Numbered from the stretch's first letter, positions 1 through 64,000 are shown. The stretch: DNA of 64,000 nt from Planctomycetota bacterium (GCA_965223505.1 CBDCWP010000034.1:1-64000); one strand, 5' to 3'. The notes: a model not told the origin generated them from the sequence alone. Made by a program: numbers and translations.

Positions 1-681
1 TCTCGAGCCGAAGATGGTCCAGGGGCGTCGCGTCACCGACGCCTCGACGTTGGCCGTCGCGAAGATGGTCTTCGGCGGTCCAGATCAACGTGGACATCCT
101 ATCGGCATTGCGGGTGCAGGGCATTCGCGCCGTCGGCCTCTCGGGCGTGGACGGCGACATCCTGCACGCCGACCGGCGTCCACCGACCGAGATGACCGAC
201 GAGTCCACAGGGAGAGACGACGGTCGTGGACTTCGGCCACGTGGGGGACGTACGCGACGTCGACACGGATCTGCTCTCGTTGCTCGTCGAGAACGGTTAC
301 GTTCCCGTCATCTCCTCGCTCGCCAGCGACGACGACGGCAACATCCTCAACATCAACGCGGACACGGTAGCGTCCGTGATCGCTCGCGACCTGCGGGCGT
401 CCGAAGCTCATCAGCTTGACGTCCGTGCCCGGGCTGCTCGAAGATCCCGACGACGCCGCGTCGGTGATCTCGCGGTTGACGACGCGCGAGGCGGAAGCGG
501 CGATCGCCTCCGGCCGCATCTCGGGGAGGCATGGTGCCGAAGGTCACCACGTTGATCGAGGCCGTTCGCGGCGGGGTCGACGCGGGCATCATCCTGTCGG
601 GCGTCGAGGAGAGCCGCGTTGTTGCTCGAGTTGTTCACCAACCGCGGCGTCGGCACCCTGATCGAACGCGAGGACGCATGA
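1..681 (+). CDS. argB: Acetylglutamate kinase, 5'-truncated by the window and split by five apparent +1 frameshifts
   Basis: Consecutive fragments in shifting frames give GRRVTD..MVFGG, AVGLSGVDG, DFGHVGDV, GYVPVISSLA..NINADTVA, GMVPKV and LLLELFTNRGVGTLI; TGA at 679-681 overlaps the next ATG. Confidence 0.85.
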
Positions 682-1746
682 GCGGGGCCGTTCGTCTGCT
701 GCAGGAGCTCGTACGGATCCCGTCGGTGAGCGGCGAGGAAGAGGCGTGCCGTGACGCGCTGACCGCCTGGCTGCAGGACCGCGGCGTGCAGACGTGGACG
801 TCCGGCCGCAACGTGCTCGGCGTCGTCGAAGGACGCCCCGGCCGAGATCGCGGACTGCTGTTCCTGACGCACATCGACGTCGTGCCCGTCGGGCCCGGGT
901 GGACGCGCGATCCGTGGGACGGCGCGCTCGAGAACGACCGCGTCTACGGGCGCGGTTCGAACGACGCGAAGTCCAGCGTCGCCGCCATGGCGTGGGTGGC
1001 GTCCCACCTCGACGTCGACGACATCGAGGGCCGGCTGGTCCTCGCGTTCGTCTGCGACGAGGAGACCGGCGGCGAGGGCATCGAGGCCGTCGCGGGACGA
1101 GTTGCCCGCGTACTCGGCGTCGGTCGTCGGGGAGCCGACGGAGCTCGATGTCTGCCCCGGCCAGCGCGGGTTGCTGCGGGCTTCGGTGACCGCCAAGGGC
1201 AAGGCGTGTCACGCGTCGCGTCCGTGGGAAGGCGACAACGCCGTCGTCAAGGCCGCGCGCGACGTGCTCGCCATCGAGGCCATCGACCTCGGTGACGGCG
1301 ACGCGCTGCTCGGACCTGCGACGCTGCAGTCGACGGTGATCAAGGGCGGGACGCGTCACAACGTGCTCCCCGGCGAGTGCGTGATCGAGCTCGACGGCCG
1401 GCCCTCGACCGGGTGCGACAACGAACGCATGGCCGACGCACTGCGCAACGCGGTCGAGGGCGACGTCCTGATCCGCAGCAACCGGTTCCTTCCGGTGCGC
1501 ACGGCCGAGGATGAAGAGATCGTGCAGGTCGCCAAGGCGGCGAGCCCCACGGGGCGCGTACGAGGGTTCGGTGGCGTCTCCGACCTCTTCCACGTGCGAC
1601 ACGTGCCCGGCGTCGTCATGGGGCCCGGAACGAGCGAGGAGAGCCACTCCGACGACGAGTCCGTCCACGTCGACCAGATCACCGCCGCGGTCAAGGCGTA
1701 CGACCGCATTGCCCGCACGTATCTGCGGCCCGGAGGAAACGCCTGA
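678..1746 (+). CDS. argE: M20 family amidohydrolase (acetylornithine/acetylcitrulline deacetylase, ArgE-like), one apparent frameshift near 1095
   Basis: LVRIPSVSGEE, THIDVVP, YGRGSNDAK, DEETGG, VGEPT, SDLFH and GPG..SHSDDE motifs; lies between argB and argH. Confidence 0.8.
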
Positions 1747-3140
1747 TGGCCGCGCGCAAGAAGGGGAAGAAACGCGGACTGCTGGGCGGCCGGTTCCAAG
1801 GCGGGGTCCATCCGGCGCTCGACCGCATCAACCGCTCTCTCGACGTGGACCGGCGCATGTGGGCCGAGGACATTCGCGGTTCGATCGCGCACGCCGCGAT
1901 GCTGGGCGTGCAGGGCATCATCTCCAAGACGGCGGCGAAGCGCATCGTCACCGGACTGAAGAAGGTCGCGCGCGAGTTCGAAGAAGACACGTTTCGCGCG
2001 AAGCCGTCCGACGAGGACATCCACATGGCGGTCGAGCGGCGCTTGATCGAGCTCATCGGCGACGACGGCGCGCGGTTGCACACCGGTCGCAGCCGCAACG
2101 ACCAGGTCGCGACGGATCTGCGACTCTATCTGTCCGGGCTCTCAGAGCGACTGCGCGAGCGGGTCCGCGTCGTGCAGCGCGCGCTGCTCGCACTCGCCGA
2201 GCGCGAGTCGGAGACGCTGCTGCCTTACTACACCCACCTGCAGCGCGCGCAGCCGGTCGTGCTGGGGCACGTGTTGCTCGCGTACGTCGAGATGCTGGGA
2301 CGCGACGGGCGCGGGCTCTCGTACGAGCTCGACGAGTGCCCGCTCGGCGCCGGCGCGGGCACGGGTACGACGTTCCCGATCGATCGCAAGTTGACGGCGA
2401 AGCTGCTGGGCTTCTCGCGGCCGTCGCCCAACAGCATCGAGGCCGTCTCGTCGCGGCGCGACGCGTCAATGTTCGTGGCCTCGTGCGCGGCGCTCGCTAC
2501 GACGCTATCGCGCCTCGGTGGCGACATCGTCCTCTGGGCGAGCCGCGAGTTCGGGTTCGTACGCTTGGGCGACGCGGTCTCCACCGGCTCCTCGATCATG
2601 CCGCAGAAGCGCAACCCGGACGGCGCGGAGCTGCTGCGTGCCGCCGCGACGCGCGTGACGGCTGCGCTGCAGCGGCTGTTCGAGATCCAGCGGGCGCTGC
2701 CGCTCGGCTATGCCAAGGATCTGCAGGAAGACAAGCGCGCCGTCTTCGAGGCGGAAGACACCTTGTATGAGATGCTCGACGTCGCCGCGGCGATGCTCGG
2801 CGACATGCACTTCGACGCGGCGCGCATGCACGCGGCGGTCGACGACCCGGCGGGGTTCCTGCTCGCCACGGAGATCGCGGATTGGCTCGTCGCGCGCGGC
2901 GTGCCGTTCCGAGGCGCGCACGAGGCGGTCGGCAAGCTCGTCCGCGAGGCCGAGCGCCGCGACGTTGCCTTGACGGAGCTTCCGACCTCCGTATTGCGCG
3001 CCGCGCACGAAGAGCTCACGGACGACGTGCGCAAAGTGCTGACGCCGGAGGCGGCGGTTCGGGGTCGCAGGGCCTTGGGGGGGACGGCGCCCGCCAACGT
3101 GAAGCGCCGGGTGCGCGCGTGGCGGAAGCGGCTCGGCTGA
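1746..3140 (+). CDS. argH: Argininosuccinate lyase
   Basis: EDIHMAVE, LHTGRSRNDQVATD, YTHLQRAQP, TGSSIMPQKRNPD and YAKDLQEDK signatures. Confidence 0.97.
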   Translation: MAARKKGKKRGLLGGRFQGGVHPALDRINRSLDVDRRMWAEDIRGSIAHAAMLGVQGIISKTAAKRIVTGLKKVAREFEEDTFRAKPSDEDIHMAVERRLIELIGDDGARLHTGRSRNDQVATDLRLYLSGLSERLRERVRVVQRALLALAERESETLLPYYTHLQRAQPVVLGHVLLAYVEMLGRDGRGLSYELDECPLGAGAGTGTTFPIDRKLTAKLLGFSRPSPNSIEAVSSRRDASMFVASCAALATTLSRLGGDIVLWASREFGFVRLGDAVSTGSSIMPQKRNPDGAELLRAAATRVTAALQRLFEIQRALPLGYAKDLQEDKRAVFEAEDTLYEMLDVAAAMLGDMHFDAARMHAAVDDPAGFLLATEIADWLVARGVPFRGAHEAVGKLVREAERRDVALTELPTSVLRAAHEELTDDVRKVLTPEAAVRGRRALGGTAPANVKRRVRAWRKRLG

Positions 3141-3230
3141 AGTCCTCGATTTCCGCGGGGGTGTCCCCATCCCGACAGTCCGGCATAGAATGAACCGGGG
3201 CTTCGGGCTGGAACTACGAACCGGCCGCAC

Positions 3231-4751
3231 ATGAATCGCATCGCTCGTCGAACTTGTCTCGCGCTCTGTCTGCCCCTCCTCGCCGCGGCGTGCGGCGGGG
3301 GCGGCGGCAACGGCGTCGCCCCGGTGGTGGCGGTCTTCTACATCCAGGCGTCGACGCCGGCGATCAACGCGCAGGGCGCCCCGCGCACTCCGGTCGTCTT
3401 CGTTTCGTTCAACAAGGAGCTCGATCTGTCGACGGTCGACGACGACACGCTGACGGTCGGTGAGGTCGGCGGCTTCGGGCAGTTTCCGGGGACGACCGAG
3501 GTCTTCCTGGACGGCACCAACAAGACGCTGCGCTGGTCGGGCACGATGATCCTCGGCGAGGCGTCTACGCACATCGTCGCCGTGAATGCGGCGCTGCGTT
3601 CGATCGACGGGGATCCGCTCGACGCGCCGACGCAGTACGGATTCCGCACGGTGGGCGGGCCCGGCCCGCTCGTGCTGCCGGGACCGTCGAACATCCGCAA
3701 CACGATCGGTTCGCTCAACACGGGTCGTCAGGGGCATGAAGCGACCCGCCTTGCGAACGGCTTCGTACTGATCACCGGGGGCTTTTCGATCTCGTCCAAC
3801 GTCACGGACAGCGCGGAGGTCTTCAACACGAACCTCGAGCTCTTCAGCGAGCTCAACAACCGCATGGACGTCGCGCGGGCGAGCCACACGGCGACGTTGC
3901 TCAACGACGGCACGGTGCTCATCACGGGTGGCCTGATTCCGGGGCCGTCCGCGGGGACGGTGCTCTCGACGAACACCGCCGAGATCTTCAATCCCAGCAC
4001 GCTCACGTTCACCCCGGTCGCGAACGACATGACGACCGACCGCTACGACCATGCGGCCTTGCTCCTGCCGGACGGGCGGGTGTTGATCACGGGCGGCAGC
4101 GTTCTCATCGGCAGCACGTTCGTCGACCTGGACTCGTCGGAGATCTACGATCCGGCGACCGGCCAGTTCACAGCCGGTCCGCAGATGGTGCACACGCGCG
4201 CGACGCACGTCATGCTCGACACCGGGCAAGGGCGCTTCATCCTGGGCGGCGGCAGCGACGTCGACCTGCGTACGTCGCAGTTCAACCTCGCGACCTTCCA
4301 GTTCGAGGATCTCGGGCAGGGCGCCGGTGAGGCCGCGCGTTTCGGCGCGGCGGGCGACGTCTTTGCCAGCGGTGGCGCGAGCGTCTCCGGCGGCGACAAC
4401 ATCGGCCAGGTCGTGTACGTCTTCCCGAACGGCTTGGTGCAGAACACGGGGAGCCCGACGACGTTTCCACGCGCCTACGCGACGGCGACGCGCTACGCGG
4501 ACGACAAGATCCTGATCGCGGGCGGCATCGATTTCACCCGCGGGACGGGGTTCATCGAGGCCAGCACGGACGTGATCGTCGAGGGCGGCGTGGGCGGCTC
4601 GGTGACGTTCGCGGCGCCGATGCGCCTGCCGACCGGCATGGCGTTCCATACGGCGACGACACTGTTGAATGGAGACGTCTTGTTCTGCGGCGGCTTGAAC
4701 GAAGACGGCAGCCAGCCGAACAAGACGAACGCGTTCCTCTTCACGCCGTGA
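3231..4751 (+). CDS. Lipoprotein with Ig-like (Big_5-type) domain and Kelch-repeat propeller
   Basis: Lipobox LAAAC-GGGG; repeated R..HtAT.L.dG.VLItGG...AEiFnP Kelch motifs. Confidence 0.85.
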   Translation: MNRIARRTCLALCLPLLAAACGGGGGNGVAPVVAVFYIQASTPAINAQGAPRTPVVFVSFNKELDLSTVDDDTLTVGEVGGFGQFPGTTEVFLDGTNKTLRWSGTMILGEASTHIVAVNAALRSIDGDPLDAPTQYGFRTVGGPGPLVLPGPSNIRNTIGSLNTGRQGHEATRLANGFVLITGGFSISSNVTDSAEVFNTNLELFSELNNRMDVARASHTATLLNDGTVLITGGLIPGPSAGTVLSTNTAEIFNPSTLTFTPVANDMTTDRYDHAALLLPDGRVLITGGSVLIGSTFVDLDSSEIYDPATGQFTAGPQMVHTRATHVMLDTGQGRFILGGGSDVDLRTSQFNLATFQFEDLGQGAGEAARFGAAGDVFASGGASVSGGDNIGQVVYVFPNGLVQNTGSPTTFPRAYATATRYADDKILIAGGIDFTRGTGFIEASTDVIVEGGVGGSVTFAAPMRLPTGMAFHTATTLLNGDVLFCGGLNEDGSQPNKTNAFLFTP

Positions 4752-4756
4752 CACCT

Positions 4757-4775
4757 CGCGGTCCTCCGGACCGCG
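4757..4775. terminator. GC hairpin after the Kelch gene between convergent genes
   Basis: cgcggtcc-tcc-ggaccgcg perfect stem; no U-tract. Confidence 0.35.
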
Positions 4776-4961
4776 TGCCCGTGATCACCTTCGCTCGTCC
4801 AGCCCAACGATGCGCCGTGCGCGTCCTCCCGCCGCCCAGGGTGGGCAACCGACGACCCGGACGATGAGCTTCTCGCCGTGTCCCCACGGGAACGAGCGCG
4901 GGAACGGTCTCGATGCACGATCGCAAGTGGGTTGGGCTCGCGCGTCGACCGAGCCCCGCGC

Positions 4962-6239
4962 CTACTTGTGGTTCGGCGTGATGGCCGGCGTTCGCATGCG
5001 CGGCGTCGCGCGCTTCAGGAACAAGATCGCGAAGCACGTGTTCTCGAGCGAGGGCCGCTGCCCCACGCCCGTCGTCGCGAACGGCCAATAGCCGGCGTCG
5101 GATCCCTTCTGCCGCACCTGGTCGCGGAAGATGATCTCGGCGCCGTCGCGATACCAGTCGTTGTCGCCGAAGTAGCGGATGCGGCCGAGGATGCCGGCGC
5201 GCTCCAGGCCGTAGAGATAATAGTAGTGCCAGTAGCCGCCCGGTCGGGCGACGACCTTGCCGCTGCCCGATTGAATGGGATTGTGCGTCACGTCGAAGAA
5301 CGTCTGCATCCACGCCATGGCATCGCGAATGCCGGTGCGCGTTCGCTCGCGCAGTCTGCCGGTGAACTTGCGCGACTTCCAAAGCGCGCCCTGACAGATG
5401 ATCAGCCCGGCGAGACCGGCGGTGGTCATGGAGCCCGTGATCGGCTGCGACGTGTTCACGTAGCGGAAGCCGCGCGCCAGCGCCTTCTCCTTCCAGGAGA
5501 GCCGGTAGCGACCGCGAATCTCATTGGCCTCGTAGATGACCGGTGGACCGAATTTCTCCTGGTGATCCAGCAGGAACCGCAACGCGTCGAGCCACACCCG
5601 TGTCGGCACCTTGATCCCGCAGCGAAGCGCGGCCTTCAGCCCGAGCAAGGCATATTGCGTGTTGGAGAGGTCGAACCCGCCGGAGGGGTAACGCCAGACG
5701 CCGTCGCCGCTCTGGGCGTCGACCAGGAACTTCACGCCGGCGCGCATCCAAGCCTTGTCCGCCTTGCTGATGTTCTCCTCGCACGGAAGTCTCTTCTTCG
5801 TGGTCGCGTAGCGCGAGTCTCGCTCGATGTCGAACGGGTCCTTGGCGGGGTCGTACTTCGCGTCCAGGGCCATCAGCAACACCGACACGGAGTACGTACG
5901 CTGCAGCTTCTGCTTGCGCATGTACGCGAACGCCTTCTGTACGGTGGGGCTGTCCGCCACGACGCCGCCCTTGAGCAGCGTGAGCGTCGCCAACGCCGTC
6001 GGACCGAGCGGGTACCGGCCGCCGTATTGGCTGCGCCACGATCCGTCGGCAAGCTGACTGGCGCGCAGCCAAGCCAGACCCGAGTCGATGGTCTCGTGCA
6101 CCTCCTGCCGGAACGCGAGCGTGTACCGTTCGTTCAGCTCGCGACGGAAGGCCCAGTCTTCGTCGTCGTCTTCCGCACGCGCCGGCAGCGCCAGGAGCGG
6201 AACGACCAAGGCACACGTCAGGAGCCACCGAAACGCCAT
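4962..6239 (-). CDS. Secreted prenyltransferase/squalene-cyclase-repeat (alpha-alpha barrel) protein
   Basis: Signal peptide; QW-like repeats GLAWLRASQLADGSW, FLVDAQSGDGVWRY, SNTQYALLGL, YYYLYGLERAG. Confidence 0.75.
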   Translation of the reverse strand: MAFRWLLTCALVVPLLALPARAEDDDEDWAFRRELNERYTLAFRQEVHETIDSGLAWLRASQLADGSWRSQYGGRYPLGPTALATLTLLKGGVVADSPTVQKAFAYMRKQKLQRTYSVSVLLMALDAKYDPAKDPFDIERDSRYATTKKRLPCEENISKADKAWMRAGVKFLVDAQSGDGVWRYPSGGFDLSNTQYALLGLKAALRCGIKVPTRVWLDALRFLLDHQEKFGPPVIYEANEIRGRYRLSWKEKALARGFRYVNTSQPITGSMTTAGLAGLIICQGALWKSRKFTGRLRERTRTGIRDAMAWMQTFFDVTHNPIQSGSGKVVARPGGYWHYYYLYGLERAGILGRIRYFGDNDWYRDGAEIIFRDQVRQKGSDAGYWPFATTGVGQRPSLENTCFAILFLKRATPRMRTPAITPNHK

Positions 6240-6320
6240 CGCGCCCATCTTAGATGAAGCCGCTCGCAGCGGACGACCGGTGGTAGGATCCGGTGCTTCT
6301 TCCGATCGAGGAGAGGCATC

Positions 6321-7094
6321 ATGCAGCGTGGATTGTTGTGTTTGTTGGTGGTCGTTTCGGTCTCTGTGGCCCACCTCGCGCCGACCGGCGCCGATGAGAA
6401 GGCGGCCGGCACCGAAGAGGTGGGCATCCCGACGCCGCGGGGCGTCGAGCTGGTCGGGGTCCTGCACCGACCCGCCGCCTTCAACGGCGTCGCTGTCGTG
6501 ATCGGCTCCGGCCGGGGCTATCACAAGGACCTGCCGTTGCTGGTCCGCACGGCCGAGGAGCTCCAGAAGAAGGGCTTCATCGCCCTGCGCTTCGATTGGG
6601 CGTACTTCACGGCGAAGGGCAAGCACGCGCCGGATCTCTCGACGGAGCTCGAGGACCTCGAAGCGGCGATGAGCTACGCGCGCGGGTTGGACGGCGTGAA
6701 GAAGCTCTACCTGGCCGGCAAGTCGTTGGGCAGCGTCGCGGCTGCGATGCGCGCCAACAAGAAGACCGACGACATCGACGGGTTGATACTGTTGACGTTC
6801 CCCATCCATTCGCCCGGCAAGCCGGACGGCGAGGTGTTCGACGAAACGAAGAAGATCGCGAAGTATCCCAAGCCCGTCATGCTCGTCATCGGGGACGCCG
6901 ACCCGTACAGCGAGCTCGCGGCACTGTATCGCTATGCCGCGGGGTTCGAACACGGCGCGCCGCGCCTCGTGATCGTCCCCGGCGATCATGGGCTGCAGGG
7001 ACCGGAGAAGAACGAGGATCGCACGGCGGAGAATTGCGACCTTGCCGCGCGGGGCGTCGCGCTTTGGGCCTCGCGGTGGGCGGCCAAGGAGTAG
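6321..7094 (+). CDS. Secreted alpha/beta-fold hydrolase
   Basis: Signal peptide; nucleophile elbow AGKSLG, GDADP and PGDHGL triad residues. Confidence 0.8.
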   Translation: MQRGLLCLLVVVSVSVAHLAPTGADEKAAGTEEVGIPTPRGVELVGVLHRPAAFNGVAVVIGSGRGYHKDLPLLVRTAEELQKKGFIALRFDWAYFTAKGKHAPDLSTELEDLEAAMSYARGLDGVKKLYLAGKSLGSVAAAMRANKKTDDIDGLILLTFPIHSPGKPDGEVFDETKKIAKYPKPVMLVIGDADPYSELAALYRYAAGFEHGAPRLVIVPGDHGLQGPEKNEDRTAENCDLAARGVALWASRWAAKE

Positions 7095-7156
7095 CGCCCG
7101 AACCCGAACCGCACCCGGATCCGGGCGCCGCCAGGTGTTGTGGCGCGGAAGGCGCG

Positions 7157-8563
7157 CTACGGATTGAGGATGTGGATCGCCTTCTGGTGCACCGCCTCGG
7201 CGGCTTCCATCATCGACTCGGGCCACGTCGGGTGTGCATGCACCGTCAGCGCGATGTCCTCGGCCGTCGCGCCCATCTCGATGGCGAGCGCCGCTTCGGC
7301 GATCAGGTCGGACGCCTGGTAGCCGACGGCGCCCACGCCCAACACCTCGTCGGTCTCGGGATCGACGATCATCTTGACCATGCCCTCGGTCGTGTTGACG
7401 GAGAGCGCGCGGCCGAGCGCCGTGAAGGGGAACTTGCCGACCTTCACCTCGCGGCCTTGCTCCTTCGCTTCGTGCTCCTGTAGACCCACGGTGCCGATCT
7501 CGGGATGGGTGAAGATCGCCGAAGGCATTGCGCGCACGTCGTACACGCTGTTCTTTCCGGCGGCGTGCTCCGCAGCCACGATGCCTTCCTTCGACGCCTT
7601 GTGCGCCAGCCACGGCAGTCCGGCGACGTCGCCGATGGCGTAGATGTGCGGCATGTTCGTCTGGCGACTCTCGTTGACCGTGAAGTGACCCGTGTCGTCG
7701 ATCTGCAGCCCGGCCTTGTCCGCGCCGACCTTGTCGGAGTTCGGCTTGAACCCGATCGCGACCAGCACGACCTCCGACTCGATCTCGAGCTCCTTGCCCT
7801 TCTCGTCCTTGGCCGTGACGTACTGCTTGCCGTCCTTCTCGACGATGCCGGTGGCGCCGGCGCTCTTGTAGATCGACCCCTTGTTCTTCTTGATCGATCG
7901 CTCGACCACCTTGGTCAGCTCCGGATCGACGCCCGGGAGCAGCGAGTCCGTCAGCTCGATTACGTTCAGCTTCGAGCCGAAGCGCTGGAACACCATGCCG
8001 AGCTCGAGGCCGATCACGCCGCCGCCGATGACGGTGAACGTCTCGGGCACGTGGTCGATGTCGAGCGCCTCGCGGTAGCTCATGACGTTGCCGCCGATCG
8101 GGAGGAACGGAAGCGTCGCGGCGCGCGCACCCGTGGCGATGATGCACTTGTCGAAGGTGATGTCGCGCTCACCCTCGCTGCCGGTCACCTTCAGCGTGTT
8201 CGGCGACGTGAACTCGGCGTGTCCGTGAATCGTCGTCGCGCCGTTCTTGCTCAGAAGGAAACCGACACCCGTCGTGAGCCGGTTGACGATGCCGTTCTTC
8301 CACTCCTGGAGCTTGTCACCGTCGACGTCGACGTCACCGACCACGAGCCCCATCTGGTCGGCGCGGCGAATCTTCGTGACGAGGTTGCTCGCGTAGATCA
8401 GGCTCTTCGACGGAATGCAGCCCACGTTCAGGCAGACGCCGCCGATCTTGTCCTCTTCGATGACGGCGGTCTTCACACCGAGCTGCGCGGCGCGAATGGC
8501 GGCGACGTACCCACCGGGTCCGGACCCGATGACGACCAGCTCGAACTTGTTGTCTTCGGACAT
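7157..8563 (-). CDS. lpdA: Dihydrolipoyl dehydrogenase (E3)
   Basis: VIGSGPGGYVAAIRAAQLG, GGVCLNVGCIPSK redox disulfide, HAHPTWPE. Confidence 0.96.
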   Translation of the reverse strand: MSEDNKFELVVIGSGPGGYVAAIRAAQLGVKTAVIEEDKIGGVCLNVGCIPSKSLIYASNLVTKIRRADQMGLVVGDVDVDGDKLQEWKNGIVNRLTTGVGFLLSKNGATTIHGHAEFTSPNTLKVTGSEGERDITFDKCIIATGARAATLPFLPIGGNVMSYREALDIDHVPETFTVIGGGVIGLELGMVFQRFGSKLNVIELTDSLLPGVDPELTKVVERSIKKNKGSIYKSAGATGIVEKDGKQYVTAKDEKGKELEIESEVVLVAIGFKPNSDKVGADKAGLQIDDTGHFTVNESRQTNMPHIYAIGDVAGLPWLAHKASKEGIVAAEHAAGKNSVYDVRAMPSAIFTHPEIGTVGLQEHEAKEQGREVKVGKFPFTALGRALSVNTTEGMVKMIVDPETDEVLGVGAVGYQASDLIAEAALAIEMGATAEDIALTVHAHPTWPESMMEAAEAVHQKAIHILNP

Positions 8564-8619
8564 GGGAGGTGTCCCTTCTATGGAACGACGGCCGGGCTTG
8601 GCGGGGGTTTCTGCCTGCG

Positions 8620-9771
8620 TCATACGGGCCGATCGTCGAAATAGCGCTCACGCTGGTCTGCCAGCAGTGCGGGCATGTCCGCCCACACGTCGGTGAACAG
8701 CGTCTCGGTGTCGACGGGGTCCGCCGACTCTACGCGCGCAATGGTCTCGCTGATCCGCTTGCCGGCTTCGGCGAGGAAGTCCTCTTCCTGCTCGTCGCTC
8801 CACTCGGCGCGGTTGACGAGCCAGGCGCGATGCCGAAGGAGCGGGTCCTTGAGCTCCCACTTCTTGGCTTCGTTCTCGTCGCGGTACTTGGTCGGGTCGT
8901 CCGACGACGAGTGGCCGCCCAACCGGTACGTGAGGCACTCGACGAACGTCGGTCCTTCGCCGCGGCGCGCGCGCTCGACGGCCGCGCGGGTCGCGACGTA
9001 GCACGCCAGGACGTCGTTGCCGTCGACGCGAATGCCGGGCATGCCGTACGCGTCGGCCTTGACCGCGATGGTCTCGCTGGCCGTCTGCATGCTCAACGGC
9101 ACGGAGATGGCCCACTGGTTGTTCTGGCACACGAAGACGACCGGCGACTTCCATACCGCCGCGAAGTTCAGGCCCGCGTGGAAGTCGTTCTCCGACGTCG
9201 CGCCGTCGCCGAGGTAGCCGCCCACGACGACGTGCGTGTCGCCGCGAATCTGCGCCGCGCGCGCCGCGCCCGTCGCCTGGCTCACCTGGGTGGCGATGGG
9301 CGACGACAAGGTCACGTACTTCGTGCGGTCGTCGCTGTAGTGACAGGGCATCTGCCGGCCGAGCGTCGCGTCGGCCGAGTTGCCGAAGCACTGCGCAACG
9401 TAGCGGTCGAGCTCCATGCCGCGCCAGAGCGCGACGGCGCCTTCGCGCAGCGCCGGGAACAGCCAGTCGTCCGCGTCGAACGCCGCGCCGGACCCCAGCG
9501 CCGCGCCCTCCTGCCCCTTTGCGGTGCCGTAGAAACCGATGCGGCCCTGGCGCTGCAGGTTGAGCATGCGCTGGTCGAGCGCGCGCTGGAACAGCATCGC
9601 CTCGAGCAGGCGCACGGCCAGGCCGCCCGGAAGGTCCGGCACCGGATTGACCTCGACGCCGTTCTCGTCGACGAGCTGATAGAGCCCGAGCGGCCCGGCC
9701 TCGTAGGGATCGGGCGTCGCGGCGGTCGTCTTGGCGGTGGTCTTCTTCGTGGCCACGGTCGGTCTAGACAC
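8620..9771 (-). CDS. 2-oxoacid dehydrogenase E1 alpha subunit (second copy; pyruvate/branched-chain type)
   Basis: LQRQGRIGFY, GRQMPCH, TPP motif GDGATSENDFH..QNNQWAIS, HSSSDDP loop. Confidence 0.92.
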   Translation of the reverse strand: MSRPTVATKKTTAKTTAATPDPYEAGPLGLYQLVDENGVEVNPVPDLPGGLAVRLLEAMLFQRALDQRMLNLQRQGRIGFYGTAKGQEGAALGSGAAFDADDWLFPALREGAVALWRGMELDRYVAQCFGNSADATLGRQMPCHYSDDRTKYVTLSSPIATQVSQATGAARAAQIRGDTHVVVGGYLGDGATSENDFHAGLNFAAVWKSPVVFVCQNNQWAISVPLSMQTASETIAVKADAYGMPGIRVDGNDVLACYVATRAAVERARRGEGPTFVECLTYRLGGHSSSDDPTKYRDENEAKKWELKDPLLRHRAWLVNRAEWSDEQEEDFLAEAGKRISETIARVESADPVDTETLFTDVWADMPALLADQRERYFDDRPV

Positions 9772-11083
9772 CTTCCATGAGCATGAGCGCCGGCGTCTGC
9801 AGCAGGCGGATGAGCTCGTTCATGAAGCGCGCGGCGGTCGCGCCGTCCACGATGCGGTGGTCGAGCGTGATCGACAGGTTCGCCATCTTGCGCACGACGA
9901 TCTCGCCGTCGCGAACGACCGGCTTGTCTGAGATCTTGTAGACGCCGAGGATGCCGACCTCGGGGTAGTTGAGAATCGGCGTCGCGATGATGCCGCCGAT
10001 CGAGCCCGCGCTCGTGATCGTGAAGGTCCCGCCCTTGAGGTCCTCGAGCGCGATCTTGCGGTCGCGCGCCGCCTCGGTGAGGCGCTGGATCTCGGACGCG
10101 ATCTGGAGGATCGAGAGCCCTTCGACGTTCTTCACGACCGGGACCGTCAGACCTTCGTCCGTGTCCGTCGCCAGGCCGATGTTGTACTCGCCCCGGATCA
10201 CGTACTCGTTCTTCGTGTCGTCCACGAGCGAGTTCACGACCGGGAACTTGCGGAAGCACGTCACCAACGCCTTCATGATGAACGGCAGGAACGTGAGCTT
10301 GATGCCCTGCTCCGCCGCCGACGCCTTGGCCTGCTTGCGAAGGGCGTAGACCTCGGTGAAGTCGCACTCGTCCGCGTACGTGAAGTGCGGCGCGTACTGC
10401 TTCGAGCGCACCATCTGCTCGGCGATCTTGCCGCGCAGCCCGCGCAACGGAATGTGCTGGTCCTCGACCGACACGTTGAGCGGCGTGACCGGCAAGCGCG
10501 GCGCCGTTGCAGGCGGCGTCGCCGGCGAGACGGCGGGCGCGGCGGCGCCCGTGTAGTTCTCGACGTCCTGGCGCGTCAAGCGGCCGTGCGGACCGGTCGC
10601 GGGAATGGCGTTGATGTCGAGCCCGCGCTCACGCGCCAGCTTGCGCGTCGCCGGCGCGGCGAGCGTGCGTTCGCGCAGCGGCGCGCCGTTGCCGGTCACC
10701 GGCGGCGTCGCGACGGCCACGGGGGCGGAGGCGGGCGCCGGCTCGGGCGTCGCGGGGGGCGGCGGAGGCGTCTGCGCGGGCGCGTCGGCCGCCGCGGGGG
10801 CTTCGGCCTCGGCCTTTTCGGCGGGCGCCGGGGCGGCCCCACCGGTGCCGTTGTCGATCACCACCATGACCGAGCCGACGGGGATCGTCTGGCCCTCCTC
10901 CGCGCGCAACTCGGCAATCGTGCCGGCGCACGGCGCGGTGATCTCGACGGTCGCCTTGTCCGTCATGACCTCGACCATCGGCTGGTCGTCCTTGACCTCG
11001 TCGCCGACCGCGACGAGCCACTTCACGACCTCACCCTCGGTCAGGCCTTCACCGATGTCGGGCAGCTTGAACTCGAACGCCAT
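9764..11083 (-). CDS. Dihydrolipoamide acyltransferase (E2)
   Basis: Lipoyl domain LPDIGEG..VMTDKATVE, E3-binding AAPATRKLARERG, catalytic DHRIVDG. Confidence 0.95.
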   Translation of the reverse strand: MAFEFKLPDIGEGLTEGEVVKWLVAVGDEVKDDQPMVEVMTDKATVEITAPCAGTIAELRAEEGQTIPVGSVMVVIDNGTGGAAPAPAEKAEAEAPAAADAPAQTPPPPPATPEPAPASAPVAVATPPVTGNGAPLRERTLAAPATRKLARERGLDINAIPATGPHGRLTRQDVENYTGAAAPAVSPATPPATAPRLPVTPLNVSVEDQHIPLRGLRGKIAEQMVRSKQYAPHFTYADECDFTEVYALRKQAKASAAEQGIKLTFLPFIMKALVTCFRKFPVVNSLVDDTKNEYVIRGEYNIGLATDTDEGLTVPVVKNVEGLSILQIASEIQRLTEAARDRKIALEDLKGGTFTITSAGSIGGIIATPILNYPEVGILGVYKISDKPVVRDGEIVVRKMANLSITLDHRIVDGATAARFMNELIRLLQTPALMLMEGV

Positions 11084-11094
11084 GGTGCTCTCCT

Positions 11095-12072
11095 CTACTG
11101 CCAGTTGGCCACGTACTCGATCGCATTGAGTACGCGCTTCTTGTCGGGCTTGTAGACGTGCTCGAGCGTGTACGGGAACGGCGTGTCGAAGCCCGACACG
11201 CGCCCGATCGGCGCTTCGAGGTACTCGACGGCCTTCTCGGCGACCGTCGCGGCGACCTCCGATGCGAAGCCGCCGGTGCGCGGCGCCTCCTGAACGGCGA
11301 CGCAGCGACCCGTCTTCTTGACGCTCTCGAGGACCGTCTCGATGTCCCACGGCAGGATCGAGCGCAGGTCGATGATCTCGACGTCGATGTCCTTCTCGGC
11401 TGCGAGCTTGGCCGCCTCTTCGCTCACGACGACCATCGCGCCCCACGTGACGAGCGTCACGTCCTTGCCCTGGCGCGCGATCCGGGCCTTGTCAAGGTCC
11501 ACGGTGAAGAAGCCCTCTTCGACCTCTTCCTTGCCGTGGCGGTAGAGCGCCTTCGGCTCCATGAAGAGCACCGGGTCGTCCTGGAAGATCGAATTGAGCA
11601 GCAAGCCCTTGGCTTCGCGCGGTGTGCTGGGCATCACGACGCGCAGGCCCGGCGTGTGCGCGAAGTACGCTTCGCTGGACTGCGAGTGATAGTGACCGCC
11701 GCGAATGCCGCCGCCCGAGGGCGTTCGGATCACCATCGGGCACGTCCACTGGCCGCCCGAGCGGTACCGCATCTTCGCCGCTTCCGACACGATCTGGTCG
11801 AAGCCGGGATAGATGAAGTCGAGGAACTGGATCTCGGGGATCGGACGCAGGCCGTAAAGCGCCATGCCGATCGCCGTTCCGATGATTCCGCACTCGGACA
11901 GGGGCGTGTCCATCACGCGCTCCGCACCGAACTTGTCGAACAGGCCGGCGGTCGTGCCGAACACGCCGCCCTTCTTGCCGATGTCTTCGCCCAACGCGAC
12001 GACCGCGTCGTCCTTGTCGAACGCGATGTGCATCGCGTCGTTGAGCGCATCCAGCATGGTCATCTGCGGCAT
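11095..12072 (-). CDS. 2-oxoacid dehydrogenase E1 beta subunit
   Basis: GEDIG..GGVF, DTPLSE, EIQFLDF, GGHYHSQS, EIIDLRS. Confidence 0.95.
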   Translation of the reverse strand: MPQMTMLDALNDAMHIAFDKDDAVVALGEDIGKKGGVFGTTAGLFDKFGAERVMDTPLSECGIIGTAIGMALYGLRPIPEIQFLDFIYPGFDQIVSEAAKMRYRSGGQWTCPMVIRTPSGGGIRGGHYHSQSSEAYFAHTPGLRVVMPSTPREAKGLLLNSIFQDDPVLFMEPKALYRHGKEEVEEGFFTVDLDKARIARQGKDVTLVTWGAMVVVSEEAAKLAAEKDIDVEIIDLRSILPWDIETVLESVKKTGRCVAVQEAPRTGGFASEVAATVAEKAVEYLEAPIGRVSGFDTPFPYTLEHVYKPDKKRVLNAIEYVANWQ

Positions 12073-12100
12073 GAGGTTCTCCTCGCGAGTCGCGCTCCGC

Positions 12101-13216
12101 CTAGAGCGGGAACGCGCCTCCGGTGTCTTCGATGTCGCCGCTGCGGCGAATCTGTTCCTTCAGTCCGTCGAGCTGATCCTGCAGCAGCGCCGGCGTCTCT
12201 GCGTAGACGTCCGAGAAGATCGTGTCGATCTCCGGCGCGGGCGTGCTCTCCGCCGCTTCCACCGCCTTGGCGATGTCGGCCTGGATCTCCTGCGTGATCT
12301 CGTCTTCCCACGCCTGGGTCCACAACTTCTTTGCCTCGAGCCAAGCGCGGAAGCGGTCGATGGGGTCCTTCTTCTGCCAGGCCTCGAACAGTTCGGGCGC
12401 CTGGTAGCGCTTGGGGTCGTCCGACGAGCTGTGCGGGCCCATGCGGAACGTGACGGTCTCGATGAGCGTCGGCCCCCCGCCGTTCAGCGCGCGCTCGCGC
12501 GCTTCCTTTGCGGCCTCGTAGACCGCCAGCACGTCGTTGCCGTCCACGCGCACGCCCGGCATGCCGTAGGCCTTGGCCTTGGCGGCGAAACTCGCGCTCG
12601 CGGTCTGCATCTCCTGGGGAACCGAGATCGCCCAGTGATTGTTCTCGCACATGAAGATGCACGGCGACTTCCAGACGCCGGCGAAGTTCATGCCCGCGTG
12701 GAAGTCGTTCGAGGACGTTCCGCCGTCGCCGAACCAGACCCACACGGCCTTCTTGTCCCCGCGGATCTGCACCGCGCGGGAGGCGCCGGCGGCCTGGCTG
12801 ATCTGCGTGCCGATGGGGGAGGAGATGGAGATCCAGTTGATGTCGCGCAAGGTGAAGTGGTTGGGCATCTGCCGGCCCTTGGCGAGGTCGCTCGCGTTGC
12901 CCCACATCTGGTCGTACAGGGTCTTGAGCGGGACGTTCTTCAGCAGCGCGATCGAGTGTGTGCGGTACGACGGGAACAGCAGGTCTTCGTCCGCCATCGC
13001 ATACGCCGCGCCGATCTGGCTGGCTTCCTGACCGGACGACGGGACGAAGAAGCCGATGCGGCCCTGTCGCTGGAGGTTCATGCCGCGCTGGTCGAACAGC
13101 CGAGTGAAGAGCATCGCGCGGAACATGGTCTTGAGGTCGTCGGCCTTCAACCCCGTCGGCGCCTTGCCCTTGCCCTGCGCATCGATGACCTGCAGCATCT
13201 CGGTTGCCTGCGCCAT
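12101..13216 (-). CDS. 2-oxoacid dehydrogenase E1 alpha subunit (first copy)
   Basis: LQRQGRIGFF, GRQMPNH, GDGGTSSNDFH..ENNHWAIS, RMGPHSSSDDP. Confidence 0.93.
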   Translation of the reverse strand: MAQATEMLQVIDAQGKGKAPTGLKADDLKTMFRAMLFTRLFDQRGMNLQRQGRIGFFVPSSGQEASQIGAAYAMADEDLLFPSYRTHSIALLKNVPLKTLYDQMWGNASDLAKGRQMPNHFTLRDINWISISSPIGTQISQAAGASRAVQIRGDKKAVWVWFGDGGTSSNDFHAGMNFAGVWKSPCIFMCENNHWAISVPQEMQTASASFAAKAKAYGMPGVRVDGNDVLAVYEAAKEARERALNGGGPTLIETVTFRMGPHSSSDDPKRYQAPELFEAWQKKDPIDRFRAWLEAKKLWTQAWEDEITQEIQADIAKAVEAAESTPAPEIDTIFSDVYAETPALLQDQLDGLKEQIRRSGDIEDTGGAFPL

Positions 13217-13414
13217 GTAGAAGCCTCGCGCGGCCGCGAGAGGGTGCAGGGCCGCCCAGGCTTGCGCCGACGGCTGCGCACGACTCCCGGTGTCGTTTGC
13301 GTCACGCCGGGGTGGCCGAGCCGGCGGCGTGTGCCCGCGGGTGCCATGCAATCCGCGGAAGGAGGAAGATAAGGGCCCGCAGGCGTCCACACCAAGCCGG
13401 ATACGGGACAGTAG

Positions 13415-13427
13415 TTGTATAATACAA
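13415..13427. promoter_or_regulatory. AT-rich palindrome TTGTATAATACAA, candidate operator overlapping a TATAAT -10 box
   Basis: Near-perfect dyad in GC-rich divergent intergenic DNA upstream of the dehydrogenase operon. Confidence 0.55.
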
Positions 13428-13493
13428 TTGGATTCCCGCGAATTGGGGGCGATGGGTCGTAGGATGAGCGGCTCCATCCCCCGGAGCGCATGC

Positions 13494-13994
13494 ATGTTGC
13501 CGCAAGTGCCGAAAAATGGGCGTTTGACGCGATGTCACGCCTGGATCGCCCTGTTGCTCGCCGCCGCCGCCCTGATGGCGGGGTGCGGGGACGAGGAGGC
13601 GCTGGAGGAGACGCGGGAGACCATCTCGCTGGAGGTCCTGCGGACGCGCATCCTGCTTCGGCTCGAGCACGGCCGGGGTCTGGAGACCGAGGAGTGGCAG
13701 GAGGACGTCATGCGCCTCGCGGAGCTGCTCTGGCCCGATCGTCCGCCGCCGGCGGCCGCGCGCATCCACACCGACCTCATGCGCATCGCCGGCGACACCG
13801 CGCAGTGGGCGTCGAAGTCCGACGCCGCCCGCACCGAGTGGGAGCGCGACAATCCGCTCGACGTCGAGATCAAGAACGCCGTCCAGGCGGCGCTCGAGGG
13901 CGGCGCGCAGGCGTATGCGGCATGGTGCGCCGCGGAGGGCATGGCGCTCCACCGCCGATTCACGGACGAGCGGCGCAAGGCCCACGGCGGCTAG
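13494..13994 (+). CDS. Hypothetical lipoprotein
   Basis: Hydrophobic stretch ending LMAGC; helical body; start uncertain (13494 or TTG 13524). Confidence 0.6.
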   Translation: MLPQVPKNGRLTRCHAWIALLLAAAALMAGCGDEEALEETRETISLEVLRTRILLRLEHGRGLETEEWQEDVMRLAELLWPDRPPPAAARIHTDLMRIAGDTAQWASKSDAARTEWERDNPLDVEIKNAVQAALEGGAQAYAAWCAAEGMALHRRFTDERRKAHGG

Positions 13995-14019
13995 GTCTCG
14001 GTACCGAGCGTCCGTTCCG

Positions 14020-16254
14020 TCAGTCGAGCGAGAGGACCAGCCGGAACGACGCACCGTGAGAACCGTCCTTCGGCAGCGGCGTGCTGCGTCGGACCAGGGA
14101 CGGCAGCGGTGCCGCGCCCTTGCCGCTCGTGACGCCCTTGATCACGAACGTCGACACGTCGGGCGACGATGCGTAGACGACTTCGCCGGGCGCGCGGAAG
14201 ACCCGTTGCACGCCCGCGAGCGGCGCCCGTTGCCACGACCTCAAGCGCGGCGCGCGGCGCCAGTCGAAGAGACGATCCATCGCCGGATCAGAGAGGGCCG
14301 CCTCGCCCGCGAACGTGCGCCACTCGTCGTCCGTCGGTAGACGGAGCGAGAAACCGATCAGCTCCGACCGCCACGCGGCGTAGGCCAGCATGTGCTCGAC
14401 CTTCACGCCGGCGACGGGTTCGTTCTGGAACTCCGGCATGGCGAGGTAGCGCGTCGAGTCGCTGGGGTCGCCTTGGTAGAAGCCCTGCGGGGGCACGTGG
14501 GACTTGCGCTCCTTCGACGGAAGCTCGTCGAGCCACTCCGCGTACTGTTCGCAGGTCACGGGCTGCGTGGAGACGAGCAACGACGTACCCGGAACCCAGA
14601 CCATGCTCTCCGGCGCGTCGGCCGGGAACGCCGGGATCGCGTACTCGATGGGCGCGTCGTCGCCCGCGGCCCGCGTCGGCACGGTGATGGTGAGGTAGAT
14701 CCCCGGCGCGCCGCCGGCGACGAGTCGGTGAAGCCCGGGGGTGAGCCGTTCGCCCGACTCGAAGACCGTCACTTCGGGTGTGGCGCCCAGCAGGTCGGTG
14801 TGCTCCCAATCGCCGGCCGCGTTGCCGCGGATGACGACGCGGGTCCCCTGCAGCCGGTCCTCCAGGGCCTTCCAGCGCGTCCGAACCGCTTCGAGCCCCG
14901 GCGCGTCCTCCAGGCTCGTCAGCGTCGTGCGCATGCGTTGGTGATCGTTCCGGAGCGCGAGGAATCGTTGCGCGGTCACGTAGATCGGACGCCCGTCCTC
15001 GCTCGCGAGCGCGTCGAGGCTCGCCTCCAGGCGATCGACGTCCGTCAACAGGTCCTCGACACGGAAGTCGGGCCGCAGCGGCGGTTTGGAGAACACCGCG
15101 TACCCCGACACGACGCCGATGACGATGCCGAGCAGCACGGCCACGCCCGTCATCAGGTGGCGTCGCAGGGCGCGCCGGGCCGCGTCGACGGCTGCCCCTG
15201 TCGCCCCCGCCTCGGCCAACGCCTGAACGGAACCGCCCGTCAACCACGTGCGAACGTCGCGTGCGAAGGCCGCCGCGTCCTCGTAGCGATCGCGCGGGTC
15301 GGCCGCCATCGACTTCTCGACGATGGCGCGCAGCGCGGGCGCGGTGTGCTCGGGCAGCGGCAGGTACTTGCCGGCGCGTGCGTCGTCGTAGAGATCGTTG
15401 ACGGTTCGGAACGCGGGATCGGTGAGCTGCTTGCGACGTGAGGCATAGCCCGCGGCGCGCGCAGTGTTGCCTTCGCGCTCCGCCTCGAGCTCCGCCTCCT
15501 TCAGTGCCTCGATCCGCTTCTCGACCTCCTGACGGGTGAACGGCGACGACCCCTGGATCGGCGCGTCGCCGGAGAGCACGTACCGCAGGAGCGACCCGAG
15601 GCCCCATACGTCCGTCCGGTCGTTCACCTGCCCCCGCGCCTGTTCGGGTGACAGAAACCGCGGTGTGCCGACGATGCGGCCCTCGTCCCCGCCCTCGTCC
15701 ATCGAGCGGCAGATGCCGAAGTCGATGACGTACGGACGTCGGGTGCGGATGTCGATCAGGATGTTGTCCGGCTTCAGGTCGCGGTGCTGGATGCGGTACT
15801 CGCGGTTGGCGGCGTCGATCCCGTCCGCGACGGGAACGAGCACGTCGGCGATCAGGCGGGCGGTGTCGTTCCAATGCCGCAAGCGCGGGTACGTGGACGC
15901 CAGCGAGCCCTTCGCGACGTGCTCGACGACGTCCGCCAGCGCGATCGGCTCGTACAGCAGCTCCATCGTGAAGTACGGCCGATCCTCGGCGAGCCAGGCG
16001 CGGTCGTACACCGGCATGACGTGGGGGTGCCGGATCTTCGCCTGTGCTTCGCACTCCTGGAGGAAGCGTTCGAGCAGCGGCCTGCTGATGCCTTCCGCAA
16101 GGACCTTCAGCGCGACGTTGCGGTTGGTCGTCTCGTCGAACGCCCGGTAGACCGTGCCCATGCCGCCCTGGCCTACCGGATCTTCGAGCCGGTAGCGCCC
16201 GATGCGGGTGCCCGACGGAAACTCCGCATGGATGGTGTTCGGATCTGCCGTCAC
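14020..16254 (-). CDS. Membrane Ser/Thr protein kinase with C-terminal FGE/sulfatase-modifying-factor-like domain
   Basis: GQGGMGTVY, VALKVL, HRDLKPDNIL, DFG, GTPRFLSPEQ; TM helix; PVTCEQY..RLPTDDEW..SFRLV. Confidence 0.9.
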   Translation of the reverse strand: MTADPNTIHAEFPSGTRIGRYRLEDPVGQGGMGTVYRAFDETTNRNVALKVLAEGISRPLLERFLQECEAQAKIRHPHVMPVYDRAWLAEDRPYFTMELLYEPIALADVVEHVAKGSLASTYPRLRHWNDTARLIADVLVPVADGIDAANREYRIQHRDLKPDNILIDIRTRRPYVIDFGICRSMDEGGDEGRIVGTPRFLSPEQARGQVNDRTDVWGLGSLLRYVLSGDAPIQGSSPFTRQEVEKRIEALKEAELEAEREGNTARAAGYASRRKQLTDPAFRTVNDLYDDARAGKYLPLPEHTAPALRAIVEKSMAADPRDRYEDAAAFARDVRTWLTGGSVQALAEAGATGAAVDAARRALRRHLMTGVAVLLGIVIGVVSGYAVFSKPPLRPDFRVEDLLTDVDRLEASLDALASEDGRPIYVTAQRFLALRNDHQRMRTTLTSLEDAPGLEAVRTRWKALEDRLQGTRVVIRGNAAGDWEHTDLLGATPEVTVFESGERLTPGLHRLVAGGAPGIYLTITVPTRAAGDDAPIEYAIPAFPADAPESMVWVPGTSLLVSTQPVTCEQYAEWLDELPSKERKSHVPPQGFYQGDPSDSTRYLAMPEFQNEPVAGVKVEHMLAYAAWRSELIGFSLRLPTDDEWRTFAGEAALSDPAMDRLFDWRRAPRLRSWQRAPLAGVQRVFRAPGEVVYASSPDVSTFVIKGVTSGKGAAPLPSLVRRSTPLPKDGSHGASFRLVLSLD

Positions 16255-16361
16255 TCCTGCTCCCGGGCCTCGCCGCGGCCCCGCCCTCGGTGCAGAAGGG
16301 TAACCGAATCCGCCGGGACGGAATCCCGCTGTTCCCGCGCCGGGTGCGGGTTTCGACGCAT

Positions 16362-17618
16362 TCAGGCGTCGTGGCGCGCGGGCTGGGTCAGGACCAGCTG
16401 AACGTCTCCGAGGAAGCCTTCGCGGAACCCGGCCTCGCAGTACGCGAAGTAGTACTCCCACAGTCGGACGAACGACGACGGGAAGCCCATGGCGCGAACG
16501 TCATCACGTCGCGCGAGGAATCGCTCCCGCCAACGGCGCAGCGTCTCTGCGTAATCCGGACCGATGTCCCGCATGTCGCGCAAGCGCAGGGTGCTCGAGC
16601 GCACGAAGGCGTCGTTGATGGCCTTGACCGATGGGATGAAGCTGCCGGGAAAGATGTACCGCTTGATGAAGTCCATGGTGCGGCGGGCGCGGTCGTAATG
16701 CCTGTCGTCGATCGTGATGGCCTGCAACGCCATGACACCGCCCGGCCGCAGCCGCGCGCTGCACGTCTCGGCGAAGGTGTCCAGAAACGAGTGCCCGACG
16801 GCCTCGATCATCTCGATGGAGACGATGCGGTCGTACGTTCCCGTCAGATCGCGATAGTCCTGCTCGACGATGCGCACGCGGTCGGCGAGCCCGGCCGCCT
16901 CGATGCGGTCGCGGGCGTACGCAGCCTGACGACGTGAGATCGTGGTCGCCGTGACGCGGCAACCGTATTGCGAGGCGGCGTACTCGGCGAAGCCGCCCCA
17001 ACCGCATCCGATCTCGAGCACGTGATCGTTCGGACCGATCCGTGCCTTGCGGCATAGCCGGTCGTACTTCGCCAGCGAGGCCTCGCGAAGCGTCGTGCCC
17101 GCCTCGTCGAAGATGCCGGCCGAGTACGTCATCGTGTCGTCGAGGAACAGAGCGAAGAACGCGTTGCCGAGGTCGTAATGCGCCTCGATGTTCCGCCGGC
17201 TGCCCCGCCGGTTGTTGCGATTGAGCGCCAGTGCACCGCGCAGCAACGGCCGCGACAGGCGCGCGAGGCCCCCGTCGAGCTTCGTGAGCAGGGGGCGGTT
17301 GCGAAGCAACAGGCGCACGACGGCGACGAGATCGTCCGCGACCCACGCGCCGGCAGCGTACGCCTCGCCCGCCCCGAGCACGCCGCGCAGCGCGACGTCC
17401 GTGTACAGCGACGCGTCCGCGACGGTGATCGTGGCTTCCAATCCGTCGCTCGCCGGCACGCCGAACCGCTGCTCGCCGAGTGTGTCCCGCAGCGTGAGCA
17501 CACCGCCCGTGAGCGCTCCGAGCTTGGACAGGATGCCCGAGCGAACGAATCGTTGGCCCGGACCCGGGCGGGGGTGGGCGGGCGCGGATGTCGGCGGGAT
17601 GCAGGTCGTCGTGGTCAT
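16362..17618 (-). CDS. cfa: Cyclopropane-fatty-acyl-phospholipid synthase family methyltransferase (Cfa/UfaM-like)
   Basis: [57 protein letters not shown]. Confidence 0.93.
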
Positions 17619-18373
17619 GACGTCGGACTCCGGTCGACGCGCGTGCGCGTCTTGGGGTGGGGGAAGAAGGGCGCCCGCTTGAGCCAGAGGCGCAACGCCT
17701 GGACGTAGATGCCCGCCGCGACCTTCGCGGTCATCAACGGGTGCCGCAGCAAGAGCGACGCGAGGGTCCGGCCGGTCAGCTCTCGGCGTCTGAGGTGGAG
17801 CGTCGCGTCGAAGACCCGCTTGTTCCCCGCGAAGTTCTGCATGTGAACGCCCAGCCGGGCGCCCGGGACGCCGAACCTCCACACGTACTCGAGGTCCATC
17901 GGCATGAAGGGGGAAACGTGAAAGGTCTTCTCGAAGCGTTCGTCGCGGCGGTTCACGTCATGGACGTACTCGTGGCGCTCCTTCCACGGCGTGTTGGTGA
18001 TCGCGGAGACGACCGTCTCGAGCCGCTCCCCGTCCGGCGCGTAGCAGTAGTAGAACGTGACGGGATTGATGCAGTAGCCGAAGTACCGCATGTGCGTGAG
18101 CATGCGAATCGGGCCGGACGGGCGCACGCCCGTTCGTTCCTCGACGAGATCCCGAACCGCGACGTCGAGCGGGACGTTGGGGTCGCCCAGGTAGTCGGCG
18201 CGCCGGAACCAGGCGAGGTTCGGTCGCTTCGACGACCAGAACCAGCGGCGGGCGAAGAGCTCCGGCAGCTCATCGAGGTCGAGGAACATCATGTAGATGC
18301 GGTACTCGAACGCGTGGGGCATCGGGTGCACGCGCCGGTGCCGAATCCGGCCTTGGTAGACGGCGCTCTTCAC
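17615..18373 (-). CDS. DUF1365 family protein (UfaO-like)
   Basis: HRR..P.HAFEY, NPVTFYYC, NTPWKERHEY, KTFHVSPFM, IYVQALRLWLK. Confidence 0.9.
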   Translation of the reverse strand: MKSAVYQGRIRHRRVHPMPHAFEYRIYMMFLDLDELPELFARRWFWSSKRPNLAWFRRADYLGDPNVPLDVAVRDLVEERTGVRPSGPIRMLTHMRYFGYCINPVTFYYCYAPDGERLETVVSAITNTPWKERHEYVHDVNRRDERFEKTFHVSPFMPMDLEYVWRFGVPGARLGVHMQNFAGNKRVFDATLHLRRRELTGRTLASLLLRHPLMTAKVAAGIYVQALRLWLKRAPFFPHPKTRTRVDRSPTS

Positions 18374-19635
18374 AGCTCGGCTCCGAAATCTCGGCACACC
18401 GCGAGCGCGCTACGAACGCCGTCTTCATGAAAGCCCCATCCCCAGTAGGCGCCGCAATACCACGTGTGTCGCAGGCCGTTGATCTCGTCCCGGCGCAGCT
18501 GCGCCCGGCGTGTGTCGGGCGTGTAGACCGGGTGGTGATACGTGATCCGACGGTAGATCTTCTCCGGATCGATCTCCGCCGTACGGTTGAGCGTGACGAA
18601 GAACGGGGGCGCGTTCTCGAGTCGTTGGAGCCGGTTCATGTGGTACGTGACCGTGGCACGCTGCTCCTGCTCGCCGACGTGGTAGTTCCAGCTCGACCAC
18701 GCGCGGCGTGCCCGCGGCATGAGCGACGGATCGCCGTGGAGCACGGCCTCGTTCTCCTGGTACGGAATCGACCCCAGGACCTCCTGCTCCGCCGTACTCG
18801 GATCACGCAGCATGCGCAGCGCCTGATCGCTGTGGGTCGCGACGATCGCCGCGTCGAAATGCTCCGGCGCGCCGTCCGGCGTCCGGATGCGCACGCCCTG
18901 CTCGACGCGTTCGATGCCGACCACCGGCGTGCGCAACCGGATGCGGTCTTCGATGGGGGCGATCAAGCGCTCGACGTAGCGCCGGGAGCCGCCGCGAACG
19001 ACGAGCCACTCCGGACGTCCCTTCAGCAGCAGGAAGCCGTGGTTGTGGAAGAAGCGCACGAACGAGTGGGCCGGGAACTCGAGCAGCTCGCCCGGCTTCG
19101 CCGACCACAGCGCCGCGCCCATCGGGACGATGTAGTGTTCGACGAAGGGCCTCGAGAACCGCTCCGCTTCCAGATAGGCGCCGATCGTGCGGCTGTCCTC
19201 GGGTCGATCGAGCAGGCGCGGCGCCTCGCGATTGAAGCGCATGACGTCGCGCAGCATGCGGTACATCCGGGGACGGAAGAGGTTGCGGCGCTGCGCGAAC
19301 AGCTGGTTCAGGCTGCTGCCGCAGTACTCCATGCCCGTGCGCGCACACTGCACGCTGAAGCTCATGTCGCTCGGCTGGCTCTCGACGCCGAGCTGACGCA
19401 GTAGCGTCACGAAATTCGGGTAGTTCTCGCGGTTGAAGACGATGAACCCGGTGTCGACATCGTGGCGGCGACCGCCGGCGTCGATCGTCAGCGTGTTCGT
19501 GTGTCCTCCCGCGTACGCGCCCGACTCGAACACAGTGACGTCGTGCTCGCGCGAGAGGACGTGCGCGCACACCAGTCCCGAGACGCCGGTGCCCACGATG
19601 GCGACGCGCTGACGCCGGCCGGACGGGCGGCTCAT
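18370..19635 (-). CDS. FAD-dependent oxidoreductase, amine-oxidase-like (UfaD-like fatty-acid desaturase)
   Basis: VAIVGTGVSGL, GGHTNT, VDTGFIVFN, THSDQAL, WSSWNY, GAYWGWGFHEDG. Confidence 0.9.
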   Translation of the reverse strand: MSRPSGRRQRVAIVGTGVSGLVCAHVLSREHDVTVFESGAYAGGHTNTLTIDAGGRRHDVDTGFIVFNRENYPNFVTLLRQLGVESQPSDMSFSVQCARTGMEYCGSSLNQLFAQRRNLFRPRMYRMLRDVMRFNREAPRLLDRPEDSRTIGAYLEAERFSRPFVEHYIVPMGAALWSAKPGELLEFPAHSFVRFFHNHGFLLLKGRPEWLVVRGGSRRYVERLIAPIEDRIRLRTPVVGIERVEQGVRIRTPDGAPEHFDAAIVATHSDQALRMLRDPSTAEQEVLGSIPYQENEAVLHGDPSLMPRARRAWSSWNYHVGEQEQRATVTYHMNRLQRLENAPPFFVTLNRTAEIDPEKIYRRITYHHPVYTPDTRRAQLRRDEINGLRHTWYCGAYWGWGFHEDGVRSALAVCRDFGAEL

Positions 19636-20588
19636 GCCGTCTCCCGGTTCGCCGCGCGCAGGATACGAGCCGGCGGCGCCTTCAGGTCACGTACGATGCC
19701 GAGCTTCTCGAAGACCTTGAGGACGTACCACGTCACGTCGATCTCCCACCAGAAGAAGCCCTGGCGCGTCGACGCCGGATAGTGGTGATGGTTGTTGTGC
19801 CACCCCTCGCCGAAGGTCAGCAGCGCGAGGAGCCAGTTGTTGCGGCTGTCATCCGCGGTCGCGTAGCGTCGGCGACCGAAGCGGTGGGCGAGCGAGTTGA
19901 TCGTCACGCTCGCGTGGAACAGCACGGTCGTGGAGATGAAGAACCCCCACACGAGCATCTGCATGCCCGACGTGCCGAGCTGCGGCGCGACGGACTCCAG
20001 AAGGGCGCCGAAGCCCCAAAGCGAAACCGCGAGCAGGACGGGTACGAGCACGTTGAATCGATCGAGGAAACGAAGCTCGGGGTAGCGGGCCAGGTCGGGC
20101 ACCGCTTCGAGGTCGGTCGCGAAGTTCGCCGGGGCCGTGATCCAACCGATGTGGCTCCACCAGAAGCCGTGAACGCGCGGCGAGTGAACGTCTTCGCGGC
20201 GGTCGGAGCGACGGTGGTGCTTGCGGTGATGCGCCGCCCACCACAGTGGGCCGCGTTGCACTGCGGAGTTGCCGAGGACCGCGAAGACGAGCTGCCAGAA
20301 GCGATTCGTCTTGAAGGAGCGATGCGAGAAGTAGCGGTGATAGAAGGCCGTGACCGCGAACATCCGAGTTCCGTAGAGCGCGGCGGCGGTCAGCACCGCG
20401 ACGGGACTCCAGCCCACCCAGATCACGCCCAGACAGGCGACGTGCAGCGTGACGAACGGCAGGACCCGCAGCCAGTCGACGCGACGCCGGGTCGAGGCGG
20501 AGGGCTCCGTGTCGGGGGCGCCCGCGTCGACCCATCGAAGGATCGCCGTCAGGGGGCGCGAGCGGGCTCTGGTGGCGCGAATCGTCAT
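19632..20588 (-). CDS. Membrane acyl-CoA (delta-9-type) desaturase
   Basis: His boxes HRYFSH, HRKHH and HNNHH. Confidence 0.92.
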   Translation of the reverse strand: MTIRATRARSRPLTAILRWVDAGAPDTEPSASTRRRVDWLRVLPFVTLHVACLGVIWVGWSPVAVLTAAALYGTRMFAVTAFYHRYFSHRSFKTNRFWQLVFAVLGNSAVQRGPLWWAAHHRKHHRRSDRREDVHSPRVHGFWWSHIGWITAPANFATDLEAVPDLARYPELRFLDRFNVLVPVLLAVSLWGFGALLESVAPQLGTSGMQMLVWGFFISTTVLFHASVTINSLAHRFGRRRYATADDSRNNWLLALLTFGEGWHNNHHHYPASTRQGFFWWEIDVTWYVLKVFEKLGIVRDLKAPPARILRAANRETA

Positions 20589-20606
20589 TTCGTATAGAAA
20601 AATATA

Positions 20607-20629
20607 TGGACATTTTGTGATTATGTCCA
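20607..20629. promoter_or_regulatory. Inverted repeat TGGACAT-N9-ATGTCCA in a 51-bp AT-rich divergent promoter region
   Basis: Perfect 7-bp dyad between the start codons at 20588 (-) and 20640 (+). Confidence 0.6.
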
Positions 20630-20639
20630 GAATAGAACC

Positions 20640-21452
20640 ATGACAAATCTGGCGACGCTTCCCTGGCATCTGCTGCCGGTCGGCCTCGGGGCCGGTTGTG
20701 CGTTGATGGTGCTCCTCTGGGTGGTGGGCGTCCGCCTGCGCAACGCCGCGATCGTCGACGTCGGTTGGTCGTTTCTTCTGGGCGCGCTCGCGGTGTTCTA
20801 CGCGGCGGCTGCCGACGGTGCTCCGAGCCGGCGGGTCGCGCTCGCCGTCATCGTCGGGGCGTGGTCACTTCGGCTCACGATTCACATCTTCTTCGAGCGC
20901 GTCTGGAAGCAGCCGGAGGAGGGCCGCTACGCGAAGCTTCGCGAACACTGGGGCGCAGACGCCGATCGAAACCTGGTGGGCTTCTTTCTCGGGCAGGCGG
21001 TGCTCGCTTCGGTGCTGTCCGTCACGTTTCTTCTCGTCGCGTCGGATGCGAGGGCCTTCTTCCAGCCGCTCGACCTCGTCGCGCTCGCAGTGTTCATGGC
21101 GGGGTGGATCGGAGAGGCCGTCGCCGATCGGCAGCTCAAGCGGTTCAAAGCCGATCCCGACAATCGCGGGCTCGTCATGAACCGGGGTCTGTGGCGCTGG
21201 TCGCGCCACCCCAACTATTTCTTCGAGTGGCTCATGTGGTGCGCGTACGGCGTGTTGGCACTGCCGGCGCGCATGGGCTGGATCGGTCTGGTGTCGCCCG
21301 TGCTGATGTACGTCTTCATTACGCGGTTGACGGGTATTCCCACCAGCGAAGCACAAGCGCTGCGGTCGCGCGGGGACGCGTACCGCCGCTATCAGGAAAC
21401 GACGTCTGCATTCGTACCGTGGCCGCCGAGTCACGAGAAAGGCGCCGCATGA
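20640..21452 (+). CDS. DUF1295 membrane protein (steroid 5-alpha-reductase-like)
   Basis: NAAIVDVGW, EEGRY, GEAVADRQL, GLWRWSRHPNYFFE, YRRYQETTSAF. Confidence 0.9.
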   Translation: MTNLATLPWHLLPVGLGAGCALMVLLWVVGVRLRNAAIVDVGWSFLLGALAVFYAAAADGAPSRRVALAVIVGAWSLRLTIHIFFERVWKQPEEGRYAKLREHWGADADRNLVGFFLGQAVLASVLSVTFLLVASDARAFFQPLDLVALAVFMAGWIGEAVADRQLKRFKADPDNRGLVMNRGLWRWSRHPNYFFEWLMWCAYGVLALPARMGWIGLVSPVLMYVFITRLTGIPTSEAQALRSRGDAYRRYQETTSAFVPWPPSHEKGAA

Positions 21453-22477
21453 GCGCAATGACCCTGATGGACCGAGGCCTCCTCCCGGACTGGTTGATTC
21501 GCACCGGCATTCGCCGGCTGCTGCGAGCTCGGCTACGAAAGGAGGACCAGGGGAGCGAAGCTGCGAATCGCGCGCGCTTCGAGCGCTACGTCGAGCGTCT
21601 GCGCTCGGCGCCGCTCGCCGTCGCCGTAGACGACGCCAACGAGCAGCACTACGAGGTGCCGGCGCGGTTCTTCGAGCACGTCATGGGCAAACACCTGAAG
21701 TACAGCTGCGGCCTCTGGAACGACGGCGTGACGGACCTGGACGAGGCCGAAGCGGCGATGTTGGCGCTGACCGTCGAACGCGGCCGACTCGAGGACGGCA
21801 TGAAGGTGCTCGACCTCGGCTGCGGTTGGGGGTCGTTGTCGCTTTGGATCGGACGGCACTTCCCGAACTGCGAGGTGCTGGCGATCTCGAACTCGCACAG
21901 CCAACGCGTCTTCATCGAGGGGCGCTGCCGCGCGGCGGGCATCACGAACGTCACCGTCGAAACCCGTGACGTCAACGACTTCGAGACCACCCGGCGCTTC
22001 GACCGCGTGTTCTCGGTCGAGATGTTCGAGCACGTGCGCAACTACGAGGAGCTGCTGCGCCGCATCGGCACGTGGCTGGAGCCGGACGGCAAGCTGTTCG
22101 TCCACGTCTTCGCGCACCGGACGTTCGCATACCCGTTCGAGACCGACGGCGCGGCCAATTGGATGGGGCGCAACTTCTTCACGGGCGGCCAGATGCCGTC
22201 GGCGGACCTCCTGCCGCGCTTCCAGGACGACTTGCGGCTCGTCGAGCAGTGGGCCGTCAACGGGACGCACTACGCCAAGACGGCCCGTGCGTGGCTCGAA
22301 AACCTGGACGCGCGGCGCGCCGACGCACTCGACGCGCTCGGCGCGCGTCGCGACGCGTCCGAGGCAGCGGTTGCGCTTCGCCGGTGGCGCGTGTTCCTGA
22401 TGGCGTGCGAGGAGCTGTGGGCATTTCGACGAGGGACCGAGTGGCTGGTCTGTCACTACCTCTTCGAGAAGCCGTAG
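21449..22477 (+). CDS. SAM-dependent methyltransferase of the Cfa/coclaurine N-methyltransferase family
   Basis: ANEQHYEVP, KYSC, LDLGCGWGSL, SVEMFEH, FFTGGQMPS. Confidence 0.92.
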   Translation: MSAMTLMDRGLLPDWLIRTGIRRLLRARLRKEDQGSEAANRARFERYVERLRSAPLAVAVDDANEQHYEVPARFFEHVMGKHLKYSCGLWNDGVTDLDEAEAAMLALTVERGRLEDGMKVLDLGCGWGSLSLWIGRHFPNCEVLAISNSHSQRVFIEGRCRAAGITNVTVETRDVNDFETTRRFDRVFSVEMFEHVRNYEELLRRIGTWLEPDGKLFVHVFAHRTFAYPFETDGAANWMGRNFFTGGQMPSADLLPRFQDDLRLVEQWAVNGTHYAKTARAWLENLDARRADALDALGARRDASEAAVALRRWRVFLMACEELWAFRRGTEWLVCHYLFEKP

Positions 22478-22496
22478 TACGCTTGCCGCCCCGCGC

Positions 22497-22582
22497 GCGA
22501 GAGTGGCGGAACTGGCAGACGCACCAGATTTAGGATCTGGCGCCCAGAGATGGGCTTGGGAGTTCGAGTCTCCCCTCTCGCA
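22497..22582 (+). tRNA. tRNA-Leu(TAG)
   Basis: Acceptor GCGAGAG/CTCTCGC, anticodon arm CCAGA-TTTAGGA-TCTGG, long variable arm, GGGAG-TTCGAGT-CTCCC T-arm; CCA not encoded. Confidence 0.96.
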
Positions 22583-22808
22583 CGTCACCTCGTCGCGGAT
22601 CCTCACGCACTGTGCTCCGCTCGTAACAGTAGCGCCCGGCCGCGGTGGCAACTTCGTGCACACCTTGCCGGTATTGCTAACGACGTTGTCGGGACTACGG
22701 ACGTCAATTCAACGCACGCAAATCGTGAATTGACATGCGGCCGCCGCAGAGAGGTGGAAATTAGCGGTAGTGACTCCAGCCGGGGAATCACGACTTCGGA
22801 AGCGAACG

Positions 22809-23675
22809 GTGGGAATCAAGTTCGTCATTGCCGTAGGCGTCGTTGTCGCGCTCGCGACTGCACTTGCCGTGTCGTGGGACGGCGACGCGGACGCGTTCTC
22901 GAACGAGCCTTCGTTCTACGTTCGAACGATTCATCGCGGTGACCGCTCGAGCGAGCGCATGCGTCCCACCATCATCAGTCCGATCGCGTCCGAGGCGAAA
23001 CACCCGAACTGTCCACCCACGCTCAACATGCGTTGCAGCGATGGACATGGCGACCTGCTCGCGCCGTATTGGCGTTCCGTCGGATCGATGACGTCCGCGG
23101 ACGCCTCCGAGGTGTTCGAACCGCTCGCGCGCGAATGGCGCATCCTGGGCAAGCGCATTCTCGACGACGACGTCGGGCGGCCGGTGCGCGTGTTGATCAA
23201 GCACTATCCGCGCACGAAGGTGCCAGGGCGCTGCGTGACGATCCACGTCACGTTCTACAGCGTTCCCGATCCCCGATTCGACGAGGGCGCTCCGGCGTCC
23301 GACGGGCGGGTGGAGGGCGTGCTCTTCGACGTTCGGCAGACCTGGCAGCTGCAGGGCGCCGAGCCCGTGCTGATCGAGGCATCGGTGGAGGTCACGACCG
23401 ACGTGCGGGCCGCCGGACATCGCCGCGGCTTCGCCTCGATCGCGAAGCCGGACGGCGCCCCCGAGTGGGGCGCCGATCCTGCCATGGGCGCTCATTTCTA
23501 CGGATATGGCGCCGGGCGACGCTACGGGACCGTGTGGTTCGATCGCGCCGCGGGAATCGGCGAGACGGATGCCTGGGCGAAGGTCTATCGCCTCGGCGAC
23601 GGCGCGGACGTGGCGATCGCCGATCTGACGCCGGCGCAGGCCGACGCGCTGCGTCGATTCGTCGAGCGGTTCTAG
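22809..23675 (+). CDS. Hypothetical exported protein
   Basis: Signal-peptide-like N-terminus; about 290-codon open frame; no family recognised. Confidence 0.55.
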   Translation: MGIKFVIAVGVVVALATALAVSWDGDADAFSNEPSFYVRTIHRGDRSSERMRPTIISPIASEAKHPNCPPTLNMRCSDGHGDLLAPYWRSVGSMTSADASEVFEPLAREWRILGKRILDDDVGRPVRVLIKHYPRTKVPGRCVTIHVTFYSVPDPRFDEGAPASDGRVEGVLFDVRQTWQLQGAEPVLIEASVEVTTDVRAAGHRRGFASIAKPDGAPEWGADPAMGAHFYGYGAGRRYGTVWFDRAAGIGETDAWAKVYRLGDGADVAIADLTPAQADALRRFVERF

Positions 23676-23679
23676 CCGG

Positions 23680-24747
23680 CTAGGGTCCGTCCGACGGCGG
23701 CGGTTCGCGCTGCAGAACCGCGATGCGGCCGCCCCACCCGGCGCCCTGCAACCGCGCGCCGTAGACGTCCTCCTCTTGTTGGAACGCGTGGACCTTCTCG
23801 TCGATCTGCTCGAGCGAGGAAGCGAAGTCGACGGACAGGCTCTCGTGGCACTCGTTCATGAGCCGTCCGAGCTCGTCCGGGTCACCGGTCTCGAGTGCGC
23901 GTCGCCCCCGGCGCACGCGCTCGGATTCGGTGACAACGTGCCGGACCCGTCCCGCCACGTGTGGAGGGAATTGGCGGGCGACGCGCTCGAAGTCGTCGAG
24001 CGACAGGTCGGTCAACGACTCGAGACCGTCGATCTGCTTCTGGAGGAAGTCGAGGGCGCGGGCCAGCTCCTTGCGGCGCGCGTTGTACGGCGTGTTCGAC
24101 AGCTTGCGCTTGAAACCGCTCGAGCGCGTCGTTACTTGCGTTCCTTCCGGCAGCGAGAGCGTCTCGTGGCTCGCGTTCCTGCAGTTGATGTGCAGGACGT
24201 CGCCGGGTTGGCCGACCATCGCGATGTACGGGTCGAGCGGACCGCACGAAACGCCCGCCCACTTGGACTCGACGTAGCGGACGGCCTTGACGATGTCCGT
24301 GGGGGAGGGCTCTTCGTCCAGCACCCCGTACAGCGCGCAGAAGATCGAGACGAGATACGCCGCCGACGAAGCGAGGCCCTGCTCGACCTTGAGATCGCCG
24401 AAGATCATGAGATCGAGTCCCGGACACCGGCGGTGATTGGCGACATAGGCGCAGGCGCCACGCGCGAGGTCCGACCACCGCCGACCCGTCTTGATCCACT
24501 CGCCGTGCGTGAAGTGGTCTTTCGCCCGCGCGTTCATCGCCCACACGGCGGTGCGTGTGTCGGGACGCAGCGCCCACGCGACCGCAACGCCCTCCGCCGT
24601 CGGCACGGCGAGGACCGAGCCCTGTTGATGGTCGAGGTGCTCACCGAGTAACACGACGCGACCGGGCGAGACGACGACGCCTTGGGGTTCGCGCCCGATG
24701 CGGCTGCTGAACAACAGCTCGGCCTTGGTGCGAATCGACATCGCCAT
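23680..24747 (-). CDS. galK: Galactokinase-like GHMP kinase
   Basis: [51 protein letters not shown]. Confidence 0.8.
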
Positions 24748-24856
24748 GAACGTGCGCGTCTCCGAGTGGACCGGCTCAGACGATAGCCGGTCAATGCGTG
24801 GCGGGGATCGCGGAAATCGCCTCCGCGGGCCGTGGTCCTGCTACGGTTTCCGCCCC

Positions 24857-25525
<669 letters not shown>

Positions 25526-25555
25526 GCGATCCGCGCGCGCCCGTCGCTCGACCGG

Positions 25556-25948
25556 CTAGAGGGCGTCGCGAATGCGCGCGGCCATCGTTGCCAGGTCGTC
25601 CGGGTCGGACGAACCGCGGCGCGGCGGCATCACGTAGTCTTCGAGACGGTTGGTCGGAATCAGATGCACGTGCGCGTGCGCGATCTCGTAACCCTGCACG
25701 TTGACGATGACGCGCGCGCAACCCGTCGCCTTGCGAACGGCGGCTTCCACGACCCGCACCGCGTTCCACAAGGCGGTGTAGGCGTTGCCTTCGAGGTCGA
25801 AGAGATAGTCGACCTCCTGCTTCGGGATCACGAGGGTGTGTCCCGCATGCAGCGGATTGATGTCGAGGAACGCGAAGTGATCCTCGTCTTCGTACACCTT
25901 GTGGCTGGGGATCTCGCCCGCCACGATCTTCGAGAAGAGCGTCGACAT
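25556..25948 (-). CDS. HIT family nucleotide hydrolase
   Basis: FSKIVAGEIP, AFLDINP..GHTLVIPK, HAHVHLIP triad. Confidence 0.93.
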   Translation of the reverse strand: MSTLFSKIVAGEIPSHKVYEDEDHFAFLDINPLHAGHTLVIPKQEVDYLFDLEGNAYTALWNAVRVVEAAVRKATGCARVIVNVQGYEIAHAHVHLIPTNRLEDYVMPPRRGSSDPDDLATMAARIRDAL

Positions 25949-26004
25949 CAACGCATCGTAAGTCGACGGCGATGCGTGGGCCAGCGCGCGAGCGCCGCGC
26001 GAAC

Positions 26005-26454
26005 CTACGCGTTGTCGGCTTCGACCGGCAGCGCTTCGAGGGTCTCCTCGACGGGCGTGCGGTCGCTGAAGCCCTTGTCCGCGGGGTGCCACCAGCCGAC
26101 CGTCTCTTCGCCCAGTCGCCACGACAAGTAGGCAGGCTCGCCGGAAATGAGCGTCGGAAAGTCAACCAGGCCGAGCTCGAGGTCGCGAACTTCGAGGCCG
26201 AGCTCGGAGAGCTCCTGCAGGTAGCTCTCGATGCGCATCGAGTGATCGCTCACCTCGTCCTTGAGCGCTTCGATGCGACGGCAGGCGTCGAGACTCCCGC
26301 TCGTTTCGACCTCGAGCGCACGGCGCTCACGACCCGCGGTGCGAAGCATCCGAAAGTCGTTGACGATGTCGCGAACGATCGACCGCACGAGCGGAAGAAC
26401 CCGATTTGCCTCTTCGACGTCGTAGAGCGTCCTGGTCACCGTGCTCGTGCTCAT
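26005..26454 (-). CDS. DUF2203 family protein
   Basis: EEANRVLP, RDLELGLVDFP, YLSWRLGE..WWH...GF..R. Confidence 0.88.
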   Translation of the reverse strand: MSTSTVTRTLYDVEEANRVLPLVRSIVRDIVNDFRMLRTAGRERRALEVETSGSLDACRRIEALKDEVSDHSMRIESYLQELSELGLEVRDLELGLVDFPTLISGEPAYLSWRLGEETVGWWHPADKGFSDRTPVEETLEALPVEADNA

Positions 26455-26593
26455 CGCTGCCTCGCCTCCAACCGCCTTCACACTGCAATCGGTCGGATGG
26501 GGCTTGGATCTGAAGTGCTGCACGGCCGTGCTGACATCGGTTGAACGTTCCTGCGTTCGTACTTTGTCACCAAACGGTCACAAAGGGCTTGTG

Positions 26594-27442
26594 CTAGCTG
26601 TCTCCGAGCAGCTCGACGCGCACGCCGTCCCACACGGTTTCCCGCAACAAATGCCGGGTCAGGGCGACCGCGCCGCGCGGGGAGGTCAGCGAGCGCTCCG
26701 CCGGCCGGCCGAGGCGGATCCGGACGGATTCGCCGTTCACGCTCGCGGCTTCGAGCGGCATTCCGAGCGATCGCAGCAGCGTGCCGGCGCGAACCAGCGT
26801 GATGCGCTCGACCGGATGGCGGTCTTCGCACGGCGGCGGCGCCTCCGCGCACGTCTCTTCGTCGATGAGCGCCAGCAGGTCCGCGCGGCACGATCGACAG
26901 CCCGTGCATGCGCCGCACGCGTCGCCGATCGCTTCCGGATCGCGCGCGCCGGCTTGAATGGCGCGTCGAATCGTACGGTCGCCGACGCCGAGACAACGGC
27001 AGACCAGAATGCCCGCGCCGTTCGGGTTCGCGGGCGCCCCGGCGTCGGACGCGCCGAGCGCTCGATGCAACGCGCGCACCGCGAACTGCGCACCTTGCTT
27101 CACGCGGTCGGGCAGCCTGCCGTTGGCCGTCGCGCCGTCACACAGGGCCGACTGCACGTCGCCCGCAGTGAAGGCGAGCGCCTCGTCCGCCGTCTTGCCG
27201 CGGATCACGTCGCTCAGCCACGACAACGGCGCCAACGCAGCGGCGCTCCCGAACGCTCGACCCGCCGCCTGGTCGATGACGGCGCGACCGCCGCCGGCAT
27301 CGCGATACGAGACGGTGATCCGAACGCCGAGGCCGCCGACCATGCTGCCGATCTCGCCCGATCCGTGCGCGACCGGCAGGTCGCCGACGTGCCGTGGCGT
27401 CACGAGGTGATCGACGTACGTTTCGGGCAGCTCCGGAATCAC
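26594..27442 (-). CDS. NifU-architecture protein (IscU-like, BFD-like [2Fe-2S] and Nfu-like domains) with degenerate scaffold domains
   Basis: DHLVTPRHVG, AFGSAAA, RGKTADEAL; BFD motif VCRC..GACTGCRSC. Confidence 0.75.
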   Translation of the reverse strand: MIPELPETYVDHLVTPRHVGDLPVAHGSGEIGSMVGGLGVRITVSYRDAGGGRAVIDQAAGRAFGSAAALAPLSWLSDVIRGKTADEALAFTAGDVQSALCDGATANGRLPDRVKQGAQFAVRALHRALGASDAGAPANPNGAGILVCRCLGVGDRTIRRAIQAGARDPEAIGDACGACTGCRSCRADLLALIDEETCAEAPPPCEDRHPVERITLVRAGTLLRSLGMPLEAASVNGESVRIRLGRPAERSLTSPRGAVALTRHLLRETVWDGVRVELLGDS

Positions 27443-28893
27443 CGCGCGGCTCCTTCCGTCGAAGGCGCGACGGATACGGGCGCGGGAATCTTCGCGGGCA
27501 ACACCTTGCCCGGGTTCAACAGCCCCTTCGGATCGAGGGCGTTCTTGATGGCGCGCATGGCCGCGAGCGCGACAGTGTCGCGGCACATCGGCAGATAGCG
27601 GCTTTGCGCGCACCCGACGCCGTGCTCGCCGGTGATCGTGCCGCCGAGGTCCACGGCGACCTGGAAGATCGCCTCGACCGCCGGCTGCAGCTTGCGCTCG
27701 CGCTCGGCACGGTCCGGACTGTCCGTGAGCACGTTGACGTGGATGTTGCCGTCACCGGCGTGCCCGTACGAGATCTGGCGAATGTCGAACCGACGTGCGA
27801 CCTCGCGGACGCCGCGCAGCAGATCGGGCACGCGGTTCGGCGGGACGGCCGTATCGCACTCGATGTACGCAGCGACCTTCTTGACGGCTTCGCCGAGGCA
27901 CTTGCGCACGCTCCAAAGCTCCTGCTCTTTCGCCGGCGTGTCCGCCAGCATCGCGTCGACCGCGCCGGCCTCCATGAGGACCTCGCCGACGCGCATGAGG
28001 TCGGCTTCCACCGCTGCTTCGTCGAAGCCGTCCACCTCGAGCAGGATCTGCGCCTCCGCGTCCGAGTAGGGCACGCTGCGACCGAGATGATCCTCCGCGG
28101 CTTTCAACGCCGCCTTCTCGACGATCTCGAGCGCCGCGGGCGTGATCCGCGAACGGTAGACGGCGACGATGCCCTTCGCCGCCGTGTCGAGGTCGTCGAA
28201 CGCGGCCAGCAACACGCGCCGGTGCGAAGGCATGGGGATCAACCGCAGCGTCGCCTCCGTGACGACGGCCAGGGTGCCCTCGCTGCCGACGAGCAGCTGC
28301 GTGAGGTTGTAGCCGGCGACGTCCTTGCGCAGCTTGCCGCCCGTGCGAAAGACCTCGCCGGCCGGGGTCACGGCTTCGAGCGAGACGACGTAGTCCTTCG
28401 TGAGGCCGTACTTGACGCAGTGGGGGCCGCCGGCGTTCTCGGCGATGTTGCCGCCGATGAGGCACGAACCGCTGCTGGCGGGGTCAGGCGGATAGTACAG
28501 CCCGCGCTTGGCGACCTCGTCCTGCAGCACGCCCGTGATGACACCCGGCTGCACGCGACACATGAGGTTGGCTTCGTCGATTTCGATGATCTCGTTCATC
28601 CGATCGACGCACAACACGATGCCGCCGAAGACCGGCAGCGCGCCGCCCGACAAGCCCGTGCCCGCGCCGCGCGGCGTGACGGGGATGTCGTTCGCGTCGG
28701 AGAGCTTCATGATCGCGGCGACCTGCTCGCTGTCGGAGGGCCGCACCGCGACCTCCGCGCGGTACTGCAGGTCTTCGGTTTCGTCGCGGCCGTATCGAGA
28801 GAGGTCGGGCTCGTGCCGCACGACGTACCGATCGCCCACGATCGACGCGAGCGATTCCACGATCTCGGGCGTGACGGCGCCGTAGTCCCTCAT
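27439..28893 (-). CDS. FAD-linked oxidase, GlcD/D-2-hydroxyacid dehydrogenase family
   Basis: PRGAGTGLSGG, YPPDPAS, NAGGPHCVKYG, GSEGTL, GHAGDGNIH, GEHGVG, LNPGK. Confidence 0.92.
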   Translation of the reverse strand: MRDYGAVTPEIVESLASIVGDRYVVRHEPDLSRYGRDETEDLQYRAEVAVRPSDSEQVAAIMKLSDANDIPVTPRGAGTGLSGGALPVFGGIVLCVDRMNEIIEIDEANLMCRVQPGVITGVLQDEVAKRGLYYPPDPASSGSCLIGGNIAENAGGPHCVKYGLTKDYVVSLEAVTPAGEVFRTGGKLRKDVAGYNLTQLLVGSEGTLAVVTEATLRLIPMPSHRRVLLAAFDDLDTAAKGIVAVYRSRITPAALEIVEKAALKAAEDHLGRSVPYSDAEAQILLEVDGFDEAAVEADLMRVGEVLMEAGAVDAMLADTPAKEQELWSVRKCLGEAVKKVAAYIECDTAVPPNRVPDLLRGVREVARRFDIRQISYGHAGDGNIHVNVLTDSPDRAERERKLQPAVEAIFQVAVDLGGTITGEHGVGCAQSRYLPMCRDTVALAAMRAIKNALDPKGLLNPGKVLPAKIPAPVSVAPSTEGAAR

Positions 28894-29079
28894 GCGGCCA
28901 TCTTGTTCCGGCCTGCACAGGCCGTCGGCAAAAACCCCGAGCGCAATTGGGTGGTGATCCGCGCGAGCACGCGGCTCGCCGGATGCTCGACGGCGCGACG
29001 CCGACCGCTGATCCAGGATCCGCAATTGCGCCGTGCGCGTGACGGCGCTATGCGTTTAGGAACAAGCGGAGACGGAACG

Positions 29080-31377
29080 ATGTCGAAACGAGGCAACACG
29101 CGGCGCCGGGCGTTCGCCGTAGGCGCGCTCATGGCACTCTGCGCGGCCGTCGCGGGCGCCGACGAACCGGGGACGCCGGAGGAACCGCCCGTCGACGCGC
29201 TCGCCACCGCGCTGGACCTCATGGGCATCGAGTCCGCGGATCTCGGCTACCGGCCGAAAGCACATTGGGCGCGGTACCCGCATCCGAAGACCGTGCCGTA
29301 CGTGCTGCCGTTCTTCGAGGATCTGCTCGCGAACCCGCTCGACACGTACGAGTTCACGCGCACGCTCGGCAACGCGGTCGAAGACCTGCTGACGTTCGAC
29401 GCGTTGACCGCTGCGCCCACCGCGAAGGACCGCAAGGAGACGCTCTTCAAGCTCGGTGTCGCGCTCGGGACCGACCGTCGCATCGGCGGGTTCCGCGGCT
29501 ACGCGGCCAACCTCGCGTCGAAGACGCCGAGCGAGGAGCCGCTCTTCCATGCCTTGTGGACGTTGCTCGTTCGATCCGGCGCGGACCTGCGAAGTCCCAT
29601 GACGTTCGGCAACGATCTCGCCCGTGAGAAGCGCGATCCGGCGAGCGCGCTGCGCGAGCAGATCGAGACCGTCCCGGCGCCGCTTCGCGCGCCACTCGCG
29701 CGCTACGTGTTGGACATCGTCGAAGCGCGCGAATGGGTCGAGATCGGTCTGCGCGACGTGCCGCTTCCCATGCGCCGCAAGGTGTTCGCGGCGCTACCGA
29801 CGCTCGCGGAGGACACGCCCGACGGAACGCGCTACTACCCCGTCATCGACGACGTCGCCAAGCGCATCGACGAACACTCGCTCGCCTACGGCTGCTTGAA
29901 GGCGTTGCAGGCCACGCAGAACGCGCGGCGGGCGCTCGGCGCGTTGAAGAAGGACGGCGAGCACGGTGACTGGCCCGACTTCGAGCTGCGCGTGCCGACG
30001 CCGTGGGGCGCGGTGCGGTTCGACAACCAAGGAGGCGAGGACAACCGCGAGAGCGATCCGCTGCTCTACGTCGTGTTCGACAACGCCTACACGTGGGGCC
30101 CCGTCGGCGCGACCTCGCCGACGCGCTCGATGTCCGTTGCGCTGCTTCTCGACTTCAGCGGGACGGTGGGCGACAGCCACGGCTACGACCTGCAGAAGGA
30201 AGGGGCCACCGCGAACGTCGCCGCCGGCATCCTCGGATGCGGGATCGTGTACGCGTCCGGCGTGGAGCCGGCGGCCTATCGCACCGGTCGATGGGGCTTG
30301 GGCGCGGGCCTCTTCGGCATGGGCGTGCTCGTCGACGAAGGCGGCAGCGACGCCTACAAAGCCGCCGCGTGCGCCCAGGGCGCCGCGTTCTTCGGCGCGG
30401 GGCTCGTGCTCGACGCGGGCGGCGACGACGAGTACGTCCTGCTGGAGGGCGACGGACAGGGCTTCGGCGGCCCCGGCGGCGTCGGCGTCCTGGCGGACCG
30501 CACCGGCGACGACACCTACGACTGCGAGCCGCTCGCCGCGAAGGCCGGGCGGGCGGACTACCACTCGAAGGACGAGATCGCCGTCAGCAACGCCCAGGGC
30601 GTGGGATCCGGCCGCCGCGGCGACGGCTCCGACGGCCACGTCTGGGCCGGCGGCCTCGGCGCGCTCCTCGACGTGGACGGCGACGACACGTACCGCGCCG
30701 GCAACTTCTCCCAGGGGCTGGGCTACTGGTACGGCACGGGCCTGCTGTGGGACGGCGGGGGCGACGACGAGTACCGCAGCGTGTACTTCACCCAAGGGTC
30801 CGGCGCGCACTTCGCCGTGGGGGCGTTGATCGACGAGAGCGGGAACGACGTTCACGTGCTGGAAGAGAACGCGGGCGCCGCGTTCGGCTTCGGTTGGGAT
30901 GTCGTGAACGCGTTCCTCATCGATCGCGGCACGGGCAACGACCGGTACGAGGCGAAGATCATCTCGACCGGGCTGGCCGAGGTGCGCAGCAACGCGTTCT
31001 TCATCGACGAGGGCGGCGACGACAAGTACGTCCTGAACGCCAAGACGAAGGGCTTCGGTGACGTGGACGCGCGCAAGAGCTACGAGGCGCCCGGTCGCAC
31101 GACGACGTATCCGTTTCACCTCGGGCAAGTCGGCGTCTTCCTCGATCTGGACGGCGACGACCTCTATCTACGGACGGCGAAGGACGGATCGGTCGTTCCG
31201 GACGCGGAGGCGAAAGCGGGCGGATCGTGGAACGTGCGGCGGAAACAGGCCGGTACGCAATCCGGCCCCAACGTTTCCTGCGGCATCGACATGACGCGCG
31301 GCGTCCTCGGCTTCCTGAAGGCGTGGCCCGCACGCAAACCGTCCAAGGCGTCCGAAAAATCCGGGAAGGCCAAGTAG
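29080..31377 (+). CDS. Large secreted hypothetical protein with about nine D-x-x-G-D/N-D-x-Y repeats
   Basis: Signal peptide; repeats LVDEGGSDAY, LDAGGDDEY, ADRTGDDTY, LDVDGDDTY, WDGGGDDEY, IDESGNDVH, DRGTGNDRY, IDEGGDDKY, LDLDGDDLY. Confidence 0.75.
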   Translation: MSKRGNTRRRAFAVGALMALCAAVAGADEPGTPEEPPVDALATALDLMGIESADLGYRPKAHWARYPHPKTVPYVLPFFEDLLANPLDTYEFTRTLGNAVEDLLTFDALTAAPTAKDRKETLFKLGVALGTDRRIGGFRGYAANLASKTPSEEPLFHALWTLLVRSGADLRSPMTFGNDLAREKRDPASALREQIETVPAPLRAPLARYVLDIVEAREWVEIGLRDVPLPMRRKVFAALPTLAEDTPDGTRYYPVIDDVAKRIDEHSLAYGCLKALQATQNARRALGALKKDGEHGDWPDFELRVPTPWGAVRFDNQGGEDNRESDPLLYVVFDNAYTWGPVGATSPTRSMSVALLLDFSGTVGDSHGYDLQKEGATANVAAGILGCGIVYASGVEPAAYRTGRWGLGAGLFGMGVLVDEGGSDAYKAAACAQGAAFFGAGLVLDAGGDDEYVLLEGDGQGFGGPGGVGVLADRTGDDTYDCEPLAAKAGRADYHSKDEIAVSNAQGVGSGRRGDGSDGHVWAGGLGALLDVDGDDTYRAGNFSQGLGYWYGTGLLWDGGGDDEYRSVYFTQGSGAHFAVGALIDESGNDVHVLEENAGAAFGFGWDVVNAFLIDRGTGNDRYEAKIISTGLAEVRSNAFFIDEGGDDKYVLNAKTKGFGDVDARKSYEAPGRTTTYPFHLGQVGVFLDLDGDDLYLRTAKDGSVVPDAEAKAGGSWNVRRKQAGTQSGPNVSCGIDMTRGVLGFLKAWPARKPSKASEKSGKAK

Positions 31378-31418
31378 GCGCACTCGCCCGACTCGGACGA
31401 TCGGTCGTTTTCCCGCCG

Positions 31419-32126
31419 CTAGTCGGATCCGGCGAGGCTCATCGCGAACATGAGCACGTACCAGAACATCAACGCAACCGATGCGAAGAGCTGCAGCGAT
31501 GCGCCGACGTAGCGGTCCTCGGGGAAGTGGTGAATCACGTTCGACGTGTCGTAGAGGATGAAACCGCCTGCCAAAGCGATCATCGCGACCATGAAGACGA
31601 CACCCAGGCTGAAGCTGAAGATGAGCGATGCCACGATCAAGAGCACCGCGATGCCCATGCCCCACATCAGGATCGAGCGCAGGAACGAGAAGTCCTTGCG
31701 GGTGTAGAAGGCGATGCCCGTGAGCGCGCTGAATCCGGCCAGCGTGATGAGCGCCGCGCTCTCGATCACGCCGTCGAAGGCCGTGTTGGCGATCCACAGC
31801 AGCGGCAGGAAGATGATTGCCTCGAACCCGACGTACAGGAAGAGCCCGAAATACTGCATGCCCTTGCTCTTCGTGTTGTGGGCGAAGCGGCTCGCCACGA
31901 AGCCGAGGACCATGAAGAGGATCAGGAAGACGTAGAACGACTTGGCGATCGTGGGCGCCAGCTTGTCGGCGAGGCCCGTGGCGAAGAACAGCATCTCGAG
32001 CGCCGTGAACGCCAGGATCGCGCCCAGGAGGTGGCTGTACGTCTTCGTGATGAACGTCGCGCGGGTGTCGACGTCGAGCTGGGCGACCGGGCGCGCGTCG
32101 GTGTGGAACTGCATGACCTGGGACAT
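31419..32126 (-). CDS. Bax inhibitor-1/YccA family membrane protein
   Basis: RATFITKTYSHL, seven hydrophobic helices, KDFSFL, ILYDTSNV. Confidence 0.9.
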   Translation of the reverse strand: MSQVMQFHTDARPVAQLDVDTRATFITKTYSHLLGAILAFTALEMLFFATGLADKLAPTIAKSFYVFLILFMVLGFVASRFAHNTKSKGMQYFGLFLYVGFEAIIFLPLLWIANTAFDGVIESAALITLAGFSALTGIAFYTRKDFSFLRSILMWGMGIAVLLIVASLIFSFSLGVVFMVAMIALAGGFILYDTSNVIHHFPEDRYVGASLQLFASVALMFWYVLMFAMSLAGSD

Positions 32127-32211
32127 GAGGTAGTCCTTTCTCTCGTAGGCCGCCGAGTCTACCGCGGCGCCGGGCGTGCGGCCAAATCGCCGGGTCCAGC
32201 TACCCTGGTGG

Positions 32212-32355
32212 TCGCCCAATTGGGGGCGTCCCTCATTGGGCAGCCACAAGGGCTGCCCCTACGCCTACGGCAACCCGCCGGCGAATGCCGTTGCACACCA
32301 GGGGCCTAACCCCTACGCGGACGCCTCCAATTGGGCGATCAGGGGTCGCCCCTAC
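32212..32355 (-). repeat. Cluster of GTAG-type REP-like palindromes plus a 20-bp inverted repeat
   Basis: Minus-strand units GTAGGGGCAGCCCTTGTGGCTGCCC (32238-32262), GTAGGGGTTAGGCCCCT (32300-32316) and GTAGGGGCGACCCCTGATCGCCC (32333-32355); IR 32212-32231/32319-32338 with one mismatch. Confidence 0.75.
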
Positions 32356-33125
32356 GCGAGCGAACTTGGACAAAGCTGGCGCAGGGTGCACTCGTCGCAC
32401 TTCGGGCGCCGCGCGATGCAGACCTGGCGGCCGTGGTGGATCAGGCGATGGCTCAGCTGGATCCACGCCGTGGGGTCGTGCAGCGCCATCAGGTCCTTCT
32501 CGATGTGCTCCGGGGTCTTGGCCTTGGTCCAGCCCAGGAGCCCGCTGATGCGCTGGACGTGGGTGTCCACCACGACGCCGTCGGCCAGGCCCCAGATGAC
32601 GCCGCGCACGACGTTCGCCGTCTTGCGCGCCACCCCCGGCAGCGTCAAGAGGTCGTCCATCGCCTGCGGGACCTCGCCGTCGTACGCCTCCACCAGCCGC
32701 GCCGCCATGCCCTGCAGGCTCTTGGCCTTGTTGCGGAAGAAGCCGGTGGTGCGGATCACCTCCTCGACCTCCTCCCGCTGCGCCCTGGCCAGTGCCGCGG
32801 GCGTGGGCCAGCGGTGGAAGAGCTCGGGCGTGACCATGTTCACGCGGGCGTCGGTGCACTGCGCGCTCAGAATGGTCGCCGCGGTCAGCTCGAAGGCGTT
32901 GCGGTGGTTCAGCGCGCACTCCGCGACCGGGTACGCGTCGGTGAGGAGCTGCACGATGCGCGCCGCGCGCAGCCGCTCCTCCCGGTTGTAGCGGCGCGGC
33001 TGGTACCCGCGCTTCTTGGCCGCCTTCTTCCGCTTGGCCTTCCTGCGGGTCGCCTTCTTGCGCGCGCTCTTCTTGCGGGCCGACGTCTTCGCGCGGGCGG
33101 CGGACTTCTTCGACGGCGAGCCCAT
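32352..33125 (-). CDS. nth: Endonuclease III with Lys/Arg-rich N-terminal extension
   Basis: [21 protein letters not shown], Hh[19 protein letters not shown]-x6-C-x2-C-x5-C Fe-S motif. Confidence 0.96.
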
Positions 33126-34591
33126 CAGGCGTTCCCCTCCCGCCTACACCATGCGGCGAACCCGGCGACGTCCAGCGTGGGAAGCACCTCCGACACGGTC
33201 CACGCACCGCGGCGCGCGGCACCGACGGCGCACAGCAGGTTGTCGACGCTCTCGAGGTCGTGCGCGTCGGCGGCCGGGACGAGCGACACGCCGGCCGCAC
33301 GCGCGGCGTCGTGCCAGCCGGCGTCGTAGCTCACGGCGTGCGCCTCGCCGCTCAGCTCCACCGCGGTGCCGTGGGCCTCGCAGGCCTCGAACACCCGCGA
33401 CCAGTCCGGCGTGGCCGTCGGCCCGCCGGCGCCGGGCGTCTTGAGGTGCCCGAGCACGTGCACCGCGGGATGGGTCGCGGCGGCGACGAGCGTCCGGGTG
33501 AGCGCGGCGGCGTCGCCGGCCGGGTCGCCGCGCCCGGGCTCGACGGTCGCGAAGACGACGTCGGCCGCGTCGAGCTGCGCGGGGGGCACGTCCGGCGCGT
33601 CCTGCCGAGCGAAGTCGGTCTCGAGTCCGTGGAAGACGTGCAGGTCGGGTTCGCCCTCGACGGGCTCGCGCGCGTTCGCCGCGCGGATCTCGTCGGCCTG
33701 CGCCCCGAAGCCCTCGGTCGAGAGCCCGCGGGGCTGGGCGTTCGGCCCGCGGTCGGCGACGACCATCCAGGCGAAGCCCTCTTGCGCGGCGCGGTCGGCC
33801 ATCTCGGCGACGGAGAACGACCCCGCGGCGGCCGCCGTGTGCACGTGCGCCAGTCCGTTGACGTCGCGCATGTGCAACCATCCGTCGGGCGCTTCCTCGA
33901 GATCGCTGCGCTCGCGCAGCTCCGGCGGGCAATACGGAAGCTCCAGCGCGGCGTACAGCTCCGGCTCGTGAAACGCCGCGACGTCGAGGCTGCGGCCGAC
34001 CGCGTTCGCGTGTGCGCGCACCCGCTCGACGTGCGCCGCCGGTCCGGTCAGCTCGAGCAGCTTCGAGAAGAAGGTCGCCTCGTCGGTCACGGTCAGCTCG
34101 ACGCGCGTGCCGTCGTCGGTGCGAACGGCGGCGTGGTCGGTTGCCGATTCGACGCACGCGCTGACGAACGGCATGTTCCGAAACGCATCGAGCAGCGCCG
34201 CCGGCTCGTGCGCGGTCGCGAGCAGCACGACGCGGTCCACCGTCGGCGCCATGCGCCGCACCGCGCCGGCGACGGCGAGTCGCAATGCGCTCTCGTCGCG
34301 TTGCAGGCGGTCGAGCACGCGCGCAGCGACCCGGCGCGCGTGCGGCAGCCGCCGCGCGTCCGTGCCCCACGGCGCCGTTCGAAGCGCGCGTTGGAGCGTC
34401 TTCTGCACCAGCCCGCCGTCGTCGAGCACGTCGCGCACGCGGTTGGTGCGGCAGGCCCAGTCCAGGTCGGCTTCCCCGGCGATGCCGAGCTCCGAGATCA
34501 GCCGCGTTGCCGGCCCCATGTCCGCGCCCAGGGCGGCCCAAAGCGGCTGAAGCGCTGAGGGCGGCTCGGTGGGGGGCGTCGGAATCGTCAC
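33125..34591 (-). CDS. Degenerate DNA polymerase X / PHP-domain protein
   Basis: [47 protein letters not shown] follow the PolX-PHP layout. Confidence 0.8.
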
Positions 34592-34693
34592 GGAATCGAC
34601 GATCGTAGCGCTGATTGCCGGCCGCCCGGCAGACGGTCCCAGCGCTTGGGCCCCGCCTCGCGGGGCGCCTGGCTAGCGGTACGCTGGCCGGTC

Positions 34694-35404
34694 ATGCGTC
34701 TTCGCGCCGACATCGTCATTGCGGGCGTCATCGTGGTCCTCTGCGCCTACGCCGTCGCCGCCCAGCTGGGCTTCGATCCGCTGGGCAGCGAGGAGACGAT
34801 CGAGCCGATCGCCATCGGGGAGGTCCTCGACCCGGACCTCGTCCTGAACTACGTGGACAAGAACCCCAAGCCGGTCGCCCTGGGCAATTGGTACGGCGAG
34901 AAGGCGACGGTGTTCTACACCTGGAGCGTTCCGTGTCCCTGCGTCGAGCATCTGGAACCTCGCATGCGCTCGGTGTTCTCGCGCTTCGGCAAGGACCAGG
35001 GCGTCGCGTGGATCGCGGTGGACGGCGAGCCCCTCGATCGGCCCGAGACGTACGTCATCGCGCCCGGTACCAAGGACGAGGAAGAGCGCCTCGGCATCAT
35101 GACGAAGATGGGCCGCATCTACGCCTTCTACAAGATGCTGCTCGATCCGGAGCAGCAGCTCTGCCGGCGGCTCGGGTTCAGCGACGCGTGCCAGGTTGCG
35201 GTGCTGGACGGGGAGGGACGGCTGCGCTACCGCGGCTCGATCGACCACGACTACTACAAGGGGAAGGGCGAGTATCTCGAAGCGGCGCTTCGGTCCGTCC
35301 TCGCCGGTCGGCCCGTCGAACCCGCCGAGCGGCCGTGGGTGTACGGCTGCGGGTTCTCCGATCCGGAATCGTGCGAGTTCTACGAAGGCCTGACGCCGAA
35401 GTAG
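34694..35404 (+). CDS. Membrane-anchored redoxin/thioredoxin-like protein
   Basis: N-terminal TM; WSVPCPCV, VLDGEGRLRYRGSID, YGC. Confidence 0.75.
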   Translation: MRLRADIVIAGVIVVLCAYAVAAQLGFDPLGSEETIEPIAIGEVLDPDLVLNYVDKNPKPVALGNWYGEKATVFYTWSVPCPCVEHLEPRMRSVFSRFGKDQGVAWIAVDGEPLDRPETYVIAPGTKDEEERLGIMTKMGRIYAFYKMLLDPEQQLCRRLGFSDACQVAVLDGEGRLRYRGSIDHDYYKGKGEYLEAALRSVLAGRPVEPAERPWVYGCGFSDPESCEFYEGLTPK

Positions 35405-35426
35405 CGGCGATGAACAGCCCCCGCAG

Positions 35427-35446
35427 ACTCGACACCCGTCGAGTCG
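35427..35446. terminator. Hairpin between convergent genes
   Basis: gactcgac-accc-gtcgagtc perfect stem. Confidence 0.4.
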
Positions 35447-35475
35447 CAGCGTTCGGCGATCGCGCCCGGCTTCGT

Positions 35476-35796
35476 CTAGATGTGAATCAGCGTGCCCGTC
35501 CGCATCATGCTGATGCGCTTGATGCGCGAGATCGGGATGTACTGCTTCACCGGCTGACGGTCCTTCTTCGTGGCGGCCAGAACCGTGTTGAAGATCACGT
35601 AGTCGTTGCCGAATCCGGCGATCTTGCCGGGGTACCAACCCTCGCGCAGCTCGTGCCCCGAGCTCGGCAGCGCTTCGAACGACTCCGGGTTGACGAACGT
35701 GACCTGCTTGCCGACCAGCGACTCCAGCACGCCGCGGTAGTCGCGGTCTTCCGTCGTGGGCTGGGGGGCTTCCTTCGTTGCCTGCTGCTCCGACAT
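35476..35796 (-). CDS. Small hypothetical protein with possible Sm/LSm-like fold
   Basis: GGAG RBS; LESLVGKQVTFV..GKIAGFGNDYVIF..YIPISRIKRI. Confidence 0.7.
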   Translation of the reverse strand: MSEQQATKEAPQPTTEDRDYRGVLESLVGKQVTFVNPESFEALPSSGHELREGWYPGKIAGFGNDYVIFNTVLAATKKDRQPVKQYIPISRIKRISMMRTGTLIHI

Positions 35797-35905
35797 GGCA
35801 CTCCTCCGTGGTGGGGGGCCGTCATTCGGGCCCCGGGCGCCCACCCTACGTGTGCGTGGGGTCCCGGGGCAATGGGCAGCGTCTCGACGAGCGGAGCGCC
35901 GCCGG

Positions 35906-36202
35906 CTAGCGCGCGCGCTTGAACCAGAACTCGACGGAGGCGCGGGTGTTCACGGTGAACCCGCTCGCCGGCTCGTAGACCGAAACCAGCTCCCAGCCGT
36001 GGGCGCCGAGCTTCTGGATGGGCGCCAGCAGGGTGATGTCGGACTTCTCGTACGTCTCCAGTCGGCGGTCCAGCGGGATGAGTACGTGCTTGTACTCCCA
36101 GCCGTCGGGCGCCGCGCCGTCGGCCTGCGCCGGGGCGCCGAATGCGAGGAACGCGGCGCCGAGCAAGAGGGCGCACGGGATCATCCAGGTCAGGGCCTTC
36201 AT
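35906..36202 (-). CDS. DUF4177-like small exported protein
   Basis: Signal peptide; WEYKHV..LGAHGWELVSV..FWFKR; GGAGG RBS. Confidence 0.8.
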   Translation of the reverse strand: MKALTWMIPCALLLGAAFLAFGAPAQADGAAPDGWEYKHVLIPLDRRLETYEKSDITLLAPIQKLGAHGWELVSVYEPASGFTVNTRASVEFWFKRAR

Positions 36203-36419
36203 CGGGGGGTCCTCCTGTGGCGGTTGGGCGTCGATTGTCCGCGAGGGTTGGACGACGCGCAGCGGCAAACTCGTCGAATTGCTCGGGTCATCCCGGCGTT
36301 GCCCGCGTCGGCTCGCGTTGCTACCTTCCCCCCGCTCGCGAGCGAGGCGCCGCGCCGTTTCCGGCCCCTGTTTCTCGGGCTTTCCCGGCCCCTGCGCCGC
36401 TTCGAGGAGCACTCTTCGC

Positions 36420-37841
36420 GTGGTCAAGATCCCGGTAGGCATCCCGATCTTCGTCGCCGCGGCCGGCATCGATCCGCGTTTCTCGAAGCTGGTGCACCGA
36501 TACATCTTCTGGGCGGCGCTGTGGCTGCTGCTGGCCAGCGGTATCGGGCTGCTTCTCGCGATCCGTCACGTGGACCCCGAGATCCTGGGTGGGCTCGAGG
36601 AGTTGACGTACGGGCGCCTTCGCCCGGCGCACACGATGACCATGCTCTTCGGCTGGGCGTCGATGGCGCTGGTGGGTCTGTCGTTCTTCGTCGTCGCCAA
36701 GTCGTCCTGGCTGCCGATGCACGAGCCGTGGTCCGACTGGGAGCACGCGCTCGCCAACGTGTCGCTGTGGCTTTGGAACGCCGGCATCGCGGCCGGCCTC
36801 GTCACGTTGTGCATGGGGTTGGTGCGCGGCGGCATGGAGTATCGCGAGTACGAGTGGTACTGCATGGCGCCGATTGCGCTCGCCGTGATCATCGTCGGGA
36901 TCCTGTTCTTCCGCTTCATCGCGCGCCGGCACGTGGGCGGCGTCTACATCTCGTGCTGGTTCATCCTCGCGGCGTGTTTCTGGATCGGCGTGGTCGTGGT
37001 GATGGGCTACCTGCCGATCTACAAGACCGGCATTCCGTCGCGGATCATCGACGGGTACTACATTCACAACGCCGTCGGCATGTGGTTCACGCCGCTGGCG
37101 GTCGGCATCACGTACTACGCGCTGCCGAAGCTGCTCAACAAGCCCATCTACTCGTATGCGCTGGGTGTGCTCGGCTTCTTCACGCATCTCGTCTTCTACA
37201 CGGTCATCGGAACGCACCACTACATCCACACGCCGATCGCGCTGTGGCTGCAGTCGGTCTCGGTGATCTTCAGCGTGGCGATGATCGTTCCCGTGTTCGC
37301 GAGCGTCGGCAACTTCATCCTGACGATGTGGGGCGAGCGCCTCGCCATCTCGCACAGCTACTCGCTGCCCTTCTTCGTGATCGGCGTCGTCGGGTACGGA
37401 CTCGCGTCGCTGCAGGGCAGCGCGGAGTCGCTGCGCTCGGTCCAGGAGACGCTGCACTTCACGCACTACACGGTCGGACACGCGCACCTCGCGATGTACG
37501 TGTTCGTCTCGTTCTTGATCTGGGGCGCGATCTACGGCCTGGTGCCCCGCGTGACCGGCAAGGAACCGCCAGTCGCGCTCGTCGGCGTCCACTTCTGGCT
37601 GGCGCTCGGCGGGATCGCGATCTACGTGATCGCGCTGTGTTGGGGCGGCCACGTGCAGGGCGAGAGCTGGAAGAGCGGCGAGCCCTTCATGGAGTCGGTG
37701 CGCGCGGTCATGCCGTTCATGTCCTGGCGCGCGGTGGGCGGCGCGCTGATGAGCGCGTCCCACGTCGTGTTCATCATCGCGCTGTGGAAGATGAGGCCCG
37801 GCGACCTCGCGCGCGCCTTCGAAGCGATGCAGGAGGCGTAG
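36420..37841 (+). CDS. ccoN: Divergent cbb3-type (C-family) heme-copper oxidase subunit I
   Basis: YGRLRPAHT, EYREYEW, YIHNAVG, PIYSY, FYTVIGTHH, HFTHYTVGHAH; start codon uncertain. Confidence 0.88.
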   Translation: MVKIPVGIPIFVAAAGIDPRFSKLVHRYIFWAALWLLLASGIGLLLAIRHVDPEILGGLEELTYGRLRPAHTMTMLFGWASMALVGLSFFVVAKSSWLPMHEPWSDWEHALANVSLWLWNAGIAAGLVTLCMGLVRGGMEYREYEWYCMAPIALAVIIVGILFFRFIARRHVGGVYISCWFILAACFWIGVVVVMGYLPIYKTGIPSRIIDGYYIHNAVGMWFTPLAVGITYYALPKLLNKPIYSYALGVLGFFTHLVFYTVIGTHHYIHTPIALWLQSVSVIFSVAMIVPVFASVGNFILTMWGERLAISHSYSLPFFVIGVVGYGLASLQGSAESLRSVQETLHFTHYTVGHAHLAMYVFVSFLIWGAIYGLVPRVTGKEPPVALVGVHFWLALGGIAIYVIALCWGGHVQGESWKSGEPFMESVRAVMPFMSWRAVGGALMSASHVVFIIALWKMRPGDLARAFEAMQEA

Positions 37842-37844
37842 ATC

Positions 37845-38522
37845 GTGGCTTGGAACATCCACACCAGTCATCGCGCGATCTTCTTGCTCCCCGCGGGCAT
37901 CTACCTGCTGCTCGTGTTCGTCATCGCGATCCTGCCGGCGATGGCGGAGAAGCAGCGCGAGGACCAGTACATCCCGTTGGCGCAATCCGAGGCCGCGGCG
38001 TGGGGCCGCGAGCTCTACCGCAAGGACTTCAACTGCGTCGTGTGTCACACCCAGCAGATCCGCGGTGACGAGCGGCTGCGCTTCGAGGAACTCGACCCGC
38101 GCAGTCCGACCGGCAAGTCCTGGCGCGTTCCGGTGCTGCAGGCCGACCGGCGTTTCGGTCAGGACAAGCCGACGCGGGGCGAGGAGTACGCGCATCAGGA
38201 AGCGCCCATGCTGGGCACGCAGCGCACGGGACCGGATCTGATGGGTGTGGGCAAGCGGCTGCCGGACTTCCAGTGGCACCACTGGCATCTGTACAGCCCG
38301 CGCTCGGTGTCGCCCGACTCGGTGATGCCCGCGTATCGCTATCTCTACAGCACCGAGAAGCCGCCGGCGGAAAACGGAATCGAGCCGCAGCCGGTGTCGA
38401 CGTTCCACGGGCTGGGCGTCGACGGGGACGTTCTGTGGGCGACGCCGCGCGCCGTGGCGCTCGTCGAGTACCTGCTGTCGCTCAAGCGCGATCCGATCCA
38501 GAAGAAGAGCGAGGTCAAGTGA
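37845..38522 (+). CDS. ccoO: cbb3-type oxidase subunit II, monoheme cytochrome c
   Basis: TM anchor, GRELY..CVVCHTQQIR, GTQRTGPDL..VG.R, HLYSPRSVSPDSVMPAY. Confidence 0.9.
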   Translation: MAWNIHTSHRAIFLLPAGIYLLLVFVIAILPAMAEKQREDQYIPLAQSEAAAWGRELYRKDFNCVVCHTQQIRGDERLRFEELDPRSPTGKSWRVPVLQADRRFGQDKPTRGEEYAHQEAPMLGTQRTGPDLMGVGKRLPDFQWHHWHLYSPRSVSPDSVMPAYRYLYSTEKPPAENGIEPQPVSTFHGLGVDGDVLWATPRAVALVEYLLSLKRDPIQKKSEVK

Positions 38523-38749
38523 TGTGGCTCGGCGCCCACGAGCATCCGGCCTGGGAAGACTTCGGCGCCGTCGAGTGGGCGGCGGTCGGCGCTGCGTCCA
38601 TCTTCGTGATCTGGACGATCTGGCTGGCGGTCAAGTACACGATCTCGCCGCGCGAGGACGCGCCGGACCACTACAAGCGCTTGATCTTCGACCGGCCCGA
38701 CGCCGGGGCCCCCGTCTTAGAGGACAATGACGAGTCAGGTGGCGCATGA
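38522..38749 (+). CDS. Small single-TM protein in the cco operon (CcoQ/CcoS-like position)
   Basis: Overlaps the ccoO stop and the next start; one hydrophobic helix. Confidence 0.65.
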   Translation: MWLGAHEHPAWEDFGAVEWAAVGAASIFVIWTIWLAVKYTISPREDAPDHYKRLIFDRPDAGAPVLEDNDESGGA

Positions 38750-41430
38750 CGACGAGAGACGACTCCGAACCGATCAAGATCTACCTCGACGACCAGACCG
38801 AGCCGTTCAAGGTCGCGCAGCCGCCGTTGCGCTTCAACTTCAACACGATCCAGCTACCCGACGGTCCGCACACGCTGCGCGTCGAGGCGAGCAACGGCCT
38901 CGCGCCGCCGACCATCAAGGAGATCCCGTTCCGCGTTCGCAACGGCGTCGCGCTCACCGTCTCCGGCCTCGAGCAGGAGCAGACGATCAGCGGACAGGTC
39001 GAGCTCATCATCAATGCGTATGCGGGGAGTACGGAAGTCGACTTCGAGCCGCGCCGCGCGGAGACGCCGCAGCCCGTTCCGACGTGGGCCTGGGTGCTGC
39101 TGCTCGCCGTCATCGCGTGGACGATGTTCTATCTGATCAATCCCGAGCGCGCCGCGCCCGATGCGACGGCGGCGGTGGATCGTGCGTCGCCCGCGGTGGG
39201 GGAGCGCATCTACGTCGACACGTGCGCACGCTGCCACGGCGAGGACGGACGCGGGCGCGGTGACGCGAGAAACTCGGGTATGCGCGTCCCGCGGCTTCGC
39301 GACGACAAGAAGTACGCGCTGGCCGACAGCCCGTTCGACCTGCTCACGAAGGTCGTGTTGGGCGAGCGTCCCTCGGAGGACGACGACGCGATTCCGGATC
39401 CCGACGTGATCGACATTCCGACCGTGATCATGCCCAACTGGGGGCCGATCCTCACGAACGAGGAGATCGTCGCCGTCGTCAATTACACGCGCACCTCGTG
39501 GGGCCACGACGCCTCGACGATCACGCTCGAGCACCGGCGCCCGCCGCGTGAGATCGAGAAGCTCGAAGAGCGGATGAAGGACGCGATCGAGAACAAGAAC
39601 GCGAACGGCGAGCTCGGCGACTGCTGCTGGCCCAAGTCGCGGCGCGGGCGGCCGCCGATCCTGTTCCGCACCGACGGCGTCCTCGCGCGCGGCCAGCAGG
39701 CGGTCGAAGACGCCTGGAACCGGTACTTCGAGGACCTGGGCACCGGCAAGATCACCCAGTTCGTCCTCACGGAGGAGCGCTACGACTACGACCGCAACAC
39801 GGTGAACCAGGACAAGAGCAAGGTGATCGGCATGGGCCGCATCTTCATCGAGGCGGTCGCGCACAACGGCCAGCCCTACTCGCAGAACGGCCGCTTCATC
39901 CGCGTGTACGAGAACCGGGTGGACAAGGCAGGCAAGGTGAACTGGTCGTTGATCTTCGATTTCGCGGACATCGACATGCGCATCGGCTGCGACGTCGAGA
40001 TCGACCCGGACTGTCCGCCGGACGAGCTGCAGCCGACGGCAGAGTCCCGGATCGCCGCGCTCTTGAAGCAGGCCGACGGCCAGGCGCGCGGCTACGAGGA
40101 CATCCAGGAGATGTTCCGCGCCCTGGGGCGCAAGCCGGTCGCGTCCACGCACGAGCTGTTCTGGGAGCTCGACTACGCGGACTTCATCGAGCTCGAGTTC
40201 CCCTACAGCTGGGACGAGCCCGACCACATCATCAAGCTGGTCGAGCCTTACGACGCCGGCGCGTCGAACCTCATTCGGGCGCTGCTGCCCAACGAGATGG
40301 TCATCGTGAAGCTCGAGAGCGGCGCGACGACGCACAAGCCTGTCGAGCGGATGCCGAAGCGCGGTCCGTATCTCGACGACATCTCGACGGCGAACGTGGC
40401 CGCGTGGGTGCAGGCGGGGTGTCCGGAGTTCGCGGACAAGCCGTCGGCGATCCCGATGCCGGAGGGCAAGGACGAGCCGAACGGTGCCGAGCCGAATGGC
40501 AAGGAGCCGCCGCCGGGACCGTCCACCGGCGACCTCGGCTGGGAAGGCGTCAAGCAGCTGTTGGCGGACCTGAAGACGAAGGCGCCGGCGTCGCCGCACG
40601 GCGACTTCTGGAAGGACCTGAGCTACGACGAGTTCATCGAGTTCGCGTTTCCCCAGGAGTGGGGCGATGAGGGGTTGATCAAGCTGGTGATTCCGTGGGA
40701 CGGGGCGAACTCGAACCTCATCAAGGGGTTGCGCGACGGGAAGAACATCACGCTCACGATGCCGGACGGCACGACGAAGACGACGTCGGTGAAGCGGATG
40801 CCGAAAAACAAGCCGCCGATGTCGCCTGAGGACATCCAGCGTTTGATCGACTGGATCGACAAGGGATGTCCGGAGAAGGCGGGCGCGCCGTCGAAGTGGC
40901 CGAAGCCGGGTGCGACGGACACGGAGAAGCCGCCGAAGGAGCCGCCGCCCGACACGCCCGAGCCGCCGTCGGATGCGCCGCCGCCGCCCCCGCCGGGTCC
41001 TGATCCGGAGCCGCCGGTCGCGGACGCAGGCGAGAAGCCGGTGATCGACATCGGGTTCGCGCGGATCCAGGAGATCTTCAAGGCGTTGAAGCGCAAGGCG
41101 CCGGCGGCTGCGCACGGCAACTTCTGGAAGGACCTGAGCTACCAGGAGTTCGTGGCGTTCGAGTTCCCGATGGAGTGGGGCGAGGACGACATGATCAAGC
41201 TGTTGAAGCCGTACGATGCCGAGGGTTCGAATCTGATCCGGGCGTTGCGGGACGGCAAGGGCGTGGTGCTGACGGCGCCGGACGGGAGTACGCGGACGGT
41301 GAACATCGAGCGGATGCCGAAGGGTCGGCCGCCGATGGATCCTGCGCATCTGGCCGAGGTGATCAAGTGGGTGAACGCGGGGTGTCCGGAGCATTCGGGC
41401 AAGCCGTCGGCGTTGCCCAGGCCGAAGTGA
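38746..41430 (+). CDS. Multidomain cytochrome c: Ig-like domain, TM, class I cytochrome c, NTF2-like domain and three tandem ~113-aa repeats
   Basis: CARCHG..MPNWG heme domain; repeats H-x-x-FW..SNLI..RMPK..W-x-x-x-GCPE at 40090-40428, 40537-40875 and 41053-41391. Confidence 0.85.
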   Translation: MTTRDDSEPIKIYLDDQTEPFKVAQPPLRFNFNTIQLPDGPHTLRVEASNGLAPPTIKEIPFRVRNGVALTVSGLEQEQTISGQVELIINAYAGSTEVDFEPRRAETPQPVPTWAWVLLLAVIAWTMFYLINPERAAPDATAAVDRASPAVGERIYVDTCARCHGEDGRGRGDARNSGMRVPRLRDDKKYALADSPFDLLTKVVLGERPSEDDDAIPDPDVIDIPTVIMPNWGPILTNEEIVAVVNYTRTSWGHDASTITLEHRRPPREIEKLEERMKDAIENKNANGELGDCCWPKSRRGRPPILFRTDGVLARGQQAVEDAWNRYFEDLGTGKITQFVLTEERYDYDRNTVNQDKSKVIGMGRIFIEAVAHNGQPYSQNGRFIRVYENRVDKAGKVNWSLIFDFADIDMRIGCDVEIDPDCPPDELQPTAESRIAALLKQADGQARGYEDIQEMFRALGRKPVASTHELFWELDYADFIELEFPYSWDEPDHIIKLVEPYDAGASNLIRALLPNEMVIVKLESGATTHKPVERMPKRGPYLDDISTANVAAWVQAGCPEFADKPSAIPMPEGKDEPNGAEPNGKEPPPGPSTGDLGWEGVKQLLADLKTKAPASPHGDFWKDLSYDEFIEFAFPQEWGDEGLIKLVIPWDGANSNLIKGLRDGKNITLTMPDGTTKTTSVKRMPKNKPPMSPEDIQRLIDWIDKGCPEKAGAPSKWPKPGATDTEKPPKEPPPDTPEPPSDAPPPPPPGPDPEPPVADAGEKPVIDIGFARIQEIFKALKRKAPAAAHGNFWKDLSYQEFVAFEFPMEWGEDDMIKLLKPYDAEGSNLIRALRDGKGVVLTAPDGSTRTVNIERMPKGRPPMDPAHLAEVIKWVNAGCPEHSGKPSALPRPK

Positions 41431-41450
41431 CCGGCGGCGTGGTGGGCGCT

Positions 41451-41542
41451 GTATGGGCGGCCCTTGTGACCGCCCGCGACCGGCGTGCTGCATGCGGCGA
41501 GCGCAGTTGCCGTAGGGGCGGGGCTTGACCCCGCCCGCGACC
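41451..41542 (+). repeat. Pair of GTAG-type REP-like palindromes
   Basis: GTATGGGCGGCCCTTGTGACCGCCCGCGACC and GTAGGGGCGGGGCTTGACCCCGCCCGCGACC; related to the 32238-32355 units. Confidence 0.75.
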
Positions 41543-41567
41543 TGTTTCGGTCCGCTCGGGCGCGGAC

Positions 41568-41595
41568 TTGGCAAAGGCGGGGGAGGGTGTACGCT
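41568..41595 (+). promoter_or_regulatory. Probable sigma70 promoter of tRNA-Lys
   Basis: TTGGCA-N16-TACGCT about 20 bp before the tRNA. Confidence 0.5.
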
Positions 41596-41616
41596 CTCGC
41601 CCGCGTTTGACAGGGT

Positions 41617-41692
41617 GCCCGCTTAGCTCAGTCGGTAGAGCATCGGATTCTTAATCCGCAGGTCCTAGGTTCGAGCCCTAGAGCGGGTACCA
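41617..41692 (+). tRNA. tRNA-Lys(CTT)
   Basis: GCCCGCT/AGCGGGT acceptor, AGCTCAGTCGGTAGAGC D-arm, TTCTTAA loop, CTAGG-TTCGAGC-CCTAG T-arm, encoded CCA. Confidence 0.95.
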
Positions 41693-41832
41693 GTCGACCC
41701 ACTGGATGCTTGACGGCGCATCGCCGCCCGTGTGTCCCATTCCTCGACCTCGCACGGTGAGGTCAGTGCGCCATTTGCCGTCCGAAGAACGAACAGAAGA
41801 GCGCTCCGCATCCTCCGTGCAAGTCAGCGCAG

Positions 41833-42645
41833 GTGCTGCATGCGATAGACTTCGCCGGCGTGGGCTCCGTGATCACCATTAATCAGCAGGACGCGATCTT
41901 CACCAGTCGCGGATTGGCTGGGGTGTTGGGAGAGGGGATCGCCGATGCTCTGGAGAACGTCAACCCGGGGTTGCTCGACCAGCTGAAGCATCAGTTGAGG
42001 AACGCGGACAGTGACATGCTGTCGTTCGCCCACCTAAAACCCAATGAGTTCAATGACGTAGTTCTGTCGGTTTTGGCACACGCCGACCGTCTCGTCGTTG
42101 ACCACGTAGCTCCCGACGCACTGAACCCGCTGTTCTTCGATCGCTACTGTGAGCTTGTGCTCGACTTTGAGAATCGGGTGCTTCGAGACCCTCGCCTGCG
42201 TGAGGTCAAGGAGCTTGCCCTGCTACGCCGGGGGCGTGGCAGTAGACGCTCCGGTTCACACTCACCAAGCGACGAAGAAGTAGCGGTTGCATTCACACGC
42301 TTTGTCGCCGGATTTGGAGAGCGGAAGCGCCTACGAATGCTGACGGCGATGGCTTGTGCGCGGGTGCGACCAACTGCGTTCAAAATTGCGGTTGAGCGAT
42401 TGTCCCGCGAAGATCCCTCCAACTGCGTACGGAATTTCGCAAGAGGCGTTCTCAAGGGCCGTTGGTGGTTCCGACTCAGGCACTTGAGCGATGTGACGAC
42501 CGCCTGGCGTCTCGTTGGAGCCGTCGTGCTCATGGCATTCGGTGTCTGGGGCGCGTTCATCTTGCCGCCGGGATCGGTTCTGTGGTGGATGTGCGCGGCA
42601 ATGGTCGTAGCGCCGCCGGTTTGGCGGCTGTGTGGCAAGGTGTGA
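41833..42645 (+). CDS. Hypothetical protein with two C-terminal TM helices
   Basis: 270-codon ORF with visibly more AT-rich codons than flanking core genes. Confidence 0.5.
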   Translation: MLHAIDFAGVGSVITINQQDAIFTSRGLAGVLGEGIADALENVNPGLLDQLKHQLRNADSDMLSFAHLKPNEFNDVVLSVLAHADRLVVDHVAPDALNPLFFDRYCELVLDFENRVLRDPRLREVKELALLRRGRGSRRSGSHSPSDEEVAVAFTRFVAGFGERKRLRMLTAMACARVRPTAFKIAVERLSREDPSNCVRNFARGVLKGRWWFRLRHLSDVTTAWRLVGAVVLMAFGVWGAFILPPGSVLWWMCAAMVVAPPVWRLCGKV

Positions 42646-43089
42646 TTCTGGATTCGAGTTTGCCCAGCGCCGTTGCCGTGCCCGCCGACATACGGTACCG
42701 GGTTCTTTCTTTCGGCCACGCCATGCGTTCGCGGCGATCCGGCCAACGAAACCGGCGGCGGAGTATTTTCACTCGGAAGATGTCCGACGTTGGAACAAGT
42801 AGTACTCGGGGGTTCCCGGATCCCCGGTTCCCCTGAGAGCGAGGACGTCCTCAGTGAGCACAAACAACGGGAAACGGCGACCCGCAAGATGACCATCTTT
42901 GTACTCCAGGTAGCCCTCCGTGCCGCTATCCAAGCGCCACTTGACGACCAGCCAGTCGAGACGGCCCCCCGTCAATCGCAGTCGGCCTAGGCCGAGCGTG
43001 TGGCGCGGTCGGCGATTCGGTTCATGCGGGCCAAGTGAGCGCCTTGCCGATCGCAGGGAGAGCTAGGCGGCGCCATACAATGCCCGCCT

Positions 43090-43386
43090 GTGAAGCACTA
43101 CGTAGGGAACAAGGTCGTGGACCGTCGGTCTCGCCAGCAGCAGAGGGATGTCCTCCTCACGATTGCCATCGTTCTCGGCGTCATACTCCCGCTGCTCGTG
43201 ATATTCGCCGTGCGCAGCGACGAGAAGTGGAAGTGGGTCGCGGCGGCGGTGGAGGTCGGCGCGTGGTTCTTCGTGTGTAGGTGTGGCGTTACGCCGCAGG
43301 GGAGAGCGCGCAAGTGGAAGCGGCGCCATAGACGACGGGCCATGAATGCCGCTGATAAGAGCGCGAAGGCTAGAGAGCCCGGGTAG
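43090..43386 (+). CDS. Small hypothetical membrane protein
   Basis: Two hydrophobic helices; TACAAT just upstream of the GTG. Confidence 0.45.
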   Translation: MKHYVGNKVVDRRSRQQQRDVLLTIAIVLGVILPLLVIFAVRSDEKWKWVAAAVEVGAWFFVCRCGVTPQGRARKWKRRHRRRAMNAADKSAKAREPG

Positions 43387-43429
43387 AGTTGCCTTTGCCC
43401 GATACCGGTAGTCATTCACTCCGCAGCAG

Positions 43430-43690
43430 ATGCAAGATGCGCCAGTGGACCCCAAGCTCGACTTCCCTTGCAGAGTCGTCTGCATCAGCGACCGGGCCTA
43501 CCTTGCCAGCGACGAGGAGGGGAACTTGCGCGCGCCTGGCCCGAACGACCGGCTGAGCGTGTGCTGACGGTCGGGAAGGTCTACGAAGTAGTCGGCGAGC
43601 ACCTCGGGATGTACGCGATCATCGATGACACTGGCGAGAGTTTCTTCCCCAAGAGCCGCTTCCGCCACGTCTCCGCGCTCCCCCGAGAGC
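43430..43690 (+). pseudogene. Frameshifted small SH3-like protein
   Basis: MQDAP..CRVVCISDRAY in one frame joins VLTVGKVYEVV..YAIIDDTGESFFPKSRF in another near 43550. Confidence 0.5.
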
Positions 43691-44076
43691 GGCAAGTAGC
43701 GCCACCCTACCGCCCGAGATGTACTGCTGAACGGAAGACGGAATCTTGCCCCGGTGGTCCGCGTCCCACGTGCGCCGGAGCAGGAACATGTGCACAGTAA
43801 TGGCGCTCCTCCGTCTACTGGTCTCGTCCCTACTGGTTGTGCTCGGCTCCGTCTGTGGGGCTGGTGGGCGCTTCAATCGATTGCCGGCATTGCTGGCGGG
43901 CTCCTCTACGGTCTCCCCGCGGGCTCGCATTTCGGTGGTTACCCCTACGAGCGGGGCCATCCTGGGCTTCTACCGGCTAACTGAGCGGTGGGAAACCGTC
44001 GTGGAGTAGCCTTCGCCCGAGAGCAGCGAGTAGCGCGACCTCGTACCTGCGCTCGTGTGTCCGTAAGATGCGGCGC

Positions 44077-44373
44077 ATGTCTGAGCCCTGGGAGTCCCTC
44101 CGCGTTGGCGACCGCATCCGCATTGTGCAGATGCCCAGCGGCGTCGACGCGCCGGGCTACGTCTTCTCGCGCTGCACGCGGTGGCTCTACGAGAAGCTCA
44201 TCGAGCGAGGCCGTTCACTGCGCATCGCCGAGATCGATGAGTACGGCCTTCCGTGGATTCACTGCAGGTTCCGGCAGGCTGACCAGACGTGGGAACACCA
44301 CTTTCTCGCCGTGAACGACGACAGTTGGGTGCAAGTACGGCACCGCCGCGACCGGAAGACCAGCGCCCGCTGA
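44077..44373 (+). CDS. Small hypothetical protein
   Basis: LRVGDRIRIV..LRIAEIDEYGLPWI; protein-like composition. Confidence 0.6.
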   Translation: MSEPWESLRVGDRIRIVQMPSGVDAPGYVFSRCTRWLYEKLIERGRSLRIAEIDEYGLPWIHCRFRQADQTWEHHFLAVNDDSWVQVRHRRDRKTSAR

Positions 44374-44494
44374 CGCCACGGCTCCGCGAGATTCGCGCAT
44401 CGGGCATGGTGTTCCGCAGCGTCTCGGTCAAGCCTCGGGCTCGACGTGGCGGCGGATGCTATCCTCACCCTACTGGTCTTGCAGGGGTGTCAAC

Positions 44495-45505
44495 ATGCCG
44501 TCGCGCGCCGTCTGGATCGTCGTTCTTCTCGTCCTCGTAGCGCCCCCGGCCCGCGCGGATGAAGCGTTCAAGGTGGGGTTGACAGTTACGAAGTCACTCG
44601 TCGTCGAGCGCACGTGGGTCTTCTGCGACGAAGAGACACTCGGCGCGTTCGCCATCGGCAAGAGCGGTGAACGAACGGTCTGGGTGAAGTTCAAGATCCC
44701 GTTTCGTTGGGCGATCGCAAGCCACGTCAAGCCGGGCACCCAGCTGGACTTCCGCGGCAAGGTGAAGGGCCCGCGAATCGGCGAGATCGACGCCGTTCAG
44801 GTCGACGACGCCGAGCTGATTGCCGTCGGCGGCCGGCCGCTTGCAAAGCTCGGCGCGGGCGTCGACTACGCGTCGTTTCGGGACGGGGTCTTCGACACCC
44901 GTCTCGCGCAAAGCAAGCGACTCGAGAACTGGAATGCGCTCAAAGGCAAGCGATTTACCGACGTCGGTGTCGTGCGGCGTGTCAAGGATGACGGGAAGTC
45001 GCTGGAGCTGGATTTCGTGTCCGGCGCCGGTACGCACGGTCGAATTACCATCGGTCGTCGACTCAGCGACGATGAGGTGACGAACCAGTACCTGCCACAG
45101 GCGCACGTCCTGGTGGCGGGTATCATCGAGGACTACGTGTTCCGCACCAAGACCGTCGTGGTCAAGGGGACTGACACAGCGGCGATTCCCAACAAGACGG
45201 GGGTCTGGCCGGAGGGGCAGGGAGCGACTCGGGGTCGAGCGCACGTCATGGGCGTCGGCGACATCTGCGAGGCGACCGATGAGATCGCCCTCTTCAGGGA
45301 CATGGAGTTCACCACCAAGATGGAGGCGCGCGAGAAGCTCGTCGGCACCCTCGCGAAGGGCGAGCGGTTCGAGATTCGGCGCTCCGACGGCTTCTTCGAG
45401 GTGGACTTCTTCATCGTGAGCCACAAGAACCCTCAGCTGCGGGGCTGGGCAAGCAAGGCGCTCGTCGAGAAGGCCGCCAAGATCGTTCGTGCAGGCGGCG
45501 CGTGA
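44495..45505 (+). CDS. Secreted hypothetical protein (possible OB-fold domains and C-terminal SH3-like domain)
   Basis: Signal peptide ending ARA; VGTLAKGERFEI..LRGWAS SH3-like segment. Confidence 0.65.
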   Translation: MPSRAVWIVVLLVLVAPPARADEAFKVGLTVTKSLVVERTWVFCDEETLGAFAIGKSGERTVWVKFKIPFRWAIASHVKPGTQLDFRGKVKGPRIGEIDAVQVDDAELIAVGGRPLAKLGAGVDYASFRDGVFDTRLAQSKRLENWNALKGKRFTDVGVVRRVKDDGKSLELDFVSGAGTHGRITIGRRLSDDEVTNQYLPQAHVLVAGIIEDYVFRTKTVVVKGTDTAAIPNKTGVWPEGQGATRGRAHVMGVGDICEATDEIALFRDMEFTTKMEAREKLVGTLAKGERFEIRRSDGFFEVDFFIVSHKNPQLRGWASKALVEKAAKIVRAGGA

Positions 45506-45571
45506 GCAAATCCGCACGACCGAACCGCCTCTTCCATGCACCCATACGACTCGGCGCGACCGGATCTCGTC

Positions 45572-46294
45572 CTAGACGAGCTCGTCGGCGAGGGCGTCGA
45601 GCAGACTACCGCCGTCGCCCCTCCACGCGGATCCGTGCATGCAGGCAAGGACCTGCGGTCGCGTGTCGATCAGCTTGTCGAAGAGCGCGCGCGCGTTCTT
45701 CGTGTGCGAGTAGTAGTCCATGTTTGCCTGCATGGCGAGCGACGGACCGAGGATGTCCCGTTCGGTCACGGGAGCGTGCTCCTGGCCGCCCTGCGTGAAC
45801 AGGTCACCGCAGAGCAGCGTCCGCGTTTTCGCCTCGAACAAATACCCGCATTCCCAGCCGTGAGGCAGGTGAGGCGTGTCGAGCCAGCGCAGGCGGTGGC
45901 GGCCGACATCGAGCTCCTCGCCATCGGCCATTGCACGCGCCGGCCGATCCGCCACGTCGTCGATCGAGACCATCGCGGCGATCCGGCTGCAGAGCGGCAC
46001 CGCGTTGGGTGCGGCAGCGAGGAACTCGTTCATCGCCCCGCACTCGTCGGCTTCGAAGTGCGAAAGGCCCACATACCGCAAGCGTTCGAGCGGCAGCACC
46101 CTGCTCACGGCCTCGGAGACGAGCGGGAACAACTTGCGCGGTCCAGTATGAAAGAGCACCGGCTCCTCGTCGTCGATCAGGTACTGGTTGAACGTGAATC
46201 CACCAGGGATCGCCTCCGGGGGGATTGGCGTGCTGATGCGATAGATGCCGTTTGTGATCTCGTCGACCCGCGTACTGCTTGTGTTCGTCGTCAT
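45572..46294 (-). CDS. Stand-alone metallo-beta-lactamase-fold protein (flavodiiron/ODP-like)
   Basis: FNQYLIDDEEP, SHFEADECG, TPHLPHGW, CGDLF, MHG. Confidence 0.88.
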   Translation of the reverse strand: MTTNTSSTRVDEITNGIYRISTPIPPEAIPGGFTFNQYLIDDEEPVLFHTGPRKLFPLVSEAVSRVLPLERLRYVGLSHFEADECGAMNEFLAAAPNAVPLCSRIAAMVSIDDVADRPARAMADGEELDVGRHRLRWLDTPHLPHGWECGYLFEAKTRTLLCGDLFTQGGQEHAPVTERDILGPSLAMQANMDYYSHTKNARALFDKLIDTRPQVLACMHGSAWRGDGGSLLDALADELV

Positions 46295-46404
46295 GTGTAC
46301 ACGGTACCGGGTTTCCTGCCTCAGCTACACCCATGGGGCGTTCGCTGGATCGGGCCTACCCCGGATATCGAGCGCTCGAGAGAAACCCGGTACGGTATTG
46401 CGGA

Positions 46405-48255
46405 CTAGCGCAGGGCGACCACGAGCACGTCCTGCTGTGCCTGCGCGATGTTCGCCTGGTTGAAGAGCACGGCGCCTCGGCCCAGGGCATCCACTTCGAT
46501 CGCGAGCCCCGACACGTTGATGCCCGGGATCGCCGCCGAGAGCGGCTCGTCGGGACCGGACGTCGCGTCCGATGCGAGGCGGCGCATCGCCACGTGACTG
46601 CCCTGGCTCGGGTCGAGCGGGTCGTTGTGCACGGTATAGGCGACGAAGCCGCCCCCGCCGGCATCGATCGTCACACTCGGTGTCAGCTGCGGCCCGGCAG
46701 TCAGGGGCGTCGGCTCCGACGGCAGGTCGGCCGCCGACCATGCAACCGTGTGCAAGAACGACGGCCCGGCACTGAACAGCACGATCAGCAGGTCGCCACG
46801 TGCATTCGCAGCCACCGTCCCGAGGCCACGATCGCCCAGGCCGGCGCCCAGAGGCTCCGCTGGTCCGAAGCCGGTGGCCGGATCCAGGCGCGAACCGAAG
46901 GCGCTATGAGAGCCCTGCACGTCCTGCTCGGTCCAGAGCACGACACCGCTCTGCGCCGCCCCGGTCGCTCGCAACCGAGAGATGGAGAGCGCCTCGCCGA
47001 GCACTCGAGCACCGCTCCACTGCGGTGTCGTCGGCGTTCCGAAGACGGCCAGGACGCTCTCTGTCTGTCCGAGTGCATCGACCTCTTGCCAAGCGACGAC
47101 GGCCTCTCCGTTGGCGTCGACGGTCGACGACGTGACGCTGGGGACGTCACCGGGCCGATTCTCGAGAGGCACCGGGGCAAGGGAGGTGGCGTTCGAGATG
47201 CCGGCCGCCATGACGGTGAAGTCGAACACGCCGACCTCGTCGACCCAGGCGATGACGCCGCTGCCGTTCTCGTTCATCGCGAGCGAGAGTCCGAGCGCCG
47301 GCAGCCCGCTGCTCAGATCGTCGACGAGAAGGGGGCCGGTGGGGCTGCTTCGCACCGCCCGACGCACCAGCGCGTCGCCGCCGATCACCGGCTCTTCGAG
47401 CCACGTGATGACGCTCGCTCCCGTGCTGGTGACTGCGGGGATGGGCCGGCCGGCGCCACGCGTCAGCGCGTCCTCGAGCGGCTGCACGTCCCATGTGAGC
47501 GTCGTGGGATCGAAGAACGCCGCATAGGCGTCCGGCCCGGCCGGCGTGACGACGCGCCACACCGCCGTGGCATGTCCGTTCGCGGCCACCGCAAGCGAGT
47601 TCGGCGCGACGTTCAATGTTGCGGGAGCCGACTGGAGAAGCTCGGGCATCCCGGTCGGCAGTCCTTCCTCGAACCGCTGGGCGACGATGTCTCGACCACC
47701 GGGAACCAGCCGAACGTACAAGGCGACGCCGCTCCCGTCCCGCGCGAGCCGAAATGCAACGGCCCCGGTGATCTCGGGATCCGTCTCGAGCGGCGAAGGT
47801 GGAAGCGCCACCGCCGACCGCGTGTCGAATGCGAAGACGAAGGGGTTTTGACGCTCGTTGGCCTGCAGGTCGCGCACGCCCGCGGCGAGGGTGACTTGCG
47901 TTCTCGCCGCGAAGCGAAGCGGTAGCTGTGGCGTGAACACCACGGTGCGGTCGTTGTCTTCGAACGTGATCGTGCCGTCGATCGGCGCGTTGTCGGTGGC
48001 AGCGGTCAGTGTGCCGGGCTGCACGCTGGTCGTGTCGATCGGTACCGCAAACCTCAGTCGGATCGCCGTGGTCGGGTCGATGCCGACCGCGTCGACGGCG
48101 GGATCCACCGAGACGATGCGCGGGTCTTCGCCGTCGTTGACCACAGACTCGATGTCGGCCCCTCCGCCTCCGCCGCCGCATCCGCAAAGGCACATGAGGA
48201 ACATCGGCAGGCAAGCGAACATGAGGGCGGCGCGCAGGATGCGGGGAAGGATCAT
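46405..48255 (-). CDS. Lipoprotein with Big_5 Ig-like domain and beta-repeat C-terminus
   Basis: LCGC-GGGGGG lipobox; PRIVSVDP..IRLRF..VFTP..GVRDL.N..FAFDT; repeated G.A.VAW.E units. Confidence 0.8.
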   Translation of the reverse strand: MILPRILRAALMFACLPMFLMCLCGCGGGGGGADIESVVNDGEDPRIVSVDPAVDAVGIDPTTAIRLRFAVPIDTTSVQPGTLTAATDNAPIDGTITFEDNDRTVVFTPQLPLRFAARTQVTLAAGVRDLQANERQNPFVFAFDTRSAVALPPSPLETDPEITGAVAFRLARDGSGVALYVRLVPGGRDIVAQRFEEGLPTGMPELLQSAPATLNVAPNSLAVAANGHATAVWRVVTPAGPDAYAAFFDPTTLTWDVQPLEDALTRGAGRPIPAVTSTGASVITWLEEPVIGGDALVRRAVRSSPTGPLLVDDLSSGLPALGLSLAMNENGSGVIAWVDEVGVFDFTVMAAGISNATSLAPVPLENRPGDVPSVTSSTVDANGEAVVAWQEVDALGQTESVLAVFGTPTTPQWSGARVLGEALSISRLRATGAAQSGVVLWTEQDVQGSHSAFGSRLDPATGFGPAEPLGAGLGDRGLGTVAANARGDLLIVLFSAGPSFLHTVAWSAADLPSEPTPLTAGPQLTPSVTIDAGGGGFVAYTVHNDPLDPSQGSHVAMRRLASDATSGPDEPLSAAIPGINVSGLAIEVDALGRGAVLFNQANIAQAQQDVLVVALR

Positions 48256-48389
48256 CTGAGGTCTCCTCTGGGCCCTACGAGTGGGCCCCTAGGAGCGGAA
48301 CTCCCATTCGTCCTTTCAATTCGTCGCCCGCGCTCGGTTTTCGTCCAATGGGGATCCCCGGTGTCGAACGACCTCGTACACGACGGCGC

Positions 48390-49291
48390 TCAGCGGCCTT
48401 CGACGCGAGCGGGCGATCGCTGCGGCCGCGGGGAACGGTGCGCCTTCGCACCCGCCCCGCGAGCGGCCGGCAACGGATCGAGCAGCGACTCGTCGACGAA
48501 CGCGATGCGAATCAACGCCCCGAACAGCCACGCCCCGGCCGCGCGTGACAGGACGCGCTTGGTTAGGAAGGCGAAGAACCTGTACTGCCAGCCGGCGACG
48601 ACGGAAGGCCGGCGTCCCAGATGCCGCAGGCCCGTTCGAGCGACACGATCCGGCCGCAGCTGGAACATGCCCACGCGACGGAAGTCGATCGCCTTTCGCA
48701 AGCGGCCACCATGGGCGTCTTCGTCAACCCGGGCGACAAGCACAGGACGTCGACGCCGTGGGGCCGCAGCTCGTAGTAGAGGGCCTCCGCCAGATGGACC
48801 TGGTGGGCCTTGCCGGCTGCGTAGTTGGCCAGGTGCGGCACGCCCTGGTAGCCGATGCTCCCCGAGACGAACAGGACTCCACCGCGCCCGCGCTCGGCGA
48901 AACGTCGCCCGAACCGCTGAGCCAGCTCCGTCGGCGCCGTGACGTTCAACTCGATGACGTCGCGAAGCTCTGCAGGCGTGTGTCGTACGAATGCGCCGCG
49001 CTGCTCGGCGGCCGCGTTGTTGATCAAGAGGCCGACATCGAGGCTCCGGGTCTCGAGGTCGAGGGCTTCTCGGGCGTCCGACCGCTTCAGGTCGAGCGCG
49101 ACAACGCGCGTCTGCACGCCGAATTCGCGGCGAAGCTCGCTCGCAACGCCGTGCAGCGTCGTCTCCGAGCGCGACACCAGCACGACGTTCATCTTCGCCT
49201 GCGCCAGCATCCGCGCGAAGCTCTTGCCGATTCCGGACGAGGCGCCGGTCACGACGGCCCAGCTTCCGTACTTCTCGGTGAGTGATTGCAT
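48390..49291 (-). CDS. Short-chain dehydrogenase/reductase with an apparent single-base-deletion frameshift near 48705
   Basis: VVTGASSGIG, LINNA, YAAGK, SPGLTKT; C-terminus PDRVARTGLRHLGRRPSVVAG continues in another frame. Confidence 0.85.
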
Positions 49292-49626
49292 CTCGAGTCT
49301 CCTGATTGCGTGCATGCCTCGAAGCGGCGTGAGCTGTGGCCGAAGGCAGGCGGGTGTCGGTCTCGACCTGATGGGCGTGAGGAGCGTCCTCACGATGTGA
49401 GGCGAGCGGTCGCTTCGTCTCGCGAACTCACCGTCGATGACCGGTGTTGCGACGGGCGTGGAGGGGTCGAGTGGACGCGGGACCCGGCGGCGTCCTCCGC
49501 GCTTCGCGGATCGGCTATCCTGCCGTCGTGGATGCCGAGAGACTGCGGTGCATCCTGGACCTCGTGTGAACACCAACGAACCCGAGCTGGAAGCGCTACT
49601 CGACGAGCCAGAGGAAGGAGCCCGAC

Positions 49627-51015
49627 ATGACGACGATCGCCCGCCTGGCAGAGCAGGAGCTAGGAGGATCGCTGCGCGGCGCGGTCTTGACACCCGACGG
49701 CCGTGGCTATGAGGCCGCCCGCTTGGTATGGAACGCAATGATCGACCGGCGCCCGGCTGCGATCGCCACCTGCGTGGGCACGGCGGACGTCATGGCCTGT
49801 ATGCGGCTCGTCACCAAGCATGACCTGCCCTTCACGATCCGTGGCGGCGGGCACAACATCGCCGGATTGGCCGTGCAAGACGACGCCCTGATGATCGACC
49901 TGTCGAACATGCGCGGCGCCTGGGTCGATCGTTCCCAACAGACCGTCAATGCGCAGCCCGGCGCCACCCTCGGTGACATCGATCGGGAGACCCAGCTGTA
50001 CGGACTGGCCGCCGTACTGGGGTTCGTCTCCAACACGGGTGCGACGGGGCTGACGCTCGGCGGCGGCCTGGGGTACCTGACACGCCGCTATGGTTGGACC
50101 TGCGACAACGTGCGCTCGTTCGACATGGTGACGGCCGAGGGCGACCTCGTTCGCGCCAGCGCGGAGGAGAACGCGGATCTGTTCTGGGCGCTCCGTGGCG
50201 GGGGCGGAAACTTCGGCGTGGTGACCAACACGGAGCACAGGCTCTACCCGGTCGGCCCCGAGATCACGGGCGGGATGATCGCATGGCGCTTGGAAGACGT
50301 TTCCGCCGTCCTCGACTGTTACCGGGACGTCGTCGCGACGGCCCCGCCCGAGCTGACCTGCGCGTGCATGATCCGACGTGCGCCGCCGGCCCCGTGGTTG
50401 CCGACCGAGATGCACGGCGAGCTGATCGCCGGGCTGCTGGTCTGTCACACCGGGACCGAGGAGCAGGCAGCGCGGGACCTGGAGCGGATCAAGCAGCTCG
50501 GAGAGCCTGTCGGAGACGTGGTCCGGCGCTGTTCGTACGAGCAGCAACAGAGCATATTGGACAGTGGCCAGCCGAACGGGCGCCGCTACTACTGGAAGTC
50601 CGAGTATCTGTCGGGGCTCGAGCCCGAAGCGCTCGAGGTGTACCGCAGTCACGGCGAGCGGGTGACCTCGCCTCATAGTGCGGCGATCTTGTTCCCCGTC
50701 GACGGCGCGCTCAACGACCTGCCCGACGACCACTCCCCCATGGGGAATCGCGACGCCAAGCTGGTCCTCAACCTGACGGCTTCCTGGGAGGACCCGGCCG
50801 AGGACGCGAGCCACATCGACTGGGCTCGCAACGCGTGGGAGGACATGCGTCCGTTCTCGACGGGCGGAACCTACATCAACTTCCTCAATGAAGAGGACGG
50901 CGAGGACCGCATTCGGGCCGCGTACGGAAGCAACTACGACCGTTTGGCCGAGGTCAAGAGCCGTTGGGATCCCGGCAACCTGTTCAAGGCCAACAAGAAC
51001 ATCGCCCCGGCGTGA
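49627..51015 (+). CDS. FAD-binding oxidoreductase, berberine-bridge-enzyme family
   Basis: RGGGHN, TLGGGLG, LFWALRGGGGNFGVVT, YINF, KSRWDPGNLF. Confidence 0.93.
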   Translation: MTTIARLAEQELGGSLRGAVLTPDGRGYEAARLVWNAMIDRRPAAIATCVGTADVMACMRLVTKHDLPFTIRGGGHNIAGLAVQDDALMIDLSNMRGAWVDRSQQTVNAQPGATLGDIDRETQLYGLAAVLGFVSNTGATGLTLGGGLGYLTRRYGWTCDNVRSFDMVTAEGDLVRASAEENADLFWALRGGGGNFGVVTNTEHRLYPVGPEITGGMIAWRLEDVSAVLDCYRDVVATAPPELTCACMIRRAPPAPWLPTEMHGELIAGLLVCHTGTEEQAARDLERIKQLGEPVGDVVRRCSYEQQQSILDSGQPNGRRYYWKSEYLSGLEPEALEVYRSHGERVTSPHSAAILFPVDGALNDLPDDHSPMGNRDAKLVLNLTASWEDPAEDASHIDWARNAWEDMRPFSTGGTYINFLNEEDGEDRIRAAYGSNYDRLAEVKSRWDPGNLFKANKNIAPA

Positions 51016-51165
51016 GAACCCGGCAGTATGAAGCGGCTGCCGTGCCCGGCGCTCCTGACGCAAGCTCGACGCTCGGAATCAGCGGGTCGGTCGCCATCGG
51101 CGTCGCCTCGGGCTCGGCGACGTTCTCCGACGTCGGTGTGGACGCTTCGAAAACGTGCTTCGACG

Positions 51166-51891
51166 CTACGCGTCCTTGAACTTGCGCTTGTAGCGTGCCG
51201 TGACGATGAAGATCGCCGGCACGCCGATCGCCGTCGGCAGCAACCACGGCACCAACATCGACGCGCCCTCGAGCCGGATCTCCAACAGGCTCGACACGAA
51301 CACCGCTCCCGCCGTGTGCGCCGCGATCCCGCCCGCGATCATCGAAGCCAAGTGCTCGTAGAACCAACGACGGGGCGGCGACTTCGGGGCGCCGACGTAC
51401 CTGCTCGCGGAGATCGTGAGGAAGACGCCGATGGGACTCAAGGCCAACAACAGCGTGCGAAGACCGGTCTGTAGCTTGAGCGCGGTCACGACATCGACGA
51501 TCGCGAACAACATCGGCAGGAACAGGAACGCGCGATACCAACCCGCTCGGAGTACGCCCGGATCGCGCCGCGTCCGCGCCACGCGCCAGCCGTGCACCAC
51601 CGGGACGAGCGTGATCGACCCGAGGTAGAGCAAGAAGACGGCGCCGGCGAGCTGATTCACCGGATCCGTGTTCGCGCCGCCGTCCGTGAACGCGGACCGC
51701 CAACGAACGACCCGCATGCCGGCCATCACCATGCCCGTCATCGCGGCGAAGATCATCCCGGCGCAGAAGCCGCGGCCGAATCCCACGTGGATCCTGCCGC
51801 CCTTCTTCGAGAGCATCGCCGTCCAGAACGCCGGCACACATGCCAGCGCCACCGGTATGTGGACGCTCCTGATGATCTCGTAGACGGTCAC
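51166..51891 (-). CDS. DUF2306-like membrane protein
   Basis: VHI..KKGGRIH..GR, WFYEHLASM..IAAHTA, WLLP. Confidence 0.7.
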   Translation of the reverse strand: MTVYEIIRSVHIPVALACVPAFWTAMLSKKGGRIHVGFGRGFCAGMIFAAMTGMVMAGMRVVRWRSAFTDGGANTDPVNQLAGAVFLLYLGSITLVPVVHGWRVARTRRDPGVLRAGWYRAFLFLPMLFAIVDVVTALKLQTGLRTLLLALSPIGVFLTISASRYVGAPKSPPRRWFYEHLASMIAGGIAAHTAGAVFVSSLLEIRLEGASMLVPWLLPTAIGVPAIFIVTARYKRKFKDA

Positions 51892-51940
51892 CTGCCCTCC
51901 CGCCGCAAAGCGTACTCGGCGGCAGGCGGTTGCGCTTTGC

Positions 51941-53419
51941 TCAGCGACCCTCACCGGCATCGCGGCGCGGATTCTCCGAGAGGGCGTCGCAGACTTCCTC
52001 GGGCCGTCGCCGATGGAACCACCACATCGGCAGCCCCAGCGTCAGGACGGCTTCCAACACGCGTGCCTTCGCCACGCCCGTGAAGAAGAGCATCAGCGAC
52101 ATCGACAGCCAAACGCTCAGTCGCCGCAGCCGATGCCCCGGCGAGAGGAGGAACACCGCGGGAAAGAACATCCCCAGATACCAGGGATGAAACGCCGCGC
52201 TCGCCACGCACAGCAACACGAACAGCGCCGTCAGCACGTCCTCGAGGAACGCACGCGCGTCGTATCGGGCTCGACGCGACGCCTTCACGATCAGGGTCGC
52301 GAAGAAGCCGAGATAGCCGAGCATGAACAGTGCCCTCAGCGACAAGGTGACCGACCCCGCGCTCGGCCCGAGCGTCGGCACGGCGCGTGCCAGCGCGGCC
52401 CACGCATAGCTGAGTGCCGCCTGGAACGAGTTCCAGGGGGTCGTCAACGTGTCTCCGATCTCCAACCATCGAATGTCCTGCCAGTCGCGCAGGTAGGGGA
52501 TGGAGATCATCGCCGCCATCGCCACCGCCAGACCGAAGCTCGCCGCAGTCCGCCTGCCTCCGTGCTTGCGGAGCAGGTGAATCGCGGCGAACGGGAGCGC
52601 GACTGCCGCAACGTGCTTGATCAGGACGCCCGCCGTGAGCATCGGAACGACCCACATCCACTGTCCGTGCAGTGCCGCGCGGAACGACAGCACCACGAAC
52701 AACGCCATCCATAGGTCGTTGTGCCCATTGGCAACGAAGTGGAGCACGATCAACGGACTCCACGTGAACGCGTAGACCGCGAGGTCGGGCCGGGCGAGAT
52801 CCAGCTGGCGACTCGTCGTCCAGATCAGGCGGCCGAGCAGCAGGATCAGCGCGACGTTGAGCAGCTTGAAGAGCAGCAACGTCGCCTGCGGGTCGCCTGC
52901 GCCCGCCCAAGCGACCGCCCGCGTGAGGTGTGCGAACAGGAACCCGTACGAACACGGCGTCTCGGACCAGCGCGCGTCCAGCATCGCGTCGTCCTGAAAC
53001 TCGGTAACGTCAGCCGGCACGCTCGCGTACGGATTGAGCCCGTACTCGTGTTGGATCCACCCGCAGTTGACGTAGGCGTAGATGTCCGACGACTGAAAGG
53101 CCGGCGCCGGCAACGCAGCGGCCGCGATGACAAGCGCGCCGAGCCCGATGAAGCGGCCGCGTCCCCGATCGAGTGTGCGAAGCTGCCGGTGCCCTTGCCA
53201 GTAGAGAAACACCAGGACCATCACGCCCAGCCAAGAGAACAAGTGCCGCTCGAGGCGAGCGGTGCGACCTGGATAGAGGAACGCCCACGCCGCGTAGACC
53301 GTCGCGGTGTAAATCAGCAGGCGCAGATGCCCCGCGCGATCGGCGCTCAGCCCGACGCGATCGGCGAACAGCCCGATCCGGTCGACGATCCGCACGGCAG
53401 GCGGACCTCCCTCCCTCAC
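51941..53419 (-). CDS. GT-C membrane glycosyltransferase (MptB-like alpha-1,6-mannosyltransferase family)
   Basis: SSDIYAY, NPY, YGFLF, WSPL..NGHND, LIK, HPWY. Confidence 0.8.
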   Translation of the reverse strand: MREGGPPAVRIVDRIGLFADRVGLSADRAGHLRLLIYTATVYAAWAFLYPGRTARLERHLFSWLGVMVLVFLYWQGHRQLRTLDRGRGRFIGLGALVIAAAALPAPAFQSSDIYAYVNCGWIQHEYGLNPYASVPADVTEFQDDAMLDARWSETPCSYGFLFAHLTRAVAWAGAGDPQATLLLFKLLNVALILLLGRLIWTTSRQLDLARPDLAVYAFTWSPLIVLHFVANGHNDLWMALFVVLSFRAALHGQWMWVVPMLTAGVLIKHVAAVALPFAAIHLLRKHGGRRTAASFGLAVAMAAMISIPYLRDWQDIRWLEIGDTLTTPWNSFQAALSYAWAALARAVPTLGPSAGSVTLSLRALFMLGYLGFFATLIVKASRRARYDARAFLEDVLTALFVLLCVASAAFHPWYLGMFFPAVFLLSPGHRLRRLSVWLSMSLMLFFTGVAKARVLEAVLTLGLPMWWFHRRRPEEVCDALSENPRRDAGEGR

Positions 53420-53566
53420 CGGTCCCGCTCCGGCTCGTGCCCGTCCGCTAGAAACGCTCGTCGGGTCCCCGCGCGACCGCGCGCCGGCCGCGAAGGTCCT
53501 GGTCCGTCGGTCCCGAAGCGGCGTCTGCCGCGTCCGACGCCGTTCGCCCGGCAGGTCGGAAAGGAG

Positions 53567-53602
53567 TTGACAGATTCACACCGACAAGTATTTTTGTCGG
53601 TG
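53567..53602 (+). promoter_or_regulatory. Promoter TTGACA-N16-TATTTT overlapped by operator CACCGACAA-N6-TTGTCGGTG
   Basis: Perfect 9-bp dyad (53579-53602) upstream of the SRPBCC-HTH operon. Confidence 0.7.
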
Positions 53603-53635
53603 AACGCTAGACACTGTCTCGGGAAGGACCCCGCC

Positions 53636-54469
53636 ATGAACGCCCCTGAATCCGATGCCCGCCCGCCTTTCGAGACCCAGATCGAGATCGACGCGCCCCG
53701 CGACGCCGTTTGGGAGGCCGTCGCCACCGACGCGGGCCTGCGTCGCTGGTTCGCCCCGGACACGTCGGTCGATCCGCGTGTCGGCGGCGAGATGCTTCTG
53801 AAGTGGGGGGAGTTCCACGTCTGGAAGCAGACGATCGTGGCGTACGAACCCGGGACCTACCTCAAGACGCGTTACGACTCGGGTGTCGATGACGGCGAGG
53901 GCGGGCAGCGCCCGCTCTTCGTCGAGTTCGAGCTCTCCGGCGAAGGCGGCAAGACGACCCTTCGGCTCGTTCAGTCCGGCTTCGGCCCCGAGTCCGACTT
54001 CGACGAGGAATACGACGCGATCAGCAGCGGCTGGCCCGTCGAGCTGCGCAACCTCAAGCTCACGCTCGAACGCCACCGGGGCGTGGACCGTCAGATCGCC
54101 AAGGTCGTCGCGCGGCTCTCCGTCGCCCCGGACGAGGCGTGGCGGCTGTTGCGCAGCGACGAGGGGCTGGGGTGCGGCAACCTGTCGCACCTCGAAGAGG
54201 GTGCGCCGTTCCGTTTCGTCACGTCCGAAGGCGACGAGTTCGAGGGCGAGGCCTTTCGCGGCGGCCCGCGCGAGATCGCCGGCATCGATCGCGTGCGCGG
54301 CGACGCCTTCGTGCGCTTCTCCGTCGAGACCATGGGCGGGCCGCACGCCTGGCTCTGGGTCGCCGGCTACGGTCGGCCGCAGGAGGAGATGGACACGCTC
54401 CAGGCGCATCTCGAAGCGATCGTCGATCGACTCGGCATCGCCCGCGCGGCGTCCCAGGAGGCCAAGTGA
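53636..54469 (+). CDS. Tandem SRPBCC/AHSA1 domain protein
   Basis: IEIDAPRDAVWEA..LRRWF, TTLRLVQSGF, SGW; second degenerate copy follows. Confidence 0.85.
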   Translation: MNAPESDARPPFETQIEIDAPRDAVWEAVATDAGLRRWFAPDTSVDPRVGGEMLLKWGEFHVWKQTIVAYEPGTYLKTRYDSGVDDGEGGQRPLFVEFELSGEGGKTTLRLVQSGFGPESDFDEEYDAISSGWPVELRNLKLTLERHRGVDRQIAKVVARLSVAPDEAWRLLRSDEGLGCGNLSHLEEGAPFRFVTSEGDEFEGEAFRGGPREIAGIDRVRGDAFVRFSVETMGGPHAWLWVAGYGRPQEEMDTLQAHLEAIVDRLGIARAASQEAK

Positions 54470-55098
54470 CCATCGCCGTCGACGTCGTCGAGGAAACCGA
54501 GCGCGCGAAGGTGTTGCTGGACCCTGTGCGGCTCGCGCTGCTCGAACACCTCGAGGAACCCGGCTCGGCCGCCGCGGTAGCGCGCCGCGTCGGGCTGCCG
54601 CGTCAACGCGTCAACTACCACCTACGCGAGCTCGAGAGCCAAGGGTTGATCGAGCTCGTCGAGGAGAAGCAAAAGGGCAGCGTCGTGGAGCGGGTCTACG
54701 GGCGGACGGGGCAGGCCTACATGATCTCCCCGTCCGCGCTCGGGTCGCTGGGGACGCGTCCCGAGGACGTCGTCGACCGGTTCTCGTCGGCGTATCAGAT
54801 CGCGCTCGCCTCGCAGGCGATTCGCGATCTCGGATCGGCCCAGGTCGCGGCCCGCGCCGCCGGCAAGAAGCTGCCGACGTTCGCGCTGGAAGTGGACGTT
54901 CGTTTCGCCTCGGCGGCCAAGCGCAACGCCTTTGCCGGGGAGCTCTCCCACGCCATCGCGTGCCTCGTCGAGAAGCACCACGACGAGCGCGCCAAGGGCG
55001 GCCGCAACTTCAGGTTCTATCTGGGCGCATATCCCCGTCGCCGGCCGACAGGGCTCACTGGAGATCGCCGCGGATCGCGGCAACGACCAGCACGATGA
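54466..55098 (+). CDS. ArsR-like winged-helix transcriptional regulator
   Basis: LLDPVRLALLEHL..SAAAVARRVGLPRQRVNYHLRELESQGLI; GTGA overlap with the upstream gene. Confidence 0.88.
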   Translation: MTIAVDVVEETERAKVLLDPVRLALLEHLEEPGSAAAVARRVGLPRQRVNYHLRELESQGLIELVEEKQKGSVVERVYGRTGQAYMISPSALGSLGTRPEDVVDRFSSAYQIALASQAIRDLGSAQVAARAAGKKLPTFALEVDVRFASAAKRNAFAGELSHAIACLVEKHHDERAKGGRNFRFYLGAYPRRRPTGLTGDRRGSRQRPAR

Positions 55099-55648
55099 TG
55101 AGCGCAACGAGCACAATCGTCGCAACAGCGCTCGTCCACCATGAGAGGTCCCGTACGGTTTCACGCTTCGGCCGAAGGCGCGATCGGCGCTTGGCGCGAA
55201 TTCTCCGGACCCTAGCTCGGCCGTCCTCCCTCGCGAGCTCATCGAACGCGTTGGGGTACACCACACTCAAGGGGATACTGTTGCCGGCGCAGAAGAGGAG
55301 CCACAGCATCGACGCGCCCGCCCACTCCCCTCCACTGGCTGGCATTGCCGCCAGCGTCCAAATCGTCCAGGCAAGCGAACCAATCAGCAGCGAGCCCCAG
55401 TAGGTCGCGCACCACTTTCTGCGCTTCACGTAGATCCCCACTGCGATCCAGCCGGGGCCCGTGAAGAAGACCGCGGCTGCGACGACGGTCTCCGGCAACG
55501 TCGCCCACCTCTCATCCGACATCGCCTTGAGCCCTGCGAGAACGACGATCGCTCCGTAGGTCACCACCAGAGGGCGCCAACGTGACGGCGCACGGGGGAG
55601 GTATCTTCCGCAGGCTCCCGGACGTGTCGCCGCTGTCATTCGAGGCAT
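55055..55648 (-). CDS. Hypothetical membrane protein
   Basis: About five hydrophobic helices; start uncertain. Confidence 0.5.
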   Translation of the reverse strand: MPRMTAATRPGACGRYLPRAPSRWRPLVVTYGAIVVLAGLKAMSDERWATLPETVVAAAVFFTGPGWIAVGIYVKRRKWCATYWGSLLIGSLAWTIWTLAAMPASGGEWAGASMLWLLFCAGNSIPLSVVYPNAFDELAREDGRARVRRIRAKRRSRLRPKRETVRDLSWWTSAVATIVLVALIIVLVVAAIRGDLQ

Positions 55649-55718
55649 CGGATCGCGGTCGCGCCTCCTTCATGCATGTTCTACGTGCATATTCTACGAC
55701 AACTCGTAGCGACTCTTG

Positions 55719-56396
55719 CTACCGCAGCGTCTCCTCCCACCAACCCCAAAGCTCCGCGTCTTGCTTCATGCGGGACGACCGCAGCAGCCGCTTCGTCACC
55801 AGCGCGCACACCGTCAGTCCGACGCCCAGCCCCAGCGCCAACGGCCAACCGTTCGTGAATCCCAGCGATGCGCAGAGCAATGCAAAGACGACCCAGCGCA
55901 CGGGTGACCGCCGCGAAACCTCGCGCTTCCACTCGTCCACGAACAGGTTCTTCTGCTTCAGTCTCCGCCGCGAACGCCACCAGATCGCCAACGGAAACAG
56001 CGACATCACCACGATCATGATCACCGCGCCCTGAATGCGCTCCGACATGCCGTGCCGGGGGTGGGGGACGAACAACATGAACAACGCACCCGCCAACGCG
56101 AAGACGAGCACACCCACGCACAGCCCGACGAACCGCCGCCGCTCGAGCACCTTCGACGCCTCGTCTCGAAGCTGCTCCTCGAAACGCGCCACCATGGCCG
56201 CACGATCCGGCACCGGTGCATTCGTCTTCAGGCCGCCCAACAGCTCCTTCATGGCTTCCGTTCCCTCCACGTAGGCGTCGCCCTCCGGCGTTTCGAGAAA
56301 CGCCGCGACCGACGCTCGTTCGTCGACCGTCAACGGCTGCCCCGTCGTCATCTTCAGATAGGCCTCCTTCGAGGCACGCAGTCCGTTCGTACTCAT
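55719..56396 (-). CDS. Putative membrane anti-sigma factor
   Basis: ATGA overlap with the ECF sigma gene; soluble N-terminus then four TM segments. Confidence 0.65.
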   Translation of the reverse strand: MSTNGLRASKEAYLKMTTGQPLTVDERASVAAFLETPEGDAYVEGTEAMKELLGGLKTNAPVPDRAAMVARFEEQLRDEASKVLERRRFVGLCVGVLVFALAGALFMLFVPHPRHGMSERIQGAVIMIVVMSLFPLAIWWRSRRRLKQKNLFVDEWKREVSRRSPVRWVVFALLCASLGFTNGWPLALGLGVGLTVCALVTKRLLRSSRMKQDAELWGWWEETLR

Positions 56397-56911
56397 GCTT
56401 CCAGCTCCAGCCGTCGGGCGCGCAGCTTGTCCTCCAACGCCGCACGCGCGTGATACAGCCGCGACCACAGCGTTCCCTCCGAGCACTGCAACACGTCGCT
56501 CACCTCGCGACCGCCCAACCCCTCCAAGTAGAACAACACGAGTACCGCGCGGTGCGCCGGCGCGATCGCGCGGATTGCCGCGCGCACCTGTGCGGTTCGC
56601 TCCGTGGCCTCCGCGGATGACGGCTCGCAAGCCGCTTCGAGTCCCGGGTCGTCCAGCGGTTGCGCCGCGTGCCTGCGCGTTCTCGTCACGAACTTCCTGC
56701 ACGCGTTCACCGCGATTCGGAACAACCACGTCCTTACGGACGATCGACCCTCGAAGCGCGGCCACGCCCGGTAGGCCTGGAAGAACGTCTGTTGCGCCAC
56801 CTCCTCGCCGTCTTCGTCCGACGCGAGGATGCTGCGGCAAAGTCCACACACGGCTTCCCAGTGCTCGTTCATGACGGTTTCGAAGGACGGACGCTCACCC
56901 ATGGCACTCAT
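56393..56911 (-). CDS. ECF RNA polymerase sigma factor
   Basis: EEVAQQTFFQAY..FEGRSSVRTWLFRIAVNAC; EVSDVLQCSEGTLWSRLYHARAAL. Confidence 0.92.
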   Translation of the reverse strand: MSAMGERPSFETVMNEHWEAVCGLCRSILASDEDGEEVAQQTFFQAYRAWPRFEGRSSVRTWLFRIAVNACRKFVTRTRRHAAQPLDDPGLEAACEPSSAEATERTAQVRAAIRAIAPAHRAVLVLFYLEGLGGREVSDVLQCSEGTLWSRLYHARAALEDKLRARRLELEA

Positions 56912-57399
56912 TAGATCCGCCGCGAGCACGCGACCTTGAATCGGATTTTCGCCGTTGCGGAAGGGGCTTTGGACACGCGACGAACGTCTGCAACAAATCC
57001 GCACACCGAGGCAAGCCGCTCCCGCACGACGTTCCCAGTGCGGGTGCCCCGCGGTTGCTCAAACGCGTAATTGACCGTCCTGCTCGAATCCTCCTTTGTC
57101 CACCCGGCTGGTTCCCGCAGGCGCCCATCTCCCCGAGCGAATTCGCGCAGGTCTTTCGGCTCGGGGAATTCGACCCTGTGCGCGCGCAGAAGGCCGGTTC
57201 GAAAACGCCATCGCGACGTATCCACCAATGACCCGTGGTCGCGGGTGTCCGGGTGGGGGCTCCCGGGCGACGAGCTGGACTTTCATTGAATCGGAGGAGG
57301 CCGACGAGACGCAGGTCGCTGGTGGGGCGGCGTCTGCTTCGAGGCCGACTTCTCGTTTGCCCCATGGCCGACTTGTGCGGTGTGGGGCTGGAGTACCCC

Positions 57400-59892
57400 A
57401 TGCTTCGACGCACACGTATCACCACGATCGTGACCGCCGTACTGGCCACGACGCTCATCCTGACCACCGCCTGCGGCGGCGGTGTCGGTGGCAGCTCCGC
57501 CGACCGACACGTCGATCGCCCGGTGGTTCGCAGCTTCTCGCCGTTCCTGTCACCGATCGACTTCGGCAACCTGCAGCAGAACCCCACGTTCTCCAACAAC
57601 GCGCTCACCAGCTCGACCGACCCGCGCTTCCCCGGCGAGATCGTGATCACGTTCCAGGAGAGCACCGTCATCGACTTCGGCACCGTGTTCCTCGGCGGTT
57701 CGCCCGCGCTCGGTGTCGATCCCTCCGCGCTGCAGATCACCCAGGAGATCCCCGGCGTCGGCAACATCACCATTCCGGTCGAGGTCCTGAGCGCGTCCGC
57801 GCCCTTCACGGACCCGGCCACCGGCCTCCCAGTGACGCCGACCGAGCCGCTCGATCACGTCATCCGTTGCCAGCCGCTGCCGCCGTTCGCATCCGCCGGC
57901 GCGGGCAACAACGGCACCGGCTTCGTCACCAACATGCCCGACGGCCAGTACACGATCGGCGTGTTCAAGAACATCCGCAACACCGAGTCGAAGGAGATGG
58001 TCCGTGGTCCGGTCTTCCACTCGTTCTTCGTCGGCGCGAACGACACGATCCGGCCGCGCGTCCTGAGCACGAATCCGGTCAACGGTGAGCAGAACGTCGG
58101 CGCCGGCGCGCCGCCGCCCGCGGCCCCGCCCGGCGTCGAGGGCATCGCGGACGTCACGACCAACGTGTTCGGCCCGACCTCGCCCGACATCACCATCCGC
58201 TTCACGGAGGGCATCACCGCCACGACCGTGAACGCGAACAACATCACCGTCGTCGATGCCGGCGCCTTCGTGCCCGGCGGCGGCGCGCCGCCCCAGCTCG
58301 CGCCCGCGCCCGGCTTCCCGAAGCTCAAGAGCGACAACGACCGCGAGACGCTGCCCTCGAACGGGCACGAGATCATCTGGCGCGTGGATCCCACGACCGG
58401 CGGCTTCCCCTTCGGCACGCAGATCCAGGTCACGGTGATCGGCGAGGACCCGGACACGAACGGCAACCCGACGAACCAGGCGCCCATCGCCGACCTGGCC
58501 GGGAACAAGATGGAGCTGTCGGATTCGTTCCAGTTCCAGACGGTCGCGCCGCCGGACCTGCCGAACTGCCCCTTCCCCGAGTACGCCATCTGGTGGTCGG
58601 CGTCGGACCGCGTCGGCGTCATCGACTCCGTGAACCAGCAGGGCCTGGCGGACCAGTTCACCGGTGCGCAGCAGTTCCCGCTGGGTGTGCCGGAGAACGT
58701 GCTTCCGCCGTTCAACGACACGATCGCGACGGCCGCGAACATCCCGAACTTCTCTCCCGGCGAGATCTTGATCGACACCCGCACCGCGTTCCAGACGCAC
58801 CACAGCTGGGCGTACGTGCAGTCCGCCGAGAGCGGTCAGATCGCGATCGTGCACACGAAGAACATGATCCCGGTCGCGTTGATCAACACGCCGACGCCCG
58901 GCGGCATCGCCACGCAGACGGCCAACCAGGGTGCCAAGGTGCTGCTGGTGACGAACTCGTCGGCGAACACGATCACCGCGTTCAGCCTGGCCAACATCAC
59001 GCCCGGGGTGCAGTTCCTCAACGGCCCGATCTTCATCACGAAGGTCACGCCCACGGGCAACACCCCGGCCGGCGTCGCGATCTCCGCGCCGCCCGCGCCC
59101 GCGCTCATTCCGGATCACTGGAACCGAGACGGTCCCTTCAGCGGGCCCGGCAACGAGGTGATCATGTACGTCGACAAGACGGACGGCGTCGTCAACACGA
59201 CCACGCTGGCGTCCGACGAGCCGGTCAAGCAGTTCGCGCTCGGCGTCGGCTCCGCGCCGAACGACATCTCGATGAGCCCGTGTTTCGGCGGGCCGGTCGT
59301 GATGTTCGCCGCGATCTCGCAAGGCGGCCTGAGCGGTCAGGGCAAGGTGGCGTACTACATCGCCGGGCCCGGCTGCACGACCGGGGCGAGCACGCCGCAG
59401 CGACCGGACAGCATCGTGGGCGACCTGACCGGCTTCGACGGCCCGGCCGGCCTCGACAACCTGTTCGTTCCGTTCAACAGCGCGTTCTGGGCGGTCGCCG
59501 AGTCGGGCACCGACTCCATCTCGACCCTCGGCTTCGTGACCGGGACGTTCAACATCCCGGACATCATCAGCCGCTTCGACAACGTCGGGAACAACCCGAC
59601 CAGCATCGCGCACCGTCCGTCGTACTTCCCGCCGTGCATCGCCATCGCGGGCTCGACGGGTTGCCTCGGGCCGCTGCCGCTCGGCTATCAGTACAAGGGC
59701 ACGCAGCAGCTGGTGAACCAGCGCGGCCTGAACGGCACGGACACCACGTTCGATCCTTCGACCGACCTGTACGTCTGTGCGCGCGGCGAGGGGAAGGTGA
59801 CCGTCATCGACCAGGTTTCGGGGGCGCTCAGCTTCTACAGTCCGATCCCGATCCCCGGGATCCGGCAGGTTGCGAGCACGGCGAGTCAGTAA
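57400..59892 (+). CDS. Large surface lipoprotein with Big_5 domains and YVTN-like beta-propeller
   Basis: LTTAC-GGG lipobox; PRVLSTNP, IADLAGN..FQFQT; LVTNSSANTI, TGNTPAGVAI, VGNNPTSIA. Confidence 0.8.
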   Translation: MLRRTRITTIVTAVLATTLILTTACGGGVGGSSADRHVDRPVVRSFSPFLSPIDFGNLQQNPTFSNNALTSSTDPRFPGEIVITFQESTVIDFGTVFLGGSPALGVDPSALQITQEIPGVGNITIPVEVLSASAPFTDPATGLPVTPTEPLDHVIRCQPLPPFASAGAGNNGTGFVTNMPDGQYTIGVFKNIRNTESKEMVRGPVFHSFFVGANDTIRPRVLSTNPVNGEQNVGAGAPPPAAPPGVEGIADVTTNVFGPTSPDITIRFTEGITATTVNANNITVVDAGAFVPGGGAPPQLAPAPGFPKLKSDNDRETLPSNGHEIIWRVDPTTGGFPFGTQIQVTVIGEDPDTNGNPTNQAPIADLAGNKMELSDSFQFQTVAPPDLPNCPFPEYAIWWSASDRVGVIDSVNQQGLADQFTGAQQFPLGVPENVLPPFNDTIATAANIPNFSPGEILIDTRTAFQTHHSWAYVQSAESGQIAIVHTKNMIPVALINTPTPGGIATQTANQGAKVLLVTNSSANTITAFSLANITPGVQFLNGPIFITKVTPTGNTPAGVAISAPPAPALIPDHWNRDGPFSGPGNEVIMYVDKTDGVVNTTTLASDEPVKQFALGVGSAPNDISMSPCFGGPVVMFAAISQGGLSGQGKVAYYIAGPGCTTGASTPQRPDSIVGDLTGFDGPAGLDNLFVPFNSAFWAVAESGTDSISTLGFVTGTFNIPDIISRFDNVGNNPTSIAHRPSYFPPCIAIAGSTGCLGPLPLGYQYKGTQQLVNQRGLNGTDTTFDPSTDLYVCARGEGKVTVIDQVSGALSFYSPIPIPGIRQVASTASQ

Positions 59893-59922
59893 TCGCCGGG
59901 CGCGCCTCCACGAGGCCGTGGA

Positions 59923-60462
59923 TCACGCCGATTCCTGCTTCGCCGCCTGACGCTTGCGTCGCCGGCGACGGACCATCGGCGTGATCCACAGCCACAGCCC
60001 GCTGAACACGAGAAACATCACGCAGATCGCGACCAACGGCATGACGTAGTCGTGGAAGGGCTTCCCGACCCACGATCCGTCGTGGATCTGCTCCAGCCAG
60101 TCCGACGTGCGCGTGTCCGTGCTCAGGATCGCGCCGGTCACCGCGTCGACCTGGATCTCCGCGTGGTTGTGCTTCGATCGAACCTTGTAGACCCGCCTGT
60201 CCGGCCTGACGTCGATGCGGTCGATGTCGTCGGGCGAGCGGAAATCCGGATGATCCGCGGCCTGCACGCGCTGCCACGCTTCGTCGATGGAGATGAACTC
60301 CTCGATCGTCCCCTCCGCGCCCTTCTGCGTGGGGGGCTGGATCCAGTCGAACTCCTTCTTGAGCAGCAGGAGGAAGCCCGTCACCGCCGTCACGGCCAGG
60401 AAGGTCGCCGCGCACACGCCGACCCACTTGTGCGCCTTGAAGAAGAACCGAAGCGTGTTCAT
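59923..60462 (-). CDS. PepSY-associated TM helix domain protein
   Basis: HKWVG..VTGFLL, IQVDAVTGAIL, LEQIHDG, SGLWLW. Confidence 0.85.
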   Translation of the reverse strand: MNTLRFFFKAHKWVGVCAATFLAVTAVTGFLLLLKKEFDWIQPPTQKGAEGTIEEFISIDEAWQRVQAADHPDFRSPDDIDRIDVRPDRRVYKVRSKHNHAEIQVDAVTGAILSTDTRTSDWLEQIHDGSWVGKPFHDYVMPLVAICVMFLVFSGLWLWITPMVRRRRRKRQAAKQESA

Positions 60463-60533
60463 CGCCGCGGAATGCTACACCGTTCGCGCGCTTTGTCGTG
60501 CGCGCATGAGTCCGAGGCCGGCGCGCATGGTGG

Positions 60534-63038
60534 TCAGTCCCGCCACGCCGCGTCGTCGCGTAGCGCCCAGTCGTCGTCGAAGAACCCGGCGCCGCGCACG
60601 CCCTTCGAGCCGAGCTGGGTCATCTCCGCCCCGTAGACGATCCAATCCGGGAACCCTGCGCCCGAGAGGAAGTACGGGATCTGATTCGTCACGCGCATCC
60701 CGGGGAGTCCGGTGCCGGCCACGACGCCGACGCTCGCCACCTCGCTGTCCTTGCGCGGATAGATGAACAGGAGCCCGATGTCGCCGCCCTCGAACACACG
60801 GTCGCCGACCTCGAGCCGGTCGTCGTGGATCTTCCAGTCGTGGTCGCCGAGCACCTTCTTCCACGCGGAGTTGCCGTCGCGGTTGCCGTAAAGGACCACG
60901 TTGCGGTCGGTGTTCGACAGGGGATCGAAGCGCGTGTCCGAGACGACTTCGATGGAGCCGTTGCCGCGATACCAAAACGTCTCCGCGTCGTAGCGCGCCT
61001 TGTGGAACGCCCAGTCCGCCTGCGCCTTCGTGCCGCCGGTCCCGTACACGAAGACGACGTCGTTGCGAAACGCGTCCTTGAACGTTCCGTAGCGCCGCGG
61101 ATTCTTGTACCAGTGGGCGAGGCCCGCGTCGTGGCGCCAGGCGCCGTCCCGGGCGCGGCTCACCGTGACGACGCCGTCCGCCGGCCACGGCAGTTCGAAC
61201 GGATCCTCGTCGTTCAGCTCGATCCGCACCGGCGTGTCGGCCGGCAGCACGTCCCTGGCGGCGAAAGCGGTGAGGTCCAGCTCGAGCCGCGCGACGTTGC
61301 TCGTCTTGACCGCCAGGAGCCGTTGCTTGGGTTTCATCTCGACGGCGAGTGTGCTCGGCTCGAGCGGCTTGTTCTGGCTCAGGATGCGCAGCCAGTGGCA
61401 GCGGTCGTTGATGCCGGGACTGATCGTCGTGAAGGCGAGCTTGGTCAGCGTGTGCGGCTCGGGCAGTACGTTGCGCTTCAGGAAGTCGAAGAGCGGCGGC
61501 CAGTCCATGCACTGGTTGCCCCACCAGTGTCCGGCGCCGGGCTGCTCGTAGTACGCGAAGTTCGTGTGGAACTTCGCGAGACGCTCGCGCATGAACCGCG
61601 CCTGGCTCACGGGCACGTTTTCGTCCTTGTCGCCGTGCAGCACGTAGATCCCGTGGTGCCGATAGTTGGACTCCAGCAGCAACGTGCGGCTCACGTTCGC
61701 CGCGCGATCGAGCATCGCCTGCACCGGCGTCGGATCCTTCCACGCAACACCGCCGCCGTACGACCAGAAGTCGCGCCACCCGGCGCTGGGCGCGATCGCC
61801 GCGAATCGCCCCGCCATGTGCGCGCCGAGGCTCCAGGTGCCGTGACCGCCCATCGAGTGCCCGGTCAGATACGTGCGGCGCCAGTCCGCTCCGAAGCGAT
61901 GGTGGGAATCAGCCAACACCTCCAATGCGTCGAGCCGGCCCCAGTCCTCCCAGTCGAAGCCGAAGGGGCGCCGGTTGGAGGGGGCCACGACGACGGCCCA
62001 GTCCTTCATCCTGTAACATCCGGCCTGCCTCATCGCTTCGACGCCCGCACCGTGAAGCGAGAGCACGTATGCCGGCGGCTCGTCGCCGTCATGCGCCGGC
62101 GGGACCACGCCGTAGTACTGCGTGCTACCGTCGATCATGCTGACGAATGTGCGCTTGTGGTGTTGATCGGGGTGGCGCACGCGCAGTGTGAGCACATCCT
62201 TGTCCAGCGGTTCGTCGTCTTCCTCGTCGTCGTCGTAGACCTCGATCTCGACTTCAACGGTCTCGTCCTCCGAAGCGATGACCGGAAGCCGGACGGCGAT
62301 CTTCCGACTCGAGAGCGGCGGAAGCGAAAACCACGGCGTCGAAACGGTCTTCGAGCCGAAGGTTGCCGAGATGGACAGGTTGTCCCACCAACCGCCGGTC
62401 GCGTTCGTGACGATCACGCCGGCGACCATCTTCTCAGGTCGCCCGTGAAGTACGTCCGGCAGCGTGCGGTCCTTCTTCTCGAAGAAGACGGGCGTGTCCC
62501 TCGGCGTGGACGCGTCCAGCGTCGCCTTCATGCGACCGCGGCCGCCCTTGAACAGCAGCTCGTTCGTGCCCTTGCGGAGCTGGATCGCGATGCGCGTGAT
62601 GCCGGCGTTGTAGACGTCGCCGACGCGCGGCACGCCGTTCACGTACACGTGGCGGTGGCCGCGCGCCGACAGCAGCACGACGCGGTCCTTGCCCGAGTAC
62701 ACCGTCGCGAGCCCGTAGCCGCCGCGCAGGGCGGCGTTCTGGAACCAGCCCTTCTCGTCCGCTCGAATCTCCTTCCACGTGCCCCTCGGCCCGTTTGGGA
62801 GTCCGATCGACTCGCCGGCCTTCGGCGTCTTCCAGGTCCCGTGAACCAGCTGGTGCTCCACCGCGTCCATGAACACCGGCGCCCGGCCGCCGTGGCTCAC
62901 GCGCGGCACGACCAACATCGTGCGCACGCGCTTCGGCTCCTGCCAGTCCTCGTCGTCCTCGTGCGCGCGCGCGGGGTGCGCGGGCAGCAAGGCCAGCGTG
63001 AAGAACGCGATGAACACGTTGGCGAGGTGTAGCTTCAT
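60534..63038 (-). CDS. Secreted S9/prolyl-oligopeptidase-like serine hydrolase with accessory beta domains
   Basis: Signal peptide; LSLHGAG, TGHSMGG, LHGDKDENVP, GAGHWW. Confidence 0.85.
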   Translation of the reverse strand: MKLHLANVFIAFFTLALLPAHPARAHEDDEDWQEPKRVRTMLVVPRVSHGGRAPVFMDAVEHQLVHGTWKTPKAGESIGLPNGPRGTWKEIRADEKGWFQNAALRGGYGLATVYSGKDRVVLLSARGHRHVYVNGVPRVGDVYNAGITRIAIQLRKGTNELLFKGGRGRMKATLDASTPRDTPVFFEKKDRTLPDVLHGRPEKMVAGVIVTNATGGWWDNLSISATFGSKTVSTPWFSLPPLSSRKIAVRLPVIASEDETVEVEIEVYDDDEEDDEPLDKDVLTLRVRHPDQHHKRTFVSMIDGSTQYYGVVPPAHDGDEPPAYVLSLHGAGVEAMRQAGCYRMKDWAVVVAPSNRRPFGFDWEDWGRLDALEVLADSHHRFGADWRRTYLTGHSMGGHGTWSLGAHMAGRFAAIAPSAGWRDFWSYGGGVAWKDPTPVQAMLDRAANVSRTLLLESNYRHHGIYVLHGDKDENVPVSQARFMRERLAKFHTNFAYYEQPGAGHWWGNQCMDWPPLFDFLKRNVLPEPHTLTKLAFTTISPGINDRCHWLRILSQNKPLEPSTLAVEMKPKQRLLAVKTSNVARLELDLTAFAARDVLPADTPVRIELNDEDPFELPWPADGVVTVSRARDGAWRHDAGLAHWYKNPRRYGTFKDAFRNDVVFVYGTGGTKAQADWAFHKARYDAETFWYRGNGSIEVVSDTRFDPLSNTDRNVVLYGNRDGNSAWKKVLGDHDWKIHDDRLEVGDRVFEGGDIGLLFIYPRKDSEVASVGVVAGTGLPGMRVTNQIPYFLSGAGFPDWIVYGAEMTQLGSKGVRGAGFFDDDWALRDDAAWRD

Positions 63039-63182
63039 GAGGACGGTTCCGGGCGGCGCCGCAGTATGACCGAACACGTGGTTTCCGGCACGGGGAGACA
63101 CCGTTCGGAATCGCACGCCCGCGCCGTTCTTCCTCACATCCGGCCGTCTTGCGCGGCCCGAAGCACGTGCTACCGTCGCCGC

Positions 63183-64000
63183 GTGACACGCGAACACGTT
63201 CTTCGCCGCGCGCCCCTTCGAATCGCGTGCGTCGTGATCCTGGCGGCGCTCTTCTGCGCGCCGCTGCTTGCCGAGGACGACGAGGGTGAAGCGCCCGGCA
63301 AATGCACGTGTCACAAGGGCCACGCGACGTGGGAGTACCTGCGCTCGCCGATGGTCCCGCCCGAGGATCCGCCGCGCTGTCCCAACATGGTCGCCGGCGG
63401 CAACTGCGGTGGGAAGCGCCGTCCCCAGGACGCGGACGCCGAGTGCTGGGGCAGCCGGAAGAAGGAGTGCTTCTTCAAGCGGCATGCCTACAGCTGGGAC
63501 ATCAGCTGCAGCGTGTGCTGGGCGGACGACAAGTGCGAGGCCTGCAACGACCTCATCGGCGGGCCCGACCCGGTCGCGGCGGGAATCCTCGAGGACCGCA
63601 TGAAGGCCGAGGCCGAGACGCTGAAGGGCGAGCTCGTCATCTGCAAGTCGAAGCACTTCTACGTCGTGACGAACCTGCACAAGAAGGTCAAGGTCGTTAC
63701 CAAGCGCGGTAGCCGTCGGCTGATGACGTCCCACGAGCTGGCGCACCTTTTCGCCCAGCGCTGCGAGCAGGCCTTCGACGACTTCGACAAGTGGTTCGGC
63801 GGCAACGTCCTCCTACCCAAGCCCATGGCCGTCTACATCACCGACACGCTGCGCGAGAACGACGCCATCGGCCATCGTTACTTCGGGCGCGCCGGCATCC
63901 ACATGAACTACGCGTTCGCCTACAACAACCGGATCGCGAACGGGCTGTGCGGCAACGGCTTCGTGATGAACTATCAGGAGCAGCACTCCGATCATCACCT
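63183..64000 (+). CDS. Secreted Cys-rich hypothetical protein with HExxH motif, runs off the window (absent from the ORF track)
   Basis: Open frame from GTG 63183: signal peptide, ten Cys in about 85 aa, then SHELAHLF. Confidence 0.75.
   Translation, partial: MTREHVLRRAPLRIACVVILAALFCAPLLAEDDEGEAPGKCTCHKGHATWEYLRSPMVPPEDPPRCPNMVAGGNCGGKRRPQDADAECWGSRKKECFFKRHAYSWDISCSVCWADDKCEACNDLIGGPDPVAAGILEDRMKAEAETLKGELVICKSKHFYVVTNLHKKVKVVTKRGSRRLMTSHELAHLFAQRCEQAFDDFDKWFGGNVLLPKPMAVYITDTLRENDAIGHRYFGRAGIHMNYAFAYNNRIANGLCGNGFVMNYQEQHSDHH

Follow-up and report, generated by a model that had tools for sequence, protein, structure and literature searches.

In a 64,000-nt stretch of DNA from a Planctomycetota bacterium (GCA_965223505.1 CBDCWP010000034.1:1-64000, here called the window), a unit of four genes on the + strand occupies positions 36420-41430 (Table 1). 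It encodes a CcoN-like catalytic subunit I, a CcoO-like subunit II, a small protein with one TM segment, and a large modular cytochrome. All four ORFs were confirmed at these coordinates, and the start of subunit I is shared with its homologues (A3 consensus). The gaps between the N and O, O and small, and small and large genes measure 3, -1, and -4 nt, and the initial annotation was thus right to describe four tightly coupled genes. Across relatives, the N-O gap lies between -4 and 9 nt in 21/21 loci. We compared 26 related loci, all from Planctomycetota and every one from an uncultured MAG. Subunit I was present in 23 of the 26, and subunit II and the small gene in 24; a gene was missing only where the locus ran into a contig end. 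At every locus with enough upstream DNA, ccoN and ccoO accompany the gene for the large protein in the identical order, in agreement with the unit first proposed. The housekeeping context is conserved as well, with nth upstream and tRNA-Lys downstream. For the O2/NO scavenging and the sensing arm suggested in the initial annotation, the analysis gave no evidence. The four genes form a genuine operon, conserved among uncultured Planctomycetota, that encodes a divergent respiratory oxidase of the cbb3 type.

Table 1. Features of the oxidase locus and its upstream flank (positions in the window)
Feature	Position	Strand	Remarks
Membrane-anchored thioredoxin-fold protein, WSxPCPC motif	34646..35404	+	252 aa
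Promoter-like motif TTGCCC, 17 nt, TACCTT	36299..36327	+	inside conserved TGCTACCTTCC
Subunit I, divergent C-family (CcoN-like) heme-copper oxidase	36420..37841	+	473 aa, GTG start
Subunit II, CcoO-like membrane-anchored monoheme cytochrome c	37845..38522	+	225 aa
Small single-TM protein, ccoQ position	38522..38749	+	75 aa
Large protein gene	38746..41430	+	894 aa
Large protein residues 1-112, N-terminal domain, probably cytoplasmic, possibly Ig-like	38746..39081	+	
Large protein residues 113-251, TM anchor and class I heme-c domain (C160-x-x-C163-H164, M229), CcoP-like core	39082..39498	+	
Large protein residues about 262-425, probable NTF2-like (DUF4440-like) domain	39529..40020	+	conserved Cys: CCWP, C415, C423
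Module repeat 1	40090..40440	+	His, Met, GCPE Cys present
Module repeat 2	40537..40887	+	His, Met, GCPE Cys present
Module repeat 3 (folded copy)	41053..41403	+	AlphaFold2 pLDDT 93.9

The DNA 5′ of subunit I carries two further features. The motif at 36299..36327 is termed promoter-like from its resemblance to the consensus and its conservation; it recurs in 9/20 upstream regions, with TGCTACC and TC invariant in these 9, and a sigma-70 scan returned no site for it. In 14/26 loci (15 counting the window), the gene immediately 5′ of subunit I, in the same orientation, encodes a thioredoxin-fold protein. This protein matched Pfam AhpC-TSA and Redoxin weakly (E 0.002-0.004), its best PDB match was 2ywi_A (E 3.4e-5), and C97, P98, C99, C235, and C243 are conserved in at least 90% of 15 sequences. 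We regard it as a candidate assembly factor. Genes for ccoGHIS, SCO, or a Cu-ATPase were found neither nearby in the window nor among 46 flanking ORFs of 11 loci. The earlier statement that ccoP and ccoGHIS are missing nearby held in a scan for these families in 40 window ORFs, but for ccoP it needs qualification, as the large protein itself has a CcoP-like TM and heme core (see below).

Subunit I matched Pfam COX1 (PF00115, E 7.6e-71), and its best PDB chains were the cbb3 CcoN chains 9g6b_A and 3mk7_A (E about 1e-51). Against the NCBIfam ccoN equivalog TIGR00780 it scored 201 bits, below the cut-off of 583. As the initial annotation had noted, the six His ligands of heme b, heme b3, and CuB and the helix-VII Tyr (Y-x5-HH, here FYTVIGTHH) are kept: all six align to the Pseudomonas stutzeri CcoN chain, and the seven residues occur in all 147 C-family rows of our alignment, bar one row that ends at a contig end; the Tyr column itself is filled by Tyr in all 147. 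The sequence QGS, with Q332, aligns to EGP of the P. stutzeri chain. The presence of QGS stands, but its contrast with EGP was drawn too sharply, with EGP in one and EGS in three of the four canonical references, so that what sets subunit I apart is Gln in place of Glu. Nor is this exchange a peculiarity of the operon: Gln fills the column in 142/147 C-family rows, including homologues from Ralstonia, Indioceanicola, and Sinorhizobium, and Glu is found only in the four canonical references and one further row (P0134). We take the residue at the EGP position to be the conserved Glu that is hydrogen-bonded to the His ligand of heme b3. Its replacement by Gln would probably alter the redox tuning of heme b3. 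A review (PMC8398457) ascribes the low potential of heme b3 in cbb3 oxidases to its His ligand being hydrogen-bonded to a Glu that is highly conserved.

Trees of subunit I were built with FastTree (148 rows, of which 147 were C-family) and IQ-TREE (36 rows). The subunit I sequences linked to the large protein (102 rows in the FastTree tree) form a clade with support of 99 and 96, respectively, and this clade joins a sister clade with support of 93 and 99. As anticipated in the initial annotation, subunit I thus falls outside the canonical ccoNOQP clade, a placement that rests on a narrow comparison with four alphaproteobacterial canonical references.

The loss of the conserved Glu near heme b3 could also fit an enzyme of the C-family branch that reduces NO, or some substrate other than O2. 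According to PMC11214002, the cNOR and qNOR families and their kin group with the C family, NO is reduced in vitro by cbb3 oxidases, and the NOR families are without the active-site Tyr. That Tyr is invariant here, however, and neither chains nor families of NorB or NorC were matched: NOR chains were absent from the PDB matches of subunit I at E 0.001 or better, and from the matches of the subunit II family profile, which among oxidase subunits recovered CcoO chains only. We therefore consider a non-O2 reductase very improbable.

The family profile of subunit II matched five CcoO chains in the PDB (E 4e-27 to 1e-22), subunit II itself matched Pfam FixO (PF02433, E 7e-20), and C64, C67, H68, and M161 are invariant among 23 sequences. 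The 75-aa TM protein that had been placed between the O and large genes is likewise borne out by an ORF with one hydrophobic segment. A family match for it was not found. Its invariant residues are W19, V37, P43, E45, H50, K52, and R53, and the motif PGExEPDH[IV]KR follows directly after the TM segment.

The one TM helix, one CxxCH, and three repeats ascribed to the large protein were all seen, with the TM segment at residues 113-131 and the CxxCH at C160/C163. The heme-c domain matched PF13442 (E 6.5e-12), and the best PDB profile match of the protein was the CcoP chain 9g83_v (E 4e-13). The TM and heme region (profile positions 106-252) is colinear with residues 23-194 of CcoP 6xkw_p and matched 9g83_v at E 2.9e-17. 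The protein falls below the cut-off of the diheme CcoP family TIGR00782 (E 1.2e-4, 21.5 bits, cut-off 180), and 894 aa hold a single CxxCH where a diheme CcoP has two hemes. The gene also sits where ccoP does in canonical operons. The view that CcoP has been replaced by a giant cytochrome consequently had to be given up in its simple form, the TM and heme-c core being colinear with CcoP.

This core is also colinear with the third gene of non-canonical proteobacterial clusters, which consist of a ccoN-like gene, a ccoO-like gene, and a monoheme cytochrome c gene (Ralstonia megaplasmid CP076116.1, 592008-596283, and Indioceanicola NZ_CP030127.1). Subunit I of these clusters is 38% identical to that of the window, carries QGS in the equivalent column, and lies outside the planctomycete clade in both trees. 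Their third gene encodes a TM-anchored monoheme cytochrome c of 203-212 aa, homologous to the large-protein core and without the N-domain and the C-terminal arm, and is followed by either a SCO gene or a P-ATPase of the Cu type, and by additional cytochromes. A further set of homologues, the short forms P0341-P0351 (273-310 aa), shares the N-domain, pre-TM motif, TM helix, and monoheme domain with the large protein, is 37-40% identical to its residues 1-275, and stops straight after the heme domain with no arm. One of these, P0344, is 35% identical to the Ralstonia third gene (E 1.5e-23). Our guess is that the short forms go with the sister clade of subunit I.

Residues 1-112 contain the densest invariant columns of alignment A1, and the domain recurs in the short forms of about 280 aa. 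An Ig-like fold, as named in the initial annotation, is possible: the domain matched Pfam Big_7 weakly (E 0.094) and gave no match in a PDB sequence search, and Atlas leads to Ig-like domains (0.82-0.84) came with nearer, unnamed 'cytochrome C' clusters (0.89). Because it precedes the only TM segment and no signal peptide is present, this domain is most likely cytoplasmic. The extracytoplasmic arm of the initial annotation would accordingly not include it.

The architecture of the large protein bears on whether it is a stable subunit at all. Tethered electron carriers resemble one TM helix plus one heme-c domain with long linkers, and the large protein has all three, its linkers being Pro-rich (22 Pro in 55 residues). 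It could be a co-transcribed, membrane-tethered donor that, like cytochrome cy, carries electrons to a core of only two subunits, CcoN and CcoO. Ducluzeau is said to have found in 2008 that CcoN and CcoO alone are universal in cbb3 clusters, which counts in favor of such a donor, as does the statement in a review (PMC8398457) that electron transfer and catalysis may not need the diheme subunit. Against it, the TM and heme region aligns colinearly with CcoP and not with a generic carrier, the gene lies where ccoP would and overlaps the preceding gene by 4 nt, and the presumably cytoplasmic N-domain and the pre-TM segment are the most conserved parts of the protein, which suggests a fixed docking site. 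We judge a mere donor to be quite improbable; status as a subunit is suggested by gene position and homology.

Beyond the core, the probable NTF2-like region gave no Pfam match in the window's own large protein; PF14534 was recorded in 7/58 homologue clusters, and a PDB profile search returned a weak match to 3hx8_A, a putative ketosteroid isomerase (E 0.005). The three repeats that follow, about 117 aa each, are 48-51% identical to one another. The module had no match in Pfam, NCBIfam, or PDB, PF07635 not being matched by Pfam, and an AlphaFold2 model of repeat 3 matched no PDB fold at E 0.001 or better. Against a profile of 91 segments of PSCyt1, the 'Planctomycete cytochrome C' domain (PF07635), hhalign nevertheless aligned 52 columns (positions 48-113) at 98.5% and E 1.8e-15. 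The similarity covers the Met-loop and C-terminal helix, in the second half of the repeat (PG..S.L, RMP, W[IV]..G), and the PSCyt1 profile also matches the large protein's own heme domain (95%). The module differs from PSCyt1 in lacking CxxCH and in having an inserted hairpin and a GCPE end. In 64 copies, His and Met are each kept in 62 and Cys in 55; among 107 copies of the wider family the counts are 104, 98, and 80. CxxCH occurs in 0/64 and 0/107 copies, and in none of the 107 do the 7 positions ahead of the His include a Cys; this His falls on the CxxCH His of PSCyt1 in a forced, low-confidence global alignment. By these profile comparisons, the module is related to the PSCyt1 cytochrome-c-like domains and appears to derive from a heme-binding fold.

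What the modules do can be approached from their variation and their company. Orthologues carry 1-4 copies, and some have low-complexity Pro/Gly tails instead; together with the armless short forms, which indicate that the arm is dispensable for the core enzyme, this pattern would suit repeats and an NTF2-like domain that bind no cofactor and serve as structural or binding modules, such as spacers or docking sites for periplasmic partners. The near invariance of His and Met among module copies that otherwise share about 30-50% identity would be difficult to account for if neither residue served as a ligand, and we hold a cofactor-free arm to be rather unlikely. A role in metal handling is another possibility. 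His, Met, and Cys, all conserved in the module, are typical Cu(I) ligands; SCO, ccoI, and ccoG are absent nearby, whereas the operons of the proteobacterial relatives adjoin a SCO gene or a Cu-type P-ATPase; and one module homologue is fused to a tyrosinase domain. The C-terminal modules might accordingly handle copper or another metal, serving within the oxidase to acquire or insert metal for CuB instead of carrying electrons. However, most fusion partners, which are metalloenzymes and oxidases, are not copper enzymes (Ferritin-like in 10 cases, LodA in 2, and Mo-pterin with Rieske in 1, against the single tyrosinase), the module descends from a heme-binding fold, and no metal-binding family matched it. 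Such a role in copper delivery seems unlikely to us. The module also exists as stand-alone proteins, many of them, unlike PSCyt1, without a signal peptide: in 37/52 the domain begins within the first 15 residues and leaves no room for one, so the module is not intrinsically a periplasmic electron carrier.

Set beside canonical cbb3 CcoNOQP (3mk7/5djq, 9g6b, 8smr, and 6xkw; loci L030-L033), the operon has the matching order of catalytic subunit, CcoO, small TM protein, and cytochrome, and shares the six His, the helix-VII Tyr, the CcoO fold and heme ligands, and the CcoP-like TM and heme-c region. It differs in a subunit I that is about 28-32% identical, forms a separate clade, and has Gln for the conserved Glu; in a third subunit with one heme instead of two, to which an N-domain, a probable NTF2-like domain, and 1-4 cysteine-less modules are added; and in the lack of adjacent ccoGHIS. 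The distinct heme-copper oxidase module of the initial annotation is therefore upheld by its clade, apart from the canonical one, and by the co-conserved large protein, but not to the point of having shed the CcoP-like core.

Taken together, these comparisons make it probable, in our view, that this operon of Planctomycetota specifies a C-family (cbb3-type) cytochrome c:O2 oxidoreductase particular to the lineage, with the large protein as the CcoP-equivalent bearing a tethered arm. Electrons would enter the catalytic core from the CcoO-like monoheme subunit. The 894-aa protein would be anchored to the complex by its TM helix and hand electrons to CcoO through its single heme-c domain; its N-terminal domain would lie on the cytoplasmic face, where the conserved, presumably cytoplasmic motif of the 75-aa protein may adjoin it. 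On the periplasmic side, the Pro-rich linkers beyond the heme domain would tether the probable NTF2-like domain and the three modules, which have lost both heme-attachment cysteines while retaining His, Met, and usually one Cys. The arm may bind a cofactor, either non-covalent heme or a metal, and gather electrons or metal for the oxidase. In Planctomycetota, then, the CcoP-like cytochrome has been enlarged by 1-4 copies of a 116-aa module and by a domain that is probably NTF2-like.

Subunit I and its three partner genes lie in a window of ~67% G+C, in which long spurious ORFs are therefore plentiful. The four coupled genes named in the initial annotation nevertheless exist as claimed, set apart by a third-position G+C of 0.89 to 0.92 and by their family matches, with intergenic gaps of 3, -1, and -4 nt in order. 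A 607-aa ORF starting at 36018 was discarded as an artefact, because the homologues of subunit I begin at the position of 36420. The frame of the 75-aa gene differs from that of an overlapping Arg-rich ORF in the automatic ORF listing.

Genes of the oxidase operon and the tRNA gene 3' of it
Feature	Coordinates	Strand	Remarks
Subunit I	36420-37841	+	GTG start, 473 aa
CcoO-like gene	37845-38522	+	
Small gene	38522-38749	+	75 aa, one hydrophobic segment
Large gene	38746-41430	+	894 aa
tRNA-Lys(CTT)	41617-41692		

Subunit I matched PF00115 (E 7.6e-71), and among solved structures its best matches were CcoN chains of cbb3 oxidases (E ~1e-51), with A-family chains at ~1e-6; on the ccoN equivalog model it scored 201 bits, the cut-off being 583. 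Aligned to the P. stutzeri chain, it has all six His and a Tyr six residues ahead of the HH pair, and its QGS stands opposite EGP. In the CcoO-like protein, CxxCH is conserved and one Met is invariant, and the family profile of this protein matches five CcoO chains (E 4e-27 to 1e-22). A role in NO chemistry had been raised at the outset, but we rejected a NOR reading of the enzyme: subunit I matched no NOR chain among solved structures at E ≤0.001, no NorC was found among the matches of the CcoO-like profile, and the Tyr is present. Since the NOR families of the superfamily are described in a passage of PMC11214002 as being without this Tyr, the catalytic residues of subunit I argue for O2 reduction. 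In three loci with large-protein relatives (L015 6916-7746, L017 4212-5072, and L014), the CcoO-like protein is 277 to 294 aa long, and these forms carry a ~60-residue insertion with hydrophobic, TM-like stretches ahead of the last conserved helix.

A word-indexed search found 1251 relatives of subunit I, of which the best 120 were listed. We built a FastTree tree of 148 rows from 118 of these 120, the window protein, the proteins of 21 loci, three divergent proteobacterial homologues, four canonical ccoN taken from annotated ccoNOQP operons, and ctaD as the outgroup. The rows linked to the large gene formed one clade of 102 (support 99), joined at 93 by a sister clade of 38 rows that includes one Methylomirabilota-named cluster, and the four canonical rows formed a clade of their own (100). 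An IQ-TREE analysis of 36 rows under a mixture model agreed (supports 96, 95, 99, and 100). Both trees place the window protein apart from the four canonical ccoN, the only canonical references and all of them alphaproteobacterial, and do not settle the deepest branch order.

At the EGP column, Gln was found in 142 of 147 C-family rows, and Glu only in the four canonical rows (EGP in one, EGS in three) and one other. QGS was also seen in divergent homologues of Ralstonia, Indioceanicola, and Sinorhizobium, so the substitution marks a broad non-canonical group; the replacement of EGP noticed earlier is real in the window but not specific to this operon. From structure work on P. stutzeri, we take the EGP-position residue to be the conserved Glu that hydrogen-bonds the His ligand of heme b3. 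The low heme b3 potential of cbb3 oxidases is explained, in a passage of PMC8398457, by a hydrogen bond from this His ligand to a highly conserved Glu.

Counting its own, the large protein has 58 homologue clusters, and all named ones are from Planctomycetota. A scan of 185,579 species genomes with two peptide patterns from its N-terminal domain yielded 26 loci, all in Planctomycetota MAGs, two of them being contigs of one MAG. By tblastn with the four window proteins, subunit I was detected in 23 of the 26 loci and the CcoO-like and small genes in 24 each, always 5' of the large gene with strand and order unchanged; genes are missing in L009, L016, and L023 because the contig or locus ends there. 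Synteny of the four-gene unit is therefore kept. The gap between subunit I and the CcoO-like gene was -4 to 9 nt (21/21 loci), and the next two gaps were ≤20 nt in 21 of 23 and 20 of 22 loci, respectively, large negative values at the small-to-large junction being due to over-extended ORF starts. Immediately 5' of the operon, a 252-aa membrane-anchored thioredoxin-fold protein is encoded in 14 of the 26 loci, with nth and a polX-like gene farther upstream, and tRNA-Lys(CTT) lies 3' of the large gene both in the window and in 10 of the 12 loci examined for it. As had been noted for ccoGHIS, the FixG, FixH, and FixS families, and likewise SCO and Cu-ATPase, were found neither in 40 window ORFs nor among 46 flanking ORFs from 11 loci. 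Only the window has two small minus-strand genes (35476-35844 and 35906-36202) between the thioredoxin-like gene and subunit I, one of them for a DUF4177 protein whose start resembles a signal peptide; in other loci, 160 to 500 nt take this place. No description of the operon, its large subunit, or a cysteine-less PSCyt1-like domain turned up in the literature searched.

Upstream of subunit I, TTGC(C/T) followed at promoter-like spacing by TGCTACCTTCC was present in 9 of 20 regions. No FNR/FixK box (TTGAT-N4-ATCAA, ≤2 mismatches) occurred within 220 nt 5' of subunit I in the 20 regions, the scan found no sigma-70 consensus site, and terminator-like sites were no commoner than in shuffles. Between the large gene and the tRNA, a 34-nt G+C-rich element that can form a hairpin occurs twice (41448-41481 and 41509-41542, 79% alike); the stability of these hairpins was not above shuffles (z -1.03), and the tRNA was the only match in an Rfam search.

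Beyond the tRNA, the window differs from L001, a locus with a large-protein relative in which genes for a PepSY_TM protein and an S9 peptidase lie within ~2.4 kb 3' of tRNA-Lys. Their window counterparts are at 59923-63746, and ~18 kb (41700-59900) therefore looks inserted at the tRNA. The G+C drops to 0.62 at 42-44 kb, a phage-type integrase directly follows tRNA-Lys(CTT) in L004, and no clear att repeat was found. Coding-like third-position G+C was seen in an 885-aa ORF at 57235-59892 (+) and in 264- and 492-aa ORFs at 51166-53419 (-), for which no Pfam family was found at the thresholds used. Elsewhere, the minus strand carries a 2-oxoacid dehydrogenase gene set (7157-13495; E1 alpha and beta, E2, and E3) and a lipid-modification cluster (16362-20669) of cyclopropane-fatty-acid synthase, DUF1365, amine-oxidase-like flavoprotein, and fatty acid desaturase genes.

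The large protein has one hydrophobic segment (residues 113-131) and no N-terminal signal peptide, so that residues 1-112 should be cytoplasmic and all that follows the segment periplasmic. Residues 149-251 form a class I heme-c domain (PF13442). Searched against solved chains, the family profile matched CcoP best (9g83_v, E 4e-13; 3mk7_C, 1.7e-10), and with a second profile, to which shorter relatives contribute, the TM helix and heme domain are colinear with CcoP chains. The large protein is giant and modular, as the initial annotation had it, but in view of this colinearity it is not an unrelated replacement of CcoP. The same TM and heme region aligns with a 203-aa 'cytochrome c', whose gene follows ccoN and ccoO on a megaplasmid of Ralstonia, and with the Indioceanicola counterpart of that protein, and short forms of the third subunit (273 to 310 aa) consist of the N-domain, TM helix, and heme domain and nothing more. 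The most economical history is that a CcoP-like subunit was cut down to one heme and that the reduced subunit gained a cytochrome-independent N-terminal domain and later, in Planctomycetota, the C-terminal arm. Conservation within the protein is highest in the N-domain; no solved relative was found for this domain in the PDB by sequence, and its Ig-like assignment is only a lead. Judged from sequence, an NTF2-like domain is probable at residues ~262-425: 7 of the 58 homologue clusters have a PF14534 record, a putative ketosteroid isomerase was matched with an E of 0.005, and the region has no Pfam match in the window protein itself. The Indioceanicola plasmid cluster (L028 7285-12689) is unannotated in its record and by Pfam encodes ccoN-like, FixO, monoheme cytochrome c, diheme cytochrome c, SoxA/TsdA-like cytochrome, and heavy-metal P-type ATPase proteins.

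The ~116-aa repeat module at the C-terminal end is present in four copies in 1 orthologue, three in 16 (window counted), two in 4, and one in 4, one of the last being clipped by a contig end. Among 64 copies, His21 and Met88 are each conserved in 62 and the GCPE Cys in 55, and Asn60, Pro89, Trp106, and Gly110 occur in all. Pfam and NCBIfam gave no match to the module, nor did its sequence profile against the PDB. It was modeled by AlphaFold2 with a pLDDT of 93.9; Foldseek against the PDB returned nothing at E ≤0.001 (best 0.43), and faint matches to class I cytochromes had TM scores of 0.27-0.32. With multi-domain PSCyt1 cytochromes, the match is confined to the last third of the module profile, and 91 PSCyt1 segments aligned with it by hhalign at 98.5% probability (E 1.8e-15, positions 48-113). 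In a forced global alignment, of low confidence, His21 falls on the CxxCH His of PSCyt1. That the repeats are duplicates of the protein's own heme domain was rejected (hhalign probability 1.1%); PSCyt1, unlike the repeats, does relate to that domain (95%).

Against 1.84 billion representatives, the module profile detected 814 proteins at E ≤0.001 and 113 at ≤1e-10, the 814 being representatives at 50% clustering. In 107 near-full copies drawn from the best 150 of the 814, the His was kept in 104, the Met in 98, and the Cys in 80, and in none of the 107 did a Cys lie ≤7 positions ahead of the His. Stand-alone proteins (<190 aa) made up 52 of 108 representatives, and in 37 of the 52 the domain begins inside the first 15 residues, too early for a signal peptide to precede it. 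A scan of all 56 longer representatives for fusion partners gave Ferritin-like PF12902 (10), LodA (2), tyrosinase (1), Mo-pterin with Rieske (1), and ricin-type lectin (1); ~8 belong to the large-protein family, and most others have no other recognised domain. In cultured rhizobia, the module is annotated only in a 'ferritin-like domain-containing protein' or as 'hypothetical protein', one stand-alone case being a 113-aa protein encoded on plasmid B of Sinorhizobium americanum. The module makes up a broad, unnamed family beyond Planctomycetota (P0190-P0323; L035 5995-8742; L036 4992-5333), with its nearest Atlas clusters mostly in Actinomycetota and Chloroflexota and stand-alone forms of ~110 aa. 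It is fused N- or C-terminally to the Ferritin-like, LodA, tyrosinase, and Mo-pterin/Rieske proteins, and one example, on a Bradyrhizobium plasmid, adjoins halogenase and radical SAM genes.

In the working that we propose, the large protein's heme c would hand electrons to the CcoO heme, from which they would go on to heme b and then heme b3-CuB, a path described for canonical cbb3 oxidases in passages of PMC5829832 and PMC10556555. The PGExEPDH[IV]KR motif of the small protein is invariant, and we speculate that it and the cytoplasmic N-domain might sit side by side on the cytoplasmic face, possibly close to where protons enter. The C-terminal arm is tethered by Pro-rich linkers and could be either a cofactor carrier, for heme b or a metal, or a docking device; the near-invariance of the module His and Met favors a ligand role for them. 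The number of module copies varies and short forms exist, which shows the arm to be accessory. With more doubt than confidence, we put forward a joint reading in which the module would be a widespread, unnamed domain, a cytochrome-c fold minus covalent heme whose His and Met (and Cys) bind heme b or copper. Its chains would form a tethered periplasmic arm collecting electrons or metal on a respiratory oxidase, the module would also serve ferritin-like, LodA-like, tyrosinase, and molybdoenzyme partners, and the C-family oxidases of the Gln type would make up a subfamily of distinct function in which heme b3 is re-tuned.

The module is a separate lead, with a confident predicted fold, conserved ligand-like residues, and ties to O2-related metalloenzymes. 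The presence of cbb3 oxidases is read as a sign of microaerobic respiration, and a few proteobacterial enzymes are the basis for inferring their properties. In pipeline annotation the genes described here are simply 'cbb3-type subunit I' or 'c-type cytochrome', and the difference stays hidden. The locus points to a sizeable non-canonical branch, among 1251 relatives of subunit I of which the best 120 were listed, without the Glu held responsible for the unusual heme b3 potential, and with a monoheme third subunit that in Planctomycetota has grown into a large multidomain protein.
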